This document shows, piece after piece, positions 1 through 64,000 of a stretch of 64,000 bases of DNA. Each line of letters begins with the position of its first letter. Positions within the stretch are counted from its first letter, which is position 1. The notes below the pieces were generated by a model. It was given only the letters and a program-made list of their open reading frames with translations, searched no databases and was not told where the DNA came from. The DNA comes from Candidatus Magasanikiibacteriota bacterium (lineage in GTDB: Bacteria; Patescibacteriota; Patescibacteriia; Magasanikbacterales; GWA2-37-8). The position numbers and the translations under genes were made by a program. The stretch lies in the NCBI GenBank assembly GCA_023246725.1, contig JAHFHV010000001.1, forward strand, positions 13,618 through 77,617, written 5' to 3'.

Positions 1-43
1 CACCATGGTTATGAATAGTTCGTAGCCATAGTGAGGACAGCCG

Positions 44-77
44 CAAAAAAACAGACTTTTAAGAAGTCTGTTTTTTT
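44..77. terminator. Bidirectional hairpin terminator (acagactt-ttaa-gaagtctgt flanked by A and T runs)
   Basis: Perfect 8-bp stem, A-run upstream, T7 downstream. Confidence 0.5.
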
Positions 78-94
78 ATGCGTTGCCATAAATA

Positions 95-215
95 CCCCTT
101 CCCTCGCCCTCCCCTTAAGAGGGGGAGGAGAATAGCGAACGAACGACGCTCGTTGTCGCGTTGGCTCCCTCCCCTGTTAGGGGAGGGACAGTGGGAGGGG
201 TATTTGGAGCCATTG
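95..215. repeat. Twin-hairpin CT/GA-rich palindromic element (family 5), same family as insert in recG at 49995-50082
   Basis: Hairpins cctcccc-ttaa-gagggggagg and ctccctcccctgttaggggagggac; sequence architecture shared with recG insert. Confidence 0.5.
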
Positions 216-253
216 CGGAATCCAGGATTATTTGTTAGGATAATCGGGATATA

Positions 254-1150
254 ATGTCTCGCGTAGCTATGCCAGAGATTGAACAATCGCCCGAAAAACA
301 AGCTGAACTCCAGATACTGAAAAAACGGGTTGAAGGAGCCTTGGCAAATCCGGAAACACATGCTAAAGCCAAAGCTGATTTTGAATATACATTTGTGCAG
401 TTGGGCCTGCCCTCTGAAGAAGCTGTCAGTTTATGCCAAGGTATTTTTACCGCCGTTTTGAGTGGTCGGCCACTGGAGCGAATTGAGCAAGACATTTTGA
501 AACAATTTGAATCAATTGTAGTTGGCGCGGGCGACAGCAAGCGTACCTTGGTGGACGTTCTGGAACATCAGCTCAATGGGCGCGCGCAAAAAATATTTTC
601 TCAAGTCGTTTTGCATTTAAAAAATTGTAAAGGAAAAATTATAGATTATGGCGCCGGTGATGGGCAGGTGACACAACTGTTGCGCGACGAAGGCGGATTA
701 GACATTGAAGGGTTTGATGTGCGGACGTATGTGAACCCGGCGGTAACCGTGCCAATTAAATTTTTTGACGGCAAACGATTGCCGGCTCCTGATGGAGCAT
801 ATGAGGCCGCTGTTCTGACGAATGTTTTGCATCACGAAAAAGATAATGAAAAAATATTGGCTGAGTTGGATAGGGTTGTGACCAAGCGTCTGGTGATTTT
901 GGAGACGGTACCGGTTGGCAAAACCGAAGAAGAAATGGAAGCGGATAAAGACCGGACATTTATGAATGATTATTTGTATAATCGTTTGTTTCACAACGCT
1001 GATGTGCCGGTACCCGGGACGTTTGAAACGCCGTCCGGCTGGATTAAGCGTTTAGCTGACCATGGATGGCGTTTGACGTATCAAGAGGATTTGCGGTTTG
1101 ATCAATCAATTATTAAAGACCGTCATTATTTATTAGTATTTGATCGTTAA
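254..1150 (+). CDS. Class I SAM-dependent methyltransferase domain protein
   Basis: Motif I IIDYGAGDGQ, post-I EGFDV, motif II AAVLTNVLHH in translation. Confidence 0.6.
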   Translation: MSRVAMPEIEQSPEKQAELQILKKRVEGALANPETHAKAKADFEYTFVQLGLPSEEAVSLCQGIFTAVLSGRPLERIEQDILKQFESIVVGAGDSKRTLVDVLEHQLNGRAQKIFSQVVLHLKNCKGKIIDYGAGDGQVTQLLRDEGGLDIEGFDVRTYVNPAVTVPIKFFDGKRLPAPDGAYEAAVLTNVLHHEKDNEKILAELDRVVTKRLVILETVPVGKTEEEMEADKDRTFMNDYLYNRLFHNADVPVPGTFETPSGWIKRLADHGWRLTYQEDLRFDQSIIKDRHYLLVFDR

Positions 1151-1155
1151 TTTGT

Positions 1156-3045
1156 ATGTCCACACAGCAACTCACCGAGCTCGCCAAACTTATTCGCTAT
1201 TATTCACTTGTCTCCACCACCGCGGCTGGCTCTGGTCATCCCACATCTTCCCTCTCGGCGGCGGACTTGATGACTGTTTTAATGTTCAACGGATTTTTTA
1301 GAACTGATTTAGATAATCACGCATATATCAATAACGACCGGCTGATTTTTTCTAAAGGCCACGCGTCGCCCTTGTTTTATTCGATTTACGCGGCGGCCGG
1401 CAAAGTGAATGAAGAAGAAATGCTGACGCTCCGCAAGTTTGGAAGTCGCTTAGAAGGGCACCCTACTATGATGTTTCCGTATACCGAAGTGCCGACCGGT
1501 TCTTTGGGACAAGGGTTGTCGGTGGGCGTTGGAATGGCTTTGAACGCTAAACTGGATAAGCTCCCGTATCGTACCTGGGTGCTTTTGGGGGATAGTGAAA
1601 TGGCCGAAGGCAGTGTGTGGGAAGCGATGGCCTGTGCTTCGCATTACAAACTTAATAATTTAGTGGCGATTTTGGATGTGAATCGGCTCGGTCAGCGGGG
1701 GGAAACGATGTACGGGCACCACACCGAAGTGTATGAAGCCAAAGCCAAGGCCTTTGGATGGGAGACGATTGTGATTGATGGGCATAATTATGAGGAAATA
1801 GCGGTGGCGTACGCGACGGCCATAAATCAAAAAAACAATAAATCAAAAAATCAAAGCGAACGGCCGACGATGATAATTGCCAAAACGTTGAAAGGCAAAG
1901 GTGTTTCGTTTATAGAAGATAAAGACGGATGGCACGGGAAGGCGTTGTCGAAAGAGGAGCTTGTATTGGCACTTAAAGAGTTGGGAGAAGTGAATAAAAC
2001 GGTTAAGGGAGAAGTTGTGAAACCGGAAGTGGTGGAAACGAAGAATGAAGAATTAAGAATGAATATCCAATATCCAATATCCAATATCCAATATCCTACC
2101 GACAAGCCGGTAGCGACGCGTAAAGCGTTTGGGAATGCGCTGCTTAATATTTATGCCGAGTTCCCCAACATGGTGGTACTTGACGCGGAAGTAAGCAATT
2201 CAACGTACACGGAATTTTTTAAGAAAGCACACCCGGAGCGATTTTTTGAGATGTACATTGCGGAGCAAAATATGGTTGGCGTGGCAACGGGGTTGGATCG
2301 TCGCGGTAAGTTGGTATTTGCCTCCACGTTTGCCGCATTTTTTGCGCGCGCGTTTGACCAAATTCGAATGAGTCAATACGCAGAGTCAAATATCAAATTT
2401 ATTCAGTCGCATGCCGGCGTATCAATAGGCGAAGATGGCGCGTCGCAGATGGCGCTGGAGGATTTGGCAATGTTTCGGTCGCTTTTAAATATCGTCGTAT
2501 TATATCCGTGTGACGCGATTTCGGAAGAAAAATTAGTTGTTGCGGCGGCTCGGCACAAGGGCAACGTGTATATTCGCAATACCAGAAAAGAAACGCCGAT
2601 TTTATATAGTCCAACTGAAGAATTTCCAATTGGCGGGAGTAAAACGGTACGTTCGAGTGATTCCGATGTGGTGACAGTGATTGGGGCCGGGGTGACGTTA
2701 TTTGAGGTACTGAAGGCGTACGATGAATTACAAAAAGAGGGGATTAATATAAGGGTGGTGGATCTTTACAGTATTAAGCCACTTGATAGTGCGATGCTCG
2801 CGAAAGCGGCGCAAGAGACGAAGGCAATTATTACCGTTGAGGATCATTATGCCGAGGGCGGATTAGGTGAGGCCACCGCGACTGCGGTCGCGGAATTAAG
2901 AATGAAGAATGAAGAATGTCGAATACTGGTGATTCGATTGGCGGTGAGGAAGATGCCCAAGAGCGGCAAACCGGAGGAGTTGTTGGCGTATGAGGAGATT
3001 GATGCGAAGGCGATTGTGAAGAAGGTTAAAGAGATAATTAAATAA
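1156..3045 (+). CDS. tkt: Transketolase, fused N- and C-terminal halves
   Basis: GHPTSSLSAADLMTVLMF (TPP-binding N-term), pyrimidine-binding and C-terminal domains; 629 aa. Confidence 0.85.
   Translation: MSTQQLTELAKLIRYYSLVSTTAAGSGHPTSSLSAADLMTVLMFNGFFRTDLDNHAYINNDRLIFSKGHASPLFYSIYAAAGKVNEEEMLTLRKFGSRLEGHPTMMFPYTEVPTGSLGQGLSVGVGMALNAKLDKLPYRTWVLLGDSEMAEGSVWEAMACASHYKLNNLVAILDVNRLGQRGETMYGHHTEVYEAKAKAFGWETIVIDGHNYEEIAVAYATAINQKNNKSKNQSERPTMIIAKTLKGKGVSFIEDKDGWHGKALSKEELVLALKELGEVNKTVKGEVVKPEVVETKNEELRMNIQYPISNIQYPTDKPVATRKAFGNALLNIYAEFPNMVVLDAEVSNSTYTEFFKKAHPERFFEMYIAEQNMVGVATGLDRRGKLVFASTFAAFFARAFDQIRMSQYAESNIKFIQSHAGVSIGEDGASQMALEDLAMFRSLLNIVVLYPCDAISEEKLVVAAARHKGNVYIRNTRKETPILYSPTEEFPIGGSKTVRSSDSDVVTVIGAGVTLFEVLKAYDELQKEGINIRVVDLYSIKPLDSAMLAKAAQETKAIITVEDHYAEGGLGEATATAVAELRMKNEECRILVIRLAVRKMPKSGKPEELLAYEEIDAKAIVKKVKEIIK
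2041..2096 (+). repeat. Heptanucleotide tandem repeat block (aagaatg/t x3 + aatatcc x5) inside tkt at N/C-domain junction
   Basis: Direct reading: 8 consecutive 7-bp units, encodes ELRMNIQYPISNIQYP. Confidence 0.8.
2899..2919 (+). repeat. Second heptanucleotide tandem repeat (aagaatg x3) inside tkt
   Basis: aagaatgaagaatgaagaatg; preceded by the same gaattaagaatgaa context as the first block. Confidence 0.7.
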
Positions 3046-3049
3046 AAAT

Positions 3050-3084
3050 TTAAAAGACGCCTCATATGAAGGCGTCTTTTAAAT
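3050..3084. terminator. Bidirectional rho-independent terminator between tkt and gyrA
   Basis: aaaagacgcctcatatgaaggcgtctttt hairpin flanked by A/T runs. Confidence 0.7.
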
Positions 3085-3099
3085 TGTGAATAGTAGTAT

Positions 3100-5565
3100 T
3101 TAGATAATAGTGACACTCGCCACTTTATCACCCTCTTCTTTAAAGCGCATCAGGCGAACACCCTGGGTGGCTCTCCCGGTGGTGTTAATTGATTTGAAAG
3201 GTAGGCGGATGACCTGGCCTTTGCCACTCATCATCATTAAGTCTTGGTTTTCCGCATTGGCGCGATTAATAACCTTGGCGTATACAATCGGGCCGGTTTT
3301 GGCGGTAACCTCGGCGGTTTTAATACCACTGCCGCCGCGGCCTTGCACTTTGTATTCATTTAGTTCGGTACATTTGCCAAGGCCATTAGCGCCCACGGTG
3401 AGGAATTCTAGGCTTTGGTTTTTGGGGTCCACAATATCCATGCCAATCACCGTGTCATCACTCCGAAGGCGCATGCCGCGTACGCCGGCAGCCGTGCGGC
3501 CCATACTGCGGACGTCTTTTTCTTTAAAGCGGATGGCCTGGCCACCTTTGGTCGCAATCATAAGTTCATCATTTCCAGTCGATGGCTTGACCCATTCTAA
3601 ATTATCATCGCCCTTAAGTTTAAGAGCGATAAGCCCACTCCGGCGAACATTAGCAAAATCGGCTAGTTCAGTTTTTTTGATGAGTCCTTTGGTTGTGACC
3701 ATCACTAAGTGTTTAATTTTTTCAAGGTTACTCATGGGCAGGAGTGCCGTAATGGTTTCGTTCGGGGCCAATTGTAAAAAGTTAACGAGGGCCTGGCCTT
3801 TGGCGGTGCGGCTGCCTTGGGGAATATCATAGGCCATGAGCTGAAATACCCGGCCGCGGCTGGTGAAAAACAAAATATTGTCGTGCGTGCTCACCGTCAG
3901 GAGTTGGTCCACGGATTCGTCTTCTTTGGTGGTAACACCAATCACGCCTTTGCCGCCGCGCGATTGCTGTTTGAAGGTGTCGGGCGGCAGGCGTTTAATG
4001 TAGCCATCGGTGGTTGTCATTACCATGGTTGGTTCGTTGGGGATCAGGTCTTCGGTAGTAAATTCTTTCACACCGTGGGCAATAATTTGGGTCTTGCGGT
4101 CATTGCCGTATTTCTCTTTGAGCGTTATGGTCTCGGTTTTTACAATGCCGAGAATCTTGCTCTCGGACGCTAAAATTGATTCCAATTCTTTAATGATGAA
4201 TTTTTTTTCTTTTAATTCATCTTCAATTTTTTGGCGCTCTAAGTTGGCTAACTGTTGCAGGCGCATTTCCAAAATCGCCGTAGTTTGCCGGTCGGTGAAT
4301 TTGAATTTTTTCATGAGTTCAACTTTGGCATCGTCTTTGTCTTTGGCCGCCCGGATGGTTTTGATAACCAAATCGATTTTATCCAGCGCCATACTTAAGC
4401 CTTCTAAAATATGGGCGCGGTCTTTATTTTTGACCAAATCAAACTCGGTGCGGCGGCGAATAACCACCTGGCGGTGCTTAATAAATTCCTCTAAAATATT
4501 TTTGATGTTGAGGACGCGCGGCTGAATGCCGTCGACCAGGGCCAGCATGTTGTAGTGGAAGGTGGTTTGAAGAGCGGTGTGGTTGTAGAGTTGGTTTAGA
4601 ATCTTTTTGGGATAAGCGTCTTTTTTCATTTCTATCACCACGCGCACACCGTCTTTATTAGATTCATCCCGAATGTCTTTAATACCTTCAATTTTTTTCT
4701 CTTGGACCAGGCCCGCAATTTTCTCAATCAGTTCCGCCTTGTTCACTTGATAAGGCATTTCGGTAACAATTATGCGGTACTGTCCATTTTTTGTTTCCTC
4801 AATTTCGGCTTTGGCGCGCATTACCACGCCGCCCCGGCCGGTCGCAAAGGCCGCCGCGATATCTTTTTTGCCATACACAATGCCGCCGGTCGGGAAATCT
4901 GGCCCCTGGATAATTTCATCCAGGTCTTCAATGGTAGTTTTGGGTTTGTCAATTAAGGCCACCACGCCGTCACAGAGTTCGCGCAGATTATGTGGGGGGA
5001 TAGACGTGGCCATACCAACCGCGATGCCGACCGTGCCGTTTAAGAGCAGATTGGGAACTTGCGTTGGTAAGACAGTTGGTTCTTGGTGTGAGCCGTCGTA
5101 GTTCGGGATGAAGTTAACGGTATCTTTGTCGATATCGGCGAGCATCTCTTCGGCCAGGGCGGTGAGGCGGGCTTCGGTGTAGCGCATGGCCGCGGCGCTG
5201 TCGCCATCCATACTGCCAAAGTTACCTTGGCCATTTACTAATTGGTGACGCATAGCAAAATCTTGGGCCATGCGAACCATGGAATCGTAAATGGCAGCGT
5301 CGCCGTGGGGGTGGTATTTGGCCATCACCTCACCCACCACGTGCGCGGATTTGCGAAAACGCGCGGTGTGGCGCAGGCCCAAATTGCCCATAGCATAGAG
5401 GATGCGGCGGTGCACGGGCTTGAGGCCGTCGCGTACATCGGGGAGCGCGCGCGAAATAATAACGCTCATGGCGTATTCCAAATATGATTGTTTCACTTCG
5501 TCCACAATCGGGGTGGGAGTAAGGCGGCCGATGTTGTTTTTAATAAGAGGAAGTTGTTCGGACAT
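3100..5565 (-). CDS. gyrA: DNA gyrase subunit A
   Basis: [28 protein letters not shown], active-site Tyr region, C-terminal beta-pinwheel repeats; 821 aa. Confidence 0.92.
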
Positions 5566-5590
5566 AGGATTTATTTATGTGATTTGATTT

Positions 5591-5710
5591 GTCATTCCGA
5601 ATCCCCCGTCACAGGGGGTGAGGAATCTCTGTCCAATCGTTGTCATTCCGACCGTAGTGGAGGAATCTCGCCAACAATCGCGAGATCCCTCGGCTGCGCT
5701 CGGGATGACA
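5591..5710. repeat. MITE-like palindromic element family 1 (GTCATYCYGA...GGATGACA), 1.5 copies
   Basis: Terminal inverted repeats gtcattccga/cgggatgaca; related copies at 13178, 16076, 23146, 25217, 27229, 45026, 49713. Confidence 0.8.
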
Positions 5711-5721
5711 ATTGACAATTA

Positions 5722-6126
5722 TTATTTATTTGTAGTGGTCGCTGTACTTGTTGTGTGCTCGGCCTGTGCCGTAACTGAAGCGGCGTTTAATTTATTCATT
5801 ACATCTTTAATTTGTTCTAGGGCGGCCCCGTGGTCGGCAGCCTGTTCTTTTTGTTTGGCAAAAATATCACCCCACTCTTGTTTGGTTTTGCTCGCCAAGG
5901 CAACTTCCGGCGCTTTGTTCCACTGCAGTCCGGAAATTTGTACAGTGACTGACCATCCCCAGAGCGCGAAAATTATTACGGAAAAACTAATTACTCCAAT
6001 CCACATTAATCGGCGAGCGTGGCGTTCGCGCTCAGTTTCTTTAAAAATAGGGAGCTCTGGGGTAGCCTCTATTGGAGTCTCCGGCGCTTCTTTTTTATGG
6101 CTCATTCGTTTCTTTTTTTGAGGCAT
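5722..6126 (-). CDS. Hypothetical small membrane protein
   Basis: ORF with one predicted TM helix (MWIGVISFSVIIFALWGW); ATG at 6126 preferred over TTG at 6150, which lies in repeat. Confidence 0.45.
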   Translation of the reverse strand: MPQKKKRMSHKKEAPETPIEATPELPIFKETERERHARRLMWIGVISFSVIIFALWGWSVTVQISGLQWNKAPEVALASKTKQEWGDIFAKQKEQAADHGAALEQIKDVMNKLNAASVTAQAEHTTSTATTTNK

Positions 6127-6131
6127 ACCAC

Positions 6132-6236
6132 ACAAAATGACAAAATCCAAATGACAAATGTCAAATCAAATCCAAAATCCCAATTCTAGAATTTGATATT
6201 TGAGCTTGATTTGACGTTTGAAATTTGTCATTTGAT
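6132..6236. repeat. Inverted-repeat element family 2 (caaatgtcaaat / atttgacatttg)
   Basis: Copies at 47992, 50969, 52215 (inside radA), 57313. Confidence 0.7.
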
Positions 6237-6282
6237 ATTAAACTTTAGCTTTAATTTTTTTTACAGCACATAAAAGCTGTTT

Positions 6283-6897
6283 CTAAGTTTTTTCTAATAT
6301 AATTAGCCGTGTTTCTTCCTGCGGCAAATCTTTCTTTTTAATAATAATTTTTTTATCGGTCGTGTCCGGTTTAATTCCCAGCTCTTTAATAAAATCATTC
6401 ACGGGTTTGGCATTCGGGTCGGTGTCGCAATTGTAGGCAATGGGGATGACGATACGCGGTTCAAGGGTAGTCACAATCGCGGCGGCGTCTTCCGCGTTTA
6501 AATAATCGTTCGTGCCGCCCACCGGTACAATGAGGATATCCACGTGGCCTAATTTTTCTAAATCCTCCACGGCGGGTTTTTTAGTCAGCCTCCCTAAGTG
6601 CGCCACGGCCAAACTTTCGGCGTTGATTTTAAACATAACCGTGCCTTCGCTGGTGGGCCAGGTGGTAATCATGGCTTCTTTTAGTTCCACTTCGCCGAGC
6701 GTGGAGAGCACAAACGGACTTTGCGAGAGCGTGGCGGCATTGTCTTCGCCCTTGGAGAACAAGGCGATAGTGGGGGAGAAACTGCGCGGAAACTCTCCCT
6801 TACTAGGTTTGTAGGCGTCAATCAGGACGGTAACATCTTCATCTTGGAATTTGGTTTGGAGTTTAACGCAGGTTTGGCCGAGCCAGGATAAATGCAT
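6283..6897 (-). CDS. Metal-dependent hydrolase, metallo-beta-lactamase fold (UPF0173-like)
   Basis: HVDILIVPVGG...; start moved to MHLSWLGQTCVKL because upstream ORF part lies in repeat family 3. Confidence 0.55.
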   Translation of the reverse strand: MHLSWLGQTCVKLQTKFQDEDVTVLIDAYKPSKGEFPRSFSPTIALFSKGEDNAATLSQSPFVLSTLGEVELKEAMITTWPTSEGTVMFKINAESLAVAHLGRLTKKPAVEDLEKLGHVDILIVPVGGTNDYLNAEDAAAIVTTLEPRIVIPIAYNCDTDPNAKPVNDFIKELGIKPDTTDKKIIIKKKDLPQEETRLIILEKT

Positions 6898-6990
6898 ACA
6901 AGAGTAAAAAGTTTGTAAAGTTATAAAGTTTATAAAGGAAGACAGGACAAGTAACTTTATAAACTTTGAACTTTTCGCCTTTATAAACTC
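6898..6990. repeat. Repeat family 3 (agtttgtaaagttataaagtt...)
   Basis: Near-identical block at 17405-17466. Confidence 0.6.
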
Positions 6991-7102
6991 CAACTATTTT
7001 ACCATAATTTGCCTGGGGTGGCAAGTCCGGCAGAGAGCCTTGACCCGCCCTTATTTTTATGCTAGTCTTGGGCTAACCGGACATATCCGGAGGAGGTGAA
7101 CC

Positions 7103-7486
7103 ATGTACAAGCGAATAGTCCTTCCAGGTAAAATGGGGTCGGCGGGCGGGATCTCTGACGGGCTTTCACTCATGCTCGTGCCCTGTGGGCGGGCCTTCTG
7201 GGTCCACCACAACCTCAATGTGCTGGGATGGAACAGGGCGTGGGCGCCACCGCTCGTCCTCACGCAGAGCCAGGTGCCAGAGGAGTGGCTCGCCAAGGGC
7301 GCTTCGGTCTTGTGGGCTGACCAGGTGACACTCGACGAATGCAACTATTTCTCCAACACCCAACTCGGTGACGGCAGCTACCTCGTCCTGTTCACGCACA
7401 ACCACGGGAGCGGTTCTGATCGCGTGCACAAGATCGATCTGTTTGTCTCGCCGGGGCTCCCAGAGGTCGAACAGACCGAGCCTTGA
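7103..7486 (+). CDS. Hypothetical protein in high-GC island A
   Basis: ggaggaggtgaacc-ATG Shine-Dalgarno; region about 65% GC against about 45% backbone; no recognisable family. Confidence 0.4.
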   Translation: MYKRIVLPGKMGSAGGISDGLSLMLVPCGRAFWVHHNLNVLGWNRAWAPPLVLTQSQVPEEWLAKGASVLWADQVTLDECNYFSNTQLGDGSYLVLFTHNHGSGSDRVHKIDLFVSPGLPEVEQTEP

Positions 7487-7557
7487 TCCCGCTCTTCCAA
7501 TCGGCCAAGGAGGCAGGCATGGCCCGCGCACCGCCGTAAGGCATGCCGACGAAGAAC

Positions 7558-7625
7558 AGAACCACCTTCCGACGCATCATATATATAGTTCGCTGTATGT
7601 ATGGTGCGAGGGTGGTTTTTTGTTT
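7558..7625 (+). terminator. Long-loop hairpin + T-run element (gaaccaccttc...gagggtggtttttt) shared with 34752-34820
   Basis: Stem aaccaccYtc/gagggtggtt, about 40-nt loop, T-run; conserved acgcatc and atggtgcgagggtggtttt in both copies. Confidence 0.55.
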
Positions 7626-7703
7626 TGCCAGGATTCAGACAGATTTTGTGGATCTGCCTGCGGGCAGGGATTACACGGACTGCGACGGAAGATTGCGAAG
7701 TAT

Positions 7704-7732
7704 TGACAACGTAAAGACAGTGTAATACACTA
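7704..7732 (+). promoter_or_regulatory. Sigma70-type promoter of dinJ-yafQ (ttgaca-17-tacact) with flanking imperfect palindrome
   Basis: Exact 17-nt spacing; 16 nt upstream of ATG. Confidence 0.5.
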
Positions 7733-7748
7733 GTAATGTTACTCATAA

Positions 7749-8048
7749 GTGTTATATTCTATGTCTCATACCATCCAAGTTCGTGTTAACCCTAAAACCA
7801 AGCGCGCGGTAGGTAAGATTTTTGCGGAGCTCGGCCTGGACATGAGCACGGGGATTAAAATTTATTTTTCCCAGGTGCTTAAAACAGGCGGCGTGCCGTT
7901 TCCTTTATTAACTGAAAACGGGTTTACTCCGGAACAGGAAAACAAACTTTTGGCTATCGCGCGGCAAACCGAAGCCGACTATGCGAGCGGCAAGTTAAAA
8001 GCGTATTCATCGCTAGCAGAAATGAGAAAAGATATTTTGTCGCGCTAA
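7749..8048 (+). CDS. dinJ: Type II antitoxin, RelB/DinJ family
   Basis: VNPKTKRAVGKIFAELGLDMSTGIKIYFSQV resembles DinJ ribbon-helix-helix N-terminus; 99 aa; immediately precedes toxin. Confidence 0.7.
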   Translation: MLYSMSHTIQVRVNPKTKRAVGKIFAELGLDMSTGIKIYFSQVLKTGGVPFPLLTENGFTPEQENKLLAIARQTEADYASGKLKAYSSLAEMRKDILSR

Positions 8049-8051
8049 GGT

Positions 8052-8336
8052 ATGAGATTAATTATCTTGCCGTCAAAACAATTCAAACGCCAATACAGAC
8101 GCCTGCAAGTTTCCGGAAATGTTAGATTGATACATAAGCTTGATGCGATGATTGAGGCGCTGGCTTGTGGCGAGAAGCTCCCGGAAAGCGCCCGAAGCCA
8201 CAAACTTTTGGGCAATCTCAATAAATATGTAGAATGTCATGTTGAGCCGGACTGGTTATTGATTTATCAAGTTTACGAAGAAAATCTCATACTGGAACTT
8301 TTTGCCACCGGCACACACGCTACCCTGTTTGGATAG
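8052..8336 (+). CDS. yafQ: Type II toxin mRNA interferase, YafQ/RelE family
   Basis: C-terminus HVEPDWLLIYQV...ATGTHATLFG matches YafQ signature (HVEPDWILIYK...RTGTHAALFG). Confidence 0.75.
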   Translation: MRLIILPSKQFKRQYRRLQVSGNVRLIHKLDAMIEALACGEKLPESARSHKLLGNLNKYVECHVEPDWLLIYQVYEENLILELFATGTHATLFG

Positions 8337-8343
8337 GAGGGGT

Positions 8344-8372
8344 GTTGACATTTTCCACCTGTTAAGGTATAC
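8344..8372 (+). promoter_or_regulatory. Consensus promoter ttgaca-17-tatact upstream of rpsA
   Basis: Read directly. Confidence 0.55.
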
Positions 8373-8469
8373 TATCGGCACAATCAATTTTTCAAGCTTT
8401 TCCGCATTTAAGAGAAAAGCCCTCGTCGCCTTTTACGGCCTACGGGTTAAAGAAAAATTTTTGTTTTTT

Positions 8470-9687
8470 ATGACAACTTCTAACAATAAAGACATTGTCA
8501 AAGCCGGCAGTTTTAAAACATTATTCCAGCTTCAGGCCATGGACGTGCCTAAGCCCGGGGACGTGATTAAAGGCAAAGTGATCTCCGTGGATAAAGGCGA
8601 GATCCATATTGATATTGAAGGCATGACGACCGGCGTGGTGCGCGGAGAGGAATTGTTTGCCGAATCCAGCGAGTACGGACATTTAAAAGTGGGAGATGTT
8701 GTGGAAGCCACTTTGGTGGAATTGGAAAACGAAAACGGCGAAATGGAATTGTCGTTCCGCATTGCCGGATTTAAGCGCGCCTGGGAAAACATGAAGAAAT
8801 TCCTTAAAGACGGACTTACCTTAAAAGCTAAAATTACCGGCGCGAATAAAGGCGGACTCATGATTCAGGTGGAAGCCTTGGCCGCGTTTATGCCGGTGTC
8901 ACAATTATCTCCGGATAATTACCCGCGTGTGGCCGGCGGCGACAAGAATCGCATTTTTGAAAAGTTGCGCGAAATGGTGGGCAAGGAAATGGAGGTAAAA
9001 GTGATTGACGTTAATGAGATGGAAGAAAAATTAATTGTGTCCGAGCGCGCCGTGTGGGAAGATTCCCAAAAGGCGGTGCTGGACGCCTATAAAATTGGCG
9101 ATGTGGTAGAGGGCGAAGTGTCCGCGCTTACTTCGTTTGGCGCGTTTATTCGCTTTGGCGAAGGACTGGAAGGCCTGGTGCATATTTCGGAAATTGCTTG
9201 GCAGAGAATTGACCACCCCAAGGATGTTTTAAAAGTTGGCCAAAAGGTAAAAGCGCAAATTATTCAGCTGGATCATTCTAAAATTTATCTCTCCATTAAG
9301 CGCACGATTGATGACCCGTGGAAAAGCGTGAAGGAGAAATATAAGGTAGGGGAGACGGTGAAAGGCAAGGTGCTTAAAATTGAATCATTCGGCCTGATGA
9401 TTGGGCTGGATAAAGATATTCATGGGCTGGCTCACATTTCTGAATTATCCGATGAGCCGATTGCCAACTTGGCGGATAAATTTAAGCCTGGCCAGGAACT
9501 GGAATTGGAAATTGTGTCCTTGGAACCAGCCGAGCACCGCTTGGGGCTTAAACTGGCGGGCGTTAAAGGCCGGAGCGGCCGGCGCAGCGAGGCCAAAGAA
9601 AAAATGGCTAAAGACGAGGGCAAGAAACTCCTTAAAGATGAAACTTTTGTAGGCGAGGAAAGGAAGCCGGAAGAGGTAAAAGAGTAA
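8470..9687 (+). CDS. rpsA: 30S ribosomal protein S1, short 4-domain form
   Basis: Four S1 domains (GDVIKGKVISV..., GDVVEGEVSALTSFGAFIRF..., etc.); start set at MTTSNNKD to avoid overlap with yafQ. Confidence 0.8.
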   Translation: MTTSNNKDIVKAGSFKTLFQLQAMDVPKPGDVIKGKVISVDKGEIHIDIEGMTTGVVRGEELFAESSEYGHLKVGDVVEATLVELENENGEMELSFRIAGFKRAWENMKKFLKDGLTLKAKITGANKGGLMIQVEALAAFMPVSQLSPDNYPRVAGGDKNRIFEKLREMVGKEMEVKVIDVNEMEEKLIVSERAVWEDSQKAVLDAYKIGDVVEGEVSALTSFGAFIRFGEGLEGLVHISEIAWQRIDHPKDVLKVGQKVKAQIIQLDHSKIYLSIKRTIDDPWKSVKEKYKVGETVKGKVLKIESFGLMIGLDKDIHGLAHISELSDEPIANLADKFKPGQELELEIVSLEPAEHRLGLKLAGVKGRSGRRSEAKEKMAKDEGKKLLKDETFVGEERKPEEVKE

Positions 9688-9727
9688 AAATATTAAACAG
9701 ATATTAAGAAAATATTAAACGAATATT

Positions 9728-11608
9728 ATGAGAAATTTTCTTAAAAATTTTATCTTCATTTTTCTCTGCCTATTTTTAATTGCCGGAGTTATTAGCATGG
9801 TTCGCGGCGGCGCTACCACTAAGCCCGAGGTGATTGGCGTTGGCAAACTGGTGGAAGAAATTAATGCCGGAGCCGTGAAGCAAATTGTGGTACAGGGGGA
9901 TATGCTCCAGGTAACGCTGAAAGACGACAAAGCCAAGCCCCAGCAAGTGAAAAAAGAAATGCAAGAATCGTTTGGCGACATTATGAAAAATTACGGGGTG
10001 AGTGATGACGCCCGTAAACAACTCCAGGTAGAAGTAAAAGACGAAAGCTCGTGGAAGTACTGGCTGATTAATTTGCTCCCGAGCATTTTGCCGCTCATTT
10101 TGTTCGTGGTCATCATCTACTTTATGAGCCGCGGGGTGCAGGGCATGAATAACAAGGCCATGGGGTTTGGGCAGAGCAACCCGCGCCAGGTAAAGCCGGA
10201 AGATAATAAAGATAAAAAAACCTTTACGGACGTAGCGGGCGCTAAAGAGGCTAAAGAAGAATTAGTGGAAGTGGTGGACTTCCTCAAGGACCAAAAAAAG
10301 TTTACCGACATGGGCGCGAAGATTCCCAAAGGAGTTTTGCTCACCGGTTCTCCCGGGACGGGCAAGACACTCCTCGCGAAAGCCGTGGCCGGGGAAGCCA
10401 ACGTGCCGTTTTTCCACATGAGCGGATCGGAATTTGTGGAAATGTTTGTGGGTGTTGGGGCCAGCCGCGTGCGTGATTTATTTAGCAAGGCTAAAAAAGC
10501 CGCCCCGGCCATTGTGTTTATAGATGAAATTGATGCCGTGGGTCGACGCCGCGGGGCGGGCATGGGCGGCGGGCACGATGAGCGCGAACAAACCTTAAAC
10601 CAAATTCTGGTGGAGATGGACGGGTTTGAAACTAACCTCGGCGTGATTGTGATGGCCGCCACGAATCGGCCGGATGTTTTGGATCCGGCTTTGCTCCGAC
10701 CAGGACGTTTTGATCGGCGAGTTGTCATCGATCTTCCGGACATTAAAGACCGCGAAGAAATTTTACATATTCACGCCCGTAATAAAAAATTGGCTACCGG
10801 AGTAAGTCTGCGCAATATTGCCGAGCGCACGCCCGGTTTTTCCGGCGCGGATTTAGCCAACCTCTTAAATGAAGCCGCCATTCTCACGGTGCGCCGCACT
10901 TTGCCGGAAATTGGCGAGCCAGAAGTTTTGGAAAGCATTGAAAAAGTACTCTTAGGGCCAGAGCGCAAGAGCCGCATTATTTCCGAGCATGAGAAAAAAG
11001 TTACGGCATATCACGAAGCCGGCCACGCCGTGGTGGGGTATGTGTTGCCGCACGGCGACCCGGTGCGCAAAGTCTCCATTATATCGCGCGGCCAGGCCGG
11101 CGGCTACACTCTTAAGATGCCGGATTATGACCGCCACTATCATACTTTGGCCCAGTTTAAAGATGAACTGGCCATGTCCCTGGGCGGTTACGTGGCCGAA
11201 AAATTATTTTTTGGCGACGCGTATGTGTCTACCGGCCCATCCAGCGATCTTAAAAACGCCACGCATATTGCCCACAACATGATTACGCGCTATGGCATGA
11301 GCGATACGCTTGGCCCGCGCACCTTTGGCGAACAGGAAGACCTGGTATTTATGGGCGGGCGCACCGGCGAAGAGCGCGACTTTAGCGACAAGACTGCCGA
11401 GGTGATTGACGCGGAAATTAAGCGGCTCATGGTAGAAGCGGAAGCGACAGCCAAGAAGACAATTGAGGCGAATCGTGCTACACTAGAAAAGATGGTGGCG
11501 GTACTCCTCCAAAAAGAAACCCTGGAGCAAAGCGAAATTGAGGCCATTATGGGCCGGCCGCAGAAAAAGGCCGTTAGCGGCGCCCCAGGCGTTGTAGTAC
11601 AAGAATAA
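9728..11608 (+). CDS. ftsH: ATP-dependent zinc metalloprotease FtsH
   Basis: N-terminal TM helices, Walker [25 protein letters not shown] zinc site. Confidence 0.92.
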
Positions 11609-11625
11609 TTTTAACTTATAATCAT

Positions 11626-11886
11626 ATGTCAGGCAGAGAAACAGCGGCTATCAATATTCCAGAAATTAGACGCGAGCTTTTTCTGAGAGGACTTCGTGAG
11701 CTTAAAACCATGCCGGCGAAAGATGCGGCGCAGTGGCTGGCGCGGAACGGGTTTACCCGTCAAGACATGCTTGACCCTAAAATGAATTTCGCAGGCACTT
11801 TAAAGTCAGCTCTCGGGAGCAAAGAAGGGGCGGAAGTCATTAGTCAGCTAAGCAGTATTGAGTCGGAAAATAAAGCCGCCGCCTAG
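11626..11886 (+). CDS. Hypothetical protein
   Basis: 86-aa ORF directly after ftsH, followed by terminator. Confidence 0.35.
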   Translation: MSGRETAAINIPEIRRELFLRGLRELKTMPAKDAAQWLARNGFTRQDMLDPKMNFAGTLKSALGSKEGAEVISQLSSIESENKAAA

Positions 11887-11892
11887 AATTCA

Positions 11893-11925
11893 AAAATCCC
11901 TTGCCGAATTGGCGAGGGATTTTTA
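11893..11925 (+). terminator. Rho-independent terminator
   Basis: aaatcccttgcc-gaattg-gcgagggattttt. Confidence 0.75.
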
Positions 11926-12074
11926 ATTCCACTTGAATCTATCTTTTAAGACAAACTCAAGTGGATGACGGAGCTATAAAAAAATAAGATAAATTATGAG
12001 TCCCGCATCCACCCTGCTTACGCAGTCTGTGTGGGCAGTCCCCGCGAGGCTCCGTCAGACTCGTGGGAGGCTGG

Positions 12075-13067
12075 TTAGCGCGCTGGTTCGACGATGCGGA
12101 ATCCAATCCGTTCGTTAGCAGCCCGTCCGGCTTTGGTCGTGTTTGGCAACATTGGCTTAGTACTGCCAAAACCAGCCATCATCAGTCGCCCGGACGGTAC
12201 TCCCATTATTTCCACCAGATATTGCCCAACTGTTTGGGCGCGCTTTAGTGAGAGACCGAGGTTTTTGCCGGCATTACCCCGATTGTTAGTGTGCCCTTCA
12301 ATGCACACAAGGCTTATGTCTTGCCTGGCGATAAGCGCATTGGCGACCGCGCCGAGCACCGGAAAGCTCCGGGGCAGGATGGTTTCTTTGCCTCGCGCGA
12401 ACCTGATCGGCGAGAGCGTCATGATCATTCCGGCCCTGATTTCTACCAGTCCCGGACAGCCATTCTTGCTAGGGTCCGGGTCGGGCGCGCCACGCTGGTC
12501 GGGGCAAGCGTCTAAGTGGTCGAGCACCGTGTCTTCATCGCGGTCGCGAATCGGACACCCCCGGTATTCGGGGCGCTTATCGGGGTGGGGTCCGGCTGGA
12601 ACAGTTTTACATTCGTCAGCTTCGTTCCCGATGCCGTCGCCGTCGCTGTCCGGGTTGGGCGGCGGCTTCGGCACCGCCTCACGCAGGGGCGGAGCCGGAA
12701 TCGCGGCCGTCTTTTGCGTGTCGGCGATTAACCGTTCCATGTCCGCGATCTTGGTTTCCACTTCGTCGCGGTTCGGTGCCTTGGGCGCTCTCCGGATGTA
12801 CGTCCGGTAGAAGCGCAGGGCTTCCAGGTGCTTCCCGGCGAGTCGGAACGACTGCGCGATGTTGTAGAGGAGCACCGGATCGTCCTTGATCTCGTAGGCC
12901 TGCTGGAAGGCCACGATTGCCTCGTTGTACTTGCCTTGGTCGAATAGGCTGGTGCCGCGCTTGTAGTGCTCGCGGGCGGCCGAGGCCTCGTACTGGATGG
13001 GCTGGCCGAAGGCGAGCGAAGAGAAGACGACGAGGGCGGTGGCGAGAGCGATGGCGATGTGGCGCAT
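12075..13067 (-). CDS. Secreted TPR-repeat / thrombospondin type-3 repeat / OmpA-domain protein, in high-GC island
   Basis: Signal peptide, TPR (YNEAIVAFQQAYEI...), TSP3 Asp-rich Ca-binding repeats (DSDGDGIGNEADEC, DRDEDTVLDHLDACPD), C-terminal OmpA-like; about 62% GC. Confidence 0.7.
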   Translation of the reverse strand: MRHIAIALATALVVFSSLAFGQPIQYEASAAREHYKRGTSLFDQGKYNEAIVAFQQAYEIKDDPVLLYNIAQSFRLAGKHLEALRFYRTYIRRAPKAPNRDEVETKIADMERLIADTQKTAAIPAPPLREAVPKPPPNPDSDGDGIGNEADECKTVPAGPHPDKRPEYRGCPIRDRDEDTVLDHLDACPDQRGAPDPDPSKNGCPGLVEIRAGMIMTLSPIRFARGKETILPRSFPVLGAVANALIARQDISLVCIEGHTNNRGNAGKNLGLSLKRAQTVGQYLVEIMGVPSGRLMMAGFGSTKPMLPNTTKAGRAANERIGFRIVEPAR

Positions 13068-13177
13068 GAAATCCTCCTTGGTCCAAGTTGGACACTTTAC
13101 CCTACAATATTTTGGCCAGTTTGTCAAGGTTGTGCTATACTGTAAGCAGGGTTAACTCATAGCCAATCTCATCAACT

Positions 13178-13269
13178 GTCATTCTGACCCCGCACTTGCG
13201 GGGGAAGAATCTCTGTCCAATTGGTCAAATAACGACCGACAGAGATCCTTCACTGCGTTCAGGATGACA
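13178..13269. repeat. MITE family 1 copy
   Basis: gtcattctgaccc...gttcaggatgaca. Confidence 0.8.
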
Positions 13270-13297
13270 GGCCAAAAATAAACCTAATTTTTTAATT

Positions 13298-14254
13298 ATG
13301 CATGAACCAACCTATCGCGCGGCTGTGGGCCACGCCTGGAAATTAACTTGGCACCATAAAAGCTTATGGGTGCTTGGGCTCTTATCGATTTTTTTAGGGC
13401 AGTTTGGACTAGCTAATTTTATTGGGCAATTGGCGAGCAAGATATTTTTTGCGGACAGCTCGTGGTGGCCGGCTTCCTGGGGGGCGGTGCATATTGCCAG
13501 TCCGGATCAATTTGTATGGTTTAGCTGGCTGGCCTTTATAACGGCAGCCCTTACCATGTTTGTGGTGGCGGCGGCCGCCTGCGCCGAAGGGGCGCTGATT
13601 GCTACGGCGGTGCATTATTTTAACGTGCGCACGGTGTTAAGCATTCACAATGCGTGGCGGCAGGGAGTGAAACATTTTTGGCGAATACTAGCGGTGAATG
13701 TGCTAGAAAAATTATCGCTGGCCGTTATTTTAGCAGTGCTGTTAGAACTGATAACTTTTTTTTCCGGAGCGAGCGTGTGGTGGTTTGGTTTTGGAGTGCT
13801 TTTGATTGCCGTTTGTTTGTTCGCGGCGCTGGCAATTTCTACCGTGGCCATTTTTACCTTAGGTTATGTTATGGTTGACAACCAGGGGTTAATTGATGCC
13901 CTGGCCGAAGCGTGGCGTCTGTTTTGCCGCCATATTTTTGTTTCTTTAGAATTGAGCCTGATGCTGTTAGTTTGCAATGCCCTGGTGTTCGCGGCGCTTT
14001 GGCTCGGGTCATTCCTCGTGCTCATTCCCTCATTTTTTATTTCCCTGGCGGCGGGCTTTACCGGGTATTTGACGCTTTTATCTATTTCGGTGGTAGCATA
14101 TGTGTTTTTGTTTGTGCTCGTGGTCGCTTGGCTCGGCGCGATTTTTAACGCCTTTACTACCAGCGCCTGGATGTATTTGTTTATGCATATGTACCATGAG
14201 GGGTTGGGGAGCCGATTGAAACATTGGGCGGGGAAAGTATTAAAGCGAACGTAA
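13298..14254 (+). CDS. Hypothetical polytopic membrane protein
   Basis: At least 6 hydrophobic segments; no family recognised. Confidence 0.5.
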   Translation: MHEPTYRAAVGHAWKLTWHHKSLWVLGLLSIFLGQFGLANFIGQLASKIFFADSSWWPASWGAVHIASPDQFVWFSWLAFITAALTMFVVAAAACAEGALIATAVHYFNVRTVLSIHNAWRQGVKHFWRILAVNVLEKLSLAVILAVLLELITFFSGASVWWFGFGVLLIAVCLFAALAISTVAIFTLGYVMVDNQGLIDALAEAWRLFCRHIFVSLELSLMLLVCNALVFAALWLGSFLVLIPSFFISLAAGFTGYLTLLSISVVAYVFLFVLVVAWLGAIFNAFTTSAWMYLFMHMYHEGLGSRLKHWAGKVLKRT

Positions 14255-14309
14255 TTCTCTCGATTGACCTTTAAATTTCGATATTTGAATTTAGGATTTT
14301 TTACTAGTT

Positions 14310-16061
14310 ATGTCCAATTTTCAGTCAATTAATGATCTGATTCCCTCTGGCGGCAAGCCGCTCGACAATGCTCGAGGCGGGGCGGTTGCTGTTAAAAAAG
14401 GCCAGGCCACGCCAACGCAAAGCGTCAGCCAGGCCTTTAGCCATAAGATGGAAGAAATTACCTTAAAAGAAAAAGAAGCCCTGGTGGCGGCGCAAGCGCA
14501 AAAATTTGGCATTCCGCACATTGATTTAAGCGCGTTTCCGGTTTCCGCCGAAGCGCTGCGCGCTGTGCCCGAGGAATTGGCGCGAGCAAAGAGCCTGGTG
14601 TGTTTTTATTTTACGCCGGAAGAAATGCGCCTTGGCGTGGTTGCCCCAAGCGCAGAGCTGGATGAAGATTTGTATCAGCTGGGTGAAAAGTTTCACGCCA
14701 AGATTGCGCCCTATATTATTTCTCCCCACAGTTTGGAGCGGGTTTTAAAATTGTACGCTAATTTGCCCATTGTGAAGCCGGTAACCAAAGACATTGTCAT
14801 TACTGATGAAAATCTGGAACAATTTTCGGCCGGAGTAAGCTCAATTCAGAGTTTGCAGGAATCATTTAAAAATGTCTCTATTACCGATATTTTAACCTTG
14901 CTTATAGCCTCAGCGCTTAAAGTCAATGCCACCGATATCCACGTGGAAGCCGAGTCGGACGATATCGCCGTTCGCTACCGCATTGATGGCATCCTCCAGG
15001 ACGTAGCGCGTTTAGCCAAAGGAGAATGGAAAAAATTTGTGTCACGCATCAAACTCCTCGCGGCTTTAAAAATTAACGTGATTGACCGCCCGCAGGACGG
15101 CCGCGTCAGTCTGCAGCTCTCGGCCGGGAGCCTGGACGTGCGCGTGTCCACCCTCCCCACCATCCATGGCGAGAGCGTGGTAATGCGTATTTTGCATAGT
15201 GGCAGTAAAGGCGTAAATTTTGACGAGCTGGGTCTACGCGGCAGCGTGGCCGAAGAATTAAGGCGGGAAATTTTACGCCCCAATGGCATGATTATTACGA
15301 CCGGTCCAACGGGTAGCGGTAAAACCACCACGATGTATGCTATCCTTAAGGAGTTGAATAAGCCAGGCGTTAAAATCATTACCCTGGAAGACCCGATTGA
15401 AATTAAAATGGACGGCATTAACCAAAGCCAGGTGGATGTGAGTCATGATTATAGTTTTGCCAAGGGCCTGCGCAGTATTTTGCGGCAAGACCCGGACATT
15501 TGTATGGTTGGTGAAATCAGAGACCTTGAAACCGCGGAAATTGCCATTCAGTCGGCCCTTACCGGGCACCTCATGCTTTCAACTATCCACACTAACAGCG
15601 CGGCTGGAGCGATTCCACGGTTTTTATCCATGGGGGTTAAGCCTTTTTTGTTAGCCCCGGCTTTAAACGCGGTTATTGGCCAGCGCTTGGTGCGGCGCGT
15701 CTGTGAAGAATGCAAAACCGAAGACACCTTGAGCGCGGAGGAGTTAGCCAAAGCCAAGGAAATTCTGGGAGCGTTGCCGGAAAAAGAAAAATTTTCGGCC
15801 GACATCAACAACCTGCATTTTTATAAGGGCAAGGGCTGCGATGCCTGCAGCGGCCTGGGCTACAAGGGCCGCATTAGCATTTACGAAATTTTTCACATGA
15901 CCAAAGAGATTGAAGAAGTGATTTTGAGCGCCAAGGTTTCGGAGTATACCATTCAAGAATTGGCCATAAAACAAGGAATGATCACGATGGCGCAGGACGG
16001 ACTCCTCAAAGCGCTAGATAAGATAACGACGGTAAAAGAAGTGTTTAGAGTGGCGGAGTAA
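14310..16061 (+). CDS. pilB: Type II secretion / type IV pilus assembly ATPase (GspE/PilB family)
   Basis: Walker A GPTGSGKTTT, Asp box, His box LMLSTIHTNSA, C-terminal tetracysteine CxxC...CxxC. Confidence 0.88.
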   Translation: MSNFQSINDLIPSGGKPLDNARGGAVAVKKGQATPTQSVSQAFSHKMEEITLKEKEALVAAQAQKFGIPHIDLSAFPVSAEALRAVPEELARAKSLVCFYFTPEEMRLGVVAPSAELDEDLYQLGEKFHAKIAPYIISPHSLERVLKLYANLPIVKPVTKDIVITDENLEQFSAGVSSIQSLQESFKNVSITDILTLLIASALKVNATDIHVEAESDDIAVRYRIDGILQDVARLAKGEWKKFVSRIKLLAALKINVIDRPQDGRVSLQLSAGSLDVRVSTLPTIHGESVVMRILHSGSKGVNFDELGLRGSVAEELRREILRPNGMIITTGPTGSGKTTTMYAILKELNKPGVKIITLEDPIEIKMDGINQSQVDVSHDYSFAKGLRSILRQDPDICMVGEIRDLETAEIAIQSALTGHLMLSTIHTNSAAGAIPRFLSMGVKPFLLAPALNAVIGQRLVRRVCEECKTEDTLSAEELAKAKEILGALPEKEKFSADINNLHFYKGKGCDACSGLGYKGRISIYEIFHMTKEIEEVILSAKVSEYTIQELAIKQGMITMAQDGLLKALDKITTVKEVFRVAE

Positions 16062-16075
16062 CACTCTACCGTTTG

Positions 16076-16186
16076 TCATCCTGAGCGTAGCGAAGGATCT
16101 CTGTCTTGTTCAATTGTTAAATTGCTGTATTGTTGGTGATTGGTAGAGAGATCCTTCAGTCGCTGCGACGCTTCTTCAGGATGACA
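16076..16186. repeat. MITE family 1 copy
   Basis: tgtcatcctgagcgtagcgaaggatctc ... cttcaggatgaca. Confidence 0.8.
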
Positions 16187-16259
16187 AACGAACACTGGGA
16201 ATTCTGAGATTTTTGTGTTATACTAATAACAAGTCACCCAACAACCAATAACTCCACAT

Positions 16260-17411
16260 ATGATCACCTATCGCCTGGCCACCCAGCCGCCCTTGGAGCC
16301 ATCGGTCAAGTTTTATAAAATTATCGCAGTATCTTTTTTGGCCATCACGATTGTTCTTTTGGCCTTGGTCATTTTTATGACTTCTAAAAAAGCTACCATT
16401 ACTATTGTGGCTAAAAATGATACCAAGAACGTGTCTTTGGCAGTTGGGGTGGGCGCTAAAGTTACCGAGGCCACGAGTATTGGCGGCACGGTAGCTTCTC
16501 AAATTTTTCCCTGGGCCGAGGATTTTCACCCCACGGGCAACAAAATGGTTGACGCCGTGGCTACGGGGGCGGTCGTGATTTACAATAAAACCAATAGCCC
16601 CCAGCCTTTGGTTAAAACCACGCGGGTGCTTACGCCGGCCGGAATCTTATTCCGATTATCCGAAGGCGTAACGGTTCCAGCCAGCGGGCAAGTGACGGCG
16701 CGCGTGTACGCGGATCAAAAAGGCGCGGCTTATAATATCAGTCCGAGCAGGTTTACCATTCCCGGCCTGGACGCGAGCAAACAAAAAGTTATTTATGCCG
16801 AAAGTAGCGCGCCCATGAGCGGCGGCGTGGCCACACTCGGCATTTTAAGCGCCGAGGATATTAAGAGCGCGGAATTGGCTTATAAACAAAAGGCGCAAGA
16901 GGCATTTCTTAAAAATTTAACGCCCACTAATGATGCCGGGCAGGCGCAAATTGTTACCGTAGTTGATACTCACGCCAAAGCTAACCACAAAGCGGGGGAT
17001 GAAGTAACGGTTTTTACCGTGAGTGGTACGAGTACCGTTGTGGTGGTGCGCTACGCTAAAGCCGATTTGACGACGCTGGTTAATAAACAAATTACCGACA
17101 AAGTTAACGCGTCGGCCGAGCGGTTTGTAGCTACCGGCAGCAACGCTCCAGAGGTAAGCGTCGCTAGCTTTGACGCCAAGGCCGGCACGGCCTCACTTAA
17201 TGTTCACCAAAATGTTTCTGTAACTTTGGACGCGAACGTGGACGCGCTGTCGCCGGATCATTTTGCTGGTAAAAAGAAAGCCGATATTGAACGTTATATT
17301 TTAGGGCTGGACCACGTGGCTCAGGTGGACGTGAAATTCTTTCCGTCTTGGATGTTTAGCGCGCCCAGCGTGCCGGACAGGATAAAGGTGATAGTGAAAA
17401 ACGTACAGTAA
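16260..17411 (+). CDS. Hypothetical membrane-anchored exported protein
   Basis: N-terminal TM then Thr/Val/Ala-rich beta-type sequence; downstream of pilB. Confidence 0.45.
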   Translation: MITYRLATQPPLEPSVKFYKIIAVSFLAITIVLLALVIFMTSKKATITIVAKNDTKNVSLAVGVGAKVTEATSIGGTVASQIFPWAEDFHPTGNKMVDAVATGAVVIYNKTNSPQPLVKTTRVLTPAGILFRLSEGVTVPASGQVTARVYADQKGAAYNISPSRFTIPGLDASKQKVIYAESSAPMSGGVATLGILSAEDIKSAELAYKQKAQEAFLKNLTPTNDAGQAQIVTVVDTHAKANHKAGDEVTVFTVSGTSTVVVVRYAKADLTTLVNKQITDKVNASAERFVATGSNAPEVSVASFDAKAGTASLNVHQNVSVTLDANVDALSPDHFAGKKKADIERYILGLDHVAQVDVKFFPSWMFSAPSVPDRIKVIVKNVQ

Positions 17412-17466
17412 GAGTTTGTAAAGTTATCAAGTTATAAAGTTTGTAAAGTTACGACGAACAAGTTAC
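17405..17466. repeat. Repeat family 3 copy (agtttgtaaagttatcaagttataaagtttgtaaagttacgacgaac x2)
   Basis: Matches 6898-6990. Confidence 0.6.
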
Positions 17467-17476
17467 GACGAACGCT

Positions 17477-17505
17477 TGACAGCCAACGTATTATTTTGTA
17501 TAGTA
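17477..17505 (+). promoter_or_regulatory. Consensus promoter ttgaca-17-tatagt driving thrS leader
   Basis: Read directly. Confidence 0.6.
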
Positions 17506-17511
17506 GAAACG

Positions 17512-17690
17512 TTACGGTTGACGCGAGACTACCAACCTCGCTGTGGAAAAATCTATTATAAATTGAGTTAAACTTCGGGTGGAACCGTCCTTCGTCCCGC
17601 ATTGCGGGACTACGGACGGCAGGCCGTCTTGGCTTGCTGTCAAATTAGGACCCCGATATGCCTTTGTTTGGTGTGTCGGGGTATTTTTTT
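17512..17690 (+). promoter_or_regulatory. T-box riboswitch leader (threonine-specific, inferred) with intrinsic terminator
   Basis: T-box core aacttcGGGTGGaACCGtcc, candidate ACC specifier, terminator accccga...tcggggt + T7 just before thrS. Confidence 0.5.
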
Positions 17691-17748
17691 ACACGGATTA
17701 CGCGGACTGCCATTTACCAATCTACTAATAAACTAATCAACATTTACT

Positions 17749-19491
17749 ATGGACAAAGAACACTTAAACAATTTACGCCACTCCTGCGCCCATCTCCTCG
17801 CCGCCGCCGTGCGGAGTATTTGGCCGTCTGCCCAAAATGCCATTGGCCCCTCAATTGACGATGGGTTTTACCAGGATTTTGACATGGGAGAGGTAAAGAT
17901 TTCTGAGGCGGATTTTGAGACCATAGAAGATAAAATGCGGGGGATTTTAAAGACCTGGGATGATTTTAGCATCCACGAGGTGCCGGTGGAGCAAGCGAAA
18001 AAGGATTTCGCGTGGAATGCGTATAAGTCTGAATTGATTGATGAATTTGCCACAGCCGGCAAAATGATTACCGAAACCAGGCAGGGTGATTTTTTGGATT
18101 TATGCAAAGGCGGCCATTTGGAAAAACCAAAAGATGAGATTAAGCACTTTAAACTTCTTTCCGTGGCCGGGGCCTACTGGCGGGGAAATGAGAAAAATAA
18201 AATGTTGACCAGAATTTATGGCACCTGTTTTTTTTCCAAGCAGGAATTGTATGATTATTTGCAGATGATGGAAGAGGCCAAAAAGCGCGACCACCGCAAA
18301 TTGGGCAAAGAACTGGGATTATTTGTTACGTCTGATTTAGTTGGCCCGGGGATGCCTTTATATACTCCCAAAGGCACGATTGTTCGGGCTGAAATTATAA
18401 ATTATTCGCGCGAGCTGAATACCAAGATTGGGTTTGAGGAGGTTCACACCCCCAATATTAATAAAGCGGAATTGTTTAAAATGTCCGGCCACTACGACAA
18501 ATACAAAGATGACATGCTGATGGTGAAATCACATTATTCGGATGAGGAATATTACCTTAAGCCCATGAACTGCCCCCAGCACACGCAGATTTACGCCTCG
18601 CAGATGAGAAGCTACCGGGATTTGCCGATTCGTTTTTCCGATTTTGCCAACTTGTACCGCGATGAGCGTCCCGGGGAATTATCCGGCCTGACGCGCCTGC
18701 GCTGTTTTTGCCAGGATGACGGCCATGCTTTTTGCCGCGAGGATCAATTGGAACAGGAATTTGGCAATGTGCTTAGGGTGATTAAAGAGGCTCTTGCCAC
18801 TTACGGACTTATCTATTGGATTAGACTGTCGCTTCGCGATCCGGCTCAGATGGATAAATTTTTGGGCGATGATGCCACCTGGGAAAAGGCCGAAGCAACA
18901 CTTCGCAAGCTCATGTCACAGAATAATATTACCTGTAAAGAAGCGATTGGTGATGCCGCTTTTTATGGCCCTAAAATGGATATTGTGGCCACGGATTCCT
19001 TGGGGCGCGAATGGCAAATTTCTACCATCCAATTGGATATGCAGATGCCCGGCCGATTTGGTTTAACCTATACTGATGCGGATGGCACGGAAAAGACGCC
19101 TGTGATGATCCACCGCGCGCTGGTTGGCTCGCCCGAGCGATTTATGGCTATTTTGATTGAACATTACGCCGGAGCCTTCCCCGTATGGCTCTCGCCGGTA
19201 CAAGTTATGCTGGCGGCCGTGTCCGAAAAGCACGCGGACGGAGCGCGTAAACTGGCCGAAGAATTTAAACTAGCTGGCATTAGAGTTGAAGTAGACGATG
19301 CCAATGAGTCCATTGGTAAAAAAGTGCGTAATGCCGCCAAGCAAAAAATCCCCTATATTGTGGTAGTGGGGGATAGGGAACTAGAAGGTGGGGAGTGGAC
19401 AGTGCGCGTCCGCGGGCAGGAAGAACAAATTAAGATGAGTAAAAATGAATTTGTGGAAAAGGTTAAAAAGGAAATTACCGAACGAAGTTAA
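17749..19491 (+). CDS. thrS: Threonine--tRNA ligase, lacking N-terminal TGS domain
   Basis: Second additional domain HSCAHLLAAAV, class II motifs, anticodon-binding domain; 580 aa. Confidence 0.9.
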   Translation: MDKEHLNNLRHSCAHLLAAAVRSIWPSAQNAIGPSIDDGFYQDFDMGEVKISEADFETIEDKMRGILKTWDDFSIHEVPVEQAKKDFAWNAYKSELIDEFATAGKMITETRQGDFLDLCKGGHLEKPKDEIKHFKLLSVAGAYWRGNEKNKMLTRIYGTCFFSKQELYDYLQMMEEAKKRDHRKLGKELGLFVTSDLVGPGMPLYTPKGTIVRAEIINYSRELNTKIGFEEVHTPNINKAELFKMSGHYDKYKDDMLMVKSHYSDEEYYLKPMNCPQHTQIYASQMRSYRDLPIRFSDFANLYRDERPGELSGLTRLRCFCQDDGHAFCREDQLEQEFGNVLRVIKEALATYGLIYWIRLSLRDPAQMDKFLGDDATWEKAEATLRKLMSQNNITCKEAIGDAAFYGPKMDIVATDSLGREWQISTIQLDMQMPGRFGLTYTDADGTEKTPVMIHRALVGSPERFMAILIEHYAGAFPVWLSPVQVMLAAVSEKHADGARKLAEEFKLAGIRVEVDDANESIGKKVRNAAKQKIPYIVVVGDRELEGGEWTVRVRGQEEQIKMSKNEFVEKVKKEITERS

Positions 19492-19495
19492 CATA

Positions 19496-19530
19496 AAACC
19501 CCCCTGCCAATTTGGCAAGGGGGTTTCTCA
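19496..19530 (+). terminator. Rho-independent terminator of thrS
   Basis: aaacccccctgcc-aatttg-gcaagggggttt. Confidence 0.75.
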
Positions 19531-19535
19531 AGAAG

Positions 19536-19754
19536 CTAACTTATCCAATCCTTTAATCTATCCTTCCATTCCCGTCTGGGTATCTTAATTGTTTCGTCGT
19601 CAACCCTTTCGCGGTCAGCAGCTTGTTCTCCCGCCACTACAGCAGCTCTGATTTTATCAGTAGACTTTTTAGATTCAACCCCCCTTTTAATGGCTTCTAA
19701 ATTAGTAGATTCAGGAGGCATAAAAACCTCTTGGTGGTGAGAGTGACCTTCCAT
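19536..19754 (-). CDS. Hypothetical small acidic protein
   Basis: 72-aa ORF only; low confidence. Confidence 0.25.
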   Translation of the reverse strand: MEGHSHHQEVFMPPESTNLEAIKRGVESKKSTDKIRAAVVAGEQAADRERVDDETIKIPRREWKDRLKDWIS

Positions 19755-20156
19755 ACTATTTTAAATTAAGAGTAACCATGTTAAGCGGCTGTCTGTTTGC
19801 GCCGTAGTTGCACCGGCTTTTCTGATTCGGAGCGAAGGTCTTTAATTTCGCTTTCCTTTAGCGGCTCACTGCCTTGATCATTTTCAATGCCTTCTTCTTC
19901 CAAAAGACCCTCGATTTTTAGCTCTCGCCCGACATCTCTGTTTTGATCCACCGACCTGCCTCTTTTAAATGATTAAGGCACCAATGACTCAAAATTAATG
20001 GGTTGACTTTCCATATATTTTGCTAAAGTTAGCTAAATTATGTATATAGTATAGCATAAAATAACCTATTTGTCAACCCCCCGCCTTTTGCAAGAGGCCA
20101 GGCAAGCCTTTTTTGTTTAATTGACGCAGGAACACATCACCGCTAGAATACTAGGC

Positions 20157-21095
20157 ATGACACAACGACTTCCAAAATTAGTTGCACTGCTTGGCCCTAC
20201 GGCTTCGGGTAAAACCGATTTGGCCTTGGCTTTTGCCAAGAAATTCAACGGCGAAATTATTTCCGCGGATTCTAGGCAGGTGTTTAAAAAAATGGACATT
20301 GGTACGGCGAAGCCAAAGGGTGAATGGGAAATGGTGAATGGACGAAAGTCGTACATTGTTGAAGGCATTCCGCATTATGGCATGGATATTGTTGACCCGG
20401 GGCAGGCAGTGAGTGTGGCGGATTTTAAAAAATTGGCGCTTGAGGCCGCGAGAGACATTGCCGCTCGCGGTAAAATTCCTTTTTTAGTCGGCGGCACGGG
20501 GTTGTATATTTGGGCGGTGGTGGATAATTTGGATTTCCCTAAAATTACGCCGAATAAAAAATTACGCCGCAGTTTGGAGAAAAAATCCCTGTCTGATTTG
20601 CAAGCCCTCTTAAACACGCTCGATCCAACGGCCGCCGCCGTGGTAGACGTGAAAAATCCGCGACGTTTGATGCGGGCGCTTGAAGTAGCGATTTTGAGCG
20701 GTGAATCATTTGTTAAACAGCGACGAATAGGTCGGCCGATTTTTGACGCGCTTCAAATTGGCATTGCGTGGAATCAATCCGTTTTGCAACAACGTTGGGA
20801 GCATCGTGTGGATGAGCAAATGGCGCGCGGGCTGGTGGGAGAAACACAGGCTCTGGTAAAACAACGCTACTCCGGGAATTTGCCAAGCATGAGCAGTATT
20901 GGATACAAGCAAATTGGGAGTTACCTGCGCGGGGAGTGTACTTTGCCGGAAGCGATTGCTTTAATTAAAATCGAGACGCGGCGGTATGCCAAGCGGCAAG
21001 TGACTTGGTTTAAGCGGGATAAACGTATCCAGTGGATTGCAGGCGATGATATAACAGTAGCCGAAGGATTGGTAAAGGATTTTCTCATACCGTAG
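20157..21095 (+). CDS. miaA: tRNA dimethylallyltransferase
   Basis: LVALLGPTASGKTDLALAFA P-loop, SADSRQVFKKMDIGTAKP; start at MTQRLPKL. Confidence 0.88.
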   Translation: MTQRLPKLVALLGPTASGKTDLALAFAKKFNGEIISADSRQVFKKMDIGTAKPKGEWEMVNGRKSYIVEGIPHYGMDIVDPGQAVSVADFKKLALEAARDIAARGKIPFLVGGTGLYIWAVVDNLDFPKITPNKKLRRSLEKKSLSDLQALLNTLDPTAAAVVDVKNPRRLMRALEVAILSGESFVKQRRIGRPIFDALQIGIAWNQSVLQQRWEHRVDEQMARGLVGETQALVKQRYSGNLPSMSSIGYKQIGSYLRGECTLPEAIALIKIETRRYAKRQVTWFKRDKRIQWIAGDDITVAEGLVKDFLIP

Positions 21096-21134
21096 AGACC
21101 GGTCGCGACCGGTCCACGCATGTTTGATTGTTGT

Positions 21135-23093
21135 TCATTCCGTTAGAAGAGAAACTTCCTCGCCCATAAAGTCCATGGTTTTGCCGGTAACGGTGTCATC
21201 GGCGGTGACATGGACTTTGGAAATAAGCGTATTTTGCGTGGGGTTGTCTTTATTGAGCACAATCGTAAACGGAAGCGCCAGCGTATCCACGCTCACTGGC
21301 ATGTCCGGAATGTGCCAGGTAAGTTTCTGCGTCTTGGCGTCATAGGCAACGCTTCCCGCCGGGATTGAGGAGCTTACATAGGATAAAGCCACGTCGCCAA
21401 ACACGTCAGCCGACAGGGAAATATTCTTGAGCGCGTGGAATGAATTGGCCAGCACCCAATGCCCAGCAAATTGTTTTTTACCGGCCCCGTTTATCAAGCG
21501 CTCGGTTTTTTCGCTAAAAACAAGATCGGAATTGAGCGTAATGGCAAGACGATTGCTCTCCAAGGTTTGTTTAGCGCCGTTGTCATCAGCAAAATCAACC
21601 GCGGCTCTGGCCATAATGGCGCTTGCCGTCAGCGCCGACAGGTCAAAATTCTTGCCATCTTTAATTGGTAATCGTACATCCACCGAAATTTCCTCTCCGG
21701 GTTTTACTTTGGCCAGTTCGGGAATGGTTTGGCTATTCCACGTAATGCTCCCGCGGCGCATTGTGTCCGAAAGTTTTTTGCCAAACACATCAGCATTGTA
21801 CGGTTCGTTCAGCTCGCTCCAATTTAGCACGCTCTGGTTTTTATCATTAGCTGGGGCGTCAAATACCAGCGTTAGGCTAGCATTTTTAAGATTGTGGTCA
21901 GTGTTATTTTTAAGGCGGACCGTGGCGTTTAAGGTGTCGCCGGGCTGGGCGTCAAAATTACCGAGCGTGCCATTAATTGCCAGATTAAAGTCTAAATTAT
22001 TTTTTGACAAGGCGGTGATGATAGTACTGCTCGCCACAGTTAACACGCGGTCTGTGTTTGGGATCGAAAAGGCAATCAGGCCGGATAGTGAACTGGAAAC
22101 CGCGGTGTTGTCTGTAAATTTTCCTACCAGCTTAAATACGGTTTGCGCCAGTGTTGACGTGGCAGTCGCGGCGCTGGCCGGGCTTACTGTCCAGCGATTT
22201 TTATTAAGCCCGGGGGTGGATGAAACGAGCGTGAAACCGCTGGGCAGCTGGGGCATGAGGAAAAGCCCGGGCAGGGCGGTTAGGCCGGTGTTTTTTACAG
22301 TAAAGACATACGCAACAGCTTGGCCAAGGCTCGCCGTGTCTGGTCCGGCTAAGGCCAGGCTTAAAGGCGAGGTGGCCAAAGTAATAGCTAAAGTAGCGGC
22401 GGTTTGCAATTCGGATTTAAAGTTAGTGGGGGAATATTTTATAAACACGCGCCAGCTTTCGCTGGCCCCCAGGGGGGCGAATTCTGCTCCAGTTAAAGTT
22501 AAGGCGCCAGAGGCGCGGGGGGCCAATGTTCCGAGCGCCCATTCATTTTGTTTGGCATTAGTAGCGAGCACAGAGCTTTTGGCGAGCACGAATCCAGCGG
22601 GGTAATTAATATTAAGTCTGACATTATTCATTGCCACCGTGTCGTTATTTTTATACTCGATAGTATAAGTAACTGGAGCTCCCAGACTAACCATGGTTGG
22701 CCCGCTAATAACCACTGCCAAAGTATCTTTAGGCGGCGCTTGATGCGCCGGAGCCAGGCGCGCGCCAATCCAAATTACGATTCCAACAACTACGGCCGCT
22801 ATTAAGAGGCGCGAAAAAAACCGCCCGAAGGCCGATGATTTTTTGATGTCGATTTTTCGAACGTCAGAATCAGCGTTGTTTTTATAGAGCGACGCGAGGG
22901 TTTGATTCATTTCCGAACGCGCTGAACTGGTTTTAGCGGCAGTCATTTTTTTAGTTCTTACGGGAGTTTTGCGCCTCTCGACTACGCTCGAGGGCCGGCG
23001 TTTTTTTCCGCCCAAGGCGGATCCGCCTTGGGCGGAAGGCGGCCTAATTTCTGGTGCCGGAGTAGAAGAAAAAATCGGCGTTTCGTCTGGCAT
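21135..23093 (-). CDS. Hypothetical large exported/anchored protein with repetitive beta-rich regions
   Basis: Low-complexity basic N-terminus, TM, about 550 aa Thr/Ser/Ala/Leu-rich repeats. Confidence 0.5.
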   Translation of the reverse strand: MPDETPIFSSTPAPEIRPPSAQGGSALGGKKRRPSSVVERRKTPVRTKKMTAAKTSSARSEMNQTLASLYKNNADSDVRKIDIKKSSAFGRFFSRLLIAAVVVGIVIWIGARLAPAHQAPPKDTLAVVISGPTMVSLGAPVTYTIEYKNNDTVAMNNVRLNINYPAGFVLAKSSVLATNAKQNEWALGTLAPRASGALTLTGAEFAPLGASESWRVFIKYSPTNFKSELQTAATLAITLATSPLSLALAGPDTASLGQAVAYVFTVKNTGLTALPGLFLMPQLPSGFTLVSSTPGLNKNRWTVSPASAATATSTLAQTVFKLVGKFTDNTAVSSSLSGLIAFSIPNTDRVLTVASSTIITALSKNNLDFNLAINGTLGNFDAQPGDTLNATVRLKNNTDHNLKNASLTLVFDAPANDKNQSVLNWSELNEPYNADVFGKKLSDTMRRGSITWNSQTIPELAKVKPGEEISVDVRLPIKDGKNFDLSALTASAIMARAAVDFADDNGAKQTLESNRLAITLNSDLVFSEKTERLINGAGKKQFAGHWVLANSFHALKNISLSADVFGDVALSYVSSSIPAGSVAYDAKTQKLTWHIPDMPVSVDTLALPFTIVLNKDNPTQNTLISKVHVTADDTVTGKTMDFMGEEVSLLTE

Positions 23094-23145
23094 AGTGATT
23101 GTACAATTTATTAATAATAAAAATTTTAAAAAAATATATCAAATT

Positions 23146-23226
23146 GTCATTCTGAGTGAAACGAAGAATCTGTTTCGATTGGCCAAACAACAACCAACTA
23201 GATCCTTCGCTCTGCTCAGGATGACA
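23146..23226. repeat. MITE family 1 copy
   Basis: gtcattctgagtgaaacgaagaatct...ctgctcaggatgaca. Confidence 0.8.
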
Positions 23227-23230
23227 GACG

Positions 23231-25858
23231 CTATTTTTTCATAAGTAAACTCCACACAGTATCGCGCTCCAAAGGCTGGCTAGGAATTTTTCCGCCGTTG
23301 CTCGCCGGAACCATATCGCTCCCATCCTGCCAGACCGGCCTCCAACCATCCGGAAAAATAATTTGGCTATCAAATTTGCTCTCGGAGCCGGATTGACGCC
23401 CCACGACTAATTGGTATGAAGCGGCCTGTGCACTTGTCGATCGCTCGTTTTGAAAGGCGGTAAAGGGAAGTTTATAGACGAATTCAATGCGGCTGGTTGC
23501 CCCCGGCTCCGTAATTATCCAATTTCCAAAGGCTGTCTTGCCAAACTCTTCGGTAACGCGCGTGCCGGTACGCGCCTCAATGCCGATCTCGGTTTCTTTG
23601 GCAGTTAGGGCGGCGTCGGTTACGGCCCAGGGGTCGGGAACGCGAAAGAGCGTCTCGTTTGGCCAGCTAAAACCGCTGACCGAAATAAGCGCGCTGCCTT
23701 TGGGAACATATAGGCGGAGATAATCTATATTGGCAGTACCGTACAATTTTTCGCCAAAGGCACCAGTATGCTCGCGCATAATGGTGACGGTATTGGTAAT
23801 GGTGCCATTTTCTTCAACCACTGCCTGGTGGCTGATATTTTGTTTAATTTTACTATCGGATTTTTCCCCCTGGATATTGGTATTAATGGCCATGAGAAAA
23901 TCTTGGTCCGCTCGCGTTGTGGGCACAGCTCCGCTCCAGCCTAAGGCAACCAAGGCGCTCTCGGCCTCTTCGTCGGTATTATAGAGCTGAATTTCTTTTT
24001 GCTCCAGCGCGTTTTCAAGCTGGTGTAAAACTCCCAGGAGCGAGCCCAGCGGGGCTTTTTGAATAGTGTCCAAAAGATTAGGCGCCAGATCAGCCAGAAT
24101 TTGTTTGGGAGTATTGGCAGTTTTCTCCGGGCCGGTTTCAATAATTTTTTCTAAGATGGGGAGTGCGCTCTCGGCCGAGAGTGTGAGCGAACGGGAGTTA
24201 TCGGTTAAAGGGCCAAGCACACTAAGAAGCCTTTCCAACACCGTTCCATTAATCGCAATCACCCCATCCAAGGTTACGCCGCGGCTATGGCGGTAAAACC
24301 ACAGCATCTTGTCCGCGCTGGCGGGGAAGTCCGGAAACCAGTTAGCGTCCTGGAATTCCCAGCGCTTGTTGGCAAGGAGCAGAGGCGTGGGCGGTTTTAC
24401 GTACGCGTTGAGCTGTCCTTGCAAATCGTAGCTGCCGCCGGGGGGCAATTTAAAGCTTAACAGCTGGCCATCTTTTACCTCAATTACGGCAAAACTGCCC
24501 ATAAAGCCGCCAGTCGGTCGCAATTCGTGCTGGTTTTGGAAAACCAGCAGAAAGCGCCGCCGGCCAGTCTGCCCTAAAAATTCTTTCAGGGGCCCCGCCA
24601 GCTCTGTAATTACTTCCAGGTCGTGGCTGATCGCATTCACCACTTTTTTAACATTGGCAAAATCGGCCTGATGCTCTGCCGGCAGCACGCTGATATCCAC
24701 GCGCGCTAATTTTTTCTGGGCCGCCTGGTAATGAGGCAAGGTGGCTTTGACGCCAGCCAGAATTGGTTCCAAGTGTCCAAGGAGCGTAGCGCCCGGCGCT
24801 ATGTTTCCTTGGCCAAGAGACGAAAAGAGATAGGAATTTCCGAGAGCAATATCTGCGCCGGCCAGCAGTACGTTTTCTTTACTGGTAATATTGTTGCCTA
24901 CTCTGGGGAGCATCGCGGCCACGGTGGCCAAAAATCCATGCTTGGTTTGCAGCAGGCTCGCGGCTTTGTTAAGCTGCTTAAGGGCAAGGTCTGTAGTTTC
25001 TTCGGCTAAGGAAATATTACCGCCTCTTAAGGCGTCGGTGGAATTTTTTAACGAAGCAAACCCGGCTAAACTTTGCGCGGTAATTTCGTTAGTATCATCT
25101 TTCAGGCTGGTAACATAACCAAAACTGGCGCGCGGCAGAATAATAACCAAGACAATAACAGCGAGCGCCCAGCGGAGTTTAAAATTTTGTTTTGTAATGA
25201 GGCGAGAAAGCAGTGTGTCATTTCGAGTCCTATGGTCCCGCGGCGAGCGGGATCCGCGATCCTTCGGGATCAGGACAATCCCCTCGTTTTCAGAAAGAGC
25301 TCTGTAATCAGTGGGATCGCCACGCCCCGCTTGAGCGGGGCTCGCGATGACAATAGCACGCTTCACCACCTTCTCTTTTTTGTCATGCCACCACTCACCG
25401 CACGCAGTTACCATTTGTTGTAAGTGTGATATTGGTTTTAAAGAATCAAACCTACTAGGACTTGCTTGGTCTTGATCTAAATCTTGATCGACACTTTGTG
25501 CAAACAATCTTTCGGGCGCACTCGGCAGTTTATGATAATAATGGTAGAGCGGATTTTGAGAATCAACGGGAGCCGCGGCGGTAACATTTTTCCACACCTC
25601 TTTTTTATGGTGGCGCATGTCAATAACATAGGGCGAGGCGGCGGACGCGTGACTAACATGGTGCACAAAAAATTTCAGCGGCGTTCTTGAAACAGGCGCT
25701 GGCGGAGGCGTCGTTGAAGTTGGAGCGCTGGGAAGGACAACAACAGGGCAAGTGGCTTTATTGTGGCCAGCTTTTTTACAGCTGCCGCAGCGGCGCAGTT
25801 GGCGAGAGGGTGATTCTTTGGACATGAAAAACAAACAATGGGAATGGAAAATTCTCAT
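23231..25858 (-). CDS. Hypothetical large single-pass membrane protein with N-terminal CCHC zinc-knuckle
   Basis: CGSCKKAGHNKATC (C-X2-C-X4-H-X4-C), TM WALAVIVLVIIL, about 640-aa extracytoplasmic domain; alternative start 25825; possible leaderless (tataat 5 nt before ATG 25858). Confidence 0.55.
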   Translation of the reverse strand: MRIFHSHCLFFMSKESPSRQLRRCGSCKKAGHNKATCPVVVLPSAPTSTTPPPAPVSRTPLKFFVHHVSHASAASPYVIDMRHHKKEVWKNVTAAAPVDSQNPLYHYYHKLPSAPERLFAQSVDQDLDQDQASPSRFDSLKPISHLQQMVTACGEWWHDKKEKVVKRAIVIASPAQAGRGDPTDYRALSENEGIVLIPKDRGSRSPRDHRTRNDTLLSRLITKQNFKLRWALAVIVLVIILPRASFGYVTSLKDDTNEITAQSLAGFASLKNSTDALRGGNISLAEETTDLALKQLNKAASLLQTKHGFLATVAAMLPRVGNNITSKENVLLAGADIALGNSYLFSSLGQGNIAPGATLLGHLEPILAGVKATLPHYQAAQKKLARVDISVLPAEHQADFANVKKVVNAISHDLEVITELAGPLKEFLGQTGRRRFLLVFQNQHELRPTGGFMGSFAVIEVKDGQLLSFKLPPGGSYDLQGQLNAYVKPPTPLLLANKRWEFQDANWFPDFPASADKMLWFYRHSRGVTLDGVIAINGTVLERLLSVLGPLTDNSRSLTLSAESALPILEKIIETGPEKTANTPKQILADLAPNLLDTIQKAPLGSLLGVLHQLENALEQKEIQLYNTDEEAESALVALGWSGAVPTTRADQDFLMAINTNIQGEKSDSKIKQNISHQAVVEENGTITNTVTIMREHTGAFGEKLYGTANIDYLRLYVPKGSALISVSGFSWPNETLFRVPDPWAVTDAALTAKETEIGIEARTGTRVTEEFGKTAFGNWIITEPGATSRIEFVYKLPFTAFQNERSTSAQAASYQLVVGRQSGSESKFDSQIIFPDGWRPVWQDGSDMVPASNGGKIPSQPLERDTVWSLLMKK
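25217..25352. repeat. Two adjacent MITE family 1-type palindromic elements inserted in-frame in CDS 23231..25858
   Basis: gtcatttcgag...ggatcaggaca and ...gccacgccccgcttgagcggggctcgcgatgaca; the latter matches half-copy at 48035-48072; encodes linker between Zn-knuckle and TM. Confidence 0.7.
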
Positions 25859-25993
25859 TCTTTATTATACACTACTTATGCACAATTCCCAAGCCTTGTT
25901 TTAGTGTTGCCATTTCTAGGCGCGGGGAGTATTATTATAGCGGTAGCGGTGTTAGATATTGCGAAGATATTAAGAGAATATTAAAAAAATATT

Positions 25994-27205
25994 ATGTTAT
26001 ATTTAAGCGAGCTTTTAAAACGCCCGATTCGCGACAGTTCGGACACCAAAGTCGGGCGGCTTGTGGATATTGTGATTAGTCCCCGGGCCGGGGAGTATCC
26101 GCCGCTCTTGTTTTTGGTTATGGAAGCAAAGCGGACTGAACAGCGGATTTTTATTTCGTATGCCTATGTGGCTAATGTAAGCCGCGAAGAAATTGCCTTA
26201 AAACATTTGTTTAAAACCATTCCCGAAGGCGCTCCAGCCGACGGAGCGGTGTGGTTGTGCCGCGATATTTTGGACGAACAGATTGTGGATGTGGAAGGCG
26301 CGCGGGTGGTACGCGTCAACGACTTGCGTCTGGGGACTTTTGAAAATCAATTATGCGTGCTGGGGATTGACGTGAGTTTTAAAGGGCTCCTGCGCCGTCT
26401 TGGCCTCTCGGGTATGGATGTGTTTGAGATGTGGCCAGTTAATTTAATTGACTGGCGGAAAGCGCAACTCGTCAAGGGGGTATTAAAGCTGGATACGATT
26501 TTAAAAGATTTGGTAAAAATCCACCCGGCTGACCTGGCTAACATTGTGGAAGATTTGAGTTTGAAGCAAGGTGGCAAACTGGTGAGAAGTTTGGATGCCG
26601 CGGCCGCGGCGCATGTTTTGGAAGAACTGGATCCGCATATTCAAAAAACTCTGGTGCATTATTTGGGGCCGGAGCGGGCCTCCCAGATTGTAGCGCAAAT
26701 GTCGGTTGATGAGACGGTTGATCTGTTAAAAATGCTGCCCAAACAAGAGGCAACGGAATTTTTGTCGTACATCCAGGGCAGCAAGCTGGCCAAGGTTAAA
26801 AAATTGATCAGTTACTCCGAAGACAGCGCCGGCGGGCTTATGACTACTGAGCACGTGGCGGCCCGGCCGGATTGGACCGTACTTCAGACCATTGACGAGG
26901 TACGCCGCTTATCGGACCGCATGCGTTCCATTGTGCATGTGTATATAACCGATGATGAGGGTTATTTTAAAGGTTCGGTGTCGCTCCGGCGCCTGCTGTT
27001 GGCGCGCCCGGGCGACGCGCTTAAAAATATTATGAAACGCCTGCCCAAACGCAACGTATTAAAAATTGATGATTCGATTAATAAAGTAATTAAAATGATG
27101 ACTAAATACGATTTGTACACCGCGGCCGTTTTGGACAAAGAGCATAAACTGGTGGGAGTCGTAACGATTGACGACGTGATGCGACACCTGGTGCCAAATG
27201 CCTAA
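25994..27205 (+). CDS. Soluble PRC-barrel + MgtE-N + CBS-pair protein, no membrane domain
   Basis: MgtE N-domain-like acidic helical region, tandem CBS; lacks MgtE TM helices. Confidence 0.65.
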   Translation: MLYLSELLKRPIRDSSDTKVGRLVDIVISPRAGEYPPLLFLVMEAKRTEQRIFISYAYVANVSREEIALKHLFKTIPEGAPADGAVWLCRDILDEQIVDVEGARVVRVNDLRLGTFENQLCVLGIDVSFKGLLRRLGLSGMDVFEMWPVNLIDWRKAQLVKGVLKLDTILKDLVKIHPADLANIVEDLSLKQGGKLVRSLDAAAAAHVLEELDPHIQKTLVHYLGPERASQIVAQMSVDETVDLLKMLPKQEATEFLSYIQGSKLAKVKKLISYSEDSAGGLMTTEHVAARPDWTVLQTIDEVRRLSDRMRSIVHVYITDDEGYFKGSVSLRRLLLARPGDALKNIMKRLPKRNVLKIDDSINKVIKMMTKYDLYTAAVLDKEHKLVGVVTIDDVMRHLVPNA

Positions 27206-27228
27206 ACACGAGACACAAGAAAACCAGT

Positions 27229-27324
27229 TGTCATTCTGAGCAAAGCGAAGAATCTCTGTCCATCATTCACTTACAATAGAGCAATTGAACGAGACAGAGA
27301 TCCTTCACTGCGTTCAGGATGACA
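27229..27324. repeat. MITE family 1 copy
   Basis: gtcattctgagcaaagcgaagaatctc ... gttcaggatgaca. Confidence 0.8.
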
Positions 27325-27355
27325 GAAAAAAAGCGTTCCGCAGTCCAAAATAAAT

Positions 27356-28618
27356 ATGCCTCAAAAATTAAAAAAACACTGGCCCCGCATCGCGCTCCTT
27401 TTGGCCGTGGTTGGGCCTGGACTCATTACCGCGGTGGCTGATAACGATGCCGGCGGCGTGGCTACCTACACGGTGGCCGCTTCTTTGTTTGGCATGGCCT
27501 CGCAGTATTTTATTATCCCCACCACCCTGCTTTTGGCGGTAACGCAAGAAATTGGCGCCCGCCTGGCGATTGTTACTGGCAAGGGGTTGGGCGGCCTTAT
27601 TCGCGAACGGTTTGGAGTGAAAATCGCGGCCCTGGTCTTTCTCCTCTATTTGATTGTGAACGAAGGCGTGGTCCTGCAAAATATCAGCGGGCTTAAAGCG
27701 GCCCTCCAATTATTTAACGCGCCGTGGCAATGGGGTCTTATTATCACGTGTATTATTCTCACTATCGCCATTATCAAACTCAATTTTCGCCGTCTCCAGC
27801 GGGTTTTTTTAATCATGATTTTGTTCTACCTCGCGTATGTGGTATCGGCCTTTCTCTCGCACCCAGACTGGAGCGAAGCCTTGCAGGAGAGTTTTATTTT
27901 TCCGCGTAAAATAAATATTTGGAATATTAATTATTGGTTCACGCTTATCGCCGTCCTTGGCACCACCATTACGGCTTGGGGGCAGTTTTTTGTGAGCAGT
28001 TTTATTGTCGATAAAGGAATTCACTCTAATCAGCTTGGCGGCGAGCGGGTAGAAATTTTTGGCGGCGCGGTGATTACCAATTTTATTTCCTGGATGATCG
28101 CGCTGTCGGTTACGTACACACTCTTTGCCCACAGCATTAAAGTTACCGACGGCTTTGCCGCGGCCTTGGCCATTAAGCCGTTCGTCGGCGAATTCGCCGG
28201 CACTCTATTCGCGGCGGGCCTGTTTGGCGCGTCGCTTTTGGGCCTCACGATTGTGCCTTTGGCCACGGCCTATGTGTTTACCGAATTGTTTGGCTATGAG
28301 CGCACCTTGAACGCTAGTTTTAAAAAAGGCCGTCCGTTTTATATTTTTTTCATTCTCCAATTATTGGTTGGCCTCTTCGCGGCGCTCATTCCGTCAGTGA
28401 ATTTGTTCCGCGTCACGCTCTACGCCGATTATTTAAACGGCGCCATGCTCCCGTTGATTTTTTATTTTTTAATCACGTTCTCGGAAGACAAAAGCATTAT
28501 GGGCGAAAAGCACGTAGTGAAGGGCTGGATGAGCTGGGTGTTACGTTTTTCCGCGGTGGTGATTATGGCCGCGGTGGCGGTAACATTTTTTGGGAAGCTT
28601 TTGGGATGGGGAGCGTAA
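27356..28618 (+). CDS. NRAMP/SLC11-family divalent cation transporter, divergent (DPGN and MPH motifs absent)
   Basis: GPGLITAVADNDAGGVATYT...EIGARLAIVTGKGL aligns to Nramp TM1-TM2; TM6 reads GLTIVPLATAY. Confidence 0.7.
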   Translation: MPQKLKKHWPRIALLLAVVGPGLITAVADNDAGGVATYTVAASLFGMASQYFIIPTTLLLAVTQEIGARLAIVTGKGLGGLIRERFGVKIAALVFLLYLIVNEGVVLQNISGLKAALQLFNAPWQWGLIITCIILTIAIIKLNFRRLQRVFLIMILFYLAYVVSAFLSHPDWSEALQESFIFPRKINIWNINYWFTLIAVLGTTITAWGQFFVSSFIVDKGIHSNQLGGERVEIFGGAVITNFISWMIALSVTYTLFAHSIKVTDGFAAALAIKPFVGEFAGTLFAAGLFGASLLGLTIVPLATAYVFTELFGYERTLNASFKKGRPFYIFFILQLLVGLFAALIPSVNLFRVTLYADYLNGAMLPLIFYFLITFSEDKSIMGEKHVVKGWMSWVLRFSAVVIMAAVAVTFFGKLLGWGA

Positions 28619-28666
28619 CGTGAAGTGTTGTGCTGTTTTAGTGTTGTGCTTTACCGTGGAGCGCTA

Positions 28667-28717
28667 TTGACAAAATATCCGAATTATAGTATAATTAGGA
28701 TAGTATAGTATCCTAAT
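28667..28717 (+). promoter_or_regulatory. Consensus promoter ttgaca-17-tataat plus perfect palindrome ttaggatagtatagtatcctaa (operator candidate)
   Basis: Read directly upstream of 28729 CDS. Confidence 0.55.
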
Positions 28718-28728
28718 TTAGCTTAAAT

Positions 28729-29853
28729 ATGCTAATTAAACGCATAATTCAGCCAAAAATTGAAGCTTCTCTATTTAAAGGCAAAGCCATTATTATTTAT
28801 GGCGCCCGCCAGGTAGGCAAAACCACCTTGGTTAAAGAAATTCAAAAGAAATTTGTGGCCGCGTCCCTTTACCTGAATTGTGATGAACCAGACATCCGCG
28901 CGGCCCTTACGAACACCACCTCCACCGAGCTCAAGGCGTATTTTGGGACTAAAAAAATAATTATTATTGATGAAGCCCAGCGCGTGGAAAACATCGGCCT
29001 GACGCTTAAACTGCTCGTGGATGCTTTTCCCGAATTGCAAATCATCGCGACCGGATCTTCGTCGTTTGAATTGTCCAACCGCATTGTGGAGCCTTTAACC
29101 GGGCGCGCCTTTGAATTTTTGTTATATCCTTTTTCCAGCGAAGAGCTTGGCGAACAGTACGCGCCCCTGGAAATCAAACGTCTGTTGGAACAGCGGCTTA
29201 TTTATGGGATGTACCCGGAAATTGTGGAACAAACGGAAAATATTGCCACGCGCTTAAAAAACATCGCCCGCAGTTACGCGTACAAAGATATTTTATTCTA
29301 CCAGCATATCCGCAACCCGGATATTTTAGAAAAATTACTGTCGGCCTTGGCTTTGCAAATTGGCCATGAGGTATCGTACAGCGAGCTGGCCAAGCTCCTT
29401 AGCATTAACCGCGTTACCGTGGAAAACTACGTGGCAATTTTAGAAAAAGCGTTTATTATTTTTCGCCTGCGCCCGTACAGCACGAATCCGCGCAAGGAAC
29501 TGGCCAAACTGCGAAAAATTTATTTTTACGACACCGGCATTCGCAATGCTCTCATTAATAACCTTAACCCGCTTAATTTGCGCAGCGATGCTGGCGCGCT
29601 GTGGAAGAATTTTTGGATTCTGGAACGCCTAAAAAATAACCATAATCATGGCCGTGACGCGCGCGCTTATTTTTGGCGTAATTATCAGAAGCAAGAAATT
29701 GATTATATTGAGGAAGCGAATGGGAAGCTGGCGGCCTTTGAATGCAAATGGTCGGTAACCAAACCAGCGCGAGCGCCCTCTGGCTGGCGCGCCCTCTACC
29801 CGGGTGCCTCGTTTACCGCGGTACACCCGGGTAACTTTTTAGAAATTAAATAG
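28729..29853 (+). CDS. AAA+ ATPase, DUF4143 type
   Basis: Walker A GARQVGKTTL, Walker B IIIDEAQ; paralog of 52389..53633. Confidence 0.7.
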   Translation: MLIKRIIQPKIEASLFKGKAIIIYGARQVGKTTLVKEIQKKFVAASLYLNCDEPDIRAALTNTTSTELKAYFGTKKIIIIDEAQRVENIGLTLKLLVDAFPELQIIATGSSSFELSNRIVEPLTGRAFEFLLYPFSSEELGEQYAPLEIKRLLEQRLIYGMYPEIVEQTENIATRLKNIARSYAYKDILFYQHIRNPDILEKLLSALALQIGHEVSYSELAKLLSINRVTVENYVAILEKAFIIFRLRPYSTNPRKELAKLRKIYFYDTGIRNALINNLNPLNLRSDAGALWKNFWILERLKNNHNHGRDARAYFWRNYQKQEIDYIEEANGKLAAFECKWSVTKPARAPSGWRALYPGASFTAVHPGNFLEIK

Positions 29854-29918
29854 GTAGTGTGCCCATTTGCCTTTTCGTAAGAATGAACTTACAAGACAAG
29901 AAACAGATTTTGTCTAGC

Positions 29919-29962
29919 TTGACAAAGGGTACACCTAGGTGTACACTACAGGTACACCTTAT
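29919..29962 (+). promoter_or_regulatory. Promoter ttgaca-17-tacact overlapping palindromic operator gtacacctaggtgtac + repeat aggtacacc
   Basis: Perfect 16-bp palindrome within spacer/-10; typical TA autoregulation layout. Confidence 0.55.
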
Positions 29963-29979
29963 TTTTTAATAGCAAACCT

Positions 29980-30249
29980 ATGAAACCTGTCTCTAAAGCC
30001 CTTAAAACCAAACTCATTGGCGTTAAGGATTTTCGCCAAAACCTGGCGCATTATTATGCGCAGGGAGTCAAAAACGGCTTAAGCTACATTGTTACCAATC
30101 GTGACCGGGCCATTTTTGAAGTCAAGCCGCTGTCTAAAAAAGAAGCCATGCTTAAAAAGTTGGCGGCGGATATCGCGCACGCCGAACAGCAGGTGCGCGA
30201 GGGCAAGGTGTATACCTTGGAACAGGTCAGACAGCGCCTAGGTATTTAA
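29980..30249 (+). CDS. Type II antitoxin (Phd/YefM-like, inferred)
   Basis: 89 aa, immediately upstream of RelE/ParE toxin; weak family resemblance. Confidence 0.5.
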   Translation: MKPVSKALKTKLIGVKDFRQNLAHYYAQGVKNGLSYIVTNRDRAIFEVKPLSKKEAMLKKLAADIAHAEQQVREGKVYTLEQVRQRLGI

Positions 30250-30259
30250 TGATGGATAT

Positions 30260-30529
30260 ATGGAGGTCTTCAGATTACATCTTACCCAAGACGCGGAAGA
30301 TGATTTGGCTAACCTTGACCAGACGATTGCCTCTCGAATAGCGGATAAACTCCAGTGGTTCGTCTCCCAAGAAAATCCACTGTATTTTTCTAGACGCCTT
30401 TCCGGCTTTTTGGGCAAGTATCGTTTTCGCGTAGGGGACTATCGTATTATCTTCAAAGTTGATTATCGAGGCACCATCACTATTCTCGTCATTCTCCGCA
30501 TCCGGCACCGCCGCGAGGTGTACGATTAA
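30260..30529 (+). CDS. Type II toxin, RelE/ParE family
   Basis: YRFRVGDYRIIFKVDYRGTITILVILRIRHRREVY matches RelE/ParE C-terminal signature. Confidence 0.75.
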   Translation: MEVFRLHLTQDAEDDLANLDQTIASRIADKLQWFVSQENPLYFSRRLSGFLGKYRFRVGDYRIIFKVDYRGTITILVILRIRHRREVYD

Positions 30530-30699
30530 AGAATGTTAAAAACAAAGTCGTTCTCTATCCAAAACGGGCGAGTTTTTACAAGCGGTGCTTACCGATGAAG
30601 AAATGAAGCAGGTTATTGGCGGAGAAGCGGACGAGGCAAGATTATTAAAAAGCGCTAAAGACGCGTGGCGTCCAGGGAGCAAAGAATAAATCCCGATTA

Positions 30700-31821
30700 T
30701 TATTGAATCAGGACCGGCTGTGACAGGCCGGTTTTAAATTCTTCGTAGCGGTTATCCACGTACTGCTTTAGATTGGTTTTAAAATTAGCCACGCTGAATT
30801 TTTCGGCCTGGGATTTTATGTTAGCGCTGTTCCAAGCGGTATGGTCAAAATGGAGCACAGCGTCTAACAGCGATTCCCAGGATTGCTTTTGAAAAAATAC
30901 GCCGGTTTCGCCCGGCACAACCGTTTCGGTGGCGCCGCCTTCGCCGTAGGCAATTACCGGCCGCCCGGCGGCCATGGTTTCTACCGGCGTAATCCCAAAA
31001 TCTTCTAGTTGGGGGTGGATAAAGGCTTTGGCGTGGCGCAACAGTTCACCCTTGGCTTCATCCGAAATCCGGCCGACAAATTCTATGTTGGGTTTGGCGT
31101 GTTTTTGCAGATGCTCTAGCTCTGGGCCAGTGCCAAAAATTTTTAAGGGGTACCGCAATCGATTGAAAGCCTGAACCACCATATCCAGCCGCTTGTAAGG
31201 GACAAGGCGCCCGCCGGCAACAAAATAATCTTCCACACTGGCGCTCGGAGAGAATAAATGCGTGTCAGTGGGCGGAAAAATAATATCGCTTTCGCGGCGG
31301 TAATATTTATTGATGCGGTATCGCACGGTGGCGGAATTGGCCACAAAATGGTCCACGCGGTCGGTGCTCATTTTGTCCCACAGGCGCAGACGCGAAATAA
31401 CACCAGGCAGAAGCGCTTTGACAGCGGGATTATAGGGCAAATCGGCCACGTAGGTATGCGTGTCGCTCCACAAGTAGCGCGCCGGGGTGTGGCAATAGGA
31501 AATATGGAGCGTGTTCGGACTGGTTAAGACGCCTTTGGCAAAGCCGCTGGTGGAAGAAACTACGACATCAAAGTCCGATAGATTAAAGCGTTCGGTGGCG
31601 GTGGGCATCAGTGGCAGATACCATTGAAAATGAGATTTGATAAAGGGCATTTTACTAAGCCATGATTCACGAATATTTTCGGCCGGGAAATCTTTAATTT
31701 TAGTTTTGTCGTGGAACAACAAAAAAATTGGCGCTTCTGGCCACAGTTCGCTCATGGCTTTTAAAACGCGTTCGGCGCCGCCGTCTTGGGCCAGGTAATC
31801 GTGAACTAAGGCTAACCGCAT
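30700..31821 (-). CDS. Glycosyltransferase family 4 (GT-B, group 1)
   Basis: EFGITPVETMAAGRPVIA motif. Confidence 0.75.
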   Translation of the reverse strand: MRLALVHDYLAQDGGAERVLKAMSELWPEAPIFLLFHDKTKIKDFPAENIRESWLSKMPFIKSHFQWYLPLMPTATERFNLSDFDVVVSSTSGFAKGVLTSPNTLHISYCHTPARYLWSDTHTYVADLPYNPAVKALLPGVISRLRLWDKMSTDRVDHFVANSATVRYRINKYYRRESDIIFPPTDTHLFSPSASVEDYFVAGGRLVPYKRLDMVVQAFNRLRYPLKIFGTGPELEHLQKHAKPNIEFVGRISDEAKGELLRHAKAFIHPQLEDFGITPVETMAAGRPVIAYGEGGATETVVPGETGVFFQKQSWESLLDAVLHFDHTAWNSANIKSQAEKFSVANFKTNLKQYVDNRYEEFKTGLSQPVLIQ

Positions 31822-31888
31822 ATGTATAATCCTAATTTACGAATTTTGATCCGAATCTACAAAAATCCGAATACTACCAATGACAACC
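31822..31888. repeat. Left half of duplicated intergenic sequence (family 6), matches 33781-33840
   Basis: tataatcctaat(t/c)(t/c)acgaattt...ccgaat. Confidence 0.55.
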
Positions 31889-32275
31889 TTACTCTTTTCC
31901 GGCGCCATTTAGTACACGTCTTGGGTGCAGTCGGTCTTCTCGAAAATTTACCAATATACCCAGCGCTAAATTAAGCGTGGCCAAGTATCGCCTCGTTTGG
32001 TCATAATCGTCCTTAAGCAGATATTTGGGGTATTTAATCTCTAAAATAATTTTGTTGTCAATCAAGAAATCAACTCGATGCCTGCCCGGTTTTTCTCCTT
32101 CGTGTTCACTTAGTAAATTATTTTCTCGTAAGTATTTGAGATCTCTCTCTTTCAATTTTAGTTCAATCAAATCGCAGATTTGTTTTTCACTGGAGAATTT
32201 TCCTAATTCGTTATGAACTTCAAATAAAATTCCGTTAATGATGAACGATAATTCTTTGTGAATTATGTGGGTCAT
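31889..32275 (-). CDS. GxxExxY family protein (PD-(D/E)XK-like)
   Basis: GILFEVHNELG...VDFLIDNKIILEIK...NFRED pattern typical of GxxExxY proteins. Confidence 0.6.
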   Translation of the reverse strand: MTHIIHKELSFIINGILFEVHNELGKFSSEKQICDLIELKLKERDLKYLRENNLLSEHEGEKPGRHRVDFLIDNKIILEIKYPKYLLKDDYDQTRRYLATLNLALGILVNFREDRLHPRRVLNGAGKE

Positions 32276-32342
32276 ATTTCGTTACATTCGTTATTATTCG
32301 GAAATTTGTGGATTCGGCTAAGATTTGTTGATTCGGATTACA
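32276..32342. repeat. Right half of duplicated intergenic sequence (family 6), matches 33845-33910
   Basis: ttcggctaagatttgttgattcggattacatt identical in both. Confidence 0.6.
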
Positions 32343-33770
32343 TTAAACAATGCTTCCCGTTTTTTTAACCACCACAAACGGCGTCTTAACTAGAATTATG
32401 AAGTCAAGATACAAATTCCAATTTTCTATGTAAAACGCGTCCAGTTTTATTTCTTCGGCAAAGGTTAAATGGCTACGGCCGGAAATTTGGGTCAGGCCGG
32501 TAAGGCCGGGTTTAATGGCAAACACAATGCGGTGCTCATTCTCATAGCCAGCCACTTCCCGGGGCTGGTGGGGGCGCGGGCCCACTAAACTCATGTCGCC
32601 TTTTATAACATTCCAAAATTGCGGCAGTTCATCCAAGCTCCAGCGGCGCAGGAAGCGGCCGACCGGCGTGAGGCGCGGATCATTTTTAATTTTGTAAATC
32701 GGGCCGGCCTTGCTGCTGCTGGTTTTAATTAGTTCGGCTTCGGTTTTTAAGGCGGTTTGCCCGTGGCGGCCAAATTGCGGACCGGTGCAGTACTTTTGAT
32801 ACATGGTGCGGAATTTAAGCGTAAAAAATTTCTCATTCAACTGGCCAACGCGTTCGTTTTTATAAATCACCGGGCGGCCGCTTTCTATTAAAATAATCAA
32901 CGTAATAAACAGGTTTAGAGGAATGAAAATAATAAACAGGAGCGTTCCAAAAAACATATCAAACAGGCGTTTTATTATCCGCCCCCAGCCGGTAAGACGC
33001 GTACGGCGCAGTTCAATAATGGGGATGCCGGCAATGGTGGAGACCGTCATGTTGGCGGTAATGGTGGCAAATAAATCGGCCGAATATTTAAAGGTAATGT
33101 GGTTTAGGTTGGCAAATTCAATGGCGGCCAGGGCTTCGGCTTCACTGCCTTTGGGGTCGGTAAAAATAATTTCATCGGGTTTGGTTTTGCGAATAGCCCC
33201 GGCGGATGCGTGGTTAAAATGGTTGAACGTTCCCACGATGTTATAGCCCAGACGTGGTTGACCTAAAAATGCTTCACGGATAGTTTTCGCAATCTTCTCG
33301 TTTCCGATAATCACGGTGCGGCGGAGACCGACGCCAACGCGGTAGAGCAAGGCCTTGCACCCGCGCAGGAGGAGCCGCCCCAGGCTCACCAAGGCAATTG
33401 ACAGCGCCCCACCCACCAAAACCAAAAAGCGCGAATCAAATTTGCTTAGGGTAAAAAAAACATAAATGGTAATGGCCGCAAACCCGGTGGAACAGGCCAT
33501 GACCACGCGAGTTAAATCCCGCGCCAGTTTGCGGTTAGGGTCAGTGTTATAAAGACCGGAGAGGGCAAAAATAATCAGCCAGCCAAAAGCGACCAAGGCG
33601 ACAATGGGCCAGTAGCGCTCCCAGCTTAATTTAGCGGCAAAAGAGACCGGGCGAATGGCAATTATCCACGGCGAAAAACGCAGGGCGTAGGCGGATGCTC
33701 CGGCCAAGAGGAGCATGAGGTAGTCTACCGGCAGTTGGAGAAAGGTGAAGATAAGTTCAAAGCGTTTCAT
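32343..33770 (-). CDS. Polyprenyl-phosphate hexose-1-phosphate transferase (bacterial sugar transferase, EPS/O-antigen priming enzyme)
   Basis: N-terminal TM helices, C-terminal PVIYKNERVGQ...FTLKFRTM...SLVGPRP. Confidence 0.85.
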   Translation of the reverse strand: MKRFELIFTFLQLPVDYLMLLLAGASAYALRFSPWIIAIRPVSFAAKLSWERYWPIVALVAFGWLIIFALSGLYNTDPNRKLARDLTRVVMACSTGFAAITIYVFFTLSKFDSRFLVLVGGALSIALVSLGRLLLRGCKALLYRVGVGLRRTVIIGNEKIAKTIREAFLGQPRLGYNIVGTFNHFNHASAGAIRKTKPDEIIFTDPKGSEAEALAAIEFANLNHITFKYSADLFATITANMTVSTIAGIPIIELRRTRLTGWGRIIKRLFDMFFGTLLFIIFIPLNLFITLIILIESGRPVIYKNERVGQLNEKFFTLKFRTMYQKYCTGPQFGRHGQTALKTEAELIKTSSSKAGPIYKIKNDPRLTPVGRFLRRWSLDELPQFWNVIKGDMSLVGPRPHQPREVAGYENEHRIVFAIKPGLTGLTQISGRSHLTFAEEIKLDAFYIENWNLYLDFIILVKTPFVVVKKTGSIV

Positions 33771-33774
33771 AGTG

Positions 33775-33910
33775 TACGTATAATCCTAATCCACGAATTT
33801 CAATTCGAATCTATCAATTTCCGAATCCTACGAATATTCTTGGTCGTTAAATTCGTTATTATTAGGATATTTGTAGATTCGGCTAAGATTTGTTGATTCG
33901 GATTACATTC
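33775..33910. repeat. Intact copy of family-6 intergenic sequence
   Basis: Contains both halves that flank the GxxExxY gene. Confidence 0.55.
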
Positions 33911-34098
33911 ATTCTACCTGGTTTTATAACTCTTGACAACCAGGCTAAAATATGTTAAGTTAGTATGCTCTTGTGTAGAGCGTTCTTTATTTTTAGCCTT
34001 TCTTTAGTTTTTTAAACTAAAAAATCTGAGAAGGGTTGAAATAATTTCGGATAACAACGCCACGGATCCGGCGCGATGCCGGGGAGGAAATAGAGACG

Positions 34099-34698
34099 AT
34101 GGACATGACCAAGGAAGAGAGCGCGGCCCTCGCGCTCAAGCTTGCCTTGGAAGGGGCCATTGCGGCCAAGGGCGGCGACCCCGGTGTCGTCATGCGACTC
34201 CTCAAGAATGAGTCCTGGCTCGAGCTGGTCGCCGCGCAGCTCATGGAGCTGGCGATCGCCGAGGGTAGCATCTTTACTCTCCTGCTCGACCGGCGTCCCG
34301 GCGTTATCGCGCGGCTGATCGAGGAGGCCGGCTACGAGGGGTACAAGAATCCGGAGATCACCGACGCGAAATACCAGGTCGCGTCCGGGGGGCTGGTCCC
34401 GGTGCGGTTCCGCACCGTCCCGGGCAAGCAGCTCAAGAGCCCCGACGAGTGGGTCTGGCGGAACAACGCCGAGGCCGCCTTCCACAAGATGGGTCTCCAA
34501 TTCCCGGATCCCGCCGAGGCCCTCCTCGTCCCCGCCAAGAACCGGCAGACCGGCCGCGGCAGGCCCTACGTCGCCTTCATCCAGGGCGCCAGCTGCGCGT
34601 TCTACGTAAGCGAGAGAGACCGGAGGCGCAGCCTCGACCTAAGCGGCGGCAACTGGTACCCGGAATACGAGTTCGTCGGCGTCGAGAAGCAGAAGTAG
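34099..34698 (+). CDS. Hypothetical protein in high-GC island B
   Basis: ggggagg SD; about 67% GC; no family recognised. Confidence 0.4.
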   Translation: MDMTKEESAALALKLALEGAIAAKGGDPGVVMRLLKNESWLELVAAQLMELAIAEGSIFTLLLDRRPGVIARLIEEAGYEGYKNPEITDAKYQVASGGLVPVRFRTVPGKQLKSPDEWVWRNNAEAAFHKMGLQFPDPAEALLVPAKNRQTGRGRPYVAFIQGASCAFYVSERDRRRSLDLSGGNWYPEYEFVGVEKQK

Positions 34699-34751
34699 TG
34701 TTCGTGTCTCCTCCCACCCCCCGGAATCGGCCGCGGGGTGGAGAGGCTAAT

Positions 34752-34820
34752 GAGAACCACCCTCTCAACGCATCGTGATTACGAAAATTTCGTAATTATG
34801 GTGCGAGGGTGGTTTTCTTG
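34752..34820 (+). terminator. Second copy of long-loop hairpin + T-run element (aaccaccctc...gagggtggtttt)
   Basis: Perfect 10-bp stem; shares acgcatc and atggtgcgagggtggtttt with 7558-7625. Confidence 0.55.
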
Positions 34821-34846
34821 ATTTAATATTGTTAGAATGGTATAGT
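34818..34846 (+). promoter_or_regulatory. Promoter ttgatt-17-tatagt
   Basis: Read directly. Confidence 0.4.
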
Positions 34847-34853
34847 TTGGCGT

Positions 34854-35153
34854 ATGCAAATAAAAATTTTAAAAATCAATTTACCCGACCCGGAGCGCTC
34901 CATTAAACGTTGTGGGTATGCCGCGCATGTGGACAGGAGAACGCACGAGACCAGTTACGTGCGGCGGCTGGACCGAGATTTATTTCCCCGGTTTCATTTG
35001 TATGTGGAGGAAAAAGGTGAGAATTATTCGCTGAATTTGCATTTAGACCAGCGGGCGCCAATTTACGCTGGCGTTACAGCACATTCGGGGGAATATGATG
35101 GGGTGGTGGTGGAGCGGGAGATGGAACGAATAAGAAAATTGTTGAATTGCTGA
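34854..35153 (+). CDS. Hypothetical protein
   Basis: 99-aa ORF with promoter. Confidence 0.35.
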   Translation: MQIKILKINLPDPERSIKRCGYAAHVDRRTHETSYVRRLDRDLFPRFHLYVEEKGENYSLNLHLDQRAPIYAGVTAHSGEYDGVVVEREMERIRKLLNC

Positions 35154-35224
35154 ATTGTTATATTGTTAGTGATTATTGTCCAACAATTTAGCAATGTAAC
35201 AATTTAACAATCAAGTTTACAATT

Positions 35225-35833
35225 ATGTTCACCGGCATCATCCAAAAAGTCGTAAAAATTAAAAAGTCAGAGCGTCGTGAAGATACGCTTGTTTTAACAA
35301 TCGCGACTCCTCGAGGCTGGAAGTTAAAGCTGGGGGATTCGATTGCGACCGACGGGGTGTGTTTGACGGTTACAAAAATTGGACGAGGATGGTATCAAAC
35401 TGAATTGATGGAGGAGACGCTGGAGCGCACGACGTTTGGACACCATGTCCCTGACAAAGTTAATTTGGAGCGTTCGCTTCGGCCAATTGATTTTCTTGAC
35501 GGGCATATGGTACAGGGGCATGTAGATTGTGTGGGAGAGATTGTGAAGGTTAAAGGTGAAAGGTTGAAAGTTAAAAGTACGACAGAGAGACGTTCTTTGC
35601 TGTATGCCATTCGTTTTCCAAAAAAATATAGTAAGTTGATTGTTGAAAAATGCTCAATTGCGATGGATGGGATAAGTATGACGGTGGTAGATGCTCGGCG
35701 CGATTGGTTTTCCGTGGCGCTCATTCCCTTTACACTTACTCACACGACGATTGGTGCGAAGGAGGTTGGCGATTTGGTTAATTTGGAGTTTGATGTGATT
35801 GCAAAATATGTAAAACGATTATTGGTTGATTAG
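35225..35833 (+). CDS. ribE: Riboflavin synthase alpha chain
   Basis: MFTGIIQ..., two lumazine-binding repeats (GDSIATDGVCLTV / SIAMDGISMTV). Confidence 0.88.
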   Translation: MFTGIIQKVVKIKKSERREDTLVLTIATPRGWKLKLGDSIATDGVCLTVTKIGRGWYQTELMEETLERTTFGHHVPDKVNLERSLRPIDFLDGHMVQGHVDCVGEIVKVKGERLKVKSTTERRSLLYAIRFPKKYSKLIVEKCSIAMDGISMTVVDARRDWFSVALIPFTLTHTTIGAKEVGDLVNLEFDVIAKYVKRLLVD

Positions 35834-35899
35834 TTTAATGGTTTATTGGTGACCAATCGATTAATTAACGAATAATCTAAGAAACTAATCAATTTTATT

Positions 35900-36304
35900 A
35901 TGTCTAAAAATATTGCCATTATCATGGGAGCGTTTCATAAATCAGAAGTAACTGAAATGTTGGCGGAGGCTCGTAAAGTTGCTGCTGAATGTGGTTTGAA
36001 TATTGTGGAAGAAATTTGGGTGCCTGGTTCATACGAGAAACCGTTGGCATTGAAACGAGTTTTGTCGCGCGAAGATATTCTTGGCGCGGTGGTGCTTGGT
36101 ATCATTGAACGCGGCGAGACTAAACATGGGTTGGTAATGGCCGAGGTGGTGATGTCAGCGATTGTGGATTTGGAATTGGCATATATGAAGCCGGTGGGCA
36201 TTGGCATTTTGGGTCCAGAAGTTCTCCCCGATCAAATTCCTTCTCGTCTTATTCCCTTTGCGCGCGCCGCGGTTAGGGCCGCTGCCCACATGATGGGGGT
36301 TTAA
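35900..36304 (+). CDS. ribH: 6,7-dimethyl-8-ribityllumazine synthase
   Basis: Lumazine synthase fold; 134 aa. Confidence 0.8.
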   Translation: MSKNIAIIMGAFHKSEVTEMLAEARKVAAECGLNIVEEIWVPGSYEKPLALKRVLSREDILGAVVLGIIERGETKHGLVMAEVVMSAIVDLELAYMKPVGIGILGPEVLPDQIPSRLIPFARAAVRAAAHMMGV

Positions 36305-36308
36305 TTTC

Positions 36309-36337
36309 TTGACAGTCGATCCAATTTGTGGTATACA
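36309..36337 (+). promoter_or_regulatory. Consensus promoter ttgaca-17-tataca for rnpB
   Basis: Read directly. Confidence 0.55.
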
Positions 36338-36343
36338 ACAAGT

Positions 36344-36895
36344 GTTTATAGCAGATGATCGCCCGCTCAACGCGCAAGCGCCTGAGCGGGAGGAAAGTCC
36401 GAACACCCTCAGTTTTTTCGCTACCTGCTGAGAAAAGGATAGTGGGTAACACCCACCGTTCCGATGGCAACGTCGGAAAAGGGACAGTGGCACAGAGACA
36501 ATACTACTTTGTCGCGCCGCAGCCTTGGCGAAGGCGGAACCATAAGAATCCCCGCCTTCGCCAAAGCTATGGCGCGGCAAAGGAAAGGTGAAAAGTGTAT
36601 GGGAGTTTTGGTTCTTAAGACCAAAGCTACGATACTCCGTCCCGTAGCAATGCGGGATGTGTGCTAAACCCTGTCTGGTGCAAGAGCAGCGTTTTCGTCG
36701 CAAGGCGAATTCGTAAAGTTCGCTCGCATTGCCTCGCCGAAGCCCCGCAACTGCGGGGCGAAGGCAGGCTTGATCCGGTTAGCAATAACCGGGCTAGATA
36801 AATGATCATCACCACGGATTCTTTGCACGGATCAACACAGATATTAGTGAAGATCAGTGTAAAAAATCCGTGGTACAAAATTCGGCTTATCGCTG
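36344..36895 (+). ncRNA. rnpB: RNase P RNA (bacterial type A-like) with expansion hairpins
   Basis: P4 halves gaGGAAAGUCCGaac (bulged U) and acaaaaUUCGGCUUAucg, GGGUAAcaCCCACC, cUAGAUaAAUGAuc; ends in terminator hairpin 36896-36934. Confidence 0.65.
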
Positions 36896-36963
36896 TAAAC
36901 CGCGCACCACGACAAAATTTGTCGTGGTGCGTTTGTTAGTCATAAGAAGTTGGGGACTGGCTA

Positions 36964-38028
36964 TTAACTGCTGGTTGGCTCTTCGACTTGCAGATAGACG
37001 CGCTTGGCATCGCCTGGGCCAAAGGTTTCCTGCCCGCAGGCGCTAAAGAGCCAAGGTTTTTCTATGGGGTCGGGCATGGGCTGGAGCTTACCCACCAAGC
37101 GAATGGTTTTTCCTTGATGGTTATCGGCGGCTTGCATTAGTTCGTAAACATCAATTGTTTGTACTGCCAAAACCTCCGTATCTCCCACGGTAAGCAGAGC
37201 GCCAGCGCGCCAAATGCAATCCTCTATTTTTACCTGCTCGCAGCCGCAGCGAGCCGCTTGAGGGAATTTGAGCGTGCCGTCAAGCCGGACAAAAGCATTG
37301 TTAAATTCCGAATGAACGGCCAGGCCGCCGGCGAATGTCTCGCTATTTACGAGCGGCAGTTTATCAGCCGAATGGTCTAAGCCTTGGAGGCTCATCGCGA
37401 TTAAAATTAAAATCGTCGGGATAGCCGCGATCGTCCAAAGAATAATAATTGGTTTCCAGGCAGAAATTTTTTGTTCGGGCGGCAACGCTAAGCGACGCTT
37501 AAGAATATACCACGAGAAAAGCCGTAACAGCGGGAAGCCCACAGCGAGCCCGAGCGCGGCCCAGGGGAACAGATAGGTTCTTAAATTGCTGCAGCCGGTT
37601 AGGACGGGAGACGCGCCGCCCAAAGCGGAAACAAAAATAAGCGCAATGCCAATCGCGAATAAATCAATAAATACGTAAGCCGGATTAGTGCTGGGAAAGG
37701 GGTACTCAACCCGGGGCAGAGCCAGGTTGGGCAGAACCACTGGAATTATCGCGTTGGGCAACATCAGCGGTCCGGCTTTAAGTACCGGCCGGAAACTGTC
37801 TCTAATTAGCTTGGGCCACAGCGTTCGCCACGCCACCCAGCCGGCGGCCGCCAGTCCGATCAAAACAAAGGCCAAGTCGCTGCCGTCAAATGTCAGCTCG
37901 GGGGGCGGACAGCCAAAAAAATTAAAGCGAGCCAACAGGCGGGCTCCCAGCATGCCAAGGCTCATGATGGCAATAAATTCAAAAAACAGAATTTTGACTA
38001 AACTGGCCGCGCGGTACCAGTGGTTCAT
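36964..38028 (-). CDS. Hypothetical polytopic membrane protein with C-terminal soluble domain
   Basis: ORF + hydrophobicity. Confidence 0.45.
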   Translation of the reverse strand: MNHWYRAASLVKILFFEFIAIMSLGMLGARLLARFNFFGCPPPELTFDGSDLAFVLIGLAAAGWVAWRTLWPKLIRDSFRPVLKAGPLMLPNAIIPVVLPNLALPRVEYPFPSTNPAYVFIDLFAIGIALIFVSALGGASPVLTGCSNLRTYLFPWAALGLAVGFPLLRLFSWYILKRRLALPPEQKISAWKPIIILWTIAAIPTILILIAMSLQGLDHSADKLPLVNSETFAGGLAVHSEFNNAFVRLDGTLKFPQAARCGCEQVKIEDCIWRAGALLTVGDTEVLAVQTIDVYELMQAADNHQGKTIRLVGKLQPMPDPIEKPWLFSACGQETFGPGDAKRVYLQVEEPTSS

Positions 38029-38207
38029 ATGGTTGAAGTGACAGATAGGTTAAGTTAGAGCCTCGGATTTTTTATCTTCAAATTTTATTGACAACCCTGG
38101 TTCGTTCTATTATAGTGCTTGTACTCAACTATGTTGGTTGGGTTAAAGGAGGCGCGCGATGTGCTGGCGTGACAACGTTCGTATGGAGAGGCATTGTTTT
38201 ATGGACG

Positions 38208-40055
38208 TTAGACCTCAATCACTACTGGCAATATCATCGGTCGCTTCTCGGTTTTGGTAAACAGGAACTGCCCCACATAATCGCGAATTTTGTTGCGAAT
38301 ATAATTCGTGTCGGCCCAGGTCATGGGGTTGGATTCAATCACCAGCTTTTTAACGCGGTGGCGCAGGTCTTCAATTAATTCTTTATGTTCTTTCAAAAAG
38401 ACGAATCCGCGCGAGATGATATCCGGGTTTTGCACCAGGCGGCCGGTTTTGCTGTCCACGGTGGCAATAATTACTACCATGCCGTCTTCGGCCAGTACCT
38501 GACGATCGCGCAGGACTACGTTGGTTTCGTCACTCACGCCAAGGCCGTCCACGAACACATAGTCGGAGACGAGTTTTTCTTTGGTGAGCGTGCCTACTCC
38601 AGTTTTAAATTCCATTACTTGGCCGTTGTCGGCAATAAACACGTTTTCTTTCGGCATGCCCATAGCGGTCGCGATGCGGCCGTTAAGGCGCAGCATAAAA
38701 TGGTTGCCGTGCTGGGGCACAAAGTATTTGGGGTTGAGGAGAGAAAGCATAAGCTTTACGTCATCGGCTTTGGCATGGCCGCCGGCGTGCACGTCCATCA
38801 TTTCGTAGTGCACCACTTCAGCGCCTTTACGGTACAGCGTGTCTTTAAGGCGCTGTACGGTGCGTTCGTTGCCGGGGATAACGGATGACGAAAACACCAC
38901 CGTGTCGCCGGGAACGAGCCTGACTTCGCGGTGTTCGCCGGTCGCGATGCGCATTAACGTAGCATTTTTTTCGCCCTGTGCGCCGGTACAAATAATCACT
39001 ACTTTTTCGTGCGGATATTTTTCAATCTGCCGAATGTCCACCAGCGTTTTGGGGCTGAATTTTAGGTAGCCCAGTTCTTTGGCAATTTCCACGTTACTTT
39101 TCATGCTAAAACCTCCGAGCGCCACCACTTTGCCCATTTTTTCCGACATTTCAATGAGTTGTTTAATGCGCGACAGGAGTGATGAGAATACCCCGATGAT
39201 AATGCGCCCTTGGGCTTTCTCAATGAGCCGCTCCAGGTTGACCCCAATTTCGCTTTCGGAAATTTGGTGGCCGGGCTGCATGGCGTTGGTGGAGTCCGAA
39301 AGAAGCGCGGTCACCCCTTGCGTGCCGATTTGGGCGATGCGCTGAAGGTCAGCCGGCGGCTCGCCCACGGGCTGGTAGTCAAATTTCCAGTCGCCGGTGT
39401 GCACAATAGTGCCCTCGGGCGTTTTTACCACAATGCCCATGGAATCGGGAATGTTGTGGTTGACGTGGAAGAATTCTAAGGCTAATTGTCCCAGTTGTAA
39501 TTTATCATTCACGCTGATTTGGTGAATGGTGAGCGGACGCACGCCTTTAAAATCTTCTTGGCGTTTTTTAATAATGCCAATCGTCATGGGCAAGGCGTAA
39601 ATGGGCGGGTAGCCAATGTTTGGCAAAATATGCGGGATGCCGCCAATGTGGTCGTAGTGGCCGTGAGTGATAATAACCCCGCGGATATTTTTTTCTTTGC
39701 CCTTTAGGTAGCCAATGTTGGGGATAATATAATCAATGCCCGGCATGTCCTCTTCCGGAAATTGGAGCCCGAGGTCAATTAAAATAATATCATGGCCGTA
39801 TTCAATAAGAGTGCAGTTGCGGCCCACTTCTTCGAGGCCCCCGAGGACAGCCACCCGGAGTTTATTGCCCCCCTGGCCTCTTGGCGATGAGCTTAAGGCT
39901 GCAGGGGCCAAGTCAAGAGGGGCAGGCAATTGATTTGTTCCATTTGAAAACGGTTGTCCGATTGGTCGCGGGGCATTAAAGCGGCGCGTTTGGTAGGTGC
40001 GGCGGCCACGGCGTTGTCCGCCGTGGGTAGAGGCTGTTTTGTTTTTTTCAATCAT
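38208..40055 (-). CDS. rnj: Ribonuclease J (MBL/beta-CASP)
   Basis: ITHGHYDHIGGIPHIL motif II, beta-CASP motifs; Arg-rich N-terminal extension. Confidence 0.88.
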   Translation of the reverse strand: MIEKNKTASTHGGQRRGRRTYQTRRFNAPRPIGQPFSNGTNQLPAPLDLAPAALSSSPRGQGGNKLRVAVLGGLEEVGRNCTLIEYGHDIILIDLGLQFPEEDMPGIDYIIPNIGYLKGKEKNIRGVIITHGHYDHIGGIPHILPNIGYPPIYALPMTIGIIKKRQEDFKGVRPLTIHQISVNDKLQLGQLALEFFHVNHNIPDSMGIVVKTPEGTIVHTGDWKFDYQPVGEPPADLQRIAQIGTQGVTALLSDSTNAMQPGHQISESEIGVNLERLIEKAQGRIIIGVFSSLLSRIKQLIEMSEKMGKVVALGGFSMKSNVEIAKELGYLKFSPKTLVDIRQIEKYPHEKVVIICTGAQGEKNATLMRIATGEHREVRLVPGDTVVFSSSVIPGNERTVQRLKDTLYRKGAEVVHYEMMDVHAGGHAKADDVKLMLSLLNPKYFVPQHGNHFMLRLNGRIATAMGMPKENVFIADNGQVMEFKTGVGTLTKEKLVSDYVFVDGLGVSDETNVVLRDRQVLAEDGMVVIIATVDSKTGRLVQNPDIISRGFVFLKEHKELIEDLRHRVKKLVIESNPMTWADTNYIRNKIRDYVGQFLFTKTEKRPMILPVVIEV

Positions 40056-40103
40056 AAAAAAATATGATGGTTAGTGAATGAAGAAGAAAAAAGTGAGATA
40101 ATT

Positions 40104-40187
40104 GGTGCGGACGGAGGGACTCGAACCCTCAAGGATTGCTCCATACGCTTCTGAGACGTACGCGTATACCAGTTCCGCCACGTCCGC
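40104..40187 (-). tRNA. tRNA-Leu (anticodon CAG) with long variable arm
   Basis: Manual fold: acceptor GCGGACG/CGTCCGC, anticodon stem TACGT/GCGTA loop CTCAGAA, 13-nt variable arm, T-arm GAGGG-TTCGAGT-CCCTC, 3' ACC(A). Confidence 0.8.
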
Positions 40188-40214
40188 ATGTTTATAATGA
40201 TTTGATTGTACCAC

Positions 40215-40240
40215 GCGTACCATGAACCACAAGGGTTCAT
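40215..40240 (-). terminator. Hairpin catgaacc-acaa-gggttcatg
   Basis: Perfect 8-bp stem; weak U-run. Confidence 0.35.
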
Positions 40241-42162
40241 GGCCTCCAACGCTTCGCTGTATTAATGTACCACTCGCTCAAGGCAGCTAAACGGCCGGCT
40301 GGAGAAAAAATCACTTTAGGCAAGCGAATGCCCTTAATAGTAGTATTAGTGATAAAATTAGCCTGCGGCGAATAGAGAAAAATCGCGGGACGATCAGCGG
40401 CCAGTATCTGCGCAAATTGATTATATAATTTTATTCGTTTGGCTTCATCAGTAGTAGAACGGGCGTCTTCTAAGAGTTTGTCAACGCTGCGATTGGCGTA
40501 GAGGCTTAAATTAAGTCCCGGGAACATTACTTGCGATGAGTGCCAAAAAGCAAAGGGATCAGGGTCCGCGCCGATGATTTCGGCATAGAGGAGAACTTCG
40601 TAATCGCGCGTCTTAATTATTTCTCGTCCAATTTGCCGGGGGCTAATAAGCTGAATTTGGGTGGCCACGCCAATCGCGTGCCAGTAGCGGGCAATCGCTT
40701 CGGCCACGGTCTGGTAATCGGATGTGTCCCCGGTCGTAAGGGTGAGTTTAAGAATAATGCCATCTTTGTTTTTGCGGAAAAATGTTTGGTCGGACGGCAT
40801 TTCTTTGCGGACTGTTTCGGCCAAGCCGCTGGTGTCGGCCGCGGGTTCCATTATGGTTGAAGAAGCGGCCGTTGATGAGGCCTGCGCCGCTCCAAGGTTT
40901 TTTTTGAGTTCACTTTGGCGGAGTGAAAAATATTCTTCGGGCGGAACGCGCGTAAAATATTTGTCGAGCAGGGCGTTCGCGGCGGAAACATCAAACGCGG
41001 AGGATGAAGCCGCGGCATCCGGCGCGGCCATTCCCGAGACGAACGGACCCACGGCCCATTCGCCTTCGCCCTTGAGCGCGCTCTCAATCATCTCGGGTTT
41101 ATTAAGCGCTCTTTCCAGAGCGGCGCGCACGTCGTCGGTTTTAAGAAACGCGTTCTTTGTCTGGTTGAAAAAAAGCGCAACGTATTCGGGCAAGTGGATG
41201 GTGGAAAACGTAAAATTTTTCTGCGGGAGTTTAGCGCTTTCTTCGCTCGGCACAAAACTTAAGCCCAGGGCGGTTTGACTCCGGAGCGCTTCAAGCGCGC
41301 TGGCAAAATCGACAAAGAATTTAAAAGTGACTAATTCCAGATGCGGTTTGATTGCGGGAAAATACGGGTTGTGTTTTAAGGTAAGGGTGGTAATGGTCCC
41401 GCCGTTATCCTTGGTCAATTTGTCAAACATCCATGGGCCCGCGCCAATTGGTTCCAGATTGTTTTTGGCGAGCCGGAGACTCCCGGGAGCCAAATCGCCC
41501 CAGCGGTGTTCTGGTAAAATTCCTACGGTGAGACTGTGTAAAAACGGCGCGAAAGGCTCTTTAAGCGTAAAGCGAATGGTGGCGTCATCAATTTTGTCTA
41601 TTTTAATTCCCTCAAAACTGGAGATAAGCGGGCTGCCGACTTCTGGATTTTGAATTGATTCAAAGGTAAATAAAATGTCATCAGGCGTGACCGGTTCGCC
41701 ATCAGCCCACCGCATATCATTTCGCAGCGTGATGTCGTACAGCCTGCCATCGGCGCTTATGGTGTAGTGCGCGGCCAAAATGGGAATTAATTTTTGGTTG
41801 CTATCATACCCCAATAGTCCGCTGTACGTTAGGCTGGTTATGTCGCTATCAATATCGCTGGTCGAAGCAAAAATCGGGTTGATATATTTTGGCTGGCCAA
41901 CCAGGGCTTCAGAATACGTGCCGCCCGGCCCCGCTCCGCTCACGACATGATGGGAAATAAATAAGCCGATCCACGCGAGCGTGCTTAGCATAACCACCCC
42001 CAAAGCTCCCAGCACTAAGCGTTTTTCCCGCGCGTTAAGAAAGGCGGGCAGATATTTTAATTGCGCAAAATTGGGCAGTGAGCGAACGCGCAAACGGCCG
42101 ACTAATTTTTGATCAAGGCGGCCCCCAGCCACTACTGATTGGTTGGTTCGTTTTGAAAACAC
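40237..42162 (-). CDS. ABC-type substrate-binding protein, family 5 (oligopeptide/nickel-binding fold)
   Basis: Family 5 SBP motifs; N-terminal TM anchor. Confidence 0.7.
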   Translation of the reverse strand: MFSKRTNQSVVAGGRLDQKLVGRLRVRSLPNFAQLKYLPAFLNAREKRLVLGALGVVMLSTLAWIGLFISHHVVSGAGPGGTYSEALVGQPKYINPIFASTSDIDSDITSLTYSGLLGYDSNQKLIPILAAHYTISADGRLYDITLRNDMRWADGEPVTPDDILFTFESIQNPEVGSPLISSFEGIKIDKIDDATIRFTLKEPFAPFLHSLTVGILPEHRWGDLAPGSLRLAKNNLEPIGAGPWMFDKLTKDNGGTITTLTLKHNPYFPAIKPHLELVTFKFFVDFASALEALRSQTALGLSFVPSEESAKLPQKNFTFSTIHLPEYVALFFNQTKNAFLKTDDVRAALERALNKPEMIESALKGEGEWAVGPFVSGMAAPDAAASSSAFDVSAANALLDKYFTRVPPEEYFSLRQSELKKNLGAAQASSTAASSTIMEPAADTSGLAETVRKEMPSDQTFFRKNKDGIILKLTLTTGDTSDYQTVAEAIARYWHAIGVATQIQLISPRQIGREIIKTRDYEVLLYAEIIGADPDPFAFWHSSQVMFPGLNLSLYANRSVDKLLEDARSTTDEAKRIKLYNQFAQILAADRPAIFLYSPQANFITNTTIKGIRLPKVIFSPAGRLAALSEWYINTAKRWRP

Positions 42163-42234
42163 AAATTGAAACTGCAGAAGAATTTAAAAATAGGGAGCGC
42201 GGCAGTCCTGTGTGTACAGAGTGAGAAGTTGAGG

Positions 42235-42453
42235 TTAAATGATTAGGCGCAGAAGGGAGCAGCCAAAAAATACCGCCGCAATCACCATAGTTGCGTAATG
42301 AAGAATTTTATCCACCCCGCGTTTGGTGGAATAGATGTTGCTGGAGCCTCCAAACACGCCGCCAAGCCCAGCGCCTTTTTGCTGGAGGAGAATCACCACG
42401 ATTAGAAGGGAGGCGGCAATAAGCTGGCTAAGAGTAAAAATTGTTTCTTTCAT
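42235..42453 (-). CDS. secG: Preprotein translocase subunit SecG
   Basis: 72 aa, two TM, LLQQKGAGLGGVFGGSS signature. Confidence 0.8.
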   Translation of the reverse strand: MKETIFTLSQLIAASLLIVVILLQQKGAGLGGVFGGSSNIYSTKRGVDKILHYATMVIAAVFFGCSLLRLII

Positions 42454-42577
42454 AATGTTTAGAAGCGGATACGGGCGAATAGTAACGCGGATATACGCAG
42501 AATCATACCAATAAGGATACCACGGGGTTTAATCTTTGTCAACTGCGCGGTTGTGTGTTATGCTACCCCTTAACTGG

Positions 42578-42706
42578 GAAATCCGAATGTCGAATATCGA
42601 AGCACGAAACAAATTCGAATGATCCAATGTACAAATGGTATATTGTTTTGAACATTATAATTTTGGTTATTTGGCATTGTTTCGAACTTCGTGCTTCGGA
42701 TTTTCT
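42578..42706. repeat. Long imperfect palindrome in secG/dsbA divergent intergenic region
   Basis: gaaatccgaa...cgaagcacgaaacaa vs ttgtttcgaacttcgtgcttcggattttc. Confidence 0.5.
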
Positions 42707-42745
42707 AAGTGAGTAGTTTACTTTCGTTTTAGTTGATTATTCTGT

Positions 42746-43510
42746 ATGGAAGATTTTGGTAAGCCAACAAACAGGTGGCATCAAACCTGGTGGGGAGTGG
42801 TATTAATCAGCCTCGTCGCGCTCATTTTTATTATAGTTATAGTTGTGGCCGGCTTTACCAGCTGGTACTGGTGGCAAATTCGCCATGGCGCAGGCGCGTT
42901 TTTAAGCAGGCAATTTGCCGCTCCGTTTACGGTCTCGGTGGCGGGCAATACCGTTAAACCAAGAGCAACGGACCGTGCGGCGTTAGAAATTGCTACGGCG
43001 CCGGCTTTGGGCAGGCAAGGCGCCCCCATTACGATTGTTGAATTTATTGATTTTAAATGCCCGAATTGCCAAGCGGCCGCCCCGATTATGCGCCAGCTTA
43101 TGGCCAAGTATGGCTATACCGCGCGGCTCCTAGTCAGGCATATTCCGCCGGAGTCGATGCATCCGGGCACCACGCGCTTGTCTGAATTTGCTTGGTGCGC
43201 TGGCGCGCAAGGGCGCTTTTGGGAAGCGCATGATTGGCTGTTCAGCCGCCAGGCTGAAATTTCGGACGCGCCAACCCCAGCAGAGCTCGCGGCGCTATCC
43301 CGGGAGGCCGGGCTTGACTCGCAAAAAATGAACGCTTGTTTAAATGGGCCCGCGGCCGAGCGCGCGGTTAAAGCCGATTATTTTGACGCGCTCCGTTTTG
43401 GCGTGCGCGGCACGCCGACGTTTTTTATCAATGGGCAAAAAATTGAAGGCGTCATTCCCTTAAGCGCTTGGGAAAATTATTTTAAGACTATTATTCCAGC
43501 CATTAAATGA
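42746..43510 (+). CDS. DsbA-family thiol:disulfide oxidoreductase, membrane-anchored, CPNC active site
   Basis: ITIVEFIDFKCPNCQAAAP, FAWCAGAQGRFWEAHDWLF. Confidence 0.8.
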   Translation: MEDFGKPTNRWHQTWWGVVLISLVALIFIIVIVVAGFTSWYWWQIRHGAGAFLSRQFAAPFTVSVAGNTVKPRATDRAALEIATAPALGRQGAPITIVEFIDFKCPNCQAAAPIMRQLMAKYGYTARLLVRHIPPESMHPGTTRLSEFAWCAGAQGRFWEAHDWLFSRQAEISDAPTPAELAALSREAGLDSQKMNACLNGPAAERAVKADYFDALRFGVRGTPTFFINGQKIEGVIPLSAWENYFKTIIPAIK

Positions 43511-43525
43511 ACTAAGAATTGAGAT

Positions 43526-44968
43526 ATGCGCGCGTTTTTTTTGCTTATCATTGCCAGTTTTTTTATCGCGGTCTCGCCCCCCACGGCTTTGGCCGCGGAG
43601 CCTAAGATTGATCCGGCGTTTAATCCGATTTGCTGGCAAGAAAAGGACTGCGCTTGCGCCCGCGCTAAATTTTTGCGTCTTGATTGTAAAAATCCCCAGG
43701 ACCCAGCTTTGCAAGGAGGATTTGTGCGCGGCGCGGCCCCGTGCGACGCGACCGGCTGGGGCAAATGTTTGCCGGTTGGCAAAACCGTAACCGAAATTTC
43801 GTTTGGCGGCAAGCGGGAATTTGCCAATGTGGCTGTTTTTATCCAGTTGTTGTACCGTTATGCCATTGGCGTCGCGGCCATTATCGCGGTAGCCATGATT
43901 ATGGTAGCGGGCGCGCAATGGATTACGTCCGCTGGCAACAGCGAGGCCATTGCCAGCGCCAAAAAACGCATTGGAGGCGCCCTCATGGGGTTGTTTCTGG
44001 CGTATCTTTCTTTTTTTATTTTGAACGCGCTTAATCCAGCGCTGGTAAATTTTCGTTTGCCCCAGGTTTTTATGGCCCGCCCAAGCCATGCCGTGCCGCA
44101 GTTTTGTTCCACGGTTTCTTCCACCGGCCAGTTTGAATTCGCGGCCAGCAAGGACAATCAGACCGTTAAGCCCAGCCTGTCGGCCCAGGCTAGTTTTTCT
44201 TTAGCGTATGCCGACCCAGCCGCCCGGGATAAATTTGTCTGCGGCAACCGGCTGTTTATTAAAAATGGCGGCGAGCAGACGTGTTTTGGAGATGTGTGCA
44301 ACCCGGGAGCAATGTGTATTGACTTGGATGATCTGGGAAAGACCGCGCCGTTCCATTGTTCTAGCGTCAGCATTATTGGCCGGATTACCAATGATAAGTT
44401 TACTGATTCAGGCTGCCTGGCAGCCACCGCCGGCCACTTGCTTTCTGGCGAAGGGTGGGAGAGTCCTCTGATTGTAAGCCATTGTAAAGTTTGTTCAAAC
44501 AAACCATGGGTTATTTGTAAGAATGGAACCAAGGTTAAAATTAGCGATGCTCGCGGCGAACTCTATGAGATGGAAGACCAGCAAAGTTATTATTTTTCTC
44601 TGTCCGGTTTAATGATTGATAATGCCGCCAAGCAATGCGGAAACCAAGGAGCAAAAGGAATCGTGATTAATTTTGAAATGAATGAAGACTGTGATATGAC
44701 AAATGAAAATCATTGGATTGGTTATGATGGCGAAGCCGGCGCTAACCAGAACCGAGGCAAGGATTTGGGCGATGATAGATTTTTTGAAAAAAATTCTGCG
44801 ACCATGCCGGAAAAATATTTTATTCCGCTGGATAAGGTTAAAAAAGGCATTATTTTAAATGTGTTTGCCGCGTCGGATATACATGATATTGACTGCCCGG
44901 GAGTGTTTGACAGCAAGGAATGCGACGCGGTGCGCGCAAAATTCTATTCGGACTTGCTTCGAAATTAG
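43526..44968 (+). CDS. Exported Cys-rich protein with internal VirB2/TrbC-pilin-like two-helix hairpin
   Basis: Signal peptide; AIGVAAIIAVAMIMVAGAQWITSAG-NSEAIASAKKRIGG-ALMGLFLAYLSFFILNALNP; 20 Cys; paralogous region in 53848..55422. Confidence 0.55.
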   Translation: MRAFFLLIIASFFIAVSPPTALAAEPKIDPAFNPICWQEKDCACARAKFLRLDCKNPQDPALQGGFVRGAAPCDATGWGKCLPVGKTVTEISFGGKREFANVAVFIQLLYRYAIGVAAIIAVAMIMVAGAQWITSAGNSEAIASAKKRIGGALMGLFLAYLSFFILNALNPALVNFRLPQVFMARPSHAVPQFCSTVSSTGQFEFAASKDNQTVKPSLSAQASFSLAYADPAARDKFVCGNRLFIKNGGEQTCFGDVCNPGAMCIDLDDLGKTAPFHCSSVSIIGRITNDKFTDSGCLAATAGHLLSGEGWESPLIVSHCKVCSNKPWVICKNGTKVKISDARGELYEMEDQQSYYFSLSGLMIDNAAKQCGNQGAKGIVINFEMNEDCDMTNENHWIGYDGEAGANQNRGKDLGDDRFFEKNSATMPEKYFIPLDKVKKGIILNVFAASDIHDIDCPGVFDSKECDAVRAKFYSDLLRN

Positions 44969-45025
44969 TTTTGGGGTATACTGGTTCCTTATTAAATAGT
45001 CTGCATTGCTCAATGCATTTTTACT

Positions 45026-45135
45026 GTCATCCTGAGCGTAGCGAAGGATCTCTGTCCGGTTCAATTCTCACATTGTTCTATTGCTATATTGTTAGTGATT
45101 GAGACAGAGATTCCTCCTTCGTCGTCGGAATGACA
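45026..45135. repeat. MITE family 1 copy
   Basis: gtcatcctgagcgtagcgaaggatctc ... cgtcggaatgaca. Confidence 0.8.
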
Positions 45136-45142
45136 AGACGTT

Positions 45143-47992
45143 ATGAAAGATCAGTTAACTATACGAGGCGCGCGCGTCCACAACCTCAAAAATCTTTCCA
45201 TTACTATCCCCAAGCACAAATTAGTCGTGCTTACGGGTTTATCCGGGTCGGGCAAATCCAGCTTAGCCTTTGACACTATTTATGTGGAAGGCCAGCGCCG
45301 GTACGCCGAATCATTGTCCAGTTACGCCCGGCAGTTTATGGAAGTGCGTGATAAGCCGGATATTGATGGGATTGAGGGATTGTCTCCCACCATCGCGATT
45401 GACCAAAAAGTATCCACCCAGAACCCGCGTTCCACCGTTGGCACGGTAACGGAAATTTATGATTATCTCCGGTTGCTGTTCGCGCGCGCGGGCGTGCAGT
45501 ATTGCCCGGAGTGCCGCGTGGCCGTGGAGGTGTACACCCCTGGGGCGATTAGCGCCAAGTCCAGGGAGCTGGCTCGCAAAACTAAAGAACTGACGATTTT
45601 TGCTCCATTGATTCGGGATGGTCGGGTTGATTCTAAAAGCCTTCTTGAAACCGTGGAAAAATCCGGCTATGAATGGGTGCGGGTTGATGGCGAGCTTTTA
45701 AAAATAAATGATTTAGCCACGTATCGCTTTGCTCCGGAGACGAATTACACAGTGGAACTTTTAATTGGCAAATTAACGGACATTAAAAAAGACGACCCGA
45801 CCAAGTTTATTGAATCTGCCCTGGAGCTTACCAACGGCCTGGTGATTGTGGCAACTGACGATACCAGTCGGCTGTTTGCCACGATTGGCCTCTGTCCGCG
45901 GTGCGGCAAAACCTTGCCCAGCCTTGATCTGCGCAGTTTTAGCTTTAACAGCCCATACGGAGCTTGCCCACGCTGTACCGGCCTGGGGGTTACCATGGAA
46001 GTAGACCCCAATTTAGTAATTCCCAATACGCGGCTAACCTTATCCGAAGGCGCCATTCAGCCCTGGACGCGCATTACCGGCAACCAAAGTTTGTATCAAA
46101 AAATGCTCTCCGCAGTGGCGGAGAGGCACGGGTTTTCCACCAGCATTCCCGTGGCCGATTTGCCGGCAAAAATTTTGGATATTATTTTGTACGGCGGGGG
46201 CGTTGAGCAGTACATGATTGAAAATAAAAAAATTAGCTTTGCCGGGGTGATTCCGGATTTAATGCAAAAGCATTTAGATACCACGTCCGATTACGTGCGC
46301 AAAGAAATTGAACAATACATGCGCGAGAAAATTTGTCCCATCTGCCAGGGAAAACGTTTGCGGCTGGAGTCGCTGGCGGTCCGGGTAGGGGATTTTACGA
46401 TTGCGGAACTGTCTAACTTAAGCGTGGCGGAATGCCGGGCGGCAGTGGAAAGGTTATCCGCTATAGGCGGAGGCGAAAGGTTTAAGGTGATTGAACCGAT
46501 TGCGAAAGAGATTGGCCCGCGCTTAAAAAATTTAGAACGAGTAGGCCTGGGGTATTTAAGTTTAAGCCGCTCCATGAATACCTTGTCGGGCGGTGAAGTT
46601 ACGCGCGTCCGCTTGGCCTCGCAATTGTCGGCCGGTCTTACGGGCGTGATTTATGTTTTGGATGAGCCGTCGGTGGGCCTGCACCCGCGCGACAATGAGC
46701 AGTTGATTGATACCTTAAAATATTTGCGCGACCTAGGCAATTCCGTTATTGTGGTGGAACACGACCCGGCCATGATGCTGGCGGCCGATTACTTAATTGA
46801 TATTGGCCCGGGCGCCGGGGTGTATGGCGGCGAAGTACTCATCGCGGGGAACTTGCGCGAATTTAAAAAAGCCGCGGCTCGCCTAGACTCGGGGCGGGCT
46901 AAAGGAAAATCTGCCAGTGGCCAGCATTCGCTGACAGCCGACTATTTATTTGGTCAAGCGGATTTTAGCGATTTGTACCCCAAAAAATCAGACGGAAAGA
47001 AGCCGCCAACGGGCAAAAGTTTGAGCATTATGGGAGCGAGCGCGTTTAATTTAAAAAATATTGATGTGGAGATTCCGCTCGGCAAGCTTGTTTCCGTCAC
47101 GGGCGTGTCTGGTTCCGGCAAGTCAACTTTAATTATAGATATTTTAGGCAAGGCATTATCCAAATATTTTTACCGCGCCAAAGACGAGCCGGGCGCGCAT
47201 AAAACCATCAAAGGGCTCTCTAACATAGACAAAGTGATTGCCATTGACCAAAGCCCCATTGGCCGCACGCCCCGTTCTAACCCCGCTACCTACACCGGTG
47301 TGTTTACACTTATTCGGGATGTGTTCGCGTCCCTTACCGAAGCCCGCATGCGCGCGTACGACGCCGGTAAATTTAGTTTTAACGTTAAAGGCGGGCGGTG
47401 CGAGGCCTGCGCCGGCGAAGGCTATGTGCGCATCCCCATGCAATTTTTGGCCGATGTGTTTGTGGAGTGTAGCGAGTGCAATGGCCTAAGGTACAATCAA
47501 GAGGCTTTGGAAATTCATTACCACAATAAGCACATTGCCGACGTGTTAAAGATGACGGTGGAAGAAGCGCGCAGTTTTTTTAGCGAGTTTCCGCCTATAG
47601 CCGACAAGCTCAACATTCTGCGCGAAGTGGGCCTGGGCTACGTGGAACTGGGCCAGCCGGCTACCACCATATCGGGCGGCGAGGCCCAGCGCATAAAATT
47701 GGCGCAAGAGTTGTCCCGCCCGTCTACCGGCAAGACACTCTACATTTTGGACGAACCAACGACCGGACTGCATTTTGAAGATACCAAACGACTCTTGCGA
47801 GTGCTTCGTCAGTTAGTCAGCAAAGGTAATTCGGTGGTGATTATTGAACATAACGTGGATGTGATTCGTTGCAGTGATTGGGTAATTGATTTAGGGCCCG
47901 AGGGCGGCAACCAAGGCGGCCTGGTGGTAGCCGAAGGCACGCCAGGTGACGTGAAGAAGAATAAGAAGAGCTGGACGGGACGGTACCTGTGA
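45143..47992 (+). CDS. uvrA: Excinuclease ABC subunit A
   Basis: Two ABC ATPase modules ([20 protein letters not shown]), zinc-finger cysteines; 949 aa. Confidence 0.93.
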
Positions 47993-48017
47993 AATATCAA
48001 ATATCAAATGTCAAAGT
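47992..48017. repeat. Repeat family 2 fragment (atatcaaatatcaaatgtcaaag)
   Basis: Matches 6132/57313. Confidence 0.55.
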
Positions 48018-48034
48018 GAGCGTTGATGGTTTGT

Positions 48035-48072
48035 GTCATTGCGAGCCCCGCTCAAGCGGGGCGTGGCAATCC
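48035..48072. repeat. Half-copy of MITE family 1 variant (gtcattgcgagccccgctcaagcggggcgtggcaatccc)
   Basis: Reverse complement matches 25310-25352. Confidence 0.65.
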
Positions 48073-48096
48073 CGTAACATTCAGAGAGAATTAAAA

Positions 48097-48127
48097 TAAA
48101 GGCGTCCGAAAGGGCGTCTTTTTTTTA
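48097..48127. terminator. Bidirectional terminator between uvrA and rplS
   Basis: aaggcgtccgaaagggcgtcttttttttt with A-run upstream. Confidence 0.7.
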
Positions 48128-48156
48128 ACGACTCCTGGCCCCGCCTCTGGCAGGTT

Positions 48157-48498
48157 CTAGTTTTTCTTTTCCTTCATCTTGCGCTTGAAGTTCGTATTTT
48201 TAATGTAGTTTAGTTTGGCGCGACGGACCTCAAATTCGCGCACAACTTCTATTTTATCAATCACTGGCGAGCGCAAGGGGAAGATGCGTTCCACGCCCAC
48301 GCCATCGGAAACTTTGCGCACCGTAATGGTGGCGCCCACCTCACTGCCGTGTTTGGCAGCTAAAATGAGCCCTTCAAAAATTTGAACGCGCTCTTTTTCT
48401 TCGCCTTTGGCATTTAATTCTTTTACTTTTTGGTGCACTTTAACGATCATGCCGGGCTTGTAAACTGCGGCAGCAGTTGTAACGTTAGCTTCAGTCAT
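48157..48498 (-). CDS. rplS: 50S ribosomal protein L19
   Basis: L19 signature (PGMIVKVHQKV...ERVQIFEGLI...ITVRK...GVERIFPL); start at MTEANV. Confidence 0.85.
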   Translation of the reverse strand: MTEANVTTAAAVYKPGMIVKVHQKVKELNAKGEEKERVQIFEGLILAAKHGSEVGATITVRKVSDGVGVERIFPLRSPVIDKIEVVREFEVRRAKLNYIKNTNFKRKMKEKKN

Positions 48499-48514
48499 AT
48501 GTTTGATTGTGCAA

Positions 48515-48590
48515 AACGATACATGATACACATACAACGATACCAATCGAGTTGTCTCGTTATACGTGTATCGTGTATCCTGCTTTAAGG
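48515..48590. repeat. Palindromic element family 4 (gatacacgatacacgtataacg core)
   Basis: 22-nt exact match (reverse complement) to 61886-61907; imperfect inverted arms. Confidence 0.7.
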
Positions 48591-48668
48591 TCGCCCTATT
48601 CTAGCTAATTTTGGTTTTTTTGTCAAGAGCTCTTTTGGACTGGTATTGTATGCTATAATACCGATTCT

Positions 48669-50939
48669 ATGAACCTCACAACCCCGGTAAGCGAACTCAC
48701 CAAGGTAGGCAAAACCGCGGCCAAGCGCCTGGGGTATCTTGGCATTCACACCGCCCAGGACTTATTGTATTACTTTCCGTTTCGCTACGAAGACTATCGC
48801 CGCGTGGTTTTAATTAAAGATTTGCGAGACGGAGAGAGTGTTACCATTAGTGGAGCAGTGGAACTAATTTCCAATCGGCGCAGTTTCCGCAGCCGCAAGA
48901 TGGTTACCGAGGCGCTCATTCGCGACCACAGCGGGAGCTTGCGCGTGGTGTGGTTTAACCAGCCGTTTATTGGCAAGGCGCTCCGCCCGGGCGATAAAGT
49001 TTATCTCTCGGGCGCTGTTAAAGGCGATCTGCTGGGGGCCCAAATGGTCAGCCCGGCTTATGAAAAAATTACGTCGCGGGAAACTACCTCAACCGCGCGC
49101 CTGGTGCCAATGTACGCGCTTACGGCCGGACTTACCCAAAAACAAATTCGATTTTTAGCCCAGCAAGTAGCGCCGTTGGCCGAGCAGCTGTCTGATTGGC
49201 TGCCAGCCAAAATTTTAGGACAGTATGATTTGATTCCACTGCCCCAGGCTCTCCGCGGCATTCATTTTCCGATTGATGAAGCGGCTCTTAAAAAGAGCAC
49301 CGAGCGATTGAAGTTTGATGAGTTATTGCTGCTCCAGCTTCAGGCTGAAGACAGTCGAAAAAACAGATTAGACCACAGCGCGCCCCAGCTTACTTTTCAC
49401 CAAAGCGCTCTGCAAGAGTTTGTGGGCCGCCTGCCGTTTACGCTTACCAAAACCCAAAAAATCGCGGCCTGGGAAATACTTCAAGACATCCAAAAATCAA
49501 CTCCGATGAACCGCCTGCTCTCGGGCGATGTTGGCTCGGGCAAAACCGTGGTGGCGGCTATGGCGCTGTACTCAGCATTTTTAAATGGTTACCAAGGAGT
49601 GCTCATGGCGCCAACCGAGATACTCGCGGCCCAACACTTTGCGTCTTTGTGTAGATTGTTTAGCGGTCTCCCTATTTCAATTGGGTTACTTACGGCTAAT
49701 CAAGTTTCAACTGTCATTCTGAACGGAGCGCAGCGCAGTGAAGAATCTCTGTCTCAATCAATCAACGGAGAGAGATCCTTCGCTACGCTCAGGATGACAG
49801 TTGCTAAAAAAGAAAAAGAAGGATTTTTGAAAAAATTAGCTATCGGAGAAATAAAGATCATCGTTGGCACGCACGCTTTGCTTTCGGAAGGGGTACATTT
49901 TAAAAAACTCGGCCTGGTGATTGTGGATGAGCAACATCGATTTGGCGTGGAACAGCGGAAGGTTATTAAGGAGAAATCATTGACGACTTCCAGCCAGACC
50001 TCTCTCACCGCTCTCTCCTCTGCAGAGGAGAGAGGTACGGTCACACCCTCTCCTTTGCAAAGGAGAGGGCAGGGAGAGGTCTCGCAATCGGCGCATTTTT
50101 TAAGTATGACGGCCACTCCCATCCCGCGTTCATTGGCTCTTATGTTGTATGGCGACCTCGACATTTCTATCATCAGTGAACTTCCGCCGGGACGCAAGCC
50201 AATTATCACGCGCCTGGTGGAGCCAGCCAAACGGGAAAAAGCCTATGAGTTTATTCGGGCACAGGTGAAAAATGGACGACAAGTATTTGTGGTGTGTCCG
50301 CTGATTGAAGATAAACAGGCTGGTGCGATTGTTGCCCCCCTGCGAGGGGGTGGTTCTAACGACAAAAGATCAGTCTTGAGTGAATATGACAAACTATCCC
50401 AACAAATTTTTCTTGACCTCCGCGTAGGCTATCTACACGGTAAAATGAAAGCTAAAGAAAAAGATGGGGCAATGGAGAAATTTAAACAAGGCGAGACCGA
50501 TATTCTTGTGTCCACGTCGGTCGTAGAAGTCGGCGTGGACATCCCGAACGCCAGTGTGATGATGATTGAAGGCGCGGATAAATTTGGCCTGGCGCAACTG
50601 CACCAATTCCGCGGACGCGTGGGCAGGTCAATCCATCAATCATATTGTTTGCTGTTTACCGATAGTGATTCGTATCGCTCTTCCGAGCGATTAAAATATT
50701 TTGAAACGCACCACGATGGTTTTAAACTAGCGGAAAAAGATTTGGCTATGCGGGGGCCAGGCGAAGTGTATGGCACGGAGCAAAGCGGCCTGCAACAACT
50801 CCGGCTCGCGAAATTGACTGATCAGGGCATAATAAAAAAAGCGCGCGAGGTGGCGCGCGAGGTGGCTCCAGACATTAAGAAATATCCTAAACTTTTAGAA
50901 AAGATTAAAGAGTGGGAGCGAGTGGTGCATTTGGAATAA
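48669..50939 (+). CDS. recG: ATP-dependent DNA helicase RecG, with in-frame palindromic insertions
   Basis: Wedge domain, helicase motifs (GDVGSGKT, DEQHRFG), C-terminal TRG motif; 756 aa. Confidence 0.9.
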   Translation: MNLTTPVSELTKVGKTAAKRLGYLGIHTAQDLLYYFPFRYEDYRRVVLIKDLRDGESVTISGAVELISNRRSFRSRKMVTEALIRDHSGSLRVVWFNQPFIGKALRPGDKVYLSGAVKGDLLGAQMVSPAYEKITSRETTSTARLVPMYALTAGLTQKQIRFLAQQVAPLAEQLSDWLPAKILGQYDLIPLPQALRGIHFPIDEAALKKSTERLKFDELLLLQLQAEDSRKNRLDHSAPQLTFHQSALQEFVGRLPFTLTKTQKIAAWEILQDIQKSTPMNRLLSGDVGSGKTVVAAMALYSAFLNGYQGVLMAPTEILAAQHFASLCRLFSGLPISIGLLTANQVSTVILNGAQRSEESLSQSINGERSFATLRMTVAKKEKEGFLKKLAIGEIKIIVGTHALLSEGVHFKKLGLVIVDEQHRFGVEQRKVIKEKSLTTSSQTSLTALSSAEERGTVTPSPLQRRGQGEVSQSAHFLSMTATPIPRSLALMLYGDLDISIISELPPGRKPIITRLVEPAKREKAYEFIRAQVKNGRQVFVVCPLIEDKQAGAIVAPLRGGGSNDKRSVLSEYDKLSQQIFLDLRVGYLHGKMKAKEKDGAMEKFKQGETDILVSTSVVEVGVDIPNASVMMIEGADKFGLAQLHQFRGRVGRSIHQSYCLLFTDSDSYRSSERLKYFETHHDGFKLAEKDLAMRGPGEVYGTEQSGLQQLRLAKLTDQGIIKKAREVAREVAPDIKKYPKLLEKIKEWERVVHLE
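49713..49799. repeat. MITE family 1 copy inserted in-frame in recG (87 bp = 29 codons)
   Basis: gtcattctgaacggagcgcagcgcagtgaagaatctctgtc...gagatccttcgctacgctcaggatgaca. Confidence 0.85.
49995..50082. repeat. Family 5 twin-hairpin element inserted in-frame in recG
   Basis: ctctcctctgcagaggagag and ccctctcctttgcaaaggagaggg hairpins; encodes SLTALSSAEERGTVTPSPLQRRGQGE. Confidence 0.7.
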
Positions 50940-50968
50940 TCTAAAATGAGGCGATGATAAACAAGTAT

Positions 50969-51018
50969 TGATTTTTTGAGCTTGATTTGTCATTTGACCT
51001 TTGGATTTTGATATTTTA
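50969..51018. repeat. Repeat family 2 copy
   Basis: tttgagcttgatttgtcatttgacctttggattttg, matches 6195-6236. Confidence 0.6.
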
Positions 51019-52377
51019 AGCCGTATGTTTAATCAATTCCTGAATATTCACAACGTCGATAATTTTTAATTTATAATTTATAATTTTCAATTTCTTTCCT
51101 CCGTTCGTAATAACTCTTTTTAATCCAACCAACTCACATTCCTTCAGTCGTTTTTCCATTTGCCCTACTGGCCGTACTTCACCACTTAAACCAATTTCGC
51201 CAAATACTACCAGGTCACTTCCGAGTACCTTGTCTTTATAGGAGCTCGCAATGGATAGCGCCACCGCCAAATCTGCGGCCGGTTCACTGGCTTCCAGGCC
51301 TCCCACCACATTCACATGCACATCATATTGTTCCAGTTTCAGTCCAGCGCGCTTTTGCAAAACCGCTATCAACACGTGCAATCGATTAATATCAAATCCA
51401 CTCGCCTTGCGCGTGGGATACCCAAACGCCGTCTTGGTTACTAGTGCCTGAATTTCCACCAAGAGCGGGCGCGTTCCTTCCAAGAGGCAGGTGAGGACAT
51501 TCCCGGGCGCGTTTTCACCGCGCTCCAGTAAAAATTGCGCGGACGGATTTTTCACTTCTTTGAGTCCTTCAGAGTGCATTGCAAAAATCCCTACTTCATC
51601 CGTGGCGCCAAAACGGTTTTTCACCGTACGCAGAATTCGGTAATCATGGTGGCGGTCGCCCTCGAGGTACAGCACTGTATCTACCACATGCTCCAAAGTT
51701 TTCGGTCCAGTAATCGTCCCATCTTTAGTTACGTGGCTCACCAGGACTACCGCGGTGCCGGTGGTTTTGGTGGCTTCGAGAAGTTTTACCGCGCTGGCGC
51801 GAATCTGGTTCACGTTCCCGGGTTCGCCTTCCACTTCCCCGGAAGAGATGGTTTGGATGGAATCGATAATAGCCAGAGCTGGTTTTGTAGTTTGAATCGT
51901 CGCAATGATCGTTTCAACATCAGTTTCGTTCCCCAGGCGCAGTGTCCCCGAAGAAATATGTAACCGGTCAGCCCGGAGTTTAATTTGCTCAATGGATTCC
52001 TCCGCCGAAAGATACAAGGTGCTGGGGATTGCCGCGGCCAACTGCAAGGCCAAGGTCGATTTTCCAATCCCCGGCTCACCACCCAGCACAATCAAACTCC
52101 CGGGCACCAGGCCCCCGCCCAGCACGCGGTCCAGCTCGCCAATATTGGTTTTAATACGCGTGAGATTTTTTCCTTCAATTTCTTGCAAACCAAACGTCTT
52201 GGCTGTGGGATAATTACTATTTGAATTTTGGTTTTTGGATTTGATTTGGAATTTGACATTTGACATTTGACATTTTTCAATCGTTCCCCATTTACCACAT
52301 TCCAAACACCGGCCCGTCCATTTAGTGAACTGGGCGTCGCAGTTGGCGCAGGCAAAAATGAGGGAGTCTTTGGGCAT
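51016..52377 (-). CDS. radA: DNA repair protein RadA/Sms, with family-2 repeat inserted in linker
   Basis: N-terminal C4 zinc finger CANC...CLEC, RecA-like Walker A GEPGIGKST, KNRFG motif, C-terminal Lon-like domain. Confidence 0.88.
   Translation of the reverse strand: MPKDSLIFACANCDAQFTKWTGRCLECGKWGTIEKCQMSNVKFQIKSKNQNSNSNYPTAKTFGLQEIEGKNLTRIKTNIGELDRVLGGGLVPGSLIVLGGEPGIGKSTLALQLAAAIPSTLYLSAEESIEQIKLRADRLHISSGTLRLGNETDVETIIATIQTTKPALAIIDSIQTISSGEVEGEPGNVNQIRASAVKLLEATKTTGTAVVLVSHVTKDGTITGPKTLEHVVDTVLYLEGDRHHDYRILRTVKNRFGATDEVGIFAMHSEGLKEVKNPSAQFLLERGENAPGNVLTCLLEGTRPLLVEIQALVTKTAFGYPTRKASGFDINRLHVLIAVLQKRAGLKLEQYDVHVNVVGGLEASEPAADLAVALSIASSYKDKVLGSDLVVFGEIGLSGEVRPVGQMEKRLKECELVGLKRVITNGGKKLKIINYKLKIIDVVNIQELIKHTA
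52215..52276. repeat. Repeat family 2 copy in-frame in radA (encodes KCQMSNVKFQIKSKNQNSNSN)
   Basis: atttgacatttgacatttgacattttt on + strand inside minus-strand ORF. Confidence 0.75.
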
Positions 52378-52388
52378 ATTGATACTTT

Positions 52389-53633
52389 TTATATCACCCA
52401 TCGAGGAAGAAAATGCACGGCGGTGTTTTCTATTTTTGTGGCATGGAAGGCGGAATCTCCCAAAAGTAAAGCGTGGGACGGGCGGTATTCCCGTATAAAG
52501 TTGTGAAGCGATCGAGTAACGGTCGCTGTATTGAGCAAACTTTTACTTTCGATGGGAATTACCGTTGGTCCGGTTTTAACAACAAAATCAACCTCCGACT
52601 GGGATTTGCTGCGCCAATAATTGACTGAGCAATTCTGTTTTAAGAGTTGCGTAAAAATAAAATTTTCATATAGCGGCCCCTTGTCGCTCCGCCGGTTAAG
52701 CGGGTTAAAATTTTGCAGGACATAATTTCGCAGACCAGTGTCGAAAAAATACGGCTTAGGATTTTTGGTGATTTCTTTGCGTCGGTTGGAAAACCACGGC
52801 CGCACCAGTTGGCAGATAAAAGTTTTTTCCAGAATATTGAGATATTTTTTTAGGGTTATCTGATCGTATCCGGAAATTTGGCCGAGTTCGTTATAGTTTA
52901 CTAATTGCCCGATTTGCACCGCCAAGGCTTCAATTAGTTTTGAGAGCTTAAAATCATCAATTAGGCCCAAGGTATCCTTAATATCACGCAGAAAATAGGT
53001 GTTGTAAATATTGCTTAAAACAGTCATTTTTTTATCTTCGGTATCTTCTAGTATTACTCGCGGGTAGCCGCCCCAAATAATAAATTCATCGGCCAGCGCT
53101 AAAAGTTGGCTATTAGCAGGGCCGCTAATTTTTAGCGAGGCAATGCTTGGTTTTTTTAAATTAATGTGCTGGCGGCATTCCGCGTATAGCGCCATGAGCG
53201 ATGGATCGCGGAAAGACACGAATTCCTCAAAATCAAGCTCATACAGGTTAAAAATAAAAACCCGGCCGACTAAAAATTTTAGCGCCTTGATGGTTAAATC
53301 AATAGCGCTGGAACCGGAAATTATTATTTTACAGCCCGGGTAAGTGTCATAGAGATATTTAAGATTTTTTCCGCCTTGCTTGGCATATTGGAATTCATCA
53401 ATAAATAGGTATTTGCCTGCTAAGTATTTCTTGGCAAATCCGTCAATATCCCGTTCAAAGTCAGCCAGGGTTTGCATTTTATCAAAACTAATAAAAACCG
53501 CGTCGCTTAAGCCGCCATGGATTTTTTTTAACAACGTGGTTTTGCCGCTTTGCCGCGGGCCGACAATTGCCAAAATTTCTGGGTCTTCTAAATAGCTTAA
53601 AATGGTAGTCTCTAATTTTCGCTTAATATACAT
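52389..53633 (-). CDS. AAA+ ATPase, DUF4143 type (paralog 2)
   Basis: Walker A GPRQSGKTTLL, Walker B LFIDEFQ. Confidence 0.7.
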   Translation of the reverse strand: MYIKRKLETTILSYLEDPEILAIVGPRQSGKTTLLKKIHGGLSDAVFISFDKMQTLADFERDIDGFAKKYLAGKYLFIDEFQYAKQGGKNLKYLYDTYPGCKIIISGSSAIDLTIKALKFLVGRVFIFNLYELDFEEFVSFRDPSLMALYAECRQHINLKKPSIASLKISGPANSQLLALADEFIIWGGYPRVILEDTEDKKMTVLSNIYNTYFLRDIKDTLGLIDDFKLSKLIEALAVQIGQLVNYNELGQISGYDQITLKKYLNILEKTFICQLVRPWFSNRRKEITKNPKPYFFDTGLRNYVLQNFNPLNRRSDKGPLYENFIFTQLLKQNCSVNYWRSKSQSEVDFVVKTGPTVIPIESKSLLNTATVTRSLHNFIREYRPSHALLLGDSAFHATKIENTAVHFLPRWVI

Positions 53634-53847
53634 AAAATTCAGGCATACTTACTAAAATAATATTACAATATCATTTTAGCAGATACAAAAATATATGTCA
53701 AATCTGGGTGTGTATAAATCCAAAACTCCTCTGTTTTTAAGAGGAGTTTTGGGTACCAAATGGTTTCATTATCATTCGTGGCCAAATAACGGAGGCGAAG
53801 TTGGGGTAGATAAAAATTATAGATTTGCCAATTTTTAGTTTAAGATG

Positions 53848-55422
53848 CTAGAAAGGCAGATACCACGAACAGGCGTGGCCTTGTGATGCCGCCTTTTTTT
53901 CTTCATTTTTTAAACCTAACTTTGTCCAATCGAAAGCGCGCGGGTCGCCGTGTCCGTTTGATGGAACTAGTTCACAATGGCCAACAATATTTTTTGAAGC
54001 GAGAGGAATATTATAACGCGCCCTAATATCATCTACCAATTTTTTTAAAGAATCATATTGTGCCGCTGTCGGATCGCATGCTGTGTGTACATCTTGCGCG
54101 GAAGGATTTTTAAGTGAGTTGCATGAATTCCCGCTGGCATCTTTGCCAATATTAAGCTCTATTCCTATGCCATCATTGTTGCCGCCTGGCGCATGGGGGA
54201 CAACACACCTCTCAGCGGCATGTTGAACGATTTTCCCATCCTTGCTAATAGTATAATGCGCGCCAGCAAGTTTGTACTTAATTGGTTTGCCGTTTTTGTC
54301 ATATCTTTCTTTCTCCGGTATCTGATCAGGATTTCTATTGTAAAAACAACCTTTATACCATGTATTCTGGTTCATTTCTAAAGTATAACCACCATTGTGG
54401 ATAACTATTTTTTTAATATTTGATGAATCCCGTGTTTTATAAGTGCAAACATCAACTTTACCAAGAAAAGTTTGTGTATCAACATAGCTACGGTTTTTTT
54501 CTCCGGGAGTAAGTTCTTTCAAAGAATCACATGGGCCAGAGACAGCCTTTATGGCAATAACAGTGGCTTTTTCATCCTCTATATGATTATCTTCTAACGC
54601 TATCTTTGCCACATACTTCACCCGCAAGGCTTTAAAGGCCACTAAATCCGGATTAAGGTAAAACATTATTACGTACGAAAACCACAGAATCATAAGGCCA
54701 ATGACAATCTGCCCAATGCGCTTATAGGCTTCCATTTTGCCTTCGCCGCCGCCGGAAATAACAATGTCAAACCCTTTTTTAATAATAATGGCTACGGCCA
54801 CTACGCTTCCCACGGCCACGCCGAATTTATACACGGCGGCAATGTATTCCCCAATCCACGGGATGTGCAAGAAGCCTTCCGCGTCCACTTGGCCGGACAG
54901 ATCGGAAAATTTAAGCTGGGGAAGGCGGATCATTAGCTTGGGTTTATAGGTGCCGGCGTTAATTTCGTTCTGCAGGCTAAGGCCCCATACCCCGGGGTCG
55001 AGCAAAGCATCAGTGGCGCTGGACTTGCCGGGTTTAAGGGGCGCGCAGATTTCCCCGTGGGTGCTTTCGCAATAGTCTAGGTCTTTTGTGGTGTTAGCGC
55101 CGTCAACACAGCTCCATTCGCCATGGTCGCTGGGAGCGCCGTAGGCGCTAAAACAGTCGTTATCATCGTCGCAGTCGCAATACCATTTGTTTTCAATAAT
55201 GCCACCCTGGTTTTTAAAAACTTCCGTGCTTTTTTCGCAATCGCCGCTAAAACACTGGGAGTCGCCCTGGCATTCTTCGCCAAACTTTTTTTTGCCGCCG
55301 GTAGGAGCCTGTTCGCAGCTGCCGGCCAAGGCCGGCGCTAGCGGCGCGAGAAGAATAAAAATCAAACCGGTTAACCAGCTAACGGCCAGGGCTTTACAGA
55401 TTAATGCTCGTGGGCGCGACAT
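53848..55422 (-). CDS. Exported Cys-rich VirB2/TrbC-pilin-like protein fused to Amidase_2/PGRP peptidoglycan amidase
   Basis: Signal/TM, Cys-rich N-domain, helical hairpin AVAIIIKKGFDIVISGGGEGKMEAYKRIGQIVIGLMILWFSYVIMFYLNPDLVAF parallel to 43526 protein; C-terminal amidase-like block HAPGGNNDGIGIEL...GHCELVPSNGHGDP. Confidence 0.55.
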   Translation of the reverse strand: MSRPRALICKALAVSWLTGLIFILLAPLAPALAGSCEQAPTGGKKKFGEECQGDSQCFSGDCEKSTEVFKNQGGIIENKWYCDCDDDNDCFSAYGAPSDHGEWSCVDGANTTKDLDYCESTHGEICAPLKPGKSSATDALLDPGVWGLSLQNEINAGTYKPKLMIRLPQLKFSDLSGQVDAEGFLHIPWIGEYIAAVYKFGVAVGSVVAVAIIIKKGFDIVISGGGEGKMEAYKRIGQIVIGLMILWFSYVIMFYLNPDLVAFKALRVKYVAKIALEDNHIEDEKATVIAIKAVSGPCDSLKELTPGEKNRSYVDTQTFLGKVDVCTYKTRDSSNIKKIVIHNGGYTLEMNQNTWYKGCFYNRNPDQIPEKERYDKNGKPIKYKLAGAHYTISKDGKIVQHAAERCVVPHAPGGNNDGIGIELNIGKDASGNSCNSLKNPSAQDVHTACDPTAAQYDSLKKLVDDIRARYNIPLASKNIVGHCELVPSNGHGDPRAFDWTKLGLKNEEKKAASQGHACSWYLPF

Positions 55423-55425
55423 ATT

Positions 55426-56073
55426 TTATTTCGCGATTAAACTCATCAGCATCTGCTCAAGATCAACAGCTTGATCTACGCGCACTCGTTTGTTGTTGGC
55501 AAACAAAGCCGGCGGGTTTTTAAGGCCCAGCGCCGCGGCCAGGCTGGCGCCAGCGTCAATCCCCGGCTCCATGGTTCCAGACGACAAGCACTGCTGCCAT
55601 TCAGTAAGGTTAAGTTTAAGCGCCGCGGCCAATTCCCGCAGAGCCTTGGCGCCGGCTTTGGTTGGCCGCGCCGCCAGCTGGTCGGCATACTGCCAAAATT
55701 TGCCTTGCGCGCCAGCGCACCAAGCGGCCACATGCGGGGCAAGATTGGCCGGGGAAAACAGCTGGCTCTTAGGCAAGTCCTTCCAGGCCAGCCGGGCATC
55801 GCTCGGGTGCGCGTCCACAAAGGCAGCGAGCGTCCGCAATATTTTTTTACTAGCCGCATCGCCTAAATCGGCGAAGATCACCAGTGTGAGCGGCGCCCCG
55901 GGGTTGCCGCGCAGGGGGTCGCTGCTTAAAATTGGCAGGGGGTAGTTCTCAAAACTAATTAAAGGAGCGACTTCGGCCGTGGTCACAATTCCTTGCGCGC
56001 GTTTAACCTGACGCCAGAAAATTATGGCCAGGATGATTGTGCAGAGCCCGATAATCAACAATAGTTTTTTCAT
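55426..56073 (-). CDS. DsbA-family thioredoxin-fold protein, CXXC lost (degenerate paralog of 42746 DsbA)
   Basis: LTLVIFADLGDAASK where CPNC expected; AAWCAGAQGKFWQYADQLA conserved with 42746 product. Confidence 0.6.
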   Translation of the reverse strand: MKKLLLIIGLCTIILAIIFWRQVKRAQGIVTTAEVAPLISFENYPLPILSSDPLRGNPGAPLTLVIFADLGDAASKKILRTLAAFVDAHPSDARLAWKDLPKSQLFSPANLAPHVAAWCAGAQGKFWQYADQLAARPTKAGAKALRELAAALKLNLTEWQQCLSSGTMEPGIDAGASLAAALGLKNPPALFANNKRVRVDQAVDLEQMLMSLIAK

Positions 56074-56074
56074 A

Positions 56075-57331
56075 TTATAAGTTTACCTGAAACACCCCCT
56101 GTTTATTGGGATCCGTAAACAGCACCTTATTTTTTTTAGCATCGTAGGATATTGAATTGATGTGAAAGTTATTACCCAAGGGAACATTGGTGGTCAAACC
56201 GGTTTTCAAATCAATTTTGTACATGTCATCGGGCAGAGTGTCGGCAATGGCCGGCGACATGCCCGCTCCTTGGGGCAAGTCGCGCGGCACAGCGCAGAAC
56301 AGGGTGTTGTCATCGCCAAACGAACATTTGTTAGCCCAGGTGTTTAAGCGCAGAGTTTGGCGGTTGCTGCCAATATCATCACCATACGAATTCACCACCC
56401 ACAGCTCTGGTTTAAAATCGCTGCGGGCGCTATCCACGCTGTAAAGCAGTTTTTTACCGGTCGGCGACCACTGCGGCTGAAAATTCAACCCTTCCACGAC
56501 CGTGGATTTAAAATTTTCCCCGTTCAAGCCCACAAATAATACTTCCACCCGGTCGGCCCCTTGCGGCGCCCCGGTGCGGGACAAAGCCACGGTTTGCCGG
56601 CTGGGCGACCAATCCACGGTAACGCGGTCGCCATTATCGCCCAAGGGTTCAATTAGCTTGGTGCCGGTGCCGTCGTCTTTGGCTACCACCAGCCAGCGGT
56701 TTTCCGGTGAGAGTCCTAGGCTTTTGGCCGCTACTTCCGTGCTATCTGGGGAAAAGGAAAAATCTTGCCAGTGTTTGGGCAAGGTAATTTGTTTTTTAAG
56801 ATCAAAATTGTACAAAATTTTGGAGCTGTCGGGGTACTCCAGCACCGCTTTGTTACCAGTTTTTGCCCAGGTAACATTTTGGACGTTATAGAATACTTGG
56901 TCGCTTAAGGCAGTGGTTTGCCCAGCGTCGCCCACGCGGTAAAATTTGCCGTCTTGCGCGTTATGGTAGCGAAAATCGCCGCTCGCCGCCAGAGAAGAAA
57001 AAACGGCCGCGTCAGCATTAAGCTGAGTTACCGGTTCCGGCGTAAAGTAGCTGGGCGTCGCTCCAGGAATGGCGCCTGCCGTCGGCAAGCCTCCTTCCGC
57101 GCCGCCGCTTGGTGTTGCCTCGCCCGCCCCGGGCACGCGTTCTCCCGCGCCCGGCAGCTGGCCAGGCGCTGCGCCCGGGCGAGTTCCGCCGACCGTGGTG
57201 GGGGGCGGCGTGGCCTTAAAAAACAGCGTGAAAATGCCCCAGGCAATTAAAGCCGAGATTGTAAGCAAGCCGAGGATGAGGAGAATTCGTTTGAGTCCAG
57301 AAGACATAGGAAGTGAAATATCAAATGACAA
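56075..57331 (-). CDS. Membrane-anchored PD40 (TolB-like) beta-propeller repeat protein
   Basis: N-terminal TM, Pro/Gly-rich linker, repeated propeller blades. Confidence 0.55.
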   Translation of the reverse strand: MSFDISLPMSSGLKRILLILGLLTISALIAWGIFTLFFKATPPPTTVGGTRPGAAPGQLPGAGERVPGAGEATPSGGAEGGLPTAGAIPGATPSYFTPEPVTQLNADAAVFSSLAASGDFRYHNAQDGKFYRVGDAGQTTALSDQVFYNVQNVTWAKTGNKAVLEYPDSSKILYNFDLKKQITLPKHWQDFSFSPDSTEVAAKSLGLSPENRWLVVAKDDGTGTKLIEPLGDNGDRVTVDWSPSRQTVALSRTGAPQGADRVEVLFVGLNGENFKSTVVEGLNFQPQWSPTGKKLLYSVDSARSDFKPELWVVNSYGDDIGSNRQTLRLNTWANKCSFGDDNTLFCAVPRDLPQGAGMSPAIADTLPDDMYKIDLKTGLTTNVPLGNNFHINSISYDAKKNKVLFTDPNKQGVFQVNL

Positions 57332-57350
57332 ATGTCAAATACCAAATGTG
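57313..57350. repeat. Repeat family 2 copy
   Basis: tatcaaatgacaaatgtcaaataccaaatg. Confidence 0.6.
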
Positions 57351-57367
57351 ATTATCGCCGTGATTTT

Positions 57368-59317
57368 TTATTTCGCGTTGGCGGGTGTCGTAGGCGCGGG
57401 CGCGGGCGGCGGCGCTCCGCCGGTTTTGCCTCCCGCAGAAATTGTCGCCTGGTTTGGCAGGGCTCCGGCCGAGCCCTCGTCGGCCAGTTCTTTGTTAATG
57501 TCAACGAGTTTGTTTTTGAGGTAAACTTTTTTCTTTTCAACGGCCAGCTTTTCTTCCAGCGGCTTAAGTTTTTTGTTAATATCTTCAATCACATCGCCAA
57601 TCGCTTTTACCAGCGGCGCCGCCGGAATGTTTATGGCGCGCAAGGGCTTAATGAACTCCCTGGCTAGAATAAACATCGCGATTGGTATGGCGATGACGGG
57701 CGAGATGATTGCCAAAACAATACCAGCCGGGAAGAATATGCCCAGCAGACGCAAAATCCATTTTAAAACTATCCAGCCGGCGTCAATTTCGGCGCCCGGC
57801 AAAATTTGCGCGAACCGAAGCGACGAACGAGCGCTCTTAAGAATTCCAATCCGCGCTTCCAGGGCCGTTATCATCACTTCGCTCGTTACATTCTCCAGGC
57901 CGTATTTCATGCCTTCTATTTTAGCATAAATGCCGGGAAGAAAAAAGCGGATAATCCGGAGCGAGGTGGTTTTTTTGATGCTGTCCACCTTGCCTTGCAT
58001 TTGGTTTAGCTCTTTCATTATCGCGTCCCGGGCTTTTTTAAGCTTTTGTTTGCGGCTACGAAGAGCGTTGGCAATACCCCCCTGGTCTTTGGATTTGGCG
58101 GCTTCGGGAGGCGCACCATCTTTGCCCGGGGCGCCAGCGGCTTGACCAGCGCCTCCCTCCGAGGGAACTTGCTCGGGCGGGTTGAGCCGCTCATCGTTAG
58201 CCGTGGCCGGCTGGTCATTCGCGCCAGCTGGTTCCGACTGGGCGCCGCGCTCGGCCCCTAACTGGGCGGCTTTATCGCGGTTTAAATCGTTGACGGCTTC
58301 AGGGGGAGCCGCGGGCGGCTCTGTGCCCGGGGCGGAGGGGCCCGCTTCCGGGGCGGCTGGAGAGGCTTCGCCTTCGGTGCCCGGGGCGGCTGGTTGTTCG
58401 CCGTCAGTTGGTGAAGGCTGTTCCCCGCCCGCAGCCTTGTTTGCGGCGTCGGCATCAGAGTCATTTTTTTGTTCAGCGGGATTATCTTCATTTTGATCTT
58501 TTTCCGCTGTTTCATCGGTTGGTTTTTCGTTGTCTGCCGGGGAGCTGGGGGCCTCCGGTGCCGCGTTTTTGGATTGTTCCGGCGGAGTTTCTCCAGGCGC
58601 TGATTCCGTTCCAACCGGCTGTCCAGTCTTGTCATCAGGACCAGCCGTCGGAGTATTGTCGCCACCTTGCGCTGGGCCGCCCTCTGGCTTTGGAGCTGGG
58701 ACGGGCGTCTCTTGGTCGCTTGGCCCGCCAACGCCAGGGGGGACGGTCTGGGCGGTTGGTTTTTCTTTTGTCTCTCCGCCGCTAGCCGCTGGCTGTTCTG
58801 CCTCGCCGCCCTCTGGCGCTGGTTCGCTTTCGGCCGCCCCCCGCTCATACTCGTCACGGGCCGCTGCCCAGGCGGCTTCGTCCAAGGCGTTGCCGCCGTT
58901 GTTTTTTTCCGCCGCTAAAAGTATCTCCTGCCAAGCATCGTCTTGTTCCGGCAAGGGAAGATTAGTTTTTAAGTTCACTATGAGTTTGTTGCCAGAAGTT
59001 TGCGCTTGGTTCCCTGGCCCCGAACTTACTGCGTTAACAACTTCCACTGGGGCACCAGAACCAGAAACTGGAGTAGTAGGTTCGGCTGACACCGGCGCCG
59101 GCTGATCTTTCTCCGGAGCTTTAGAAGCCTGTGCCGCGAGATCGGCAATGGTTCTGTTGTTGTCATGCCTAACGTTTCTGGTTTGCCCAAGTTTCGTGCG
59201 CAAAGCGCGGTGTTTTAAATAATCAGAATAGCCGCTCGAGGCAGGAGTAGCGCCTTCCGCGTCTGGCGCGGCACCCGGCAACTGCGGGGTGGGAGCCGTG
59301 GAAGGGTCAACAGGCAT
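57368..59317 (-). CDS. Hypothetical membrane protein with about 400-aa Pro/Ala/Glu/Gly-rich low-complexity region
   Basis: C-terminal TM segments (IFFPAGIVLAIISPVIAIPIAMFIL); compositional high-GC due to low complexity. Confidence 0.5.
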   Translation of the reverse strand: MPVDPSTAPTPQLPGAAPDAEGATPASSGYSDYLKHRALRTKLGQTRNVRHDNNRTIADLAAQASKAPEKDQPAPVSAEPTTPVSGSGAPVEVVNAVSSGPGNQAQTSGNKLIVNLKTNLPLPEQDDAWQEILLAAEKNNGGNALDEAAWAAARDEYERGAAESEPAPEGGEAEQPAASGGETKEKPTAQTVPPGVGGPSDQETPVPAPKPEGGPAQGGDNTPTAGPDDKTGQPVGTESAPGETPPEQSKNAAPEAPSSPADNEKPTDETAEKDQNEDNPAEQKNDSDADAANKAAGGEQPSPTDGEQPAAPGTEGEASPAAPEAGPSAPGTEPPAAPPEAVNDLNRDKAAQLGAERGAQSEPAGANDQPATANDERLNPPEQVPSEGGAGQAAGAPGKDGAPPEAAKSKDQGGIANALRSRKQKLKKARDAIMKELNQMQGKVDSIKKTTSLRIIRFFLPGIYAKIEGMKYGLENVTSEVMITALEARIGILKSARSSLRFAQILPGAEIDAGWIVLKWILRLLGIFFPAGIVLAIISPVIAIPIAMFILAREFIKPLRAINIPAAPLVKAIGDVIEDINKKLKPLEEKLAVEKKKVYLKNKLVDINKELADEGSAGALPNQATISAGGKTGGAPPPAPAPTTPANAK

Positions 59318-59326
59318 AATGAAGAG

Positions 59327-61870
59327 TTATTTTATTTCCAGATGATTATCATTCATGACAAGCTGATACTGGCGTTTAACTTTATGTTCAAAAATAAGTT
59401 CCGCTATCAGGCTTTCCACATCGCTCCTGACCAGGCGGCGAATTTCGCGCGCGCTTTGGTCAGGCTTTTTAAGGTTTTCAATAATCGTTTGGAGCGTTTC
59501 ATCTTTGGCGGTTACTTTAGTGTGGTAGGCGCTAAGGCGTTCGTTGAGTTCGTTCAGTTCGCGCTCGGCAATGGCCACCAACTCCGGCATTCCCAAATGT
59601 TTAAAGTAGCAAATCGCGTCCAGCCGATTAATTATTTCCGGAGAAAAGAATTTTTTTAAAGTTTCTTTTAAATGGTCTTCTTGTTCGCGGTCGCTGCGTT
59701 CGCTGTTGCCAAATCCCACCAACCCCTTTTTAGCATCGTCCGCTCCCAGCGAGGTCGTTAAAATAATAATGGCGTGCCGGAGGGAGATTTTTTTGCCGGC
59801 CGCGTCCGTAATCGCGCCATTTTCCAGCATCTGGAGCAGGAGCCGCGTCACGTCTTTGTGCGCCTTGTCAATTTCGTCAAATAAAATGACCGAGTAAGGG
59901 TTGAGTTTAATTTTGTCGGAGAATTGGTTGCTTTCTTTGTACCCCACATACCCGGCGGGGGAGCCGAGGAGTTTTGACACGCTGTAGCCTTCGTTAAATT
60001 CGCTCATGTCCAGTTTAATCAGCGCGTCTTGGCCCGGGTAGAGCGTTTTGGCCAGCGTTTTAGCTAGTTCGGTTTTGCCTACCCCGCTTTCGCCCACGAA
60101 TAAAAACGAGACCAAAGGCCGTTCGGCATTGGACAGGCCCAGCTGAGCTTGACGCACTAATTTACTCACCATTTCAATAGCGGTCTTTTGGCCTACTACC
60201 GAGTCCGAGAGATGCTCGGCTAAGCTGCGCATTCCCTGGCTGGTTTCTAAAATAAGTTCGCTTGGCGCGATACCAGTTATTTTGGCTACTTGGGCCACCA
60301 CGTCTTTTTCCGTTACCGTACCCACGCGTTTGATTTTTTTAGTATCAGCCAGCGCCGCTTGTTTTTTAATGACCCCGCTCAGTTCTTCCTCTTCTTTTTT
60401 ATATTTCACGGCGGCTGTAAAATCATCCGCGCCAGCGGCCGCTTCTTTAGCGTTAATCGTTTGTTCTAATTGCTGTTCCAGCCGCCATAGTTTGCTTACG
60501 GCCGGGGAGCCTTTGGCCGTGAGGCGCTTGGCCGCGGCGGTTTCGTCCAAAAGATCAATCGCCTTATCAGGTAGAAATTTACTGGTGATGTAGCGAGTCG
60601 AGAGTCGGACGGCCGCGGCCACCGCCTCGTCAGCAATCGTCACTTGGTGGTACGTTTCATAATTAGCTTTAAGGCCATTCAAAATCGCAATTGTGTCCGC
60701 CACGCTTGGCTCGGGCGTAATAACCGGCTGAAAACGGCGCTCCAAAGCCGGGTCGCTTTCAATATATTTTTTGTACTCGCCCGGAGTGGTGGCGCCAATG
60801 CACCTAAGTTGCCCGCGCGCCAACGCCGGCTTTAACAGGTTGGCCGCGTCCAGAGTGCCTTGGTTAGAGCCAGCGCCCACAATGTTATGAATTTCATCAA
60901 TAAACATAATAATATCCGGCCGGCTCGTTACTTCCTCAATCACTTGTTTTAAGCGGCCTTCAAATTCGCCGCGGTACATCGTTCCGGCTATCAAAAGACC
61001 CATATCAAGGCTGTAAATTTTTTTATTCAATAACAGTTCCGGTACCCGTCCGGCCACAATCCGCTTAGCCAAGCCTTCTACAATCGCGGTTTTTCCCACG
61101 CCCGGCTCGCCTAGGAGAAGCGGGTTGTTTTTGGTGCGCCGGCTTAACACATGAATCACCCGCTCAATTTCTTTGTCACGTCCAATCACCGGGTCAATGT
61201 CGGCCTGCGCTTCGGGAGACGTTAAATTCGTCGCGAACCAATCTAAAGCGGTTTCTTTTTTGCGCCCCGAATTTTGCGCGCTTGATGGCTTGGTTTTTTT
61301 GGCCTCGACGTGGTGAGAATGTTCGGCGTGCCAAGCATCGCCTAAATTTTCTTGGAGCCTTTCTACCACCTCGGCCACTTCCGTGATTCTGGGGAATTGG
61401 CTGGCATTGCTAAGGACGGCATCCAGCTGATGCGCCAGGTCGGAAATTTTTACCATGTTTACTTTTAACACATCATCAATGAGCGCGTCGTTCAGCCGGA
61501 TAATGGCGATGAGAAGGTGCTCGGTGCCAATGTAGGCGTGACTATTTTCCTGGGCGATTAGCATGGCTTTCTCCAGCGCAGTTTTGGTGGCCGGGGATAA
61601 CGGCGTCAAAACGGCTTGAGCCGTCGCTCCCGGGCTGGCTGGAGTCAGAGGTTCGGCGGCCGCCGGCAAGCTTAATACAGCCTGCTCCATGGTTTTAACA
61701 TTCAGCTTAAGGCGATTCAAAATTTCGGAGGCCACCGAGCCTTTTTGAGTGGACAAGGCAAACAAGACGTGGATTGGCTCCACGAGCGGGTTGTTGAGTT
61801 CCGCCGCCACCTGAATACTGCGCGCCAACACATCGCGCAAGTGGCTGGAAAAACGGTCGATGATGTTCAT
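59327..61870 (-). CDS. clpC: Clp/Hsp100 ATPase with N-domain, ClpC-like
   Basis: Clp_N repeats, two AAA modules ([15 protein letters not shown]; [15 protein letters not shown]), short M-domain; 847 aa. Confidence 0.88.
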
Positions 61871-61879
61871 AGATAATCA

Positions 61880-61975
61880 AAATACACGATACACGTATAA
61901 CGATACAAGCGCACGATAGATGATAGATGGAGAGCAACAGACAATCATTATGTATCGTGCTACGTGTATCGTATA
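61880..61975. repeat. Palindromic element family 4 copy upstream of clpC
   Basis: aatacacgatacacgtataacgatac ... gtatcgtgctacgtgtatcgtat. Confidence 0.7.
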
Positions 61976-62044
61976 GGTGATTGATTTTTCAATGCATATA
62001 TTATATAGTATGGGAATCGTTTAGTCAAAGTAATTTTTCTTCGT

Positions 62045-62851
62045 ATGCCCCGTTCAAACATTGCTTCTATAATAAAAAAATTAGACACCAAAAAAGTGTT
62101 TGTGTTTGATTTAGACGGCACCCTCGCGCCTACCAAATCTCCCTTGGAACCCAGCATGACCAAATTGTTTGAACAGCTTTTGACGGTAAAAAAGGTGGCC
62201 GTGATTGGCGGGGGCAAGTACGAACTTTTTCAAATGCAGCTCTTGGATGAATTAAAGCCCACGCCTAAAAAGCTTTTTAACAATCTGTTTCTGTTCCCGA
62301 CTACCGCGACCGCATTTTATCGCTATAACCAAGGCTGGAAACTAATGTACAAATTAAATTTATCCGCCGCCGAGGCGAAAAAAATTAAACACACGTTTGA
62401 AAAAGTGTTTACAGAAATCGGCTACCGGCACCCTAAAAAAATATACGGAGAGTTAATTGAAAATCGCGGCTCGCAAGTCAGCTTTTCCATTTACGGCCAA
62501 GATATTGTGGCGGTTTTAGGCAAACGCGGCATCCGTATGAAAGAGGAGTGGAAGAAAAAACACACGCCGCTAAAAATGAAGATAGCCAAGCTTATGCAAA
62601 AATATTTACCGGAATTCGCGGTGCGCGCCGCCGGGCACACCACCATTGATGTGACCAAAAAAGGTATTAACAAAGCCTACGGCCTGCGCCAAATTGAAAA
62701 ACATATCGGCGTCAAAATTAAAGACATGGTATTTATCGGCGACGCGATTTTCCCTGGTGGCAATGACTATGCCATCACCAAAACTAACATTGATTATATT
62801 CCCGTGAAGGACCCAAAAGAGACGGAAGAAATAATTAGAGAAATACTTTAA
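62045..62851 (+). CDS. HAD-IIB hydrolase (phosphomannomutase-like)
   Basis: VFVFDLDGTLAP motif I; cap domain; 268 aa. Confidence 0.65.
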   Translation: MPRSNIASIIKKLDTKKVFVFDLDGTLAPTKSPLEPSMTKLFEQLLTVKKVAVIGGGKYELFQMQLLDELKPTPKKLFNNLFLFPTTATAFYRYNQGWKLMYKLNLSAAEAKKIKHTFEKVFTEIGYRHPKKIYGELIENRGSQVSFSIYGQDIVAVLGKRGIRMKEEWKKKHTPLKMKIAKLMQKYLPEFAVRAAGHTTIDVTKKGINKAYGLRQIEKHIGVKIKDMVFIGDAIFPGGNDYAITKTNIDYIPVKDPKETEEIIREIL

Positions 62852-62866
62852 ATGTCATAAGTTATT

Positions 62867-63181
62867 ATGGAGGTACAATTCTTTGATGAGGCACTAGTAA
62901 AGTTTATCAGAACACTTGAACAATCAACTGGCGCCAAGATTTTTCGCGCAATTGATTTGCTTGAACGTTTTGGTTCAACGCTAGGGATGCCGCACAGCAA
63001 AAAGATCGCACTTCGGTTATTTGAACTGCGAATCAGAGGTCAGCAAGAAGTGAGGATTTTGTACGCATTCCATAATAATACCGCCATGTTATTGCATGGA
63101 TTTGTTAAAAAAACCGATCGTATTCCCGCCCGGGAATTACGTACTGCCTTACAAAAATTAGCGACACTTGACAAAGTATAA
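62867..63181 (+). CDS. higB: Type II toxin HigB-like (Gp49/RelE superfamily)
   Basis: LFELRIRGQQEVRILYAF...LLHGFVKKTDRIPARE pattern; precedes HTH antitoxin. Confidence 0.7.
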   Translation: MEVQFFDEALVKFIRTLEQSTGAKIFRAIDLLERFGSTLGMPHSKKIALRLFELRIRGQQEVRILYAFHNNTAMLLHGFVKKTDRIPARELRTALQKLATLDKV

Positions 63182-63204
63182 CGTATATGTTATACTGAAT
63201 TTAT

Positions 63205-63477
63205 ATGAAATCATACACTGAAATTAAAAAGGAATTTCTTAAAGATCCTGCTTTCCGCAAAGCCTATGAAGAACTGGGGCCTGAGTTTGAATTGGCCAGC
63301 ATGATTATTGAGAAGCGCCTGCGTAAAGGGCTGACACAAAAAGCGCTGGCTAAAAAAATTGGAACTCAACAGTCAGCTATTGCCCGCCTTGAGTCCGGAG
63401 ATTATAACCCAACAATAGCGTTTTTAGAAAAAGTTTCTAAAGCGCTTGGTGCTCGTTTGTCAATCTCGTTAGGTTAG
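63205..63477 (+). CDS. higA: HigA-like antitoxin, XRE-family HTH
   Basis: LRKGLTQKALAKKIGTQQSAIARLESG helix-turn-helix. Confidence 0.75.
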   Translation: MKSYTEIKKEFLKDPAFRKAYEELGPEFELASMIIEKRLRKGLTQKALAKKIGTQQSAIARLESGDYNPTIAFLEKVSKALGARLSISLG

Positions 63478-64000
63478 TGAATTGTATCGGCAAGTGAGAG
63501 TCCAGAAAAGTTTTTGATATACAATTTGGCTCCAGGGAGTTGCCGTTTGGAGTAGCTGTTCGTAATGGCGATGACCGACATTTTGGCATTCACTCCGGCC
63601 TGTACTCCCAAAATCGCGTCCTCAAACACCACACACTTCTTGGGTGGTGTTTTTAGTTTTTTAGCGGCTTTTAAAAACATGTCGGGCGCTGGTTTGCCAC
63701 GCGTAATGCCGCTGGCGTCAATAATGAAAGAAAAATATTTACGCAGCTTCGTTTTACCCAGCACAAACCGCACGTTTTCCGGTGGCGCCGAGGTCGCTAA
63801 GGCCATCGGAATTTTGGCGCGTCGGGCTGTTTCTAAAAATGTGGTAAGGCCAGACAGTGACGCAATATGTGGCGCGTAGGTTTTACGGTAATAGGCCTCG
63901 CGCTCATCATCCCAGTGCTTCGTTTGCTCTGCCACTGCGGCATTGCCAAACAAATTATGCATTACTTCCGCGCCGCGTCTGCCGTTAATGTGGTTGTTAA
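63474..64000 (-). CDS. HAD-IA hydrolase (beta-phosphoglucomutase-like), 5' end probably beyond window
   Basis: C-terminal HAD motifs CVVFEDAILGVQAGVNAKM; DxDGT motif I not present in window. Confidence 0.6.
   Translation of the reverse strand, partial: NNHINGRRGAEVMHNLFGNAAVAEQTKHWDDEREAYYRKTYAPHIASLSGLTTFLETARRAKIPMALATSAPPENVRFVLGKTKLRKYFSFIIDASGITRGKPAPDMFLKAAKKLKTPPKKCVVFEDAILGVQAGVNAKMSVIAITNSYSKRQLPGAKLYIKNFSGLSLADTIH

What the first reader, a model, noticed from the sequence alone, without database searches (positions are those of the whole stretch)
5591..5710. At least six co-resident short palindromic repeat families in 64 kb
Family 1 (GTCATYCYGA...GGATGACA; at least 9 copies/half-copies). 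Family 2 (caaatgtcaaat; 5). Family 3 (agtttgtaaagttat; 2). Family 4 (gatacacg; 2). Family 5 (CTCC/GGAG twin hairpins; 2). Family 6 (EPS leader; 2). Plus the island-associated hairpin (2). That is roughly one element per 3 kb, mostly intergenic and often next to terminators and promoters. Several family-1 copies have slightly different cores (cgaaggatctc vs cgaagaatctc vs ggaggaatctc), suggesting ongoing diversification. This density is unusual for a streamlined genome and may drive the rearrangements and in-frame insertions noted above.
Basis: seen in the sequence. Interest (0 to 1): 0.5.

Follow-up and report, generated by a model that had tools for sequence, protein, structure and literature searches.

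The report
Nuclease-linked hairpin repeats in a Patescibacteria genome
The repeats are real, and the main family belongs to a known, pan-bacterial class of tagged DNA hairpins that travel with a small single-strand DNA nuclease (Ssn); they are unusually dense here and sit in-frame inside repair genes, and a second repeat type surrounds a different small nuclease gene (GxxExxY), which looks undescribed.

Summary
The window comes from a Patescibacteria genome near Candidatus Magasanikbacteria. It carries about 28 small palindromic elements, which fill 25% of its 6.1 kb of intergenic DNA.

Family 1 and the "island hairpin" are one family: 18 arms at 9 loci. Each arm is TGTCAT, a 5-bp stem, a tandem G·A/G·A internal loop, a variable inner hairpin, the closing stem and ATCTC. 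Most arms form inverted doublets of 80-136 nt.

This is a TGTC-tagged member of the known "CGTC-tagged REP" superfamily (Di Nocera 2013), now called Ssn-related motifs (Chenal 2025). The exact 28-mer occurs in at least 15 phyla. In 80 metagenomic loci, arms of this type flank a ~95-aa GIY-YIG gene (60/75 upstream, 61/76 downstream). The published SRM search pattern misses the whole family, and no Ssn gene lies in the 76 kb available.

Elements sit in-frame in recG, a DUF4012 gene, femAB and radA.

Families 2-4 and 6 are different: AT-rich palindromes built from 7-8-nt periodic arrays. Family 6 is a GxxExxY (PDDEXK_3) nuclease gene in the loop of such a palindrome, with a gene-less copy 1.5 kb away. 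Eleven GxxExxY loci show short inverted motifs abutting the ORF, seven of them clearly above controls. I found no paper describing this.

The parts
5590..5710 (.). Family-1 cluster between the 134-aa gene and the gyrA start: a solitary arm (5591-5626, +) followed by an inverted doublet (5642-5666 + and 5685-5709 -).
   Evidence: (ssDNA fold z -3.9)
13177..13269 (.). Family-1 doublet in a divergent intergenic region. The left arm has an ATTCT/AGAAT stem with an inner CCCCGC-ACTT-GCGGGG hairpin; the right arm has ATCCT/AGGAT.
   Evidence: (z -5.4)
16074..16186 (.). Family-1 doublet after the pilB-like ATPase gene. Its spacer carries an AATTGTT periodic array shared with 45063-45100 and 35137-35174.
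   Evidence: D3, D9; z -5.9
23145..23226 (.). Family-1 doublet between two minus-strand genes. Its spacer is related to that of the doublet at 13178.
25216..25352 (-). Family-1-type doublet (TGC/GCA and CGC/GCG stem subtype) inside the DUF4012 ORF. GTCAT..ATGAC is 135 nt, or 45 codons, lying in the hypervariable linker before the transmembrane helix.
   Evidence: (I6)
27229..27324 (.). Family-1 doublet between co-directional plus-strand genes.
45025..45135 (.). Family-1 doublet that ends 8 nt before the uvrA start codon.
   Evidence: (z -4.7)
48034..48073 (+). Solitary family-1-type arm (TGC/GCA stem subtype) after the uvrA stop codon and upstream of a terminator-like hairpin.
   Evidence: (I6)
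49712..49799 (+). Family-1 doublet inserted in-frame in recG (87 nt, 29 codons, peptide VILNGAQRSEESLSQSINGERSFATLRMT). It lies in a loop that several homologs lack.
50011..50069 (+). Family 5: twin CTCC/GGAG hairpins forming a second in-frame insert in recG (peptide ..SSAEERGTVTPSPLQRRGQGEV..).
31821..32344 (-). Family 6, loaded copy: array A (31821-31881), the GxxExxY/PDDEXK_3 nuclease ORF (31889-32275, minus strand) and array B (32279-32344). A and B are inverted arrays of CCGAATC-type units.
   Evidence: (D10, D12, I18)
33775..33909 (.). Family 6, gene-less copy: A' (80% identical to A), the 8-nt loop ATTCTTGG, and B' (94% identical to B). It lies directly upstream of the sugar-transferase gene start.
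   Evidence: (z -2.3)
6124..6245 (.). Family 2: long imperfect palindrome of AAATGAC/ATTTGAC heptamer arrays, upstream of the 134-aa gene.
   Evidence: I4; z -4.8
47989..48015 (+). Family-2 heptamer array overlapping and following the uvrA stop codon.
   Evidence: (D5)
50964..51027 (.). Family-2 array between the convergent recG and radA genes.
   Evidence: (I2, D6)
52220..52276 (-). Family-2 array read in-frame in the radA linker after the zinc ribbon (peptide KCQMSNVKFQIKSKNQNSNSN).
   Evidence: (I5)
57313..57353 (.). Family-2 array immediately upstream of the start codon of the minus-strand gene 56075-57307.
   Evidence: (D5, I9)
6907..6965 (.). Family 3: palindrome of AAAGTTTRT units upstream of the metallo-hydrolase gene.
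   Evidence: D11; z -3.3
17408..17473 (+). Family 3: second locus, an array after the stop codon of gene 16260-17411.
   Evidence: (D11, D20)
48552..48585 (.). Family 4: TGTATCG array upstream of the rplS (L19) gene.
   Evidence: (I13)
61875..61975 (.). Family 4: palindrome of ATACACG/CGTGTAT arrays in the divergent region between the clpB-like gene and the HAD hydrolase gene.
   Evidence: I13; z -4.6
35137..35214 (.).
   Evidence: D9; z -3.5
35819..35892 (.). A further array palindrome (TTGATTAGTTT..AAACTAATCAA), abutting the ribH start codon.
   Evidence: D4; z -2.3

Best explanation
Family 1, including the 'island hairpin', is a population of TGTC-tagged palindromic repeats. It belongs to the superfamily first described as CGTC-tagged REPs and later renamed Ssn-related motifs (SRM).

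Each arm is a single-strand DNA hairpin. It has an unpaired 5' tag (T)GTC, a stem that begins AT, a tandem G·A/G·A internal loop, a variable inner hairpin and a short 3' tail (CTC). Arms are mostly arranged as inverted doublets with the tags facing outward.

Shown here:
- the anatomy of the arms;
- compensatory stem variation within each arm;
- copying of whole doublets within this genome;
- the exact arm in at least 15 phyla;
- tight two-sided flanking of a ~95-aa single-domain GIY-YIG gene by arms of exactly this type in other genomes.

Inferred from Chenal et al. 2025:
- the cognate GIY-YIG protein binds the sense-strand hairpin when DNA is single-stranded and cuts just 5' of it;
- arm-gene-arm is the autonomous unit and the short doublets are its gene-less derivatives;
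- the system modulates incoming or replicating ssDNA.

Elements that land in tolerant protein loops and keep the reading frame persist as in-frame inserts.

Families 2-4 and 6 are a separate kind, AT-rich palindromes made of periodic arrays. At least family 6 is the boundary of a GxxExxY nuclease gene cassette.
For: Anatomy and excess over chance.

Stem covariation: there are 6 complementary triplet variants in the window. 17 of 33 tag-plus-tail candidates are fully complementary, against 1-4% with control tags. Arms within one doublet often carry different variants, yet each arm stays self-complementary. The conserved unit is therefore the single arm.

ssDNA folds: z from -2.6 to -5.9.

Those loci hold 87 doublets with a median length of 96 nt.

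Partner gene: the only recurrent small ORF next to arms is a GIY-YIG gene. In 80 metagenomic loci of that protein, an arm lies within 250 nt upstream in 60/75, downstream in 61/76, and on both sides in 48/71. Arm density is 5.9 per kb near the gene and 0.36 per kb further away. An HMM built only from those arms recovers 13 window arms at E<0.05.

The GIY-YIG proteins are 67-77% identical across phyla.

Doublets share spacers in two groups, so whole units were copied.

Prior art: PMC3733652 describes the TGTC variant of the tag, the AT start of the stem, tails, dimers, RPE-4/-6 and copies inside repair genes. PMC11893778 describes Ssn as an ssDNA-specific nuclease that cuts upstream of the hairpin.
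Against: No GIY-YIG or Ssn gene lies in the window or in the 12 kb of flanking contigs. Whether this genome has the enzyme is unknown.

The published SRM search pattern finds 0 of 18 window arms and 1 of 120 Ssn-flanking arms.

Membership of the partner protein in cd10448 could not be tested.

Mobilisation by Ssn has never been demonstrated, even in Neisseria. No target-site duplication was seen. The lengths of the two in-ORF copies (86 and 135 nt between tags) do not define one common inserted unit.

The small GIY-YIG gene next to recG in the relative L215 matches only the catalytic core of the Ssn-like profile.
Confidence: 0.78

Rival explanations
1. Family 1 is a REPIN population. The inverted REP doublets would be mobilised by a RAYT, a Y1 (HUH) transposase of the IS200/IS605 type.
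For: The architecture is the same: two hairpin-forming repeats in inverted orientation separated by a short spacer, present in many copies and mostly intergenic.
Against: The tag is TGTC, not GTAG. No recurrent transposase-like ORF lies next to arms in 120 + 80 loci; the recurrent neighbour is a GIY-YIG gene. Di Nocera 2013 found no tyrosine transposase flanked by CGTC repeats. REPIN-RAYT systems are lineage-specific, whereas this arm is identical across phyla.
Confidence: 0.04
2. Family 1 elements are classical MITEs, internal-deletion derivatives of a DDE-transposase insertion sequence recognised through its terminal inverted repeats.
For: The elements have ~32-nt terminal inverted repeats, are 80-136 nt long, and whole units have been copied within the genome.
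Against: There is no target-site duplication at 7 doublets. No IS or transposase with these ends occurs in any locus. Each arm is itself a conserved hairpin with compensatory changes, which transposase-binding inverted repeats do not need.
Confidence: 0.04
3. The repeats are host-maintained structural or regulatory hairpins, such as mRNA stabilisers, attenuators or terminators, or protein-binding sites. They would have no current mobility and no nuclease partner in this genome.
For: Most copies lie between co-directional genes and would be co-transcribed. One ends 8 nt before the uvrA start codon, and arrays abut many start codons. No nuclease gene was found in 76 kb. REPs are known to take on such roles (PMC3733652 abstract).
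Against: This does not explain in-frame copies inside five ORFs. It does not explain identity of the arm across at least 15 phyla, the two-sided association with a GIY-YIG gene, or different elements at the same recG site in relatives.
Confidence: 0.12

Closest known systems
Ssn-related motifs (SRM/NTS) with the SsnA GIY-YIG ssDNA nuclease (Chenal et al. 2025, PMC11893778)
   Same: Both have a GTCAT-type oriented tag next to a 20-50-nt hairpin and an ATC-type tail. Both occur in hundreds-per-genome densities and flank a ~94-aa single-domain GIY-YIG gene on both sides. Both are spread across phyla.
   Different: The stem is interrupted by a tandem G·A/G·A loop and carries a variable inner hairpin. 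The published search pattern therefore misses the family. The host is a Patescibacterium. About a quarter of the loci lie inside ORFs (3 of 12: nine in the window, two in L124, one in L127), against 2% reported for N. meningitidis. No enzyme gene was seen in the available 76 kb.
CGTC-tagged REP superfamily, including dRS3 and Rickettsia RPE-4/RPE-6 (Di Nocera et al. 2013, PMC3733652)
   Same: The TGTC variant of the tag, AT as the first two stem positions, a short unpaired tail, inverted dimers, and copies inside replication and repair genes read in-frame (recG, radA and topA here).
   Different: The described families have 8-9-bp uninterrupted stems and 4-5-nt loops, and were found in 5 phyla, mainly Alphaproteobacteria. 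Here the arms are 24-36+ nt with an internal loop, and the same arm occurs in at least 15 phyla.
REPIN-RAYT systems
   Same: Inverted doublets of hairpin repeats, with a single-copy nuclease-type gene bracketed by the same repeats as the presumed autonomous form.
   Different: The tag differs (GTAG) and the enzyme differs (Y1 HUH transposase). REPIN-RAYT systems are inherited vertically within lineages rather than shared across phyla.
Free-standing homing-endonuclease genes and nuclease cassettes (comparison for the GxxExxY element only)
   Same: A small nuclease ORF inserted between co-oriented housekeeping genes at different sites in different genomes.
   Different: The ORF is bracketed by inverted arrays of 7-8-nt periodic units, and a gene-less palindrome copy exists. 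No cleavage or homing data exist. PDDEXK_3 is listed as 'function unknown'.

Membership tests
Ssn-related motif (SRM) / NTS-Ssn system | An oriented, unpaired 5' tag (C/T)GTC followed by AT at the base of the stem | tested here: met
   All 18 arms start TGTCAT.
Ssn-related motif (SRM) / NTS-Ssn system | A 20-50-nt imperfect palindrome able to form an ssDNA hairpin | tested here: met
   Arms are 24-36 nt or longer. There are 6 compensatory stem variants, and the folds beat shuffles.
Ssn-related motif (SRM) / NTS-Ssn system | A match to the published degenerate search sequence HGTCWYN(0-2)YYVSBRHN(0-5)WNVSBRGN(0-2)RNCYNB | tested here: not met
   There are 0 hits in the window. The pattern does match the NTS consensus, but it matches none of the arm types tested and only 1 of 120 arms next to Ssn-like genes.
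Ssn-related motif (SRM) / NTS-Ssn system | The repeats flank a ~94-aa single-domain GIY-YIG gene on one or both sides | tested here: met
   Met for this arm type in other genomes: 60/75 upstream, 61/76 downstream, 48/71 on both sides. Examples are L042, L063, L095, L115 and L285. Not seen in the window itself.
Ssn-related motif (SRM) / NTS-Ssn system | An Ssn (cd10448) gene is present in the same genome | not testable with these tools
   Only 64 kb plus 12 kb of the genome is available, and it holds no GIY-YIG gene. CDD models are not available. A related MAG has a small GIY-YIG gene next to recG that matches only the catalytic core.
Ssn-related motif (SRM) / NTS-Ssn system | Sense-strand ssDNA is bound and cut just upstream of the hairpin by the cognate enzyme | not testable with these tools
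   This needs biochemistry.
CGTC-tagged REP superfamily (Di Nocera 2013) | A CGTC/TGTC tag, a stem starting with AT, a short unpaired tail, and inverted dimers | tested here: met
   compared. The tail here is CTC rather than the consensus CCA.
CGTC-tagged REP superfamily (Di Nocera 2013) | An 8-9-bp continuous stem with a 4-5-nt loop (families CGTC-1 to -4) | tested here: not met
   Here the stem is 5 bp, followed by a tandem GA/GA loop and an inner stem of 2-7 bp with a 3-6-nt loop.
REPIN-RAYT | A GTAG tag and a RAYT gene flanked by the repeats | tested here: not met
   The tag is TGTC. No transposase-like family recurs next to arms.
MITE (derived from a DDE insertion sequence) | Terminal inverted repeats, a target-site duplication and a parent IS | tested here: not met
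   Inverted repeats are present. No duplication is seen at 7 doublets, and no parent IS was found.
Rickettsia palindromic elements (RPE) | In-frame insertion into functional ORFs | tested here: met
   Copies in recG, the DUF4012 gene, femAB, and Mur-ligase/folC and topA in a relative all read through without stop codons. Sequence similarity to RPE consensus sequences was not tested.
GxxExxY / PDDEXK_3 protein family (TIGR04256, PF13366) | A profile match above the curated cut-off | tested here: met
   Window 31889-32275: PF13366 at 72 bits (cut-off 22) and TIGR04256 at 68 bits (cut-off 35). L124 12889-13314: TIGR04256 at 67 bits.

The most novel reading that the evidence does not exclude
GxxExxY (PDDEXK_3) small nuclease genes would be the cores of a second, undescribed class of hairpin-bounded selfish cassettes.

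The ORF sits in the loop of a long AT-rich palindrome whose arms are arrays of 7-8-nt units (CCGAATC, CCTAATCTAC, GCGAATA, ACAGATT and others). The cassette inserts co-oriented between housekeeping genes and decays to gene-less palindromes. Family 6 is such a pair. Families 2-4 and the other array palindromes of this window could be orphans of related cassettes.

On this reading, small Patescibacteria genomes would host two parallel partnerships between a nuclease and a hairpin: Ssn with tagged hairpins, and GxxExxY with array palindromes.
Probability: 0.4. Interest if true: 0.7.

Novelty: new variant of a known kind. Interest (0 to 1): 0.5.

Why it matters
Three things follow for family 1.
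- It adds a large, pan-bacterial class of Ssn-type hairpins that the only published search pattern cannot see. Surveys based on that pattern therefore undercount these systems.
- It extends them to Patescibacteria (CPR), whose genomes are tiny and which are thought to depend on DNA uptake. Ssn modulates that process in Neisseria.
- It shows that in these organisms the elements are tolerated inside core replication and repair proteins, as RPEs are in Rickettsia.

The partner nucleases, 67-77% identical across phyla and with a well-defined hairpin, are candidates for new site-specific ssDNA cutters.

If the GxxExxY lead is confirmed, it would give a first functional context to a widespread 'function unknown' nuclease family. 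It would also explain many AT-rich intergenic palindromes.

Tried and rejected
- A literature search with 11-mers of the arm returned only chance matches such as primers.
- Rfam at gathering thresholds found only RNase P RNA and tRNA-Leu. No known RNA family covers the repeats.
- I suspected a repeat insertion in the 563-nt RNase P RNA. The alignment shows ordinary helix expansions without a GTCAT tag, so I rejected that idea.
- The published SRM pattern gave 0 hits.
- A search for Ssn/GIY-YIG in the window and its flanks found nothing.
- A search for a target-site duplication or a common inserted unit found no duplication. The in-ORF lengths of 86 and 135 nt are not informative.
- The supplementary tables of the Ssn paper are not held, so I could not check for Patescibacteria or this arm type in them.
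- A viral-contig scan for GxxExxY relatives found none.
- A search for gene-less copies of the L124 GxxExxY arrays in the window found none.
- NCBIfam has no model for the Ssn-like proteins. The only solved relative is 1ZG2 (UPF0213), a weak match.
- Strain-level presence/absence could not be tested. All matching contigs are the same strain at 99.9-100% identity, and the one 97% contig covers no element.

Full report
**Source and setting.** The window is about 48% GC and 90% coding. Its genes include gyrA, ftsH, thrS, miaA, uvrA, recG, radA, a clpB-like gene, RNase J, a pilB-like ATPase and a DUF4012 protein. The best named RecG relatives are 58-65% identical and come from Candidatus Magasanikbacteria or 'Patescibacteria group' MAGs. 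Identical DNA occurs in two ENA metagenome assemblies and in Logan assemblies, so the repeats are not an assembly artefact.

**Check of the observation.** At 5591-5710 there are three copies of one motif. GTCATYCYGA occurs 15 times in the window against 0.31 expected. Repeat finding, a tag-plus-stem scan and an independent HMM agree on 18 arms at 9 loci. All tested palindromes fold better than shuffled sequence as ssDNA, with z from -2.3 to -5.9. About 28 elements together fill 25% of the 6.1 kb of intergenic DNA. More arms lie on contigs of the same strain beyond both window ends and in a related MAG.

**Anatomy of family 1.** Each arm reads TGTCAT-YSY-GA-[variable]-GA-RSR-AT-CTC. The first five stem pairs begin AT. 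They are followed by a tandem G·A/G·A mismatch and then an inner stem of 2-7 bp with a 3-6-nt loop. The window holds six stem variants (CCT/AGG, TCT/AGA, TCC/GGA, TGC/GCA, CGC/GCG, CCC/GGG), and each is matched by its complement. Of 33 tag-plus-tail candidates, 17 are fully complementary, against 1-4% with control tags.

The two arms of a doublet often carry different variants, yet each remains self-complementary. What is conserved is therefore the single-arm hairpin, not the long arm-to-arm hairpin. The 'island hairpin' is the TGC/GCA and CGC/GCG subtype of the same design. Doublets fall into two spacer groups, {13178, 23146} and {16075, 45026, 27230 reversed}. Whole units have thus been copied in this lineage. 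No target-site duplication is visible.

**Distribution and partner gene.** These come from at least 15 phyla, including four Saccharibacteria MAGs, isolates of Pedobacter and Calothrix PCC 7716. From the specified bases and the size of the collection I estimate a chance expectation far below one hit. Those loci hold 363 arms and 87 inverted doublets with a median length of 96 nt, the same architecture as here.

Clustering all ORFs of those loci gave one recurrent small neighbour, a ~95-aa single-domain GIY-YIG protein sitting between arms. Its homologs are 67-77% identical in Chloroflexia, Dehalococcoidales, Planctomycetota, Acidobacteria, Deltaproteobacteria, Cyanobacteria, Verrucomicrobiae and Izemoplasmatales. 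In 80 metagenomic loci encoding it, a tagged arm lies within 250 nt upstream in 60/75, downstream in 61/76, and on both sides in 48/71. Arm density is 5.9 per kb next to the gene and 0.36 per kb further away. The arms there are of the family-1 type, TGTCATYCTGAG...CGAAGRATCTC. The exact arm also occurs on 72 predicted viral contigs, one of which has an arm-gene-arm unit.

**What is already known.** Di Nocera et al. 2013 (PMC3733652) defined 'CGTC-tagged' palindromic repeats. The tag is often TGTC, the stems start with AT, there are short tails, and most copies form inverted dimers. The class includes Neisseria dRS3 and Rickettsia RPE-4/-6. Copies occur inside replication and repair genes, and no dedicated transposase was found. 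Chenal et al. 2025 (PMC11893778) showed that such repeats (NTS, generalised as Ssn-related motifs) flank ssnA. This gene encodes a 94-aa GIY-YIG protein that binds the sense-strand hairpin only as ssDNA and cuts just upstream of it. It modulates natural transformation in N. meningitidis, and the NTS-ssnA-NTS arrangement resembles an insertion sequence.

Family 1 fits this system in its tag, hairpin, tail, dimer form, partner gene and in-gene copies. It differs in its interrupted stem. The published search pattern matches the NTS consensus but none of the 18 window arms, and only 1 of 120 arms next to the Ssn-like genes. I therefore class it as a new variant of a known kind.

**What is not shown.** No GIY-YIG gene lies in the 76 kb available for this genome. 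A related Magasanikbacteria MAG has an 88-aa GIY-YIG gene next to recG, but it matches only the catalytic core of the Ssn-like profile. Extrapolating 18 arms per 64 kb to an assumed genome of about 1 Mb gives about 280 arms. In the 2025 study, 81% of genomes with more than 200 SRMs had an Ssn homolog. An Ssn gene elsewhere in this genome is therefore likely but unproven. That Ssn copies the repeats has not been shown anywhere.

**In-frame insertions.** The doublet at 49713-49799 adds 29 codons to a loop of RecG helicase domain 1 that several homologs lack. Other homologs carry different GTCAT...ATGAC-type inserts at the same site (peptides VIP...L.MT), and one retains only the right arm. The window's right arm there matches the pan-bacterial 28-mer pattern exactly, although the RecG proteins are only about 65% identical. 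This argues for recent insertion or replacement rather than an old relic.

A 135-nt doublet lies in the hypervariable N-terminal linker of the DUF4012 protein. Another lies in femAB just outside the window, and further copies lie in the Mur-ligase/folC and topA genes of the relative. All are open, and they use three different reading frames of the arm. RecG carries a second insert, the family-5 twin hairpins. The RadA linker contains a family-2 array read in-frame. About a quarter of family-1 loci in this genome are intragenic, against 2% reported for NTS in N. meningitidis.

**The other families.** Families 2, 3, 4 and 6, plus at least two unlisted loci, are arrays of degenerate 7-8-nt units, with 11-nt units at two gene starts. 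Many form long AT-rich imperfect palindromes, and they abut start or stop codons.

Family 6 turned out to be informative. Arrays A (31821-31881) and B (32279-32344) are inverted relative to each other. They bracket a 128-aa ORF that is a GxxExxY/PDDEXK_3 nuclease (PF13366 at 6e-20, TIGR04256 at 7e-19). The copy at 33775-33909 is A' plus B' (80% and 94% identical) with sharp outer borders. Its 8-nt loop, ATTCTTGG, stands where the other copy has 397 nt made of the ORF plus 10 nt. Among 50 genes of the window, this ORF has the highest inverted-repeat score between its flanks: 29, against a background median of 8 and maximum of 16 once its neighbour is excluded.

A second, 30%-identical GxxExxY gene of the same strain lies between pheS and pheT. 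It is flanked by inverted 18-mers of a different unit. Nine further independent loci came from Magasanikbacteria, Kuenenbacteria, Uhrbacteria, unnamed assemblies and one contig of unknown taxon. All show short inverted motifs directly abutting the ORF. The inverted-repeat score is 23-32, against shuffle maxima of 14-19, in seven of the ten loci scored. It is no better than the shuffle maximum in L217, L221 and L222, and L170 was judged by eye only. Of the ten loci with called neighbours, nine have the ORF co-oriented with both flanking genes; the exception is L297, whose upstream neighbour is on the opposite strand. The flanking pairs include murC/murB, der/pth and fba/pfkB.

The literature held here lists PDDEXK_3 as 'function unknown' and has no paper on such cassettes. 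This is a lead from 11 loci, not a survey. Whether families 2-4 are orphans of related cassettes is untested.

**Verdict.** The main family is a recognisable but previously unsearchable variant of the CGTC-REP/Ssn-motif system, present at high density in a Patescibacterium and tolerated inside core proteins. The array palindromes are a separate kind, and one of them is tied to a GxxExxY nuclease gene.

Noticed in passing
window 36343-36905: The RNase P RNA (bacterial class A, 134 bits) is 563 nt against a 367-position model. It has large helix expansions, for example the 36507-36582 hairpin in the P12 region and inserts near the 3' end. None carries the GTCAT tag.
   Followed up: partly
L124 12847-13332 (same strain, about 6 kb beyond window position 64000): A second GxxExxY/PDDEXK_3 gene (12889-13314) lies between pheS and pheT. 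It is flanked by the inverted 18-mers ACAGATTGTGARACGGAT, and no other copy of these arrays occurs in the window.
   Followed up: yes
L215 5817-6083 (Magasanikbacteria MAG GCA_009694865.1): An 88-aa single-domain GIY-YIG gene lies directly upstream of recG in a relative, followed by several GC-rich hairpins of a different kind. It matches only the catalytic core of the Ssn-like profile (33% identity).
   Followed up: partly
window 9687-9727 and 25956-25993: Two unrelated genes, ftsH and the gene at 25994, have near-identical leaders of 11-nt periodic ATATTAA units running straight into the ATG. No Shine-Dalgarno sequence is evident. Several other genes also start right after AT-rich arrays.
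   Followed up: no
window 16104-16141, 45063-45100, 35137-35174: The same AATTGTT-type array occurs inside the spacers of two family-1 doublets and as one half of a free-standing palindrome. This suggests composite or nested elements.
   Followed up: partly
window 7749-8336, 29980-30529, 62867-63477: Three small putative toxin-antitoxin pairs: RelB/YafQ-like, RelB/ParD-like plus an unknown partner, and Gp49-like plus an HTH protein.
   Followed up: no
window about 48000-52000: Cumulative GC skew rises steadily up to about 48 kb and then flattens. Beyond 51 kb the genes up to about 62 kb are on the minus strand, and recG and radA converge here. This may be a replication terminus region.
   Followed up: no
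window 2145-2285, 51094, 53550-53690: Independent metagenome contigs of the same strain end or overlap by exactly 141 nt (the k-mer size) at these points. One break coincides with the family-2 array after recG, so the repeats probably fragment assemblies of this genome.
   Followed up: no
L285 10730-11229 (IMG/VR contig) and 71 other viral-contig stretches: The exact family-1 arm occurs on 72 predicted viral contigs, and one of them carries a complete arm-GIY-YIG-arm unit. Phages or prophages may be a vehicle for spread between phyla.
   Followed up: partly
window 166-188 and 46106-46125: Further CTCC/GGAG-type perfect hairpins (TCCCTCCCCTGTTAGGGGAGGGA and CTCTCCGCAGTGGCGGAGAG) resemble the family-5 hairpins in recG. 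The second lies inside uvrA.
   Followed up: no

Follow-up and report, generated by a model that had tools for sequence, protein, structure and literature searches.

We analyzed a 64,000-nt stretch of the chromosome of an ultra-small bacterium (Patescibacteria; hereafter, the window) and found that three small GC-rich genes of foreign composition are each followed by a long bulged hairpin. We consider it probable that these hairpins form a genome-specific family of terminator hairpins on acquired accessory genes, that is, a 3'-end module that was duplicated or recombined and not a site-specific recombination site. The most likely functions of the hairpin, as predicted from its anatomy, are termination and stabilization of the transcript. 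The copies and the genes that carry them are designated A, B, and Z, and their parts are as follows.

7040–7068, plus strand: promoter-like site of island A (TTGACC and TAGTCT, 17 nt apart, the latter a weak −10), by consensus match only
7089–7099, plus strand: Shine-Dalgarno (SD) sequence of ORF A, GGAGGAGGTGA (also given as AGGAGGTG), 4 nt before the ATG, from the sequence
7103–7486, plus strand: ORF A, a GC-rich orphan gene of 127 aa, from GC3 and protein searches
7487–7558, plus strand: 3'UTR of ORF A, GC-rich and structured, extending from the stop codon to the long hairpin, from the fold
7559–7618, plus strand: long bulged hairpin A, in which a 4-nt 5' bulge (CGAC) separates an outer stem of 11 bp from an inner stem of 15 bp capped by a UUCG loop, from the RNA fold
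7616–7626, plus strand: U-run UUUUUUGUUUU, a terminator tail that starts inside the 3' arm of hairpin A and runs past it, from the sequence
33933–33961, plus strand: promoter-like site of island B (TTGACA and TAAGTT, 17 nt apart), with an AT-rich leader of ~135 nt after it, by consensus match only
34099–34698, plus strand: ORF B, 199 aa, GC 0.66, GC3 0.90, SD sequence GGAGG, from homologs and composition
34596–34684, plus strand: VR-equivalent segment of ORF B, from alignment to the TR of locus L001
34710–34746, plus strand: GC-rich hairpin beginning 11 nt downstream of the stop codon of ORF B, with a loop that is not GRNA, from the fold
34754–34815, plus strand: long bulged hairpin B, in which a 5-nt 5' bulge (UCAAC) separates an outer stem of 11 bp from an inner stem of 16 bp capped by a loop of 3 nt, from the RNA fold
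34813–34819, plus strand: U-run UUUUCUU at the 3' base of hairpin B, from the sequence
1–44, plus strand: 3' two-thirds of hairpin Z, from covariance model R1; the whole element is L020:3689–3748, which corresponds to −15 to 44 of the window

The backbone of the window has a GC content of ~49%, and backbone genes have a GC content of 0.44–0.52 and a GC3 of 0.44–0.58. The GC3 values of the hairpin-bearing genes A, B, and Z are 0.77, 0.90, and 0.98, respectively, compared with ~0.5 for backbone genes. The high-GC island with a 127-aa ORF that a preliminary description had reported was found in place: 50-bp windows have a GC content of 0.54–0.70 over 7100–7550, whereas the flanks are richer in AT (0.26 on the left and 0.32–0.44 on the right). 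ORF A itself has a GC content of 0.607 (GC1/2/3 = 0.62/0.43/0.77), and its high GC3 is limited to its own frame. In a census of 50 genes, an SD match of at least 5 nt was seen only in ORF A, ORF B, and a GC-rich OmpA/TPR gene, the strongest being that of ORF A; 40 of the 50 genes lacked any SD-like 4-mer or longer, in agreement with the view that the SD sequence of ORF A is unusual for this backbone. The promoter of a divergent lactamase-fold gene (TTGCCA-17-TAAAAT, 7024–6996, minus strand) lies just left of the promoter-like site of island A.

A relative, L024, has an empty site at the syntenic position, where the lactamase-fold gene is directly beside S1 with a spacer of just 251 bp. The absence of island A from this site shows, at the level of genome comparison, that the island is an apparent insertion and its gene accessory. 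The earlier concern that the islands might arise from chimeric assembly was also addressed: independent assemblies, made from several samples, contain the same junctions, so the islands are not chimeras and this reading is ruled out.

ORF A remained an orphan in every protein search. Its sole homolog among 5.8 billion proteins was itself, and nothing was found in Pfam, PHROGs, and phage searches; BLAST against phages and plasmids and the searches of PHROGs and viral loci were likewise all negative. Residues 83–118 bear a weak likeness to the last strands of He_PIG/Ig-like repeats, and a single-sequence AlphaFold model (pLDDT 36) was not usable. ORF A was also considered as a homolog of the ORF B family and rejected, since the BLASTP match was collinear but insignificant (E = 0.04) and the hhalign probability was <1%. 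The 3'UTR of ORF A had no significant similarity to the 3'UTRs of B or Z. The toxin–antitoxin locus next to island A, a RelB/YafQ pair to which attention had been drawn, has backbone composition and is a separate insertion, and B and Z have no such neighbor; the adjacency looks coincidental.

ORF B has homologs, namely P0003 (55% identity) and P0004, and the homologous loci contain VR/TR pairs with bAvd and RT adjacent. In these loci, 11/12, 19/19, and 10/10 of the TR–VR mismatches (40/41) are at adenines. These homologies place ORF B in a family of DGR variable (target) proteins found in Patescibacteria. Its VR-equivalent segment aligns better to the TR of L001 than to the VR of L001, with mismatches at 10 of the 24 TR adenines and at 7 of the 65 other positions (Fisher p = 0.002). 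The layout of a promoter followed by a long leader is the same in the homologous loci, and the 3' ends of the homologs consist of a GC-rich hairpin, a long hairpin, a U-run, and then the TR promoter; GC-rich hairpins likewise follow the VR in L001 and L013. The long hairpin of L001 has a CACCCTC/GAGGGTG base, as has the window hairpin. No TR-like repeats of islands A, B, and Z were found in the window or the fetched loci, tblastn with the RT and Avd proteins of L001 detected nothing in the window, and RVT/Avd domains were absent from the flanks (−3.7 kb and +8 kb), leaving no TR or RT within −3.7 to +72 kb. Four assemblies carry the identical ORF B sequence and show no VR variation. Given this setting, we propose that ORF B may be an orphaned or remote member of the family. 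In a Foldseek search of the PDB with a model of ORF B (pLDDT 53), C-type-lectin-like folds led the list, none of them significant, and a profile search of PDB sequences found nothing.

Hairpin A comprises 26 pairs, five of which are G·U, and has a folding energy of −35.2 kcal/mol (z = −7.9) on the plus strand and −17.8 kcal/mol on the minus strand; it scored 85 bits with the covariance model. Hairpin B comprises 27 pairs, four of which are G·U, with −42.1 kcal/mol (z = −9.5) on the plus strand and −27.2 kcal/mol on the minus strand. Both hairpins are located 55–72 nt from the stop codon. With RNA as well as DNA parameters, the fold is better on the top (sense) strand because of the G·U pairs, which become A·C mismatches on the bottom strand. 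The element gaaccaccttc-N40 noted previously after ORF A does exist, with arms gaaccaccttc (7559–7569) and gagggtggtttttt (7608–7621), but its gap is 38 nt and not 40.

The outer (basal) helices of A and B are identical at 21 of 22 nt, and the basal nucleotides at 37 of 38, with a diverged apex. A 19-mer common to A and B, ATGGTGCGAGGGTGGTTTT, occurs exactly twice in the window, even when three mismatches are allowed, and two matches were obtained in none of 100 shuffles, which bears out the observation that near-identical elements follow two unrelated ORFs. The similarity between islands A and B is restricted to the hairpin and has sharp edges exactly at its base; that of the two proteins, the remaining 3'UTRs, and the downstream DNA was not above shuffled controls, and the same held for a comparison of the DNA downstream of the hairpins with the L001 and L013 TR-RNA leaders. 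A simple terminator scan of the window left hairpin A unlisted because the bulge breaks the pattern. A scan of the window against Rfam 15 at the gathering threshold returned RNase P RNA and tRNA-Leu only, so the hairpins match no family in it, and E-value scans of the three islands with Rfam 15 gave only chance matches to miRNA precursors.

Further copies, the existence of which would bear on whether the resemblance of A and B was random, were sought with a covariance model, and a third, diverged copy, Z, was found at the window start behind a GC-rich ORF. Its score with model R1 was 29.7 bits (E = 7e-6 in a search of 91 kb), while the next, unrelated matches reached at most 22.6 bits. The gene before hairpin Z is a 55-aa ORF (L020:3448–3615; GC 0.68, GC3 0.98) with the SD sequence GGAGG and a promoter-like site with sigma-70-like hexamers at L020:3264–3292 (consensus match only). 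Hairpin Z has 25 pairs, two of them G·U, and a 5-nt bulge ending in AC. Instead of a U-run, an A-run is located 3' of hairpin Z, followed by a separate bidirectional terminator at 45–77 of the window. Since a MAFFT alignment of the three hairpins was out of register in the outer stem, pair counts were taken from the individual folds. Across A, B, and Z, structural alignment gives canonical pairing in 74 of 75 pair cells, and in Z both partners differ in 9 of 10 pairs of the outer stem. The best-kept part of the three copies is the bulge with its terminal AC and, next to it, the inner-stem pairs CNCAYCAU/AURGUGNG. The inner stems of Z and B are identical at 11 of 16 nt per arm, and the similarity among the copies is mosaic (A resembles B, and B resembles Z).

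The family thus comprises three copies in ~76 kb, dispersed as singletons at intervals of 7–27 kb between housekeeping genes. Every one of the three follows a GC-rich gene with an SD sequence, and no copy follows any of the ~48 backbone genes (chance p ~2e-4). Exact and structured pattern scans for the hairpin gave no match in IMG/VR or in JGI metagenomes, and two in GTDB representative genomes, both Flavobacteriales; the latter have no U-run or comparable context and were therefore judged to be chance. Within these three collections, the family is apparently specific to this genome. Other palindromic repeat families are present in the same genome. A sliding-window MFE scan for long hairpins was not discriminating in GC-rich coding DNA.

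Island A would be a self-contained, laterally acquired accessory gene of ~600 bp (7025–7626), consisting of a weak promoter-like site, a canonical SD sequence, a 127-aa orphan ORF with high-GC codons, a structured 3'UTR, and a terminal RNA element. This terminal element would be a stem-loop of 26–27 bp formed in the sense transcript, with a 4–5-nt bulge in the 5' arm and a G+C-rich base, followed in A and B by a U-run, and it would both terminate transcription independently of additional factors and hinder 3' exonucleases. A stem-loop with a G+C-rich base and a U-run was found after the stop codon on the coding strand for A (7559–7626) and B (34754–34819) and not for Z. The hairpins resemble Rho-independent terminators in this base, in the U-run directly after it, in the sense-strand orientation, and in their position at gene ends; an upstream A-rich tract can extend the stem, as in bidirectional terminators. 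That the hairpins are more stable as sense RNA owing to their G·U pairs points to a long intrinsic terminator or 3'-end stabilizer and not to a DNA recombination site. The idea of a terminator module that travels with acquired genes, one of two suggested at the outset, largely stands in view of the terminator anatomy, the association of all three copies with GC-rich SD-bearing ORFs, and the absence of island A from the relative.

Several features exceed those of an ordinary terminator. The stem of the shared hairpin is two to three times longer than those of other terminator-like hairpins in the window (8–17 bp), and, unlike in Rho-independent terminators, there is a constant 4–5-nt 5' bulge, the base sequence is conserved across unrelated genes, and Z lacks a U-run. 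A simple terminator requires structure and not sequence, and the identity of 37 of 38 basal nucleotides beside a diverged apex hints at a sequence-specific partner or recent conversion. Termination cannot be the only shared function, since Z precedes an A-run and a separate terminator. Duplication or recombination of a 3'-end module among accessory genes would best account for the similarity among the hairpins, both the nearly identical bases of A and B and the mosaic similarity of A to B and of B to Z.

The other reading suggested at the outset, that the islands are integron-type cassettes whose hairpins act as attC recombination sites, is extremely improbable. The hallmarks of attC sites are the R''-L''/L'-R' boxes, the RYYYAAC/GTTRRRY core sites, a bottom-strand fold, and IntI, and recombination takes place through the folded bottom strand. 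The resemblance to such cassettes lies in the small, often orphan ORFs of foreign composition, each placed before an imperfect palindrome of similar length (60–65 nt) with an unpaired region, and in the toxin–antitoxin pair that adjoins one of them. However, a regular-expression search found neither RYYYAAC nor GTTRRRY in A, B, Z, and their flanks on either strand, and no complementary R''/R' pair 50–145 nt apart was found anywhere in the window. No integrase, attI, or array was seen; Pfam scans of substantial ORFs detected no integrase, transposase, or reverse transcriptase in the window, 3.7 kb to its left, and 8 kb to its right. The strand bias is the reverse of that of attC sites, with the sense strand outfolding the bottom strand, each gene has a promoter-like site of its own (weak in A), and the copies are scattered 7–27 kb apart among housekeeping genes. 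Nothing supports an integron for these genes, and the proposal of attC-like mobile cassettes is contradicted. A mobile palindrome of the REP/MITE type, spread alone and landed by chance after these genes, is unlikely too. REPs of enterobacteria and pseudomonads are palindromes at gene 3' ends, with conserved stems and variable tips, that can terminate transcription or stabilize mRNA. The hairpins share with REP/BIME elements the form of genome-specific imperfect palindromes at gene 3' ends, and the sharp edges of similarity at the hairpin base, the specificity to this genome (no match in IMG/VR and JGI metagenomes, and two chance-like ones in GTDB), the further palindromic repeat families, and the mosaic similarity suggestive of recombination among copies would all fit a mobile palindrome. 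Against it, the copies follow GC-rich SD-bearing genes in 3/3 cases and none of the ~48 backbone genes (p ~2e-4), no target-site duplication or direct repeat flanks the three copies, and the window contains no Y1/RAYT or other transposase. Unlike REP/BIME elements, the hairpin is longer (60–65 nt) and has few copies in ~76 kb, all on genes of foreign composition, with no RAYT seen. In addition, in other genomes the homologs of ORF B are also followed by a long hairpin in the corresponding place, and the base that L001 has in common with the window hairpin suggests that the hairpin was inherited with the gene.

Two other explanations assign the hairpin to a partner molecule. It is very unlikely that the bulged helix serves as the operator of an RNA-binding protein or as a site of RNase III-type processing and in this way defines a post-transcriptional regulon of acquired transcripts, with termination incidental. 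The strongest conservation across the three copies, in the bulge that always ends in AC and the adjoining CNCAYCAU/AURGUGNG pairs, would be expected of such a site, as would basal helices of A and B that are alike in sequence beyond mere structure (21/22 nt) and the retention of the hairpin in Z despite the separate terminator after it. On the other hand, there are three copies only in ~76 kb, no candidate binding protein was identified, no Rfam family was matched, and recent duplication or gene conversion could explain the conservation equally well. Two more specific ideas about the helix were rejected: a K-turn, because copy B has no tandem G·A, and anti-SD or SD mimicry by the hairpin arms, which was inconsistent between copies. 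Also rather unlikely is that the hairpin base is recognized by the RT–Avd–RNA complex, or in a cDNA integration step, of a DGR encoded outside the window. The family of ORF B consists of true DGR targets, its C-terminal segment has adenine-biased mismatches to the TR of a homolog (p = 0.002), and conservation of the hairpin base in two unrelated genes of one genome fits a shared trans-acting machine. Moreover, inverted repeats downstream of the VR are needed for BPP-1 retrohoming and are conserved in other DGRs (PMC3240598), and ORF B has inverted repeats downstream of its VR-equivalent, resembling the BPP-1 target site (IMH plus hairpin/cruciform; PMC3240598). Those hairpins, however, have GC-rich stems of 7–10 bp and 4-nt GRNA loops, lie 4–34 bp after the VR, and can form on both DNA strands (PMC3240598), whereas the stems described here are bulged, 26–27 bp long, and folded preferentially as sense RNA, with AU-rich apices, a distance of 55–72 nt from the stop codon, and one strand favored via G·U pairs. 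No TR-like repeat of A, B, or Z is present in the window, no RT or Avd within −3.7 to +72 kb, and ORF B has no VR variation in four assemblies. Two of the three host genes are outside the DGR family; A and Z cannot be served by the TR of ORF B because they have no sequence in common with the VR of B. A broader version, in which the bulged helix is a cis tag on GC-rich, SD-dependent foreign transcripts that is read by an RNA-binding protein, an RNase III-type enzyme, or a DGR RT–Avd complex, strikes us as highly doubtful; if it were true, the acquired genes would be a separately controlled regulon or retro-copied, and the tag would have originated from the DGR ancestry of ORF B.

Under the preferred reading, a duplicated or recombined terminator module, accessory genes in a streamlined Patescibacterial chromosome would be single, self-sufficient units with their own SD sequence and a shared long terminator-like hairpin, placed in the intergenic gaps of a syntenic, SD-less backbone. 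If the hairpin base is a recognition site and not a relic of duplication, it could be used to approach how acquired genes are controlled post-transcriptionally or mobilized in an uncultured lineage. For now, the case is tidy but modest, with the integron hypothesis removed and an orphan DGR variable-protein gene flagged, with no retroelement within −3.7 to +72 kb.

The codon composition of ORF B recurs in its relatives: DGR target genes of this family have a GC3 of 0.75–0.9 in genomes of 44–49% GC. Adenine-specific depletion over entire genes was considered as the cause of the high GC content and set aside; A3 is lower than T3 in the ORF B family, yet this could equally reflect ordinary high-GC codon usage.

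Islands A and B each consist of one ORF and a hairpin element at its 3' end. These features, together with a third hairpin copy (Z) that straddles the start of the window, are as follows.

7089–7099, plus strand: SD sequence GGAGGAGGTGA upstream of ORF A
7103–7486, plus strand: ORF A, 127 aa, high-GC frame
7559–7621, plus strand: element A (gaaccaccttc, 38 nt, gagggtggtttttt), 3' of ORF A
34099–34698, plus strand: ORF B, GC 0.66, GC3 0.90
34754–34815, plus strand: element B, near-identical to element A, at the end of island B
−15 to 44 (L020:3689–3748): hairpin Z, a covariance-model match

The preliminary description of island A as a high-GC segment with an SD-bearing 127-aa ORF was borne out. 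GC is 0.54–0.70 at 7100–7550 versus 0.26 immediately to the left (50-bp windows), and ORF A (GC 0.607) has GC1/2/3 values of 0.62/0.43/0.77, a pattern that marks a genuine high-GC reading frame and is present in no overlapping ORF; 10 backbone genes have a GC of 0.44–0.52 and a GC3 of 0.44–0.58. The SD, noted earlier as unusual for the backbone, is a sharper exception than could be seen at that stage: an SD-like motif of at least 4 nt is missing in 40 of 50 genes, making the backbone essentially SD-less. The few strong SDs belong to GC-rich genes: in the window, ORF A (AGGAGGTG), ORF B (GGAGG) and an OmpA/TPR gene (AAGGAGG), and, just beyond its left edge, the ORF of Z. Either such genes were acquired from donors that use SDs, or this organism requires an SD wherever 5' ends are GC-rich and structured. 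The suspicion of a chimeric assembly was dispelled, because the junctions of island A recur in two ENA assemblies and those of island B, with 99.8–100% identity, in two ENA and two Logan assemblies.

ORF A is an orphan, whose sole match among 5.8 billion clustered proteins is itself. A HMMER search over 1.84 billion representatives added only weak matches of residues 83–118 to He_PIG/Ig-like terminal strands. Pfam, PHROGs, phage and viral-contig searches with ORF A were all empty, a blastn search of island A DNA against plasmids gave no match, and the structure model of ORF A was unusable. As had been supposed, the ORF A and ORF B proteins showed no relationship to each other.

The islands are alike at the hairpin only (blastn), and the likeness of the remaining 3'UTRs and downstream DNA was no greater than that of shuffled controls. 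The 64 kb contain exactly two occurrences of the 19-mer ATGGTGCGAGGGTGGTTTT, even with up to 3 mismatches allowed, and no shuffle matched this. The layout gaaccaccttc-N-gagggtggtttttt is as first described, except that the spacer is 38 nt rather than 40 nt. Each copy forms a single long hairpin with an outer stem of 11 bp that is G+C-rich at its base, a bulge of 4–5 nt on the 5' arm only, and an inner stem of 15–16 bp with an A+U-rich apex and a loop of 3–4 nt; in A and B, a U-run begins inside the 3' arm. The plus-strand RNA folds with −35.2 kcal/mol (z = −7.9) for A and −42.1 kcal/mol (z = −9.5) for B, versus −17.8 and −27.2 kcal/mol for the minus strand, because the sense strand has five (A) and four (B) G·U pairs; the top strand also folds better under DNA parameters. 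This asymmetry favours a function in the sense transcript over a symmetric DNA cruciform or a recombination substrate formed by the bottom strand. The element has no match in Rfam. A simple terminator scan, which lists terminator-like hairpins with stems of 5–17 bp, missed hairpin A because the bulge breaks the scan pattern.

The search for further copies, suggested at the outset, yielded a diverged one behind another GC-rich, SD-bearing ORF. A covariance model built from A and B was run along the entire window and the fetched loci, and its third match (29.7 bits, E ~7e-6; next-best unrelated matches ≤22.6 bits) lies in L020, a contig from this genome reaching 3.7 kb beyond the window's left edge. 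Hairpin Z starts 73 nt behind a 55-aa ORF (GC 0.68, GC3 0.98, SD GGAGG) whose N-terminus is hydrophobic. Upstream of Z is a GC hairpin of 10 bp; downstream, in place of a U-run, come an A-run and a distinct bidirectional terminator. The model found no further copy within 8 kb right of the window. All three copies stand behind the few GC-rich, SD-bearing genes (chance p ~2e-4). Their relationship is mosaic: A and B have in common the outer stem (21 of 22 nt) and the lowest part of the inner stem, and B and Z the entire 16-bp inner stem (11 of 16 nt per arm) as well as a 5-nt bulge whose last two nucleotides are AC. The outer stem of Z differs at 9 of 10 pairs with pairing complete, and 74 of 75 aligned pair cells across the three copies hold canonical pairs.

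Homologues of ORF B, comprising three clusters and seven more loci from JGI metagenomes, place it in a family of variable-protein genes of diversity-generating retroelements (DGRs). In three loci (L001, L013 and L015), the 3' end of the homologue is a variable repeat (VR), with a template repeat (TR) copy ~400–500 bp downstream and TR–VR mismatches falling at TR adenines in 11 of 12, 19 of 19 and 10 of 10 cases, respectively. The TR is followed by bAvd and an RVT_1 reverse transcriptase (RT) in L001 and L013; the L015 contig stops at the TR. Adenine-bound mismatches together with bAvd and RT are the defining DGR signature. Between L013:1725–1840 and L015:829–889 (JGI metagenomes), the VRs differ only at TR adenines and the TRs are identical, which is direct evidence of activity for this Patescibacterial DGR. 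Near ORF B itself, no TR or RT was found. Its segment 34596–34684 nevertheless aligns better to the L001 TR than to the L001 VR, differing at 10 of 24 TR adenines versus 7 of 65 other positions (p = 0.002), and so it probably serves, or once served, as a true VR. The ORF B sequence is unchanged in four assemblies and has lost the C-terminal ...VCE ending of the family, both of which fit an orphaned or remote DGR target.

The homologues share a 3' layout of stop codon, GC-rich hairpin(s), long hairpin with a CACCC.../...GGGTG base, U-run and TR promoter, and the long hairpin therefore seems an inherited part of the family's 3' end; the CACCCTC/GAGGGTG base is common to the L001 hairpin and hairpin B. 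Directly 3' of hairpin B, GAATGGTATAGTT (34820–34853) now lies upstream of an unrelated 99-aa ORF (34854–35153). At the corresponding place in DGR loci (L001:6712–6730, L013), TATGGTATAATT or TATGCTATAATT forms the −10 of the TR-RNA promoter; the resemblance would fit a loss of TR-Avd-RT, although so short a match may be fortuitous. ORF B-family genes (L001, L013, L017, L018 and 34099–34698) have a GC of 0.56–0.66 and a GC3 of ~0.75–0.9, which persist in loci of 44–49% GC and between members only 35–55% identical in protein; L002 (GC 0.48) is an exception, and the RT and Avd genes beside these targets are AT-rich.

Each island is best read as an accessory gene that is complete in itself. The shared element at its end is a long RNA hairpin of the sense strand, interrupted by a bulge, and would terminate transcription (A and B) and protect the 3' end. 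The hairpins would form a small, genome-specific family whose members were duplicated or recombined among accessory genes, with the gene family of ORF B as its likely source. The original proposal of a terminator module travelling with acquired genes thus largely stands. Its integron counterpart does not: attC core sites are absent from the elements, and an integrase and a cassette array from the window and its flanks, the strand bias is wrong, and the genes have their own promoter-like sites. That the element is a DGR target hairpin/cruciform is unlikely: such hairpins have 7–10-bp GC stems and GRNA loops, lie 4–34 bp after the VR and form on both DNA strands (Guo et al., PMC3240598), none of which holds for the long shared hairpin. 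The short GC hairpin at 34710–34746 could serve ORF B in that role.

A REP/MITE-like element is a minor possibility; it leaves unexplained the exclusive association with foreign genes and the positional conservation in ORF B homologues. A plain terminator, in turn, does not explain why the basal helix of A and B is identical in sequence beside a diverged apex, why the bulge is conserved, or why the hairpin persists in Z although no U-run follows. Such features leave room for a trans-acting partner that reads the hairpin, although we consider this a slim prospect. The element adds one more member to the class of terminator or REP-like 3' palindromes, and its surroundings, HGT-like islands and an orphan DGR target, are of known kinds. 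Of most use among the secondary results are the dismissal of the integron idea, the assignment of ORF B to a DGR family, the finding of a third copy and the contrast in SD and GC.

Judging from S1 homologues, the window is a segment of the chromosome of a Magasanikbacteria-like Patescibacterium. It contains gyrA, ftsH, thrS, uvrA, recG, RNase P RNA, tRNA-Leu and several toxin–antitoxin pairs, and no integrase, transposase or RT. In a relative (L024; S1 82% identical), the gene order transketolase, gyrA, 133-aa ORF, lactamase-fold gene, S1, ftsH and onward is conserved, with only 251 bp between the lactamase-fold gene and S1. L024 hence lacks both island A and the adjacent RelB/YafQ pair, which are separate insertions because their composition differs. 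It also lacks counterparts of the OmpA/TPR gene and of the Z region, which lies between FemAB and the transketolase gene. Other features of the window are listed below.

7749–8336: RelB/YafQ type II toxin–antitoxin pair, beside island A
12075–13067, minus strand: GC-rich OmpA/TPR gene, 330 aa, strong SD
28729–29853: AAA_14/DUF4143 ATPase
29980–30529: Phd-like/ParE type II toxin–antitoxin pair
52389–53633, minus strand: AAA_14/DUF4143 ATPase
62867–63477: Gp49(HigB-like)/HTH type II toxin–antitoxin pair
105–184, 5633–5712, 13185–13264, and 49713–49792 and 50001–80 in recG (48669–50939): palindromic repeats

The segment 11620–13200, which holds an 86-aa ORF and the OmpA/TPR gene between ftsH and the next conserved gene and is absent from L024, is another accessory insertion; its 3' end carries GC-rich hairpins and a 16-bp AU-rich hairpin outside the A/B/Z family. 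A further compositionally atypical segment (GC 0.58–0.65) at 55400–59320 on the minus strand contains a thioredoxin-like gene and two large ORFs, of 418 and 649 aa, that match nothing in Pfam. Positions 32279–32344 and 33844–33909 form a direct repeat of 66 bp (94% identical), the second copy immediately left of the island B promoter; one copy is upstream of each of two minus-strand genes, PDDEXK_3 and a sugar transferase. The class A RNase P RNA (36343–36905) spans 563 nt versus 367 model positions, implying ~200 nt of insertions, and the ORFs called within it are spurious. The long palindromic repeats fall into several families, GAAGGATCTCT...AGAGATTCTTC, CCCTCTCC...GGAGAGGG and GTCATTCC...GGGATGAC; the two within the recG reading frame, in or beside an unusually long DEAD–Helicase_C gap, are reminiscent of in-frame palindromic element insertions.

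Follow-up and report, generated by a model that had tools for sequence, protein, structure and literature searches.

How a gene for an envelope protein of diderm build came to lie in a CPR genome, and what it does there, is the question raised by the GC-rich region at 11990-13130 of the window, by which we mean the whole stretch of 64,000 nucleotides analysed here from contig JAHFHV010000001.1 of a Candidatus Magasanikiibacteriota bacterium (assembly GCA_023246725.1). We consider it probable (about 0.65) that a common ancestor of two or more Magasanikbacteria lineages acquired the gene, a xenolog, from a high-GC, Myxococcota-like diderm pool, and that the gene has been kept since and encodes a wall-anchored adaptor. 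This reading rests on the observed composition, domain content, phyletic pattern, synteny, assembly reproducibility and purifying selection.

The gene, its domains and its signals

The minus-strand gene named in the initial annotation is present. It starts with an ATG at 13067, with AAGGAGGA at 13079-13072 just upstream, and the encoded protein is an exact match to the public protein P0001; the gene callers of the public assemblies likewise arrive at 330 amino acids. A TTG start at 13127, proposed by the ORF lister, was rejected, as it sits within the -35 box. The features of the region are the following:

11892-11965, no strand: native flank with two hairpins (11892-11924 and 11928-11965), left edge of the island
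11985-12074, minus strand: 3' untranslated stretch of the island, with a small hairpin and weak arms (12009-12024, 12063-12076) like those of the element in islands A and B of the window
12045-12063, minus strand: small hairpin, sense strand CGAGTCTGACGGAGCCTCG, conserved in the L005 ortholog
12075-13067, minus strand: coding sequence of a predicted secreted TPR / TSP3 / OmpA-like protein of 330 aa, stop codon at 12075-12077
12078-12452, minus strand: predicted OmpA-like peptidoglycan-binding domain, aa 206-330 (PF00691; Foldseek match to 5wtp)
12285-12287, minus strand: codon AAC for Asn261, where the GHTD motif has a near-invariant Asp (homolog alignment)
12453-12656, minus strand: two TSP3-type Asp-rich repeats, putatively calcium-binding, aa 138-205 (sub-threshold Pfam TSP_3; 5wtl alignment)
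12657-12710, minus strand: Pro-rich flexible linker, aa 120-137 (sequence reading; pLDDT below 50 at aa 126-131)
12711-12989, minus strand: TPR module of 2.5 repeats, aa 27-119 (Pfam TPR_1/TPR_2 and AF2 model)
13005-13067, minus strand: probable Sec-type signal peptide, aa 1-21, MRHIAIALATALVVFSSLAFG/Q, without a lipobox Cys (sequence reading, hydrophobicity, Cys positions)
13072-13079, minus strand: ribosome-binding site AAGGAGGA, 4 nt upstream of the ATG and kept in the L005 ortholog
13099-13127, minus strand: promoter-like TTGACA - 17 nt - TAGGGT (our own reading, from conservation with L005)

The signal peptide is predicted heuristically, from an MRH start, a run of 17 hydrophobic residues with a Kyte-Doolittle mean of 2.4, and AFG/Q, in agreement with what had been annotated. 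The protein had also been called a lipoprotein, which does not hold for the window copy, whose first Cys is residue 153. The TPR motifs are well supported, with 42 bits for TPR_1 (PF00515, cut-off 27.8) and 38.1 bits for TPR_2 (PF07719, cut-off 27), and the AF2 model places helices at aa 47-60, 64-76 and 80-93 and a capping helix at aa 100-119. The claimed TSP3 repeats stand in part: the quoted peptides DSDGDGIGNEADEC (aa 139-153) and DRDEDTVLDHLDACPD (aa 175-190) are present, and two copies of the motif DxDxDGxxDxxD with four conserved Cys (153, 171, 188 and 204) align to 5wtl in its TSP3 repeats, whereas Pfam TSP_3 (PF02412, cut-off 25) gives 20.9 bits (23.7 for the ortholog P0002).

At the C-terminus, the annotated OmpA-like domain is found by PF00691 with 70.3 bits (cut-off 27.2, E=1.8e-19, domain positions 1-97 of 98). 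The AF2 model has a pLDDT of 87.9 overall and of 91-98 across aa 206-330, and this domain superimposes on 5wtp with an rmsd of 1.0 A and a TM score of 0.82 in Foldseek, which also matched its fold to AbOmpA (3td3/3td5), Pal (1oap) and MotB. A beta-barrel domain was found neither among Pfam matches nor in the AF2 model, which has no strands before aa 208; lacking the N-terminal barrel, the protein does not belong to the classical OmpA or OOP-family porins. Two residues of the OmpA-like fold make the key ligand contacts: the LSxRRA Arg, which touches the diaminopimelate carboxylate in the solved A. baumannii OmpA complexes, and the GHTD Asp. The Arg is kept in the window protein (Arg276; Arg in 112 of 112 homologs). 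In the column of residue 261, 111 of 112 homologs have Asp, as does P0002, and the protein sequence bearing Asn261 is unchanged across 4 assemblies. Judged from the sequence, Asn at this position may weaken or alter wall binding.

The L005 counterpart of the promoter-like stretch reads TTGACA - 17 nt - TAGGAT; a consensus scan called neither a promoter nor a terminator for the gene, the -10 box matching 3 of 6 positions. On the other side, the flank at 11892-11965, which is 80% conserved in L005, lies between a convergent 86-aa ORF and the OmpA-like gene, and its hairpin at 11892-11924 has, with an A-run and a T-run, the shape of a bidirectional terminator.

The initial annotation had further placed a weak copy of the motif of islands A and B at 12017-12040. 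The literal pattern CCACCCT..ACGCA lies instead at 12009-12024 (16 nt) and lacks a matching hairpin, with fold z-scores of -0.6 and -1.0, where islands A and B reach -6.4 and -8.1. The exact A/B 14-mer GCGAGGGTGGTTTT is absent from this island and occurs only at 7606 and 34803; the similarity to the A/B arm is 12/14 (p ~0.02-0.04). As the resemblance is marginal and comes without a significant hairpin, a tie to the A/B element is treated as unproven.

The TPR-TSP3-OmpA gene is compositionally foreign. Its GC content is 61.3%, and that of the region 60.3%, close to the ~62% that had been claimed, compared to 48.8% for the window, a value that does not fit the low-GC host of the annotation. Only 8 of 1258 equal-size sliding windows are as GC-rich as the region in a window-wide scan, and there is a sharp GC step at each edge of the island. 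In the codon comparison that had been suggested, the gene deviates at two-fold sites, where its GC is 0.67 vs 0.39±0.045 for 38 other genes of the window (z=+6.2). GC3 of the gene is 0.731 and falls from 5' to 3' across the modules, with 0.86/0.72/0.61 in the window gene (0.86 over aa 1-125; 0.61, near host values, in the OmpA-like domain) and 0.80/0.81/0.68 in the L005 ortholog; two-fold GC is 0.82 in the TPR part and 0.47 in the OmpA-domain part.

Assembly integrity and the conserved locus

A contaminating contig join, which had been offered as an explanation of this step in composition, is excluded. Both junctions are spanned gap-free in four other assemblies with 99.93-99.97% identity, which come from at least two ENA analyses, two SRA runs and different assemblers. 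Two Logan contigs stop at 13255 and 13263, within a dispersed host repeat. These contig ends and the sharp GC step at both edges are all that speaks for an assembly chimera or a contaminating fragment fused into the CPR contig; with the four spanning assemblies, the fit of promoter, ribosome-binding site and terminators to the neighbouring genes, and an ortholog in a like arrangement in an unrelated MAG from Lake Baikal, the chance of such an artefact is vanishingly small.

This ortholog, P0002, is found at the same locus of the Magasanikbacteria MAG Baikal-deep-G194, with the shared order FtsH, the gene itself, a 318-aa membrane protein and a PilB-like ATPase. Of the 84,873 hits that a search of 1.84 billion representatives gave, P0002 alone matches at full length, and no other full-length CPR homolog was found in these representatives or in 5.8 billion clusters; metagenome contigs searched for further orthologs yielded only distant TPR or OmpA pieces, and the viral contigs searched no relatives of the protein. 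A best match of similar GC within the same low-GC lineage had been named beforehand as evidence against a transfer. P0002 does come from the same lineage, but it is equally GC-anomalous in its own genome (GC3 0.757 vs ~0.48). In NJ trees, the C-terminal modules of P0001 and P0002 pair exclusively with each other, with bootstraps of 99/100 and 84/100, although long branches may mislead such trees. The two proteins are 47% identical, the flanking proteins 65-89%; dS of the gene is ~1.5, within the range of the flanking genes (1.5-2.7). Since the CPR copies are sisters with this divergence and with dS like that of the flanks, the transfer is most likely older than the separation of the two lineages, and the word recent, which the annotation had attached to it, does not apply. 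Moreover, dN/dS between the CPR copies is ~0.30, compared to 0.05-0.13 for the neighbours, which indicates that the gene has been kept under selection. All indels between P0001 and P0002 are in frame, and the TSP3 repeats are the best-conserved part of the CPR orthologs, with 70% identity and all four Cys kept. P0002, unlike the window copy, has a possible lipobox (TSGC) and by its sequence looks like a membrane-anchored lipoprotein.

Some features of the locus sit uneasily with a single old acquisition. GC3 is very high in both orthologs, while the synonymous sites of the flanks are nearly saturated, and the protein divergence is far above that of the neighbours. A rough two-state estimate of amelioration gives a two-fold GC of ~0.43-0.49, which fits the OmpA-domain part of the gene and not the TPR part. 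The TPR module of the window is 73-80% identical to that of the unrelated metagenomic protein P0245, 64% to that of P0199 and 43% to that of P0002, and the contrast between P0245 (80%) and the ortholog (43%) hints at a mosaic history. That the likeness to P0245 proves a second, recent transfer is a reading that was dropped: since the module is 64% identical in P0199, whose genome has 43% GC, high identity may reflect constraint rather than recency. Recurrent capture at the locus is possible, because a third Magasanikbacteria genome (L008, 41% GC) carries an unrelated gene with a GC3 of 0.81 in the same slot. A search for an empty slot in relatives, made with the 318-aa protein, gave three further Magasanikbacteria/Patescibacteria loci, whose contigs stop 88-717 nt upstream of that gene.

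It can therefore be asked whether the intergenic region between FtsH and the membrane protein is a hotspot that repeatedly takes GC-rich cassettes, with related donors having supplied the CPR copies, or their 5' TPR halves, in separate and more recent events, or with recombination via the conserved flanks having moved them between CPR lineages. The GC3 of 0.73-0.76 in both orthologs despite a flank dS of at least 1.5, the 5'-to-3' gradient of GC3 in both copies, the P0245-like TPR module, the low protein identity, the gene in the L008 slot and the small adjoining ORF, which has 86 aa in the window and is replaced by an unrelated one of 193 aa in the other genome, would all be expected then. 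However, the C-terminal modules are sisters, promoter core, ribosome-binding site and the hairpin of the 3' untranslated stretch are common to both CPR copies, their full-length architecture is unseen elsewhere in the 1.84 billion representatives, dS of the gene matches that of the flanks, and the P0199 module suggests that high identity may stem from constraint rather than recency. Hallmarks of mobility are also missing, as there is no integrase and no credible flanking direct repeat, and the sole tRNA of the window lies at 40.1 kb. Taken together, we regard repeated capture as unlikely.

Relatives and the source of the gene

The annotation had proposed horizontal transfer from a high-GC donor, and the relatives of the protein bear this out. 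Thousands of homologs exist in diderm phyla, where their composition is native, and the nearest non-CPR homologs are encoded on contigs of 0.46-1.5 Mb with 64-67% GC and a native GC3 of 0.89-0.95. A native, vertically inherited CPR gene, with its GC due to a protein rich in Ala, Pro, Gly, Arg and Asp, is on the other hand very improbable. The raised GC2 (0.47 vs ~0.39) and the four-fold-site GC of 0.76, no outlier against 0.68±0.09 of the host, would suit it, and elsewhere in the window, at 57.6-59 kb, a low-complexity P/A/E-rich protein does account for a GC peak; but the two-fold synonymous sites are a 6-sigma outlier, further full-length CPR homologs are lacking in both collections searched, and the diderm homologs are at home in their genomes.

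Regarding the donor, the architecture had been called typical of Myxococcota. This is true of the TSP3+OmpA half, whose closest relatives are labelled Myxococcota or 'Deltaproteobacteria' and whose named relatives are mostly Myxococcota, whereas the typical donor protein is built of beta-barrel, TSP3 and OmpA, and signal peptide, TPR, TSP3 and OmpA at full length are combined, among the 1.84 billion representatives, only in the two CPR genomes. The top NCBIfam match is TraB, an outer membrane exchange protein (NF033763, E=2.2e-42), with 144.7 bits against a cut-off of 700: the C-terminal ~200 aa with the TSP3 and OmpA-like parts correspond to model positions 313-501 of 522 of this Myxococcus xanthus protein, and many barrel-TSP3-OmpA proteins of Myxococcota are 47-57% identical. 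By analogy, the shared logic would be a calcium-binding spacer with a peptidoglycan anchor, as described in a passage of PMC12045341. In contrast to TraB, the window protein has a signal peptide and helical TPRs in place of the N-terminal outer-membrane beta-barrel, its CPR host lacks an outer membrane, and a TraA partner is not known.

The closest solved structure is the periplasmic portion of Capnocytophaga gingivalis OmpA (5wtl/5wtp; Dai et al., 2017), with a phmmer E of 2.9e-26 over aa 139-326, a Foldseek E of 1.8e-13 and 39-40% identity in the OmpA-like domain; it differs in being part of a barrel porin, in having more TSP3 repeats and the canonical GHTD Asp, and in lacking TPRs. As cited in the same passage of PMC12045341, TSP3 repeats of bacterial OmpA bind calcium in a disulfide-dependent manner, and TraB combines barrel, TSP3 and OmpA (Dai et al., 2017). 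Looser analogues combine TPR and OmpA parts. The named CHU_0125 family OmpA-like outer membrane integrity protein (NF053607) matches in both of these parts, but the window protein scores 54.8 bits against a cut-off of 620, and the metagenomic protein P0173 matches in TSP3 too, with an identity of only 34%; these proteins have 514-639 aa, more TPRs and non-CPR hosts. OmpA-like lipoproteins of the Pal, YiaD and YfiB type are likewise small envelope proteins with an anchor and an OmpA-like domain and give significant domain-level matches, but all scores are below the family cut-offs (Pal TIGR02802, 46 bits vs 125), and the window protein lacks a lipobox and has TPR and TSP3 parts added.

Cross-phylum horizontal transfer into Patescibacteria has been documented (PMC12455944), and the window gene resembles the islands described there in being a compositionally deviant, cross-phylum gene in a streamlined CPR genome. 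Most of those transfers, however, occurred within Patescibacteria, Myxococcota and OmpA do not occur in that paper, and the island of the window is a single gene without mobility genes.

Proposed role of the protein

For the acquired gene we propose the following scenario. Its 3' two-thirds would derive from the periplasmic part of a TraB/OmpA-type outer-membrane tether built of beta-barrel, TSP3 and OmpA, in which the barrel was lost and replaced by a signal peptide for Sec export and a short TPR module, such modules being common in the donor pool as well; this fusion may date from the donor or from the CPR ancestor. The protein would leave the cell via Sec, its OmpA-like domain would dock non-covalently on peptidoglycan, the TSP3 repeats, disulfide-locked and presumably calcium-loaded, would form a stiff spacer, and the TPR module could offer a binding surface for a partner protein. 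CPR bacteria are placed in a clade treated as monoderm (bioRxiv 10.1101/2021.05.31.446380). With no outer membrane around the cell, a role as an adaptor or scaffold anchored in the wall is more plausible than one as a membrane tether.

With the same origin, the protein might also serve another use, namely as a secreted adhesin at the interface between epibiont and host, gripping the peptidoglycan of a Myxococcota-like host or proteins of that host's envelope, with this host as the source of the gene, instead of a scaffold in the wall of the CPR cell itself. Patescibacteria are largely obligate epibionts according to a passage of PMC12102498, the module specificity is donor-like, the binding residue is altered (D261N), a dN/dS above that of the neighbours is as expected of interface proteins, and the gene adjoins the cluster of the PilB-like pilus ATPase, though this is a matter of position only. 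Nevertheless, the peptidoglycan of a Gram-negative host sits beneath the outer membrane, and the lipoprotein-like P0002 suits a role in the own envelope, so that we consider such an adhesin quite improbable. Doubtful as well, and put forward as speculation, is the combined idea that the slot between FtsH and the 318-aa protein is a recurrent landing site in Magasanikbacteria for self-contained GC-rich cassettes with their own promoter, ribosome-binding site and hairpin terminator, and that the protein is a barrel-less copy of a host outer-membrane tether, put to use where the epibiont meets a Myxococcota-like host. Were this true, the locus would be a genomic pointer to the host of this CPR lineage.

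The acquisition by a Magasanikbacteria ancestor from a Myxococcota-like pool, which we prefer, is an ordinary yet well-documented cross-phylum event that does not overturn current views, as Patescibacteria are already known to receive genes horizontally and monoderms to have OmpA-like domains. What the locus adds is a clean, assembly-independent case of a diderm envelope module long kept in a CPR bacterium of a group treated as monoderm. The exchange of the barrel for a TPR module suggests that a membrane-to-wall tether is re-usable as a wall-anchored adaptor, and the affinity to Myxococcota-like donors together with the lasting GC-rich codon usage could help to infer the ecological partners of Magasanikbacteria.

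Gene and protein architecture

The stretch 11990-13130 has a GC content of 60.3% versus a window mean of 48.8%, a value that just 8 of 1258 equally sized windows attain, and it carries a single gene (12075-13067, minus strand, 330 aa), the OmpA-like gene of island C. The ORF lister placed its start at a TTG at 13127; a strong AAGGAGGA site lies 4 nt upstream of the ATG at 13067, and the 330-aa product is the same in public gene calls. The TPR motifs and the OmpA-like domain proposed by the initial annotation are both above the Pfam thresholds (TPR_1/TPR_2; OmpA, E=1.8e-19, 70 bits). The TSP3 repeats proposed with them score slightly under threshold in Pfam (TSP_3, 20.9 versus 25 bits), but they align to the periplasmic part of Capnocytophaga gingivalis OmpA (5wtl/5wtp; phmmer E=2.9e-26), which comprises TSP3 repeats and an OmpA-like domain and is the closest solved structure by sequence and fold (rmsd 1.0 Å upon superposition of the OmpA-like domains). 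The AlphaFold2 model (mean pLDDT 87.9) predicts the following parts:

N-terminus: hydrophobic helix
To residue 93: paired TPR helices, with a capping helix to residue 119
Between capping helix and Asp/Cys-rich region: Pro-rich linker, disordered
Residues 138-205: Asp/Cys-rich region, well predicted, with little secondary structure
Residues 206-330: OmpA-like domain, alpha/beta

The putative signal peptide lacks a Cys, the first one being residue 153, and therefore the designation as a lipoprotein is wrong for the window copy. Furthermore, Asn261 replaces the near-invariant Asp of the GHTD motif, which is present in 111 of 112 homologs, and its partner Arg276 is retained.

Foreign origin and age of the acquisition

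The island is not an assembly artefact. Four further public contigs (two from ENA assemblies, two from Logan assemblies of different runs) encode the identical protein; their gap-free alignments to the window have 99.93-99.97% identity and extend across both GC boundaries. Together with an ortholog in the same place, this contradicts the contaminating contig join that had been considered. The ortholog P0002 (340 aa, 47% identity over 98% of the length) comes from the Lake Baikal MAG Candidatus Magasanikbacteria Baikal-deep-G194 (SICD01000003.1) and has the same orientation, with FtsH on one side and a divergently transcribed 318-aa multi-pass membrane protein on the other. Beyond the latter come a PilB-like ATPase, a 383-aa protein, ThrRS and MiaA, and the adjacency of this pilus ATPase cluster is conserved in both genomes.

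The OmpA-like gene is foreign to its host. Host genes have a GC of 0.68 at four-fold sites versus 0.39±0.045 at two-fold sites, and thus plain GC3 understates the foreignness of all three islands; the two-fold-site GC of the OmpA-like gene is 0.67 (z=+6.2). The P0002 gene (GC 0.613, GC3 0.757) is equally deviant, lying in a locus of 46.6% GC, the genes of which have a GC3 of ~0.48. Across 5.8 billion clusters (word-indexed search) and 1.84 billion representatives (exhaustive HMMER search; 84,873 hits at E≤0.001), P0002 was the only full-length match. The remaining strong matches cover residues ~137-329 only, in TSP3+OmpA proteins of 450-650 aa, and the named ones are mostly Myxococcota, Myxococcales, Sandaracinaceae, Sorangium or "Deltaproteobacteria". 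Two of the closest non-CPR homologs, from contigs of 64-67% GC (1.5 Mb and 456 kb in length), are native to their genomes (GC3 0.89-0.95). By composition and homolog distribution, a high-GC diderm pool was therefore the source and CPR the recipient. A single further GC peak is similarly high (57.6-59 kb; GC 0.62, with a strong AT skew), and it is due to amino-acid composition, not to foreign codon usage (two-fold-site GC 0.47):

57368-59317: 649-aa protein, low-complexity, Pro/Ala/Glu/Gly-rich, C-terminal membrane region

The donor proposed by the initial annotation is in line with composition and homologs, whereas a recent date is disfavoured by the CPR sister relationship and by a dS in the range of the flanking genes. 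In neighbour-joining trees of the C-terminal module the window protein and P0002 are exclusive sisters (99 of 100 bootstraps, 112 sequences), and they are sisters again in 84 of 100 with the 66 nearest of 240 sequences. Both loci have a common putative promoter core (TTGACA, 17 nt, TAGGGT or TAGGAT), RBS and small 3' hairpin (CGAGyCTGACGGAGCCTCG). By the Nei-Gojobori method dS is ~1.5 for the OmpA-like gene versus 1.5-2.7 for six flanking genes, all near saturation, and dN/dS is 0.30 versus 0.05-0.13; the flanking proteins are 65-89% identical. None of the indels between the two orthologs shifts the reading frame, and the TSP3 core retains all four Cys at 70% identity. The simplest reading, to which we give a probability of about two in three, is a single old acquisition before the split of the two lineages, after which the protein evolved faster, though still under constraint. 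HGT into Patescibacteria has been estimated at up to 13% of genome length and is mostly non-recent (PMC12455944).

Recurrent or mosaic capture, which we regard as unlikely, would account for the fall of GC3 along the window gene (TPR 0.86, TSP3 0.72, OmpA domain 0.61; 0.80, 0.81 and 0.68 in the ortholog), of which the OmpA-domain part alone fits a rough amelioration estimate from flank dS. Moreover, P0245, a metagenomic TPR/Pro-rich/transmembrane protein, shares 73-80% identity with the window TPR module, versus only 39-43% for the TPR of the ortholog. However, a 2217-aa OmpA+TPR protein from a genome of 43% GC contains the same module at 64% identity, and therefore this type of module is simply well conserved. 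Recurrent capture would also agree with an unrelated GC-rich gene directly upstream of the 318-aa protein gene in a third Magasanikbacteria genome, CTOTU14245 (locus L008, 41% GC):

L008, 3-503: GC-rich gene, GC 0.64, GC3 0.81, no Pfam match

This gene occupies the slot filled by the OmpA-like gene in the window, and a terminator-like hairpin was judged by eye. The contigs of two further loci with the 318-aa protein gene (L007, L009) stop 88-194 nt upstream of it. Between FtsH and the OmpA-like gene, the small ORF differs as well, with 86 aa in the window (11626-11886) and an unrelated 193 aa in the Baikal locus (11201-11782); neither has a family match, by scan for the former and by precomputed annotation only for the latter. 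This non-conserved ORF is another sign of slot variability.

Islands A and B and other elements of the window

Islands A and B both end in a long hairpin followed by a T-run (z=-6.4 and -8.1):

7103-7486 plus tail: island A, terminal hairpin 7540-7625
34099-34698 plus tail: island B, terminal hairpin 34740-34825

The hairpins have a common outer stem, GAACCACC(C)T...GCGAGGGTGGTTTT, and the exact 14-mer GCGAGGGTGGTTTT occurs at these sites and nowhere else in the window. A weak copy of this motif had been reported in island C at 12017-12040. The literal pattern is present, but at 12009-12024, an arm-like match (12 of 14) lies at 12063-12076 (p about 0.02-0.04), and neither strand of island C folds better than shuffles. 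The resemblance is marginal and the definition of the pattern post hoc; a more likely termination site of the OmpA-like gene is a pair of native hairpins (11892-11924 and 11928-11965), both conserved in the Baikal genome.

The island-A ORF (127 aa, GC3 0.77, two-fold-site GC z=8.6) is an ORFan that matches itself alone in the database and nothing in Pfam or NCBIfam. The island-B protein (GC3 0.895) has homologs in Patescibacteria only. One of these, in another CPR genome (L010, 4001-6502), is 55% identical, likewise forms a GC-rich island (GC3 0.90; genome GC 46%), ends in a similar hairpin (CACCCTCCACC...GGTGGAGGGTG-TTTTT) and is the target of a diversity-generating retroelement:

L010, 4472-4586: VR
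L010, 4952-5066: TR

VR and TR, which adjoin bAvd and a reverse transcriptase, are 90% identical, with all mismatches but one at TR adenines. The 3' end of the island-B window gene aligns to this VR; no TR or RT was found near it within 33-38.5 kb.

Three further elements were observed. A dispersed, intergenic, REP/MITE-like palindromic repeat (TGTCATCCTGAGCGTAGCGAAGGATCTCTGTC and its complement) has one copy between the OmpA-like gene and the 318-aa gene, at which two Logan contigs break:

13170-13270, 16067-16132, 23133-23234, 27217-27352, 44997-45100, 49709-49807: repeat copies
5640-5669, 45107-45136: additional copies

An (A/G)ATATTAA-type motif, in three overlapping copies spaced 11 nt, is present at 9679-9749 and 25945-26015, where it immediately precedes the start codons of FtsH and the gene at 25994; the two genes may thereby have a regulatory or promoter element in common. 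The match to bacterial class A RNase P RNA (36343-36905) spans 563 nt versus 367 model positions and thus carries large insertions; an inverted repeat (36507-36582) lies inside the match.

Known relatives and proposed mode of action

The best NCBIfam model for the window protein is TraB of myxobacterial outer-membrane exchange (E=2.2e-42), a beta-barrel+TSP3+OmpA protein (PMC12045341), of which positions 313-501 of 522 are covered with 144.7 bits versus a cut-off of 700. Membership in TraB, Pal or CHU_0125 was rejected, as all scores are far under the family cut-offs and the protein has neither barrel nor lipobox. OmpA-like domains are already known from many envelope proteins, monoderm ones included, and so are TSP3-OmpA proteins and TPR+OmpA proteins (the CHU_0125 family; the metagenomic TPR+TSP3+OmpA protein P0173). 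The window protein is a further member of these kinds, with an uncommon domain order and an unusual host.

Proteins of the donor type tether the outer membrane to the wall, with the barrel in the membrane and the OmpA-like domain binding peptidoglycan. CPR are placed among monoderm lineages (bioRxiv 10.1101/2021.05.31.446380), and the CPR version has a Sec signal and TPR in place of the barrel. It would be exported and is predicted to dock on peptidoglycan via its OmpA-like domain, with the protein-binding TPR surface kept off the wall by a stiff, calcium-loaded TSP3 spacer. TSP3 repeats of bacterial OmpA are described as calcium-binding and disulfide-dependent (Dai et al. 2017, as cited in PMC12045341). 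A DsbA-like Thioredoxin_4 protein (55426-56073; GC mildly raised at 0.57, two-fold-site GC 0.54) may catalyse disulfide formation outside the cytoplasm, which would bear on the folding of the Cys-bracketed repeats. In P0002 a possible lipobox would supply a Pal-like membrane anchor, and in the window protein Asn261 in place of Asp may weaken or retune the predicted peptidoglycan binding.
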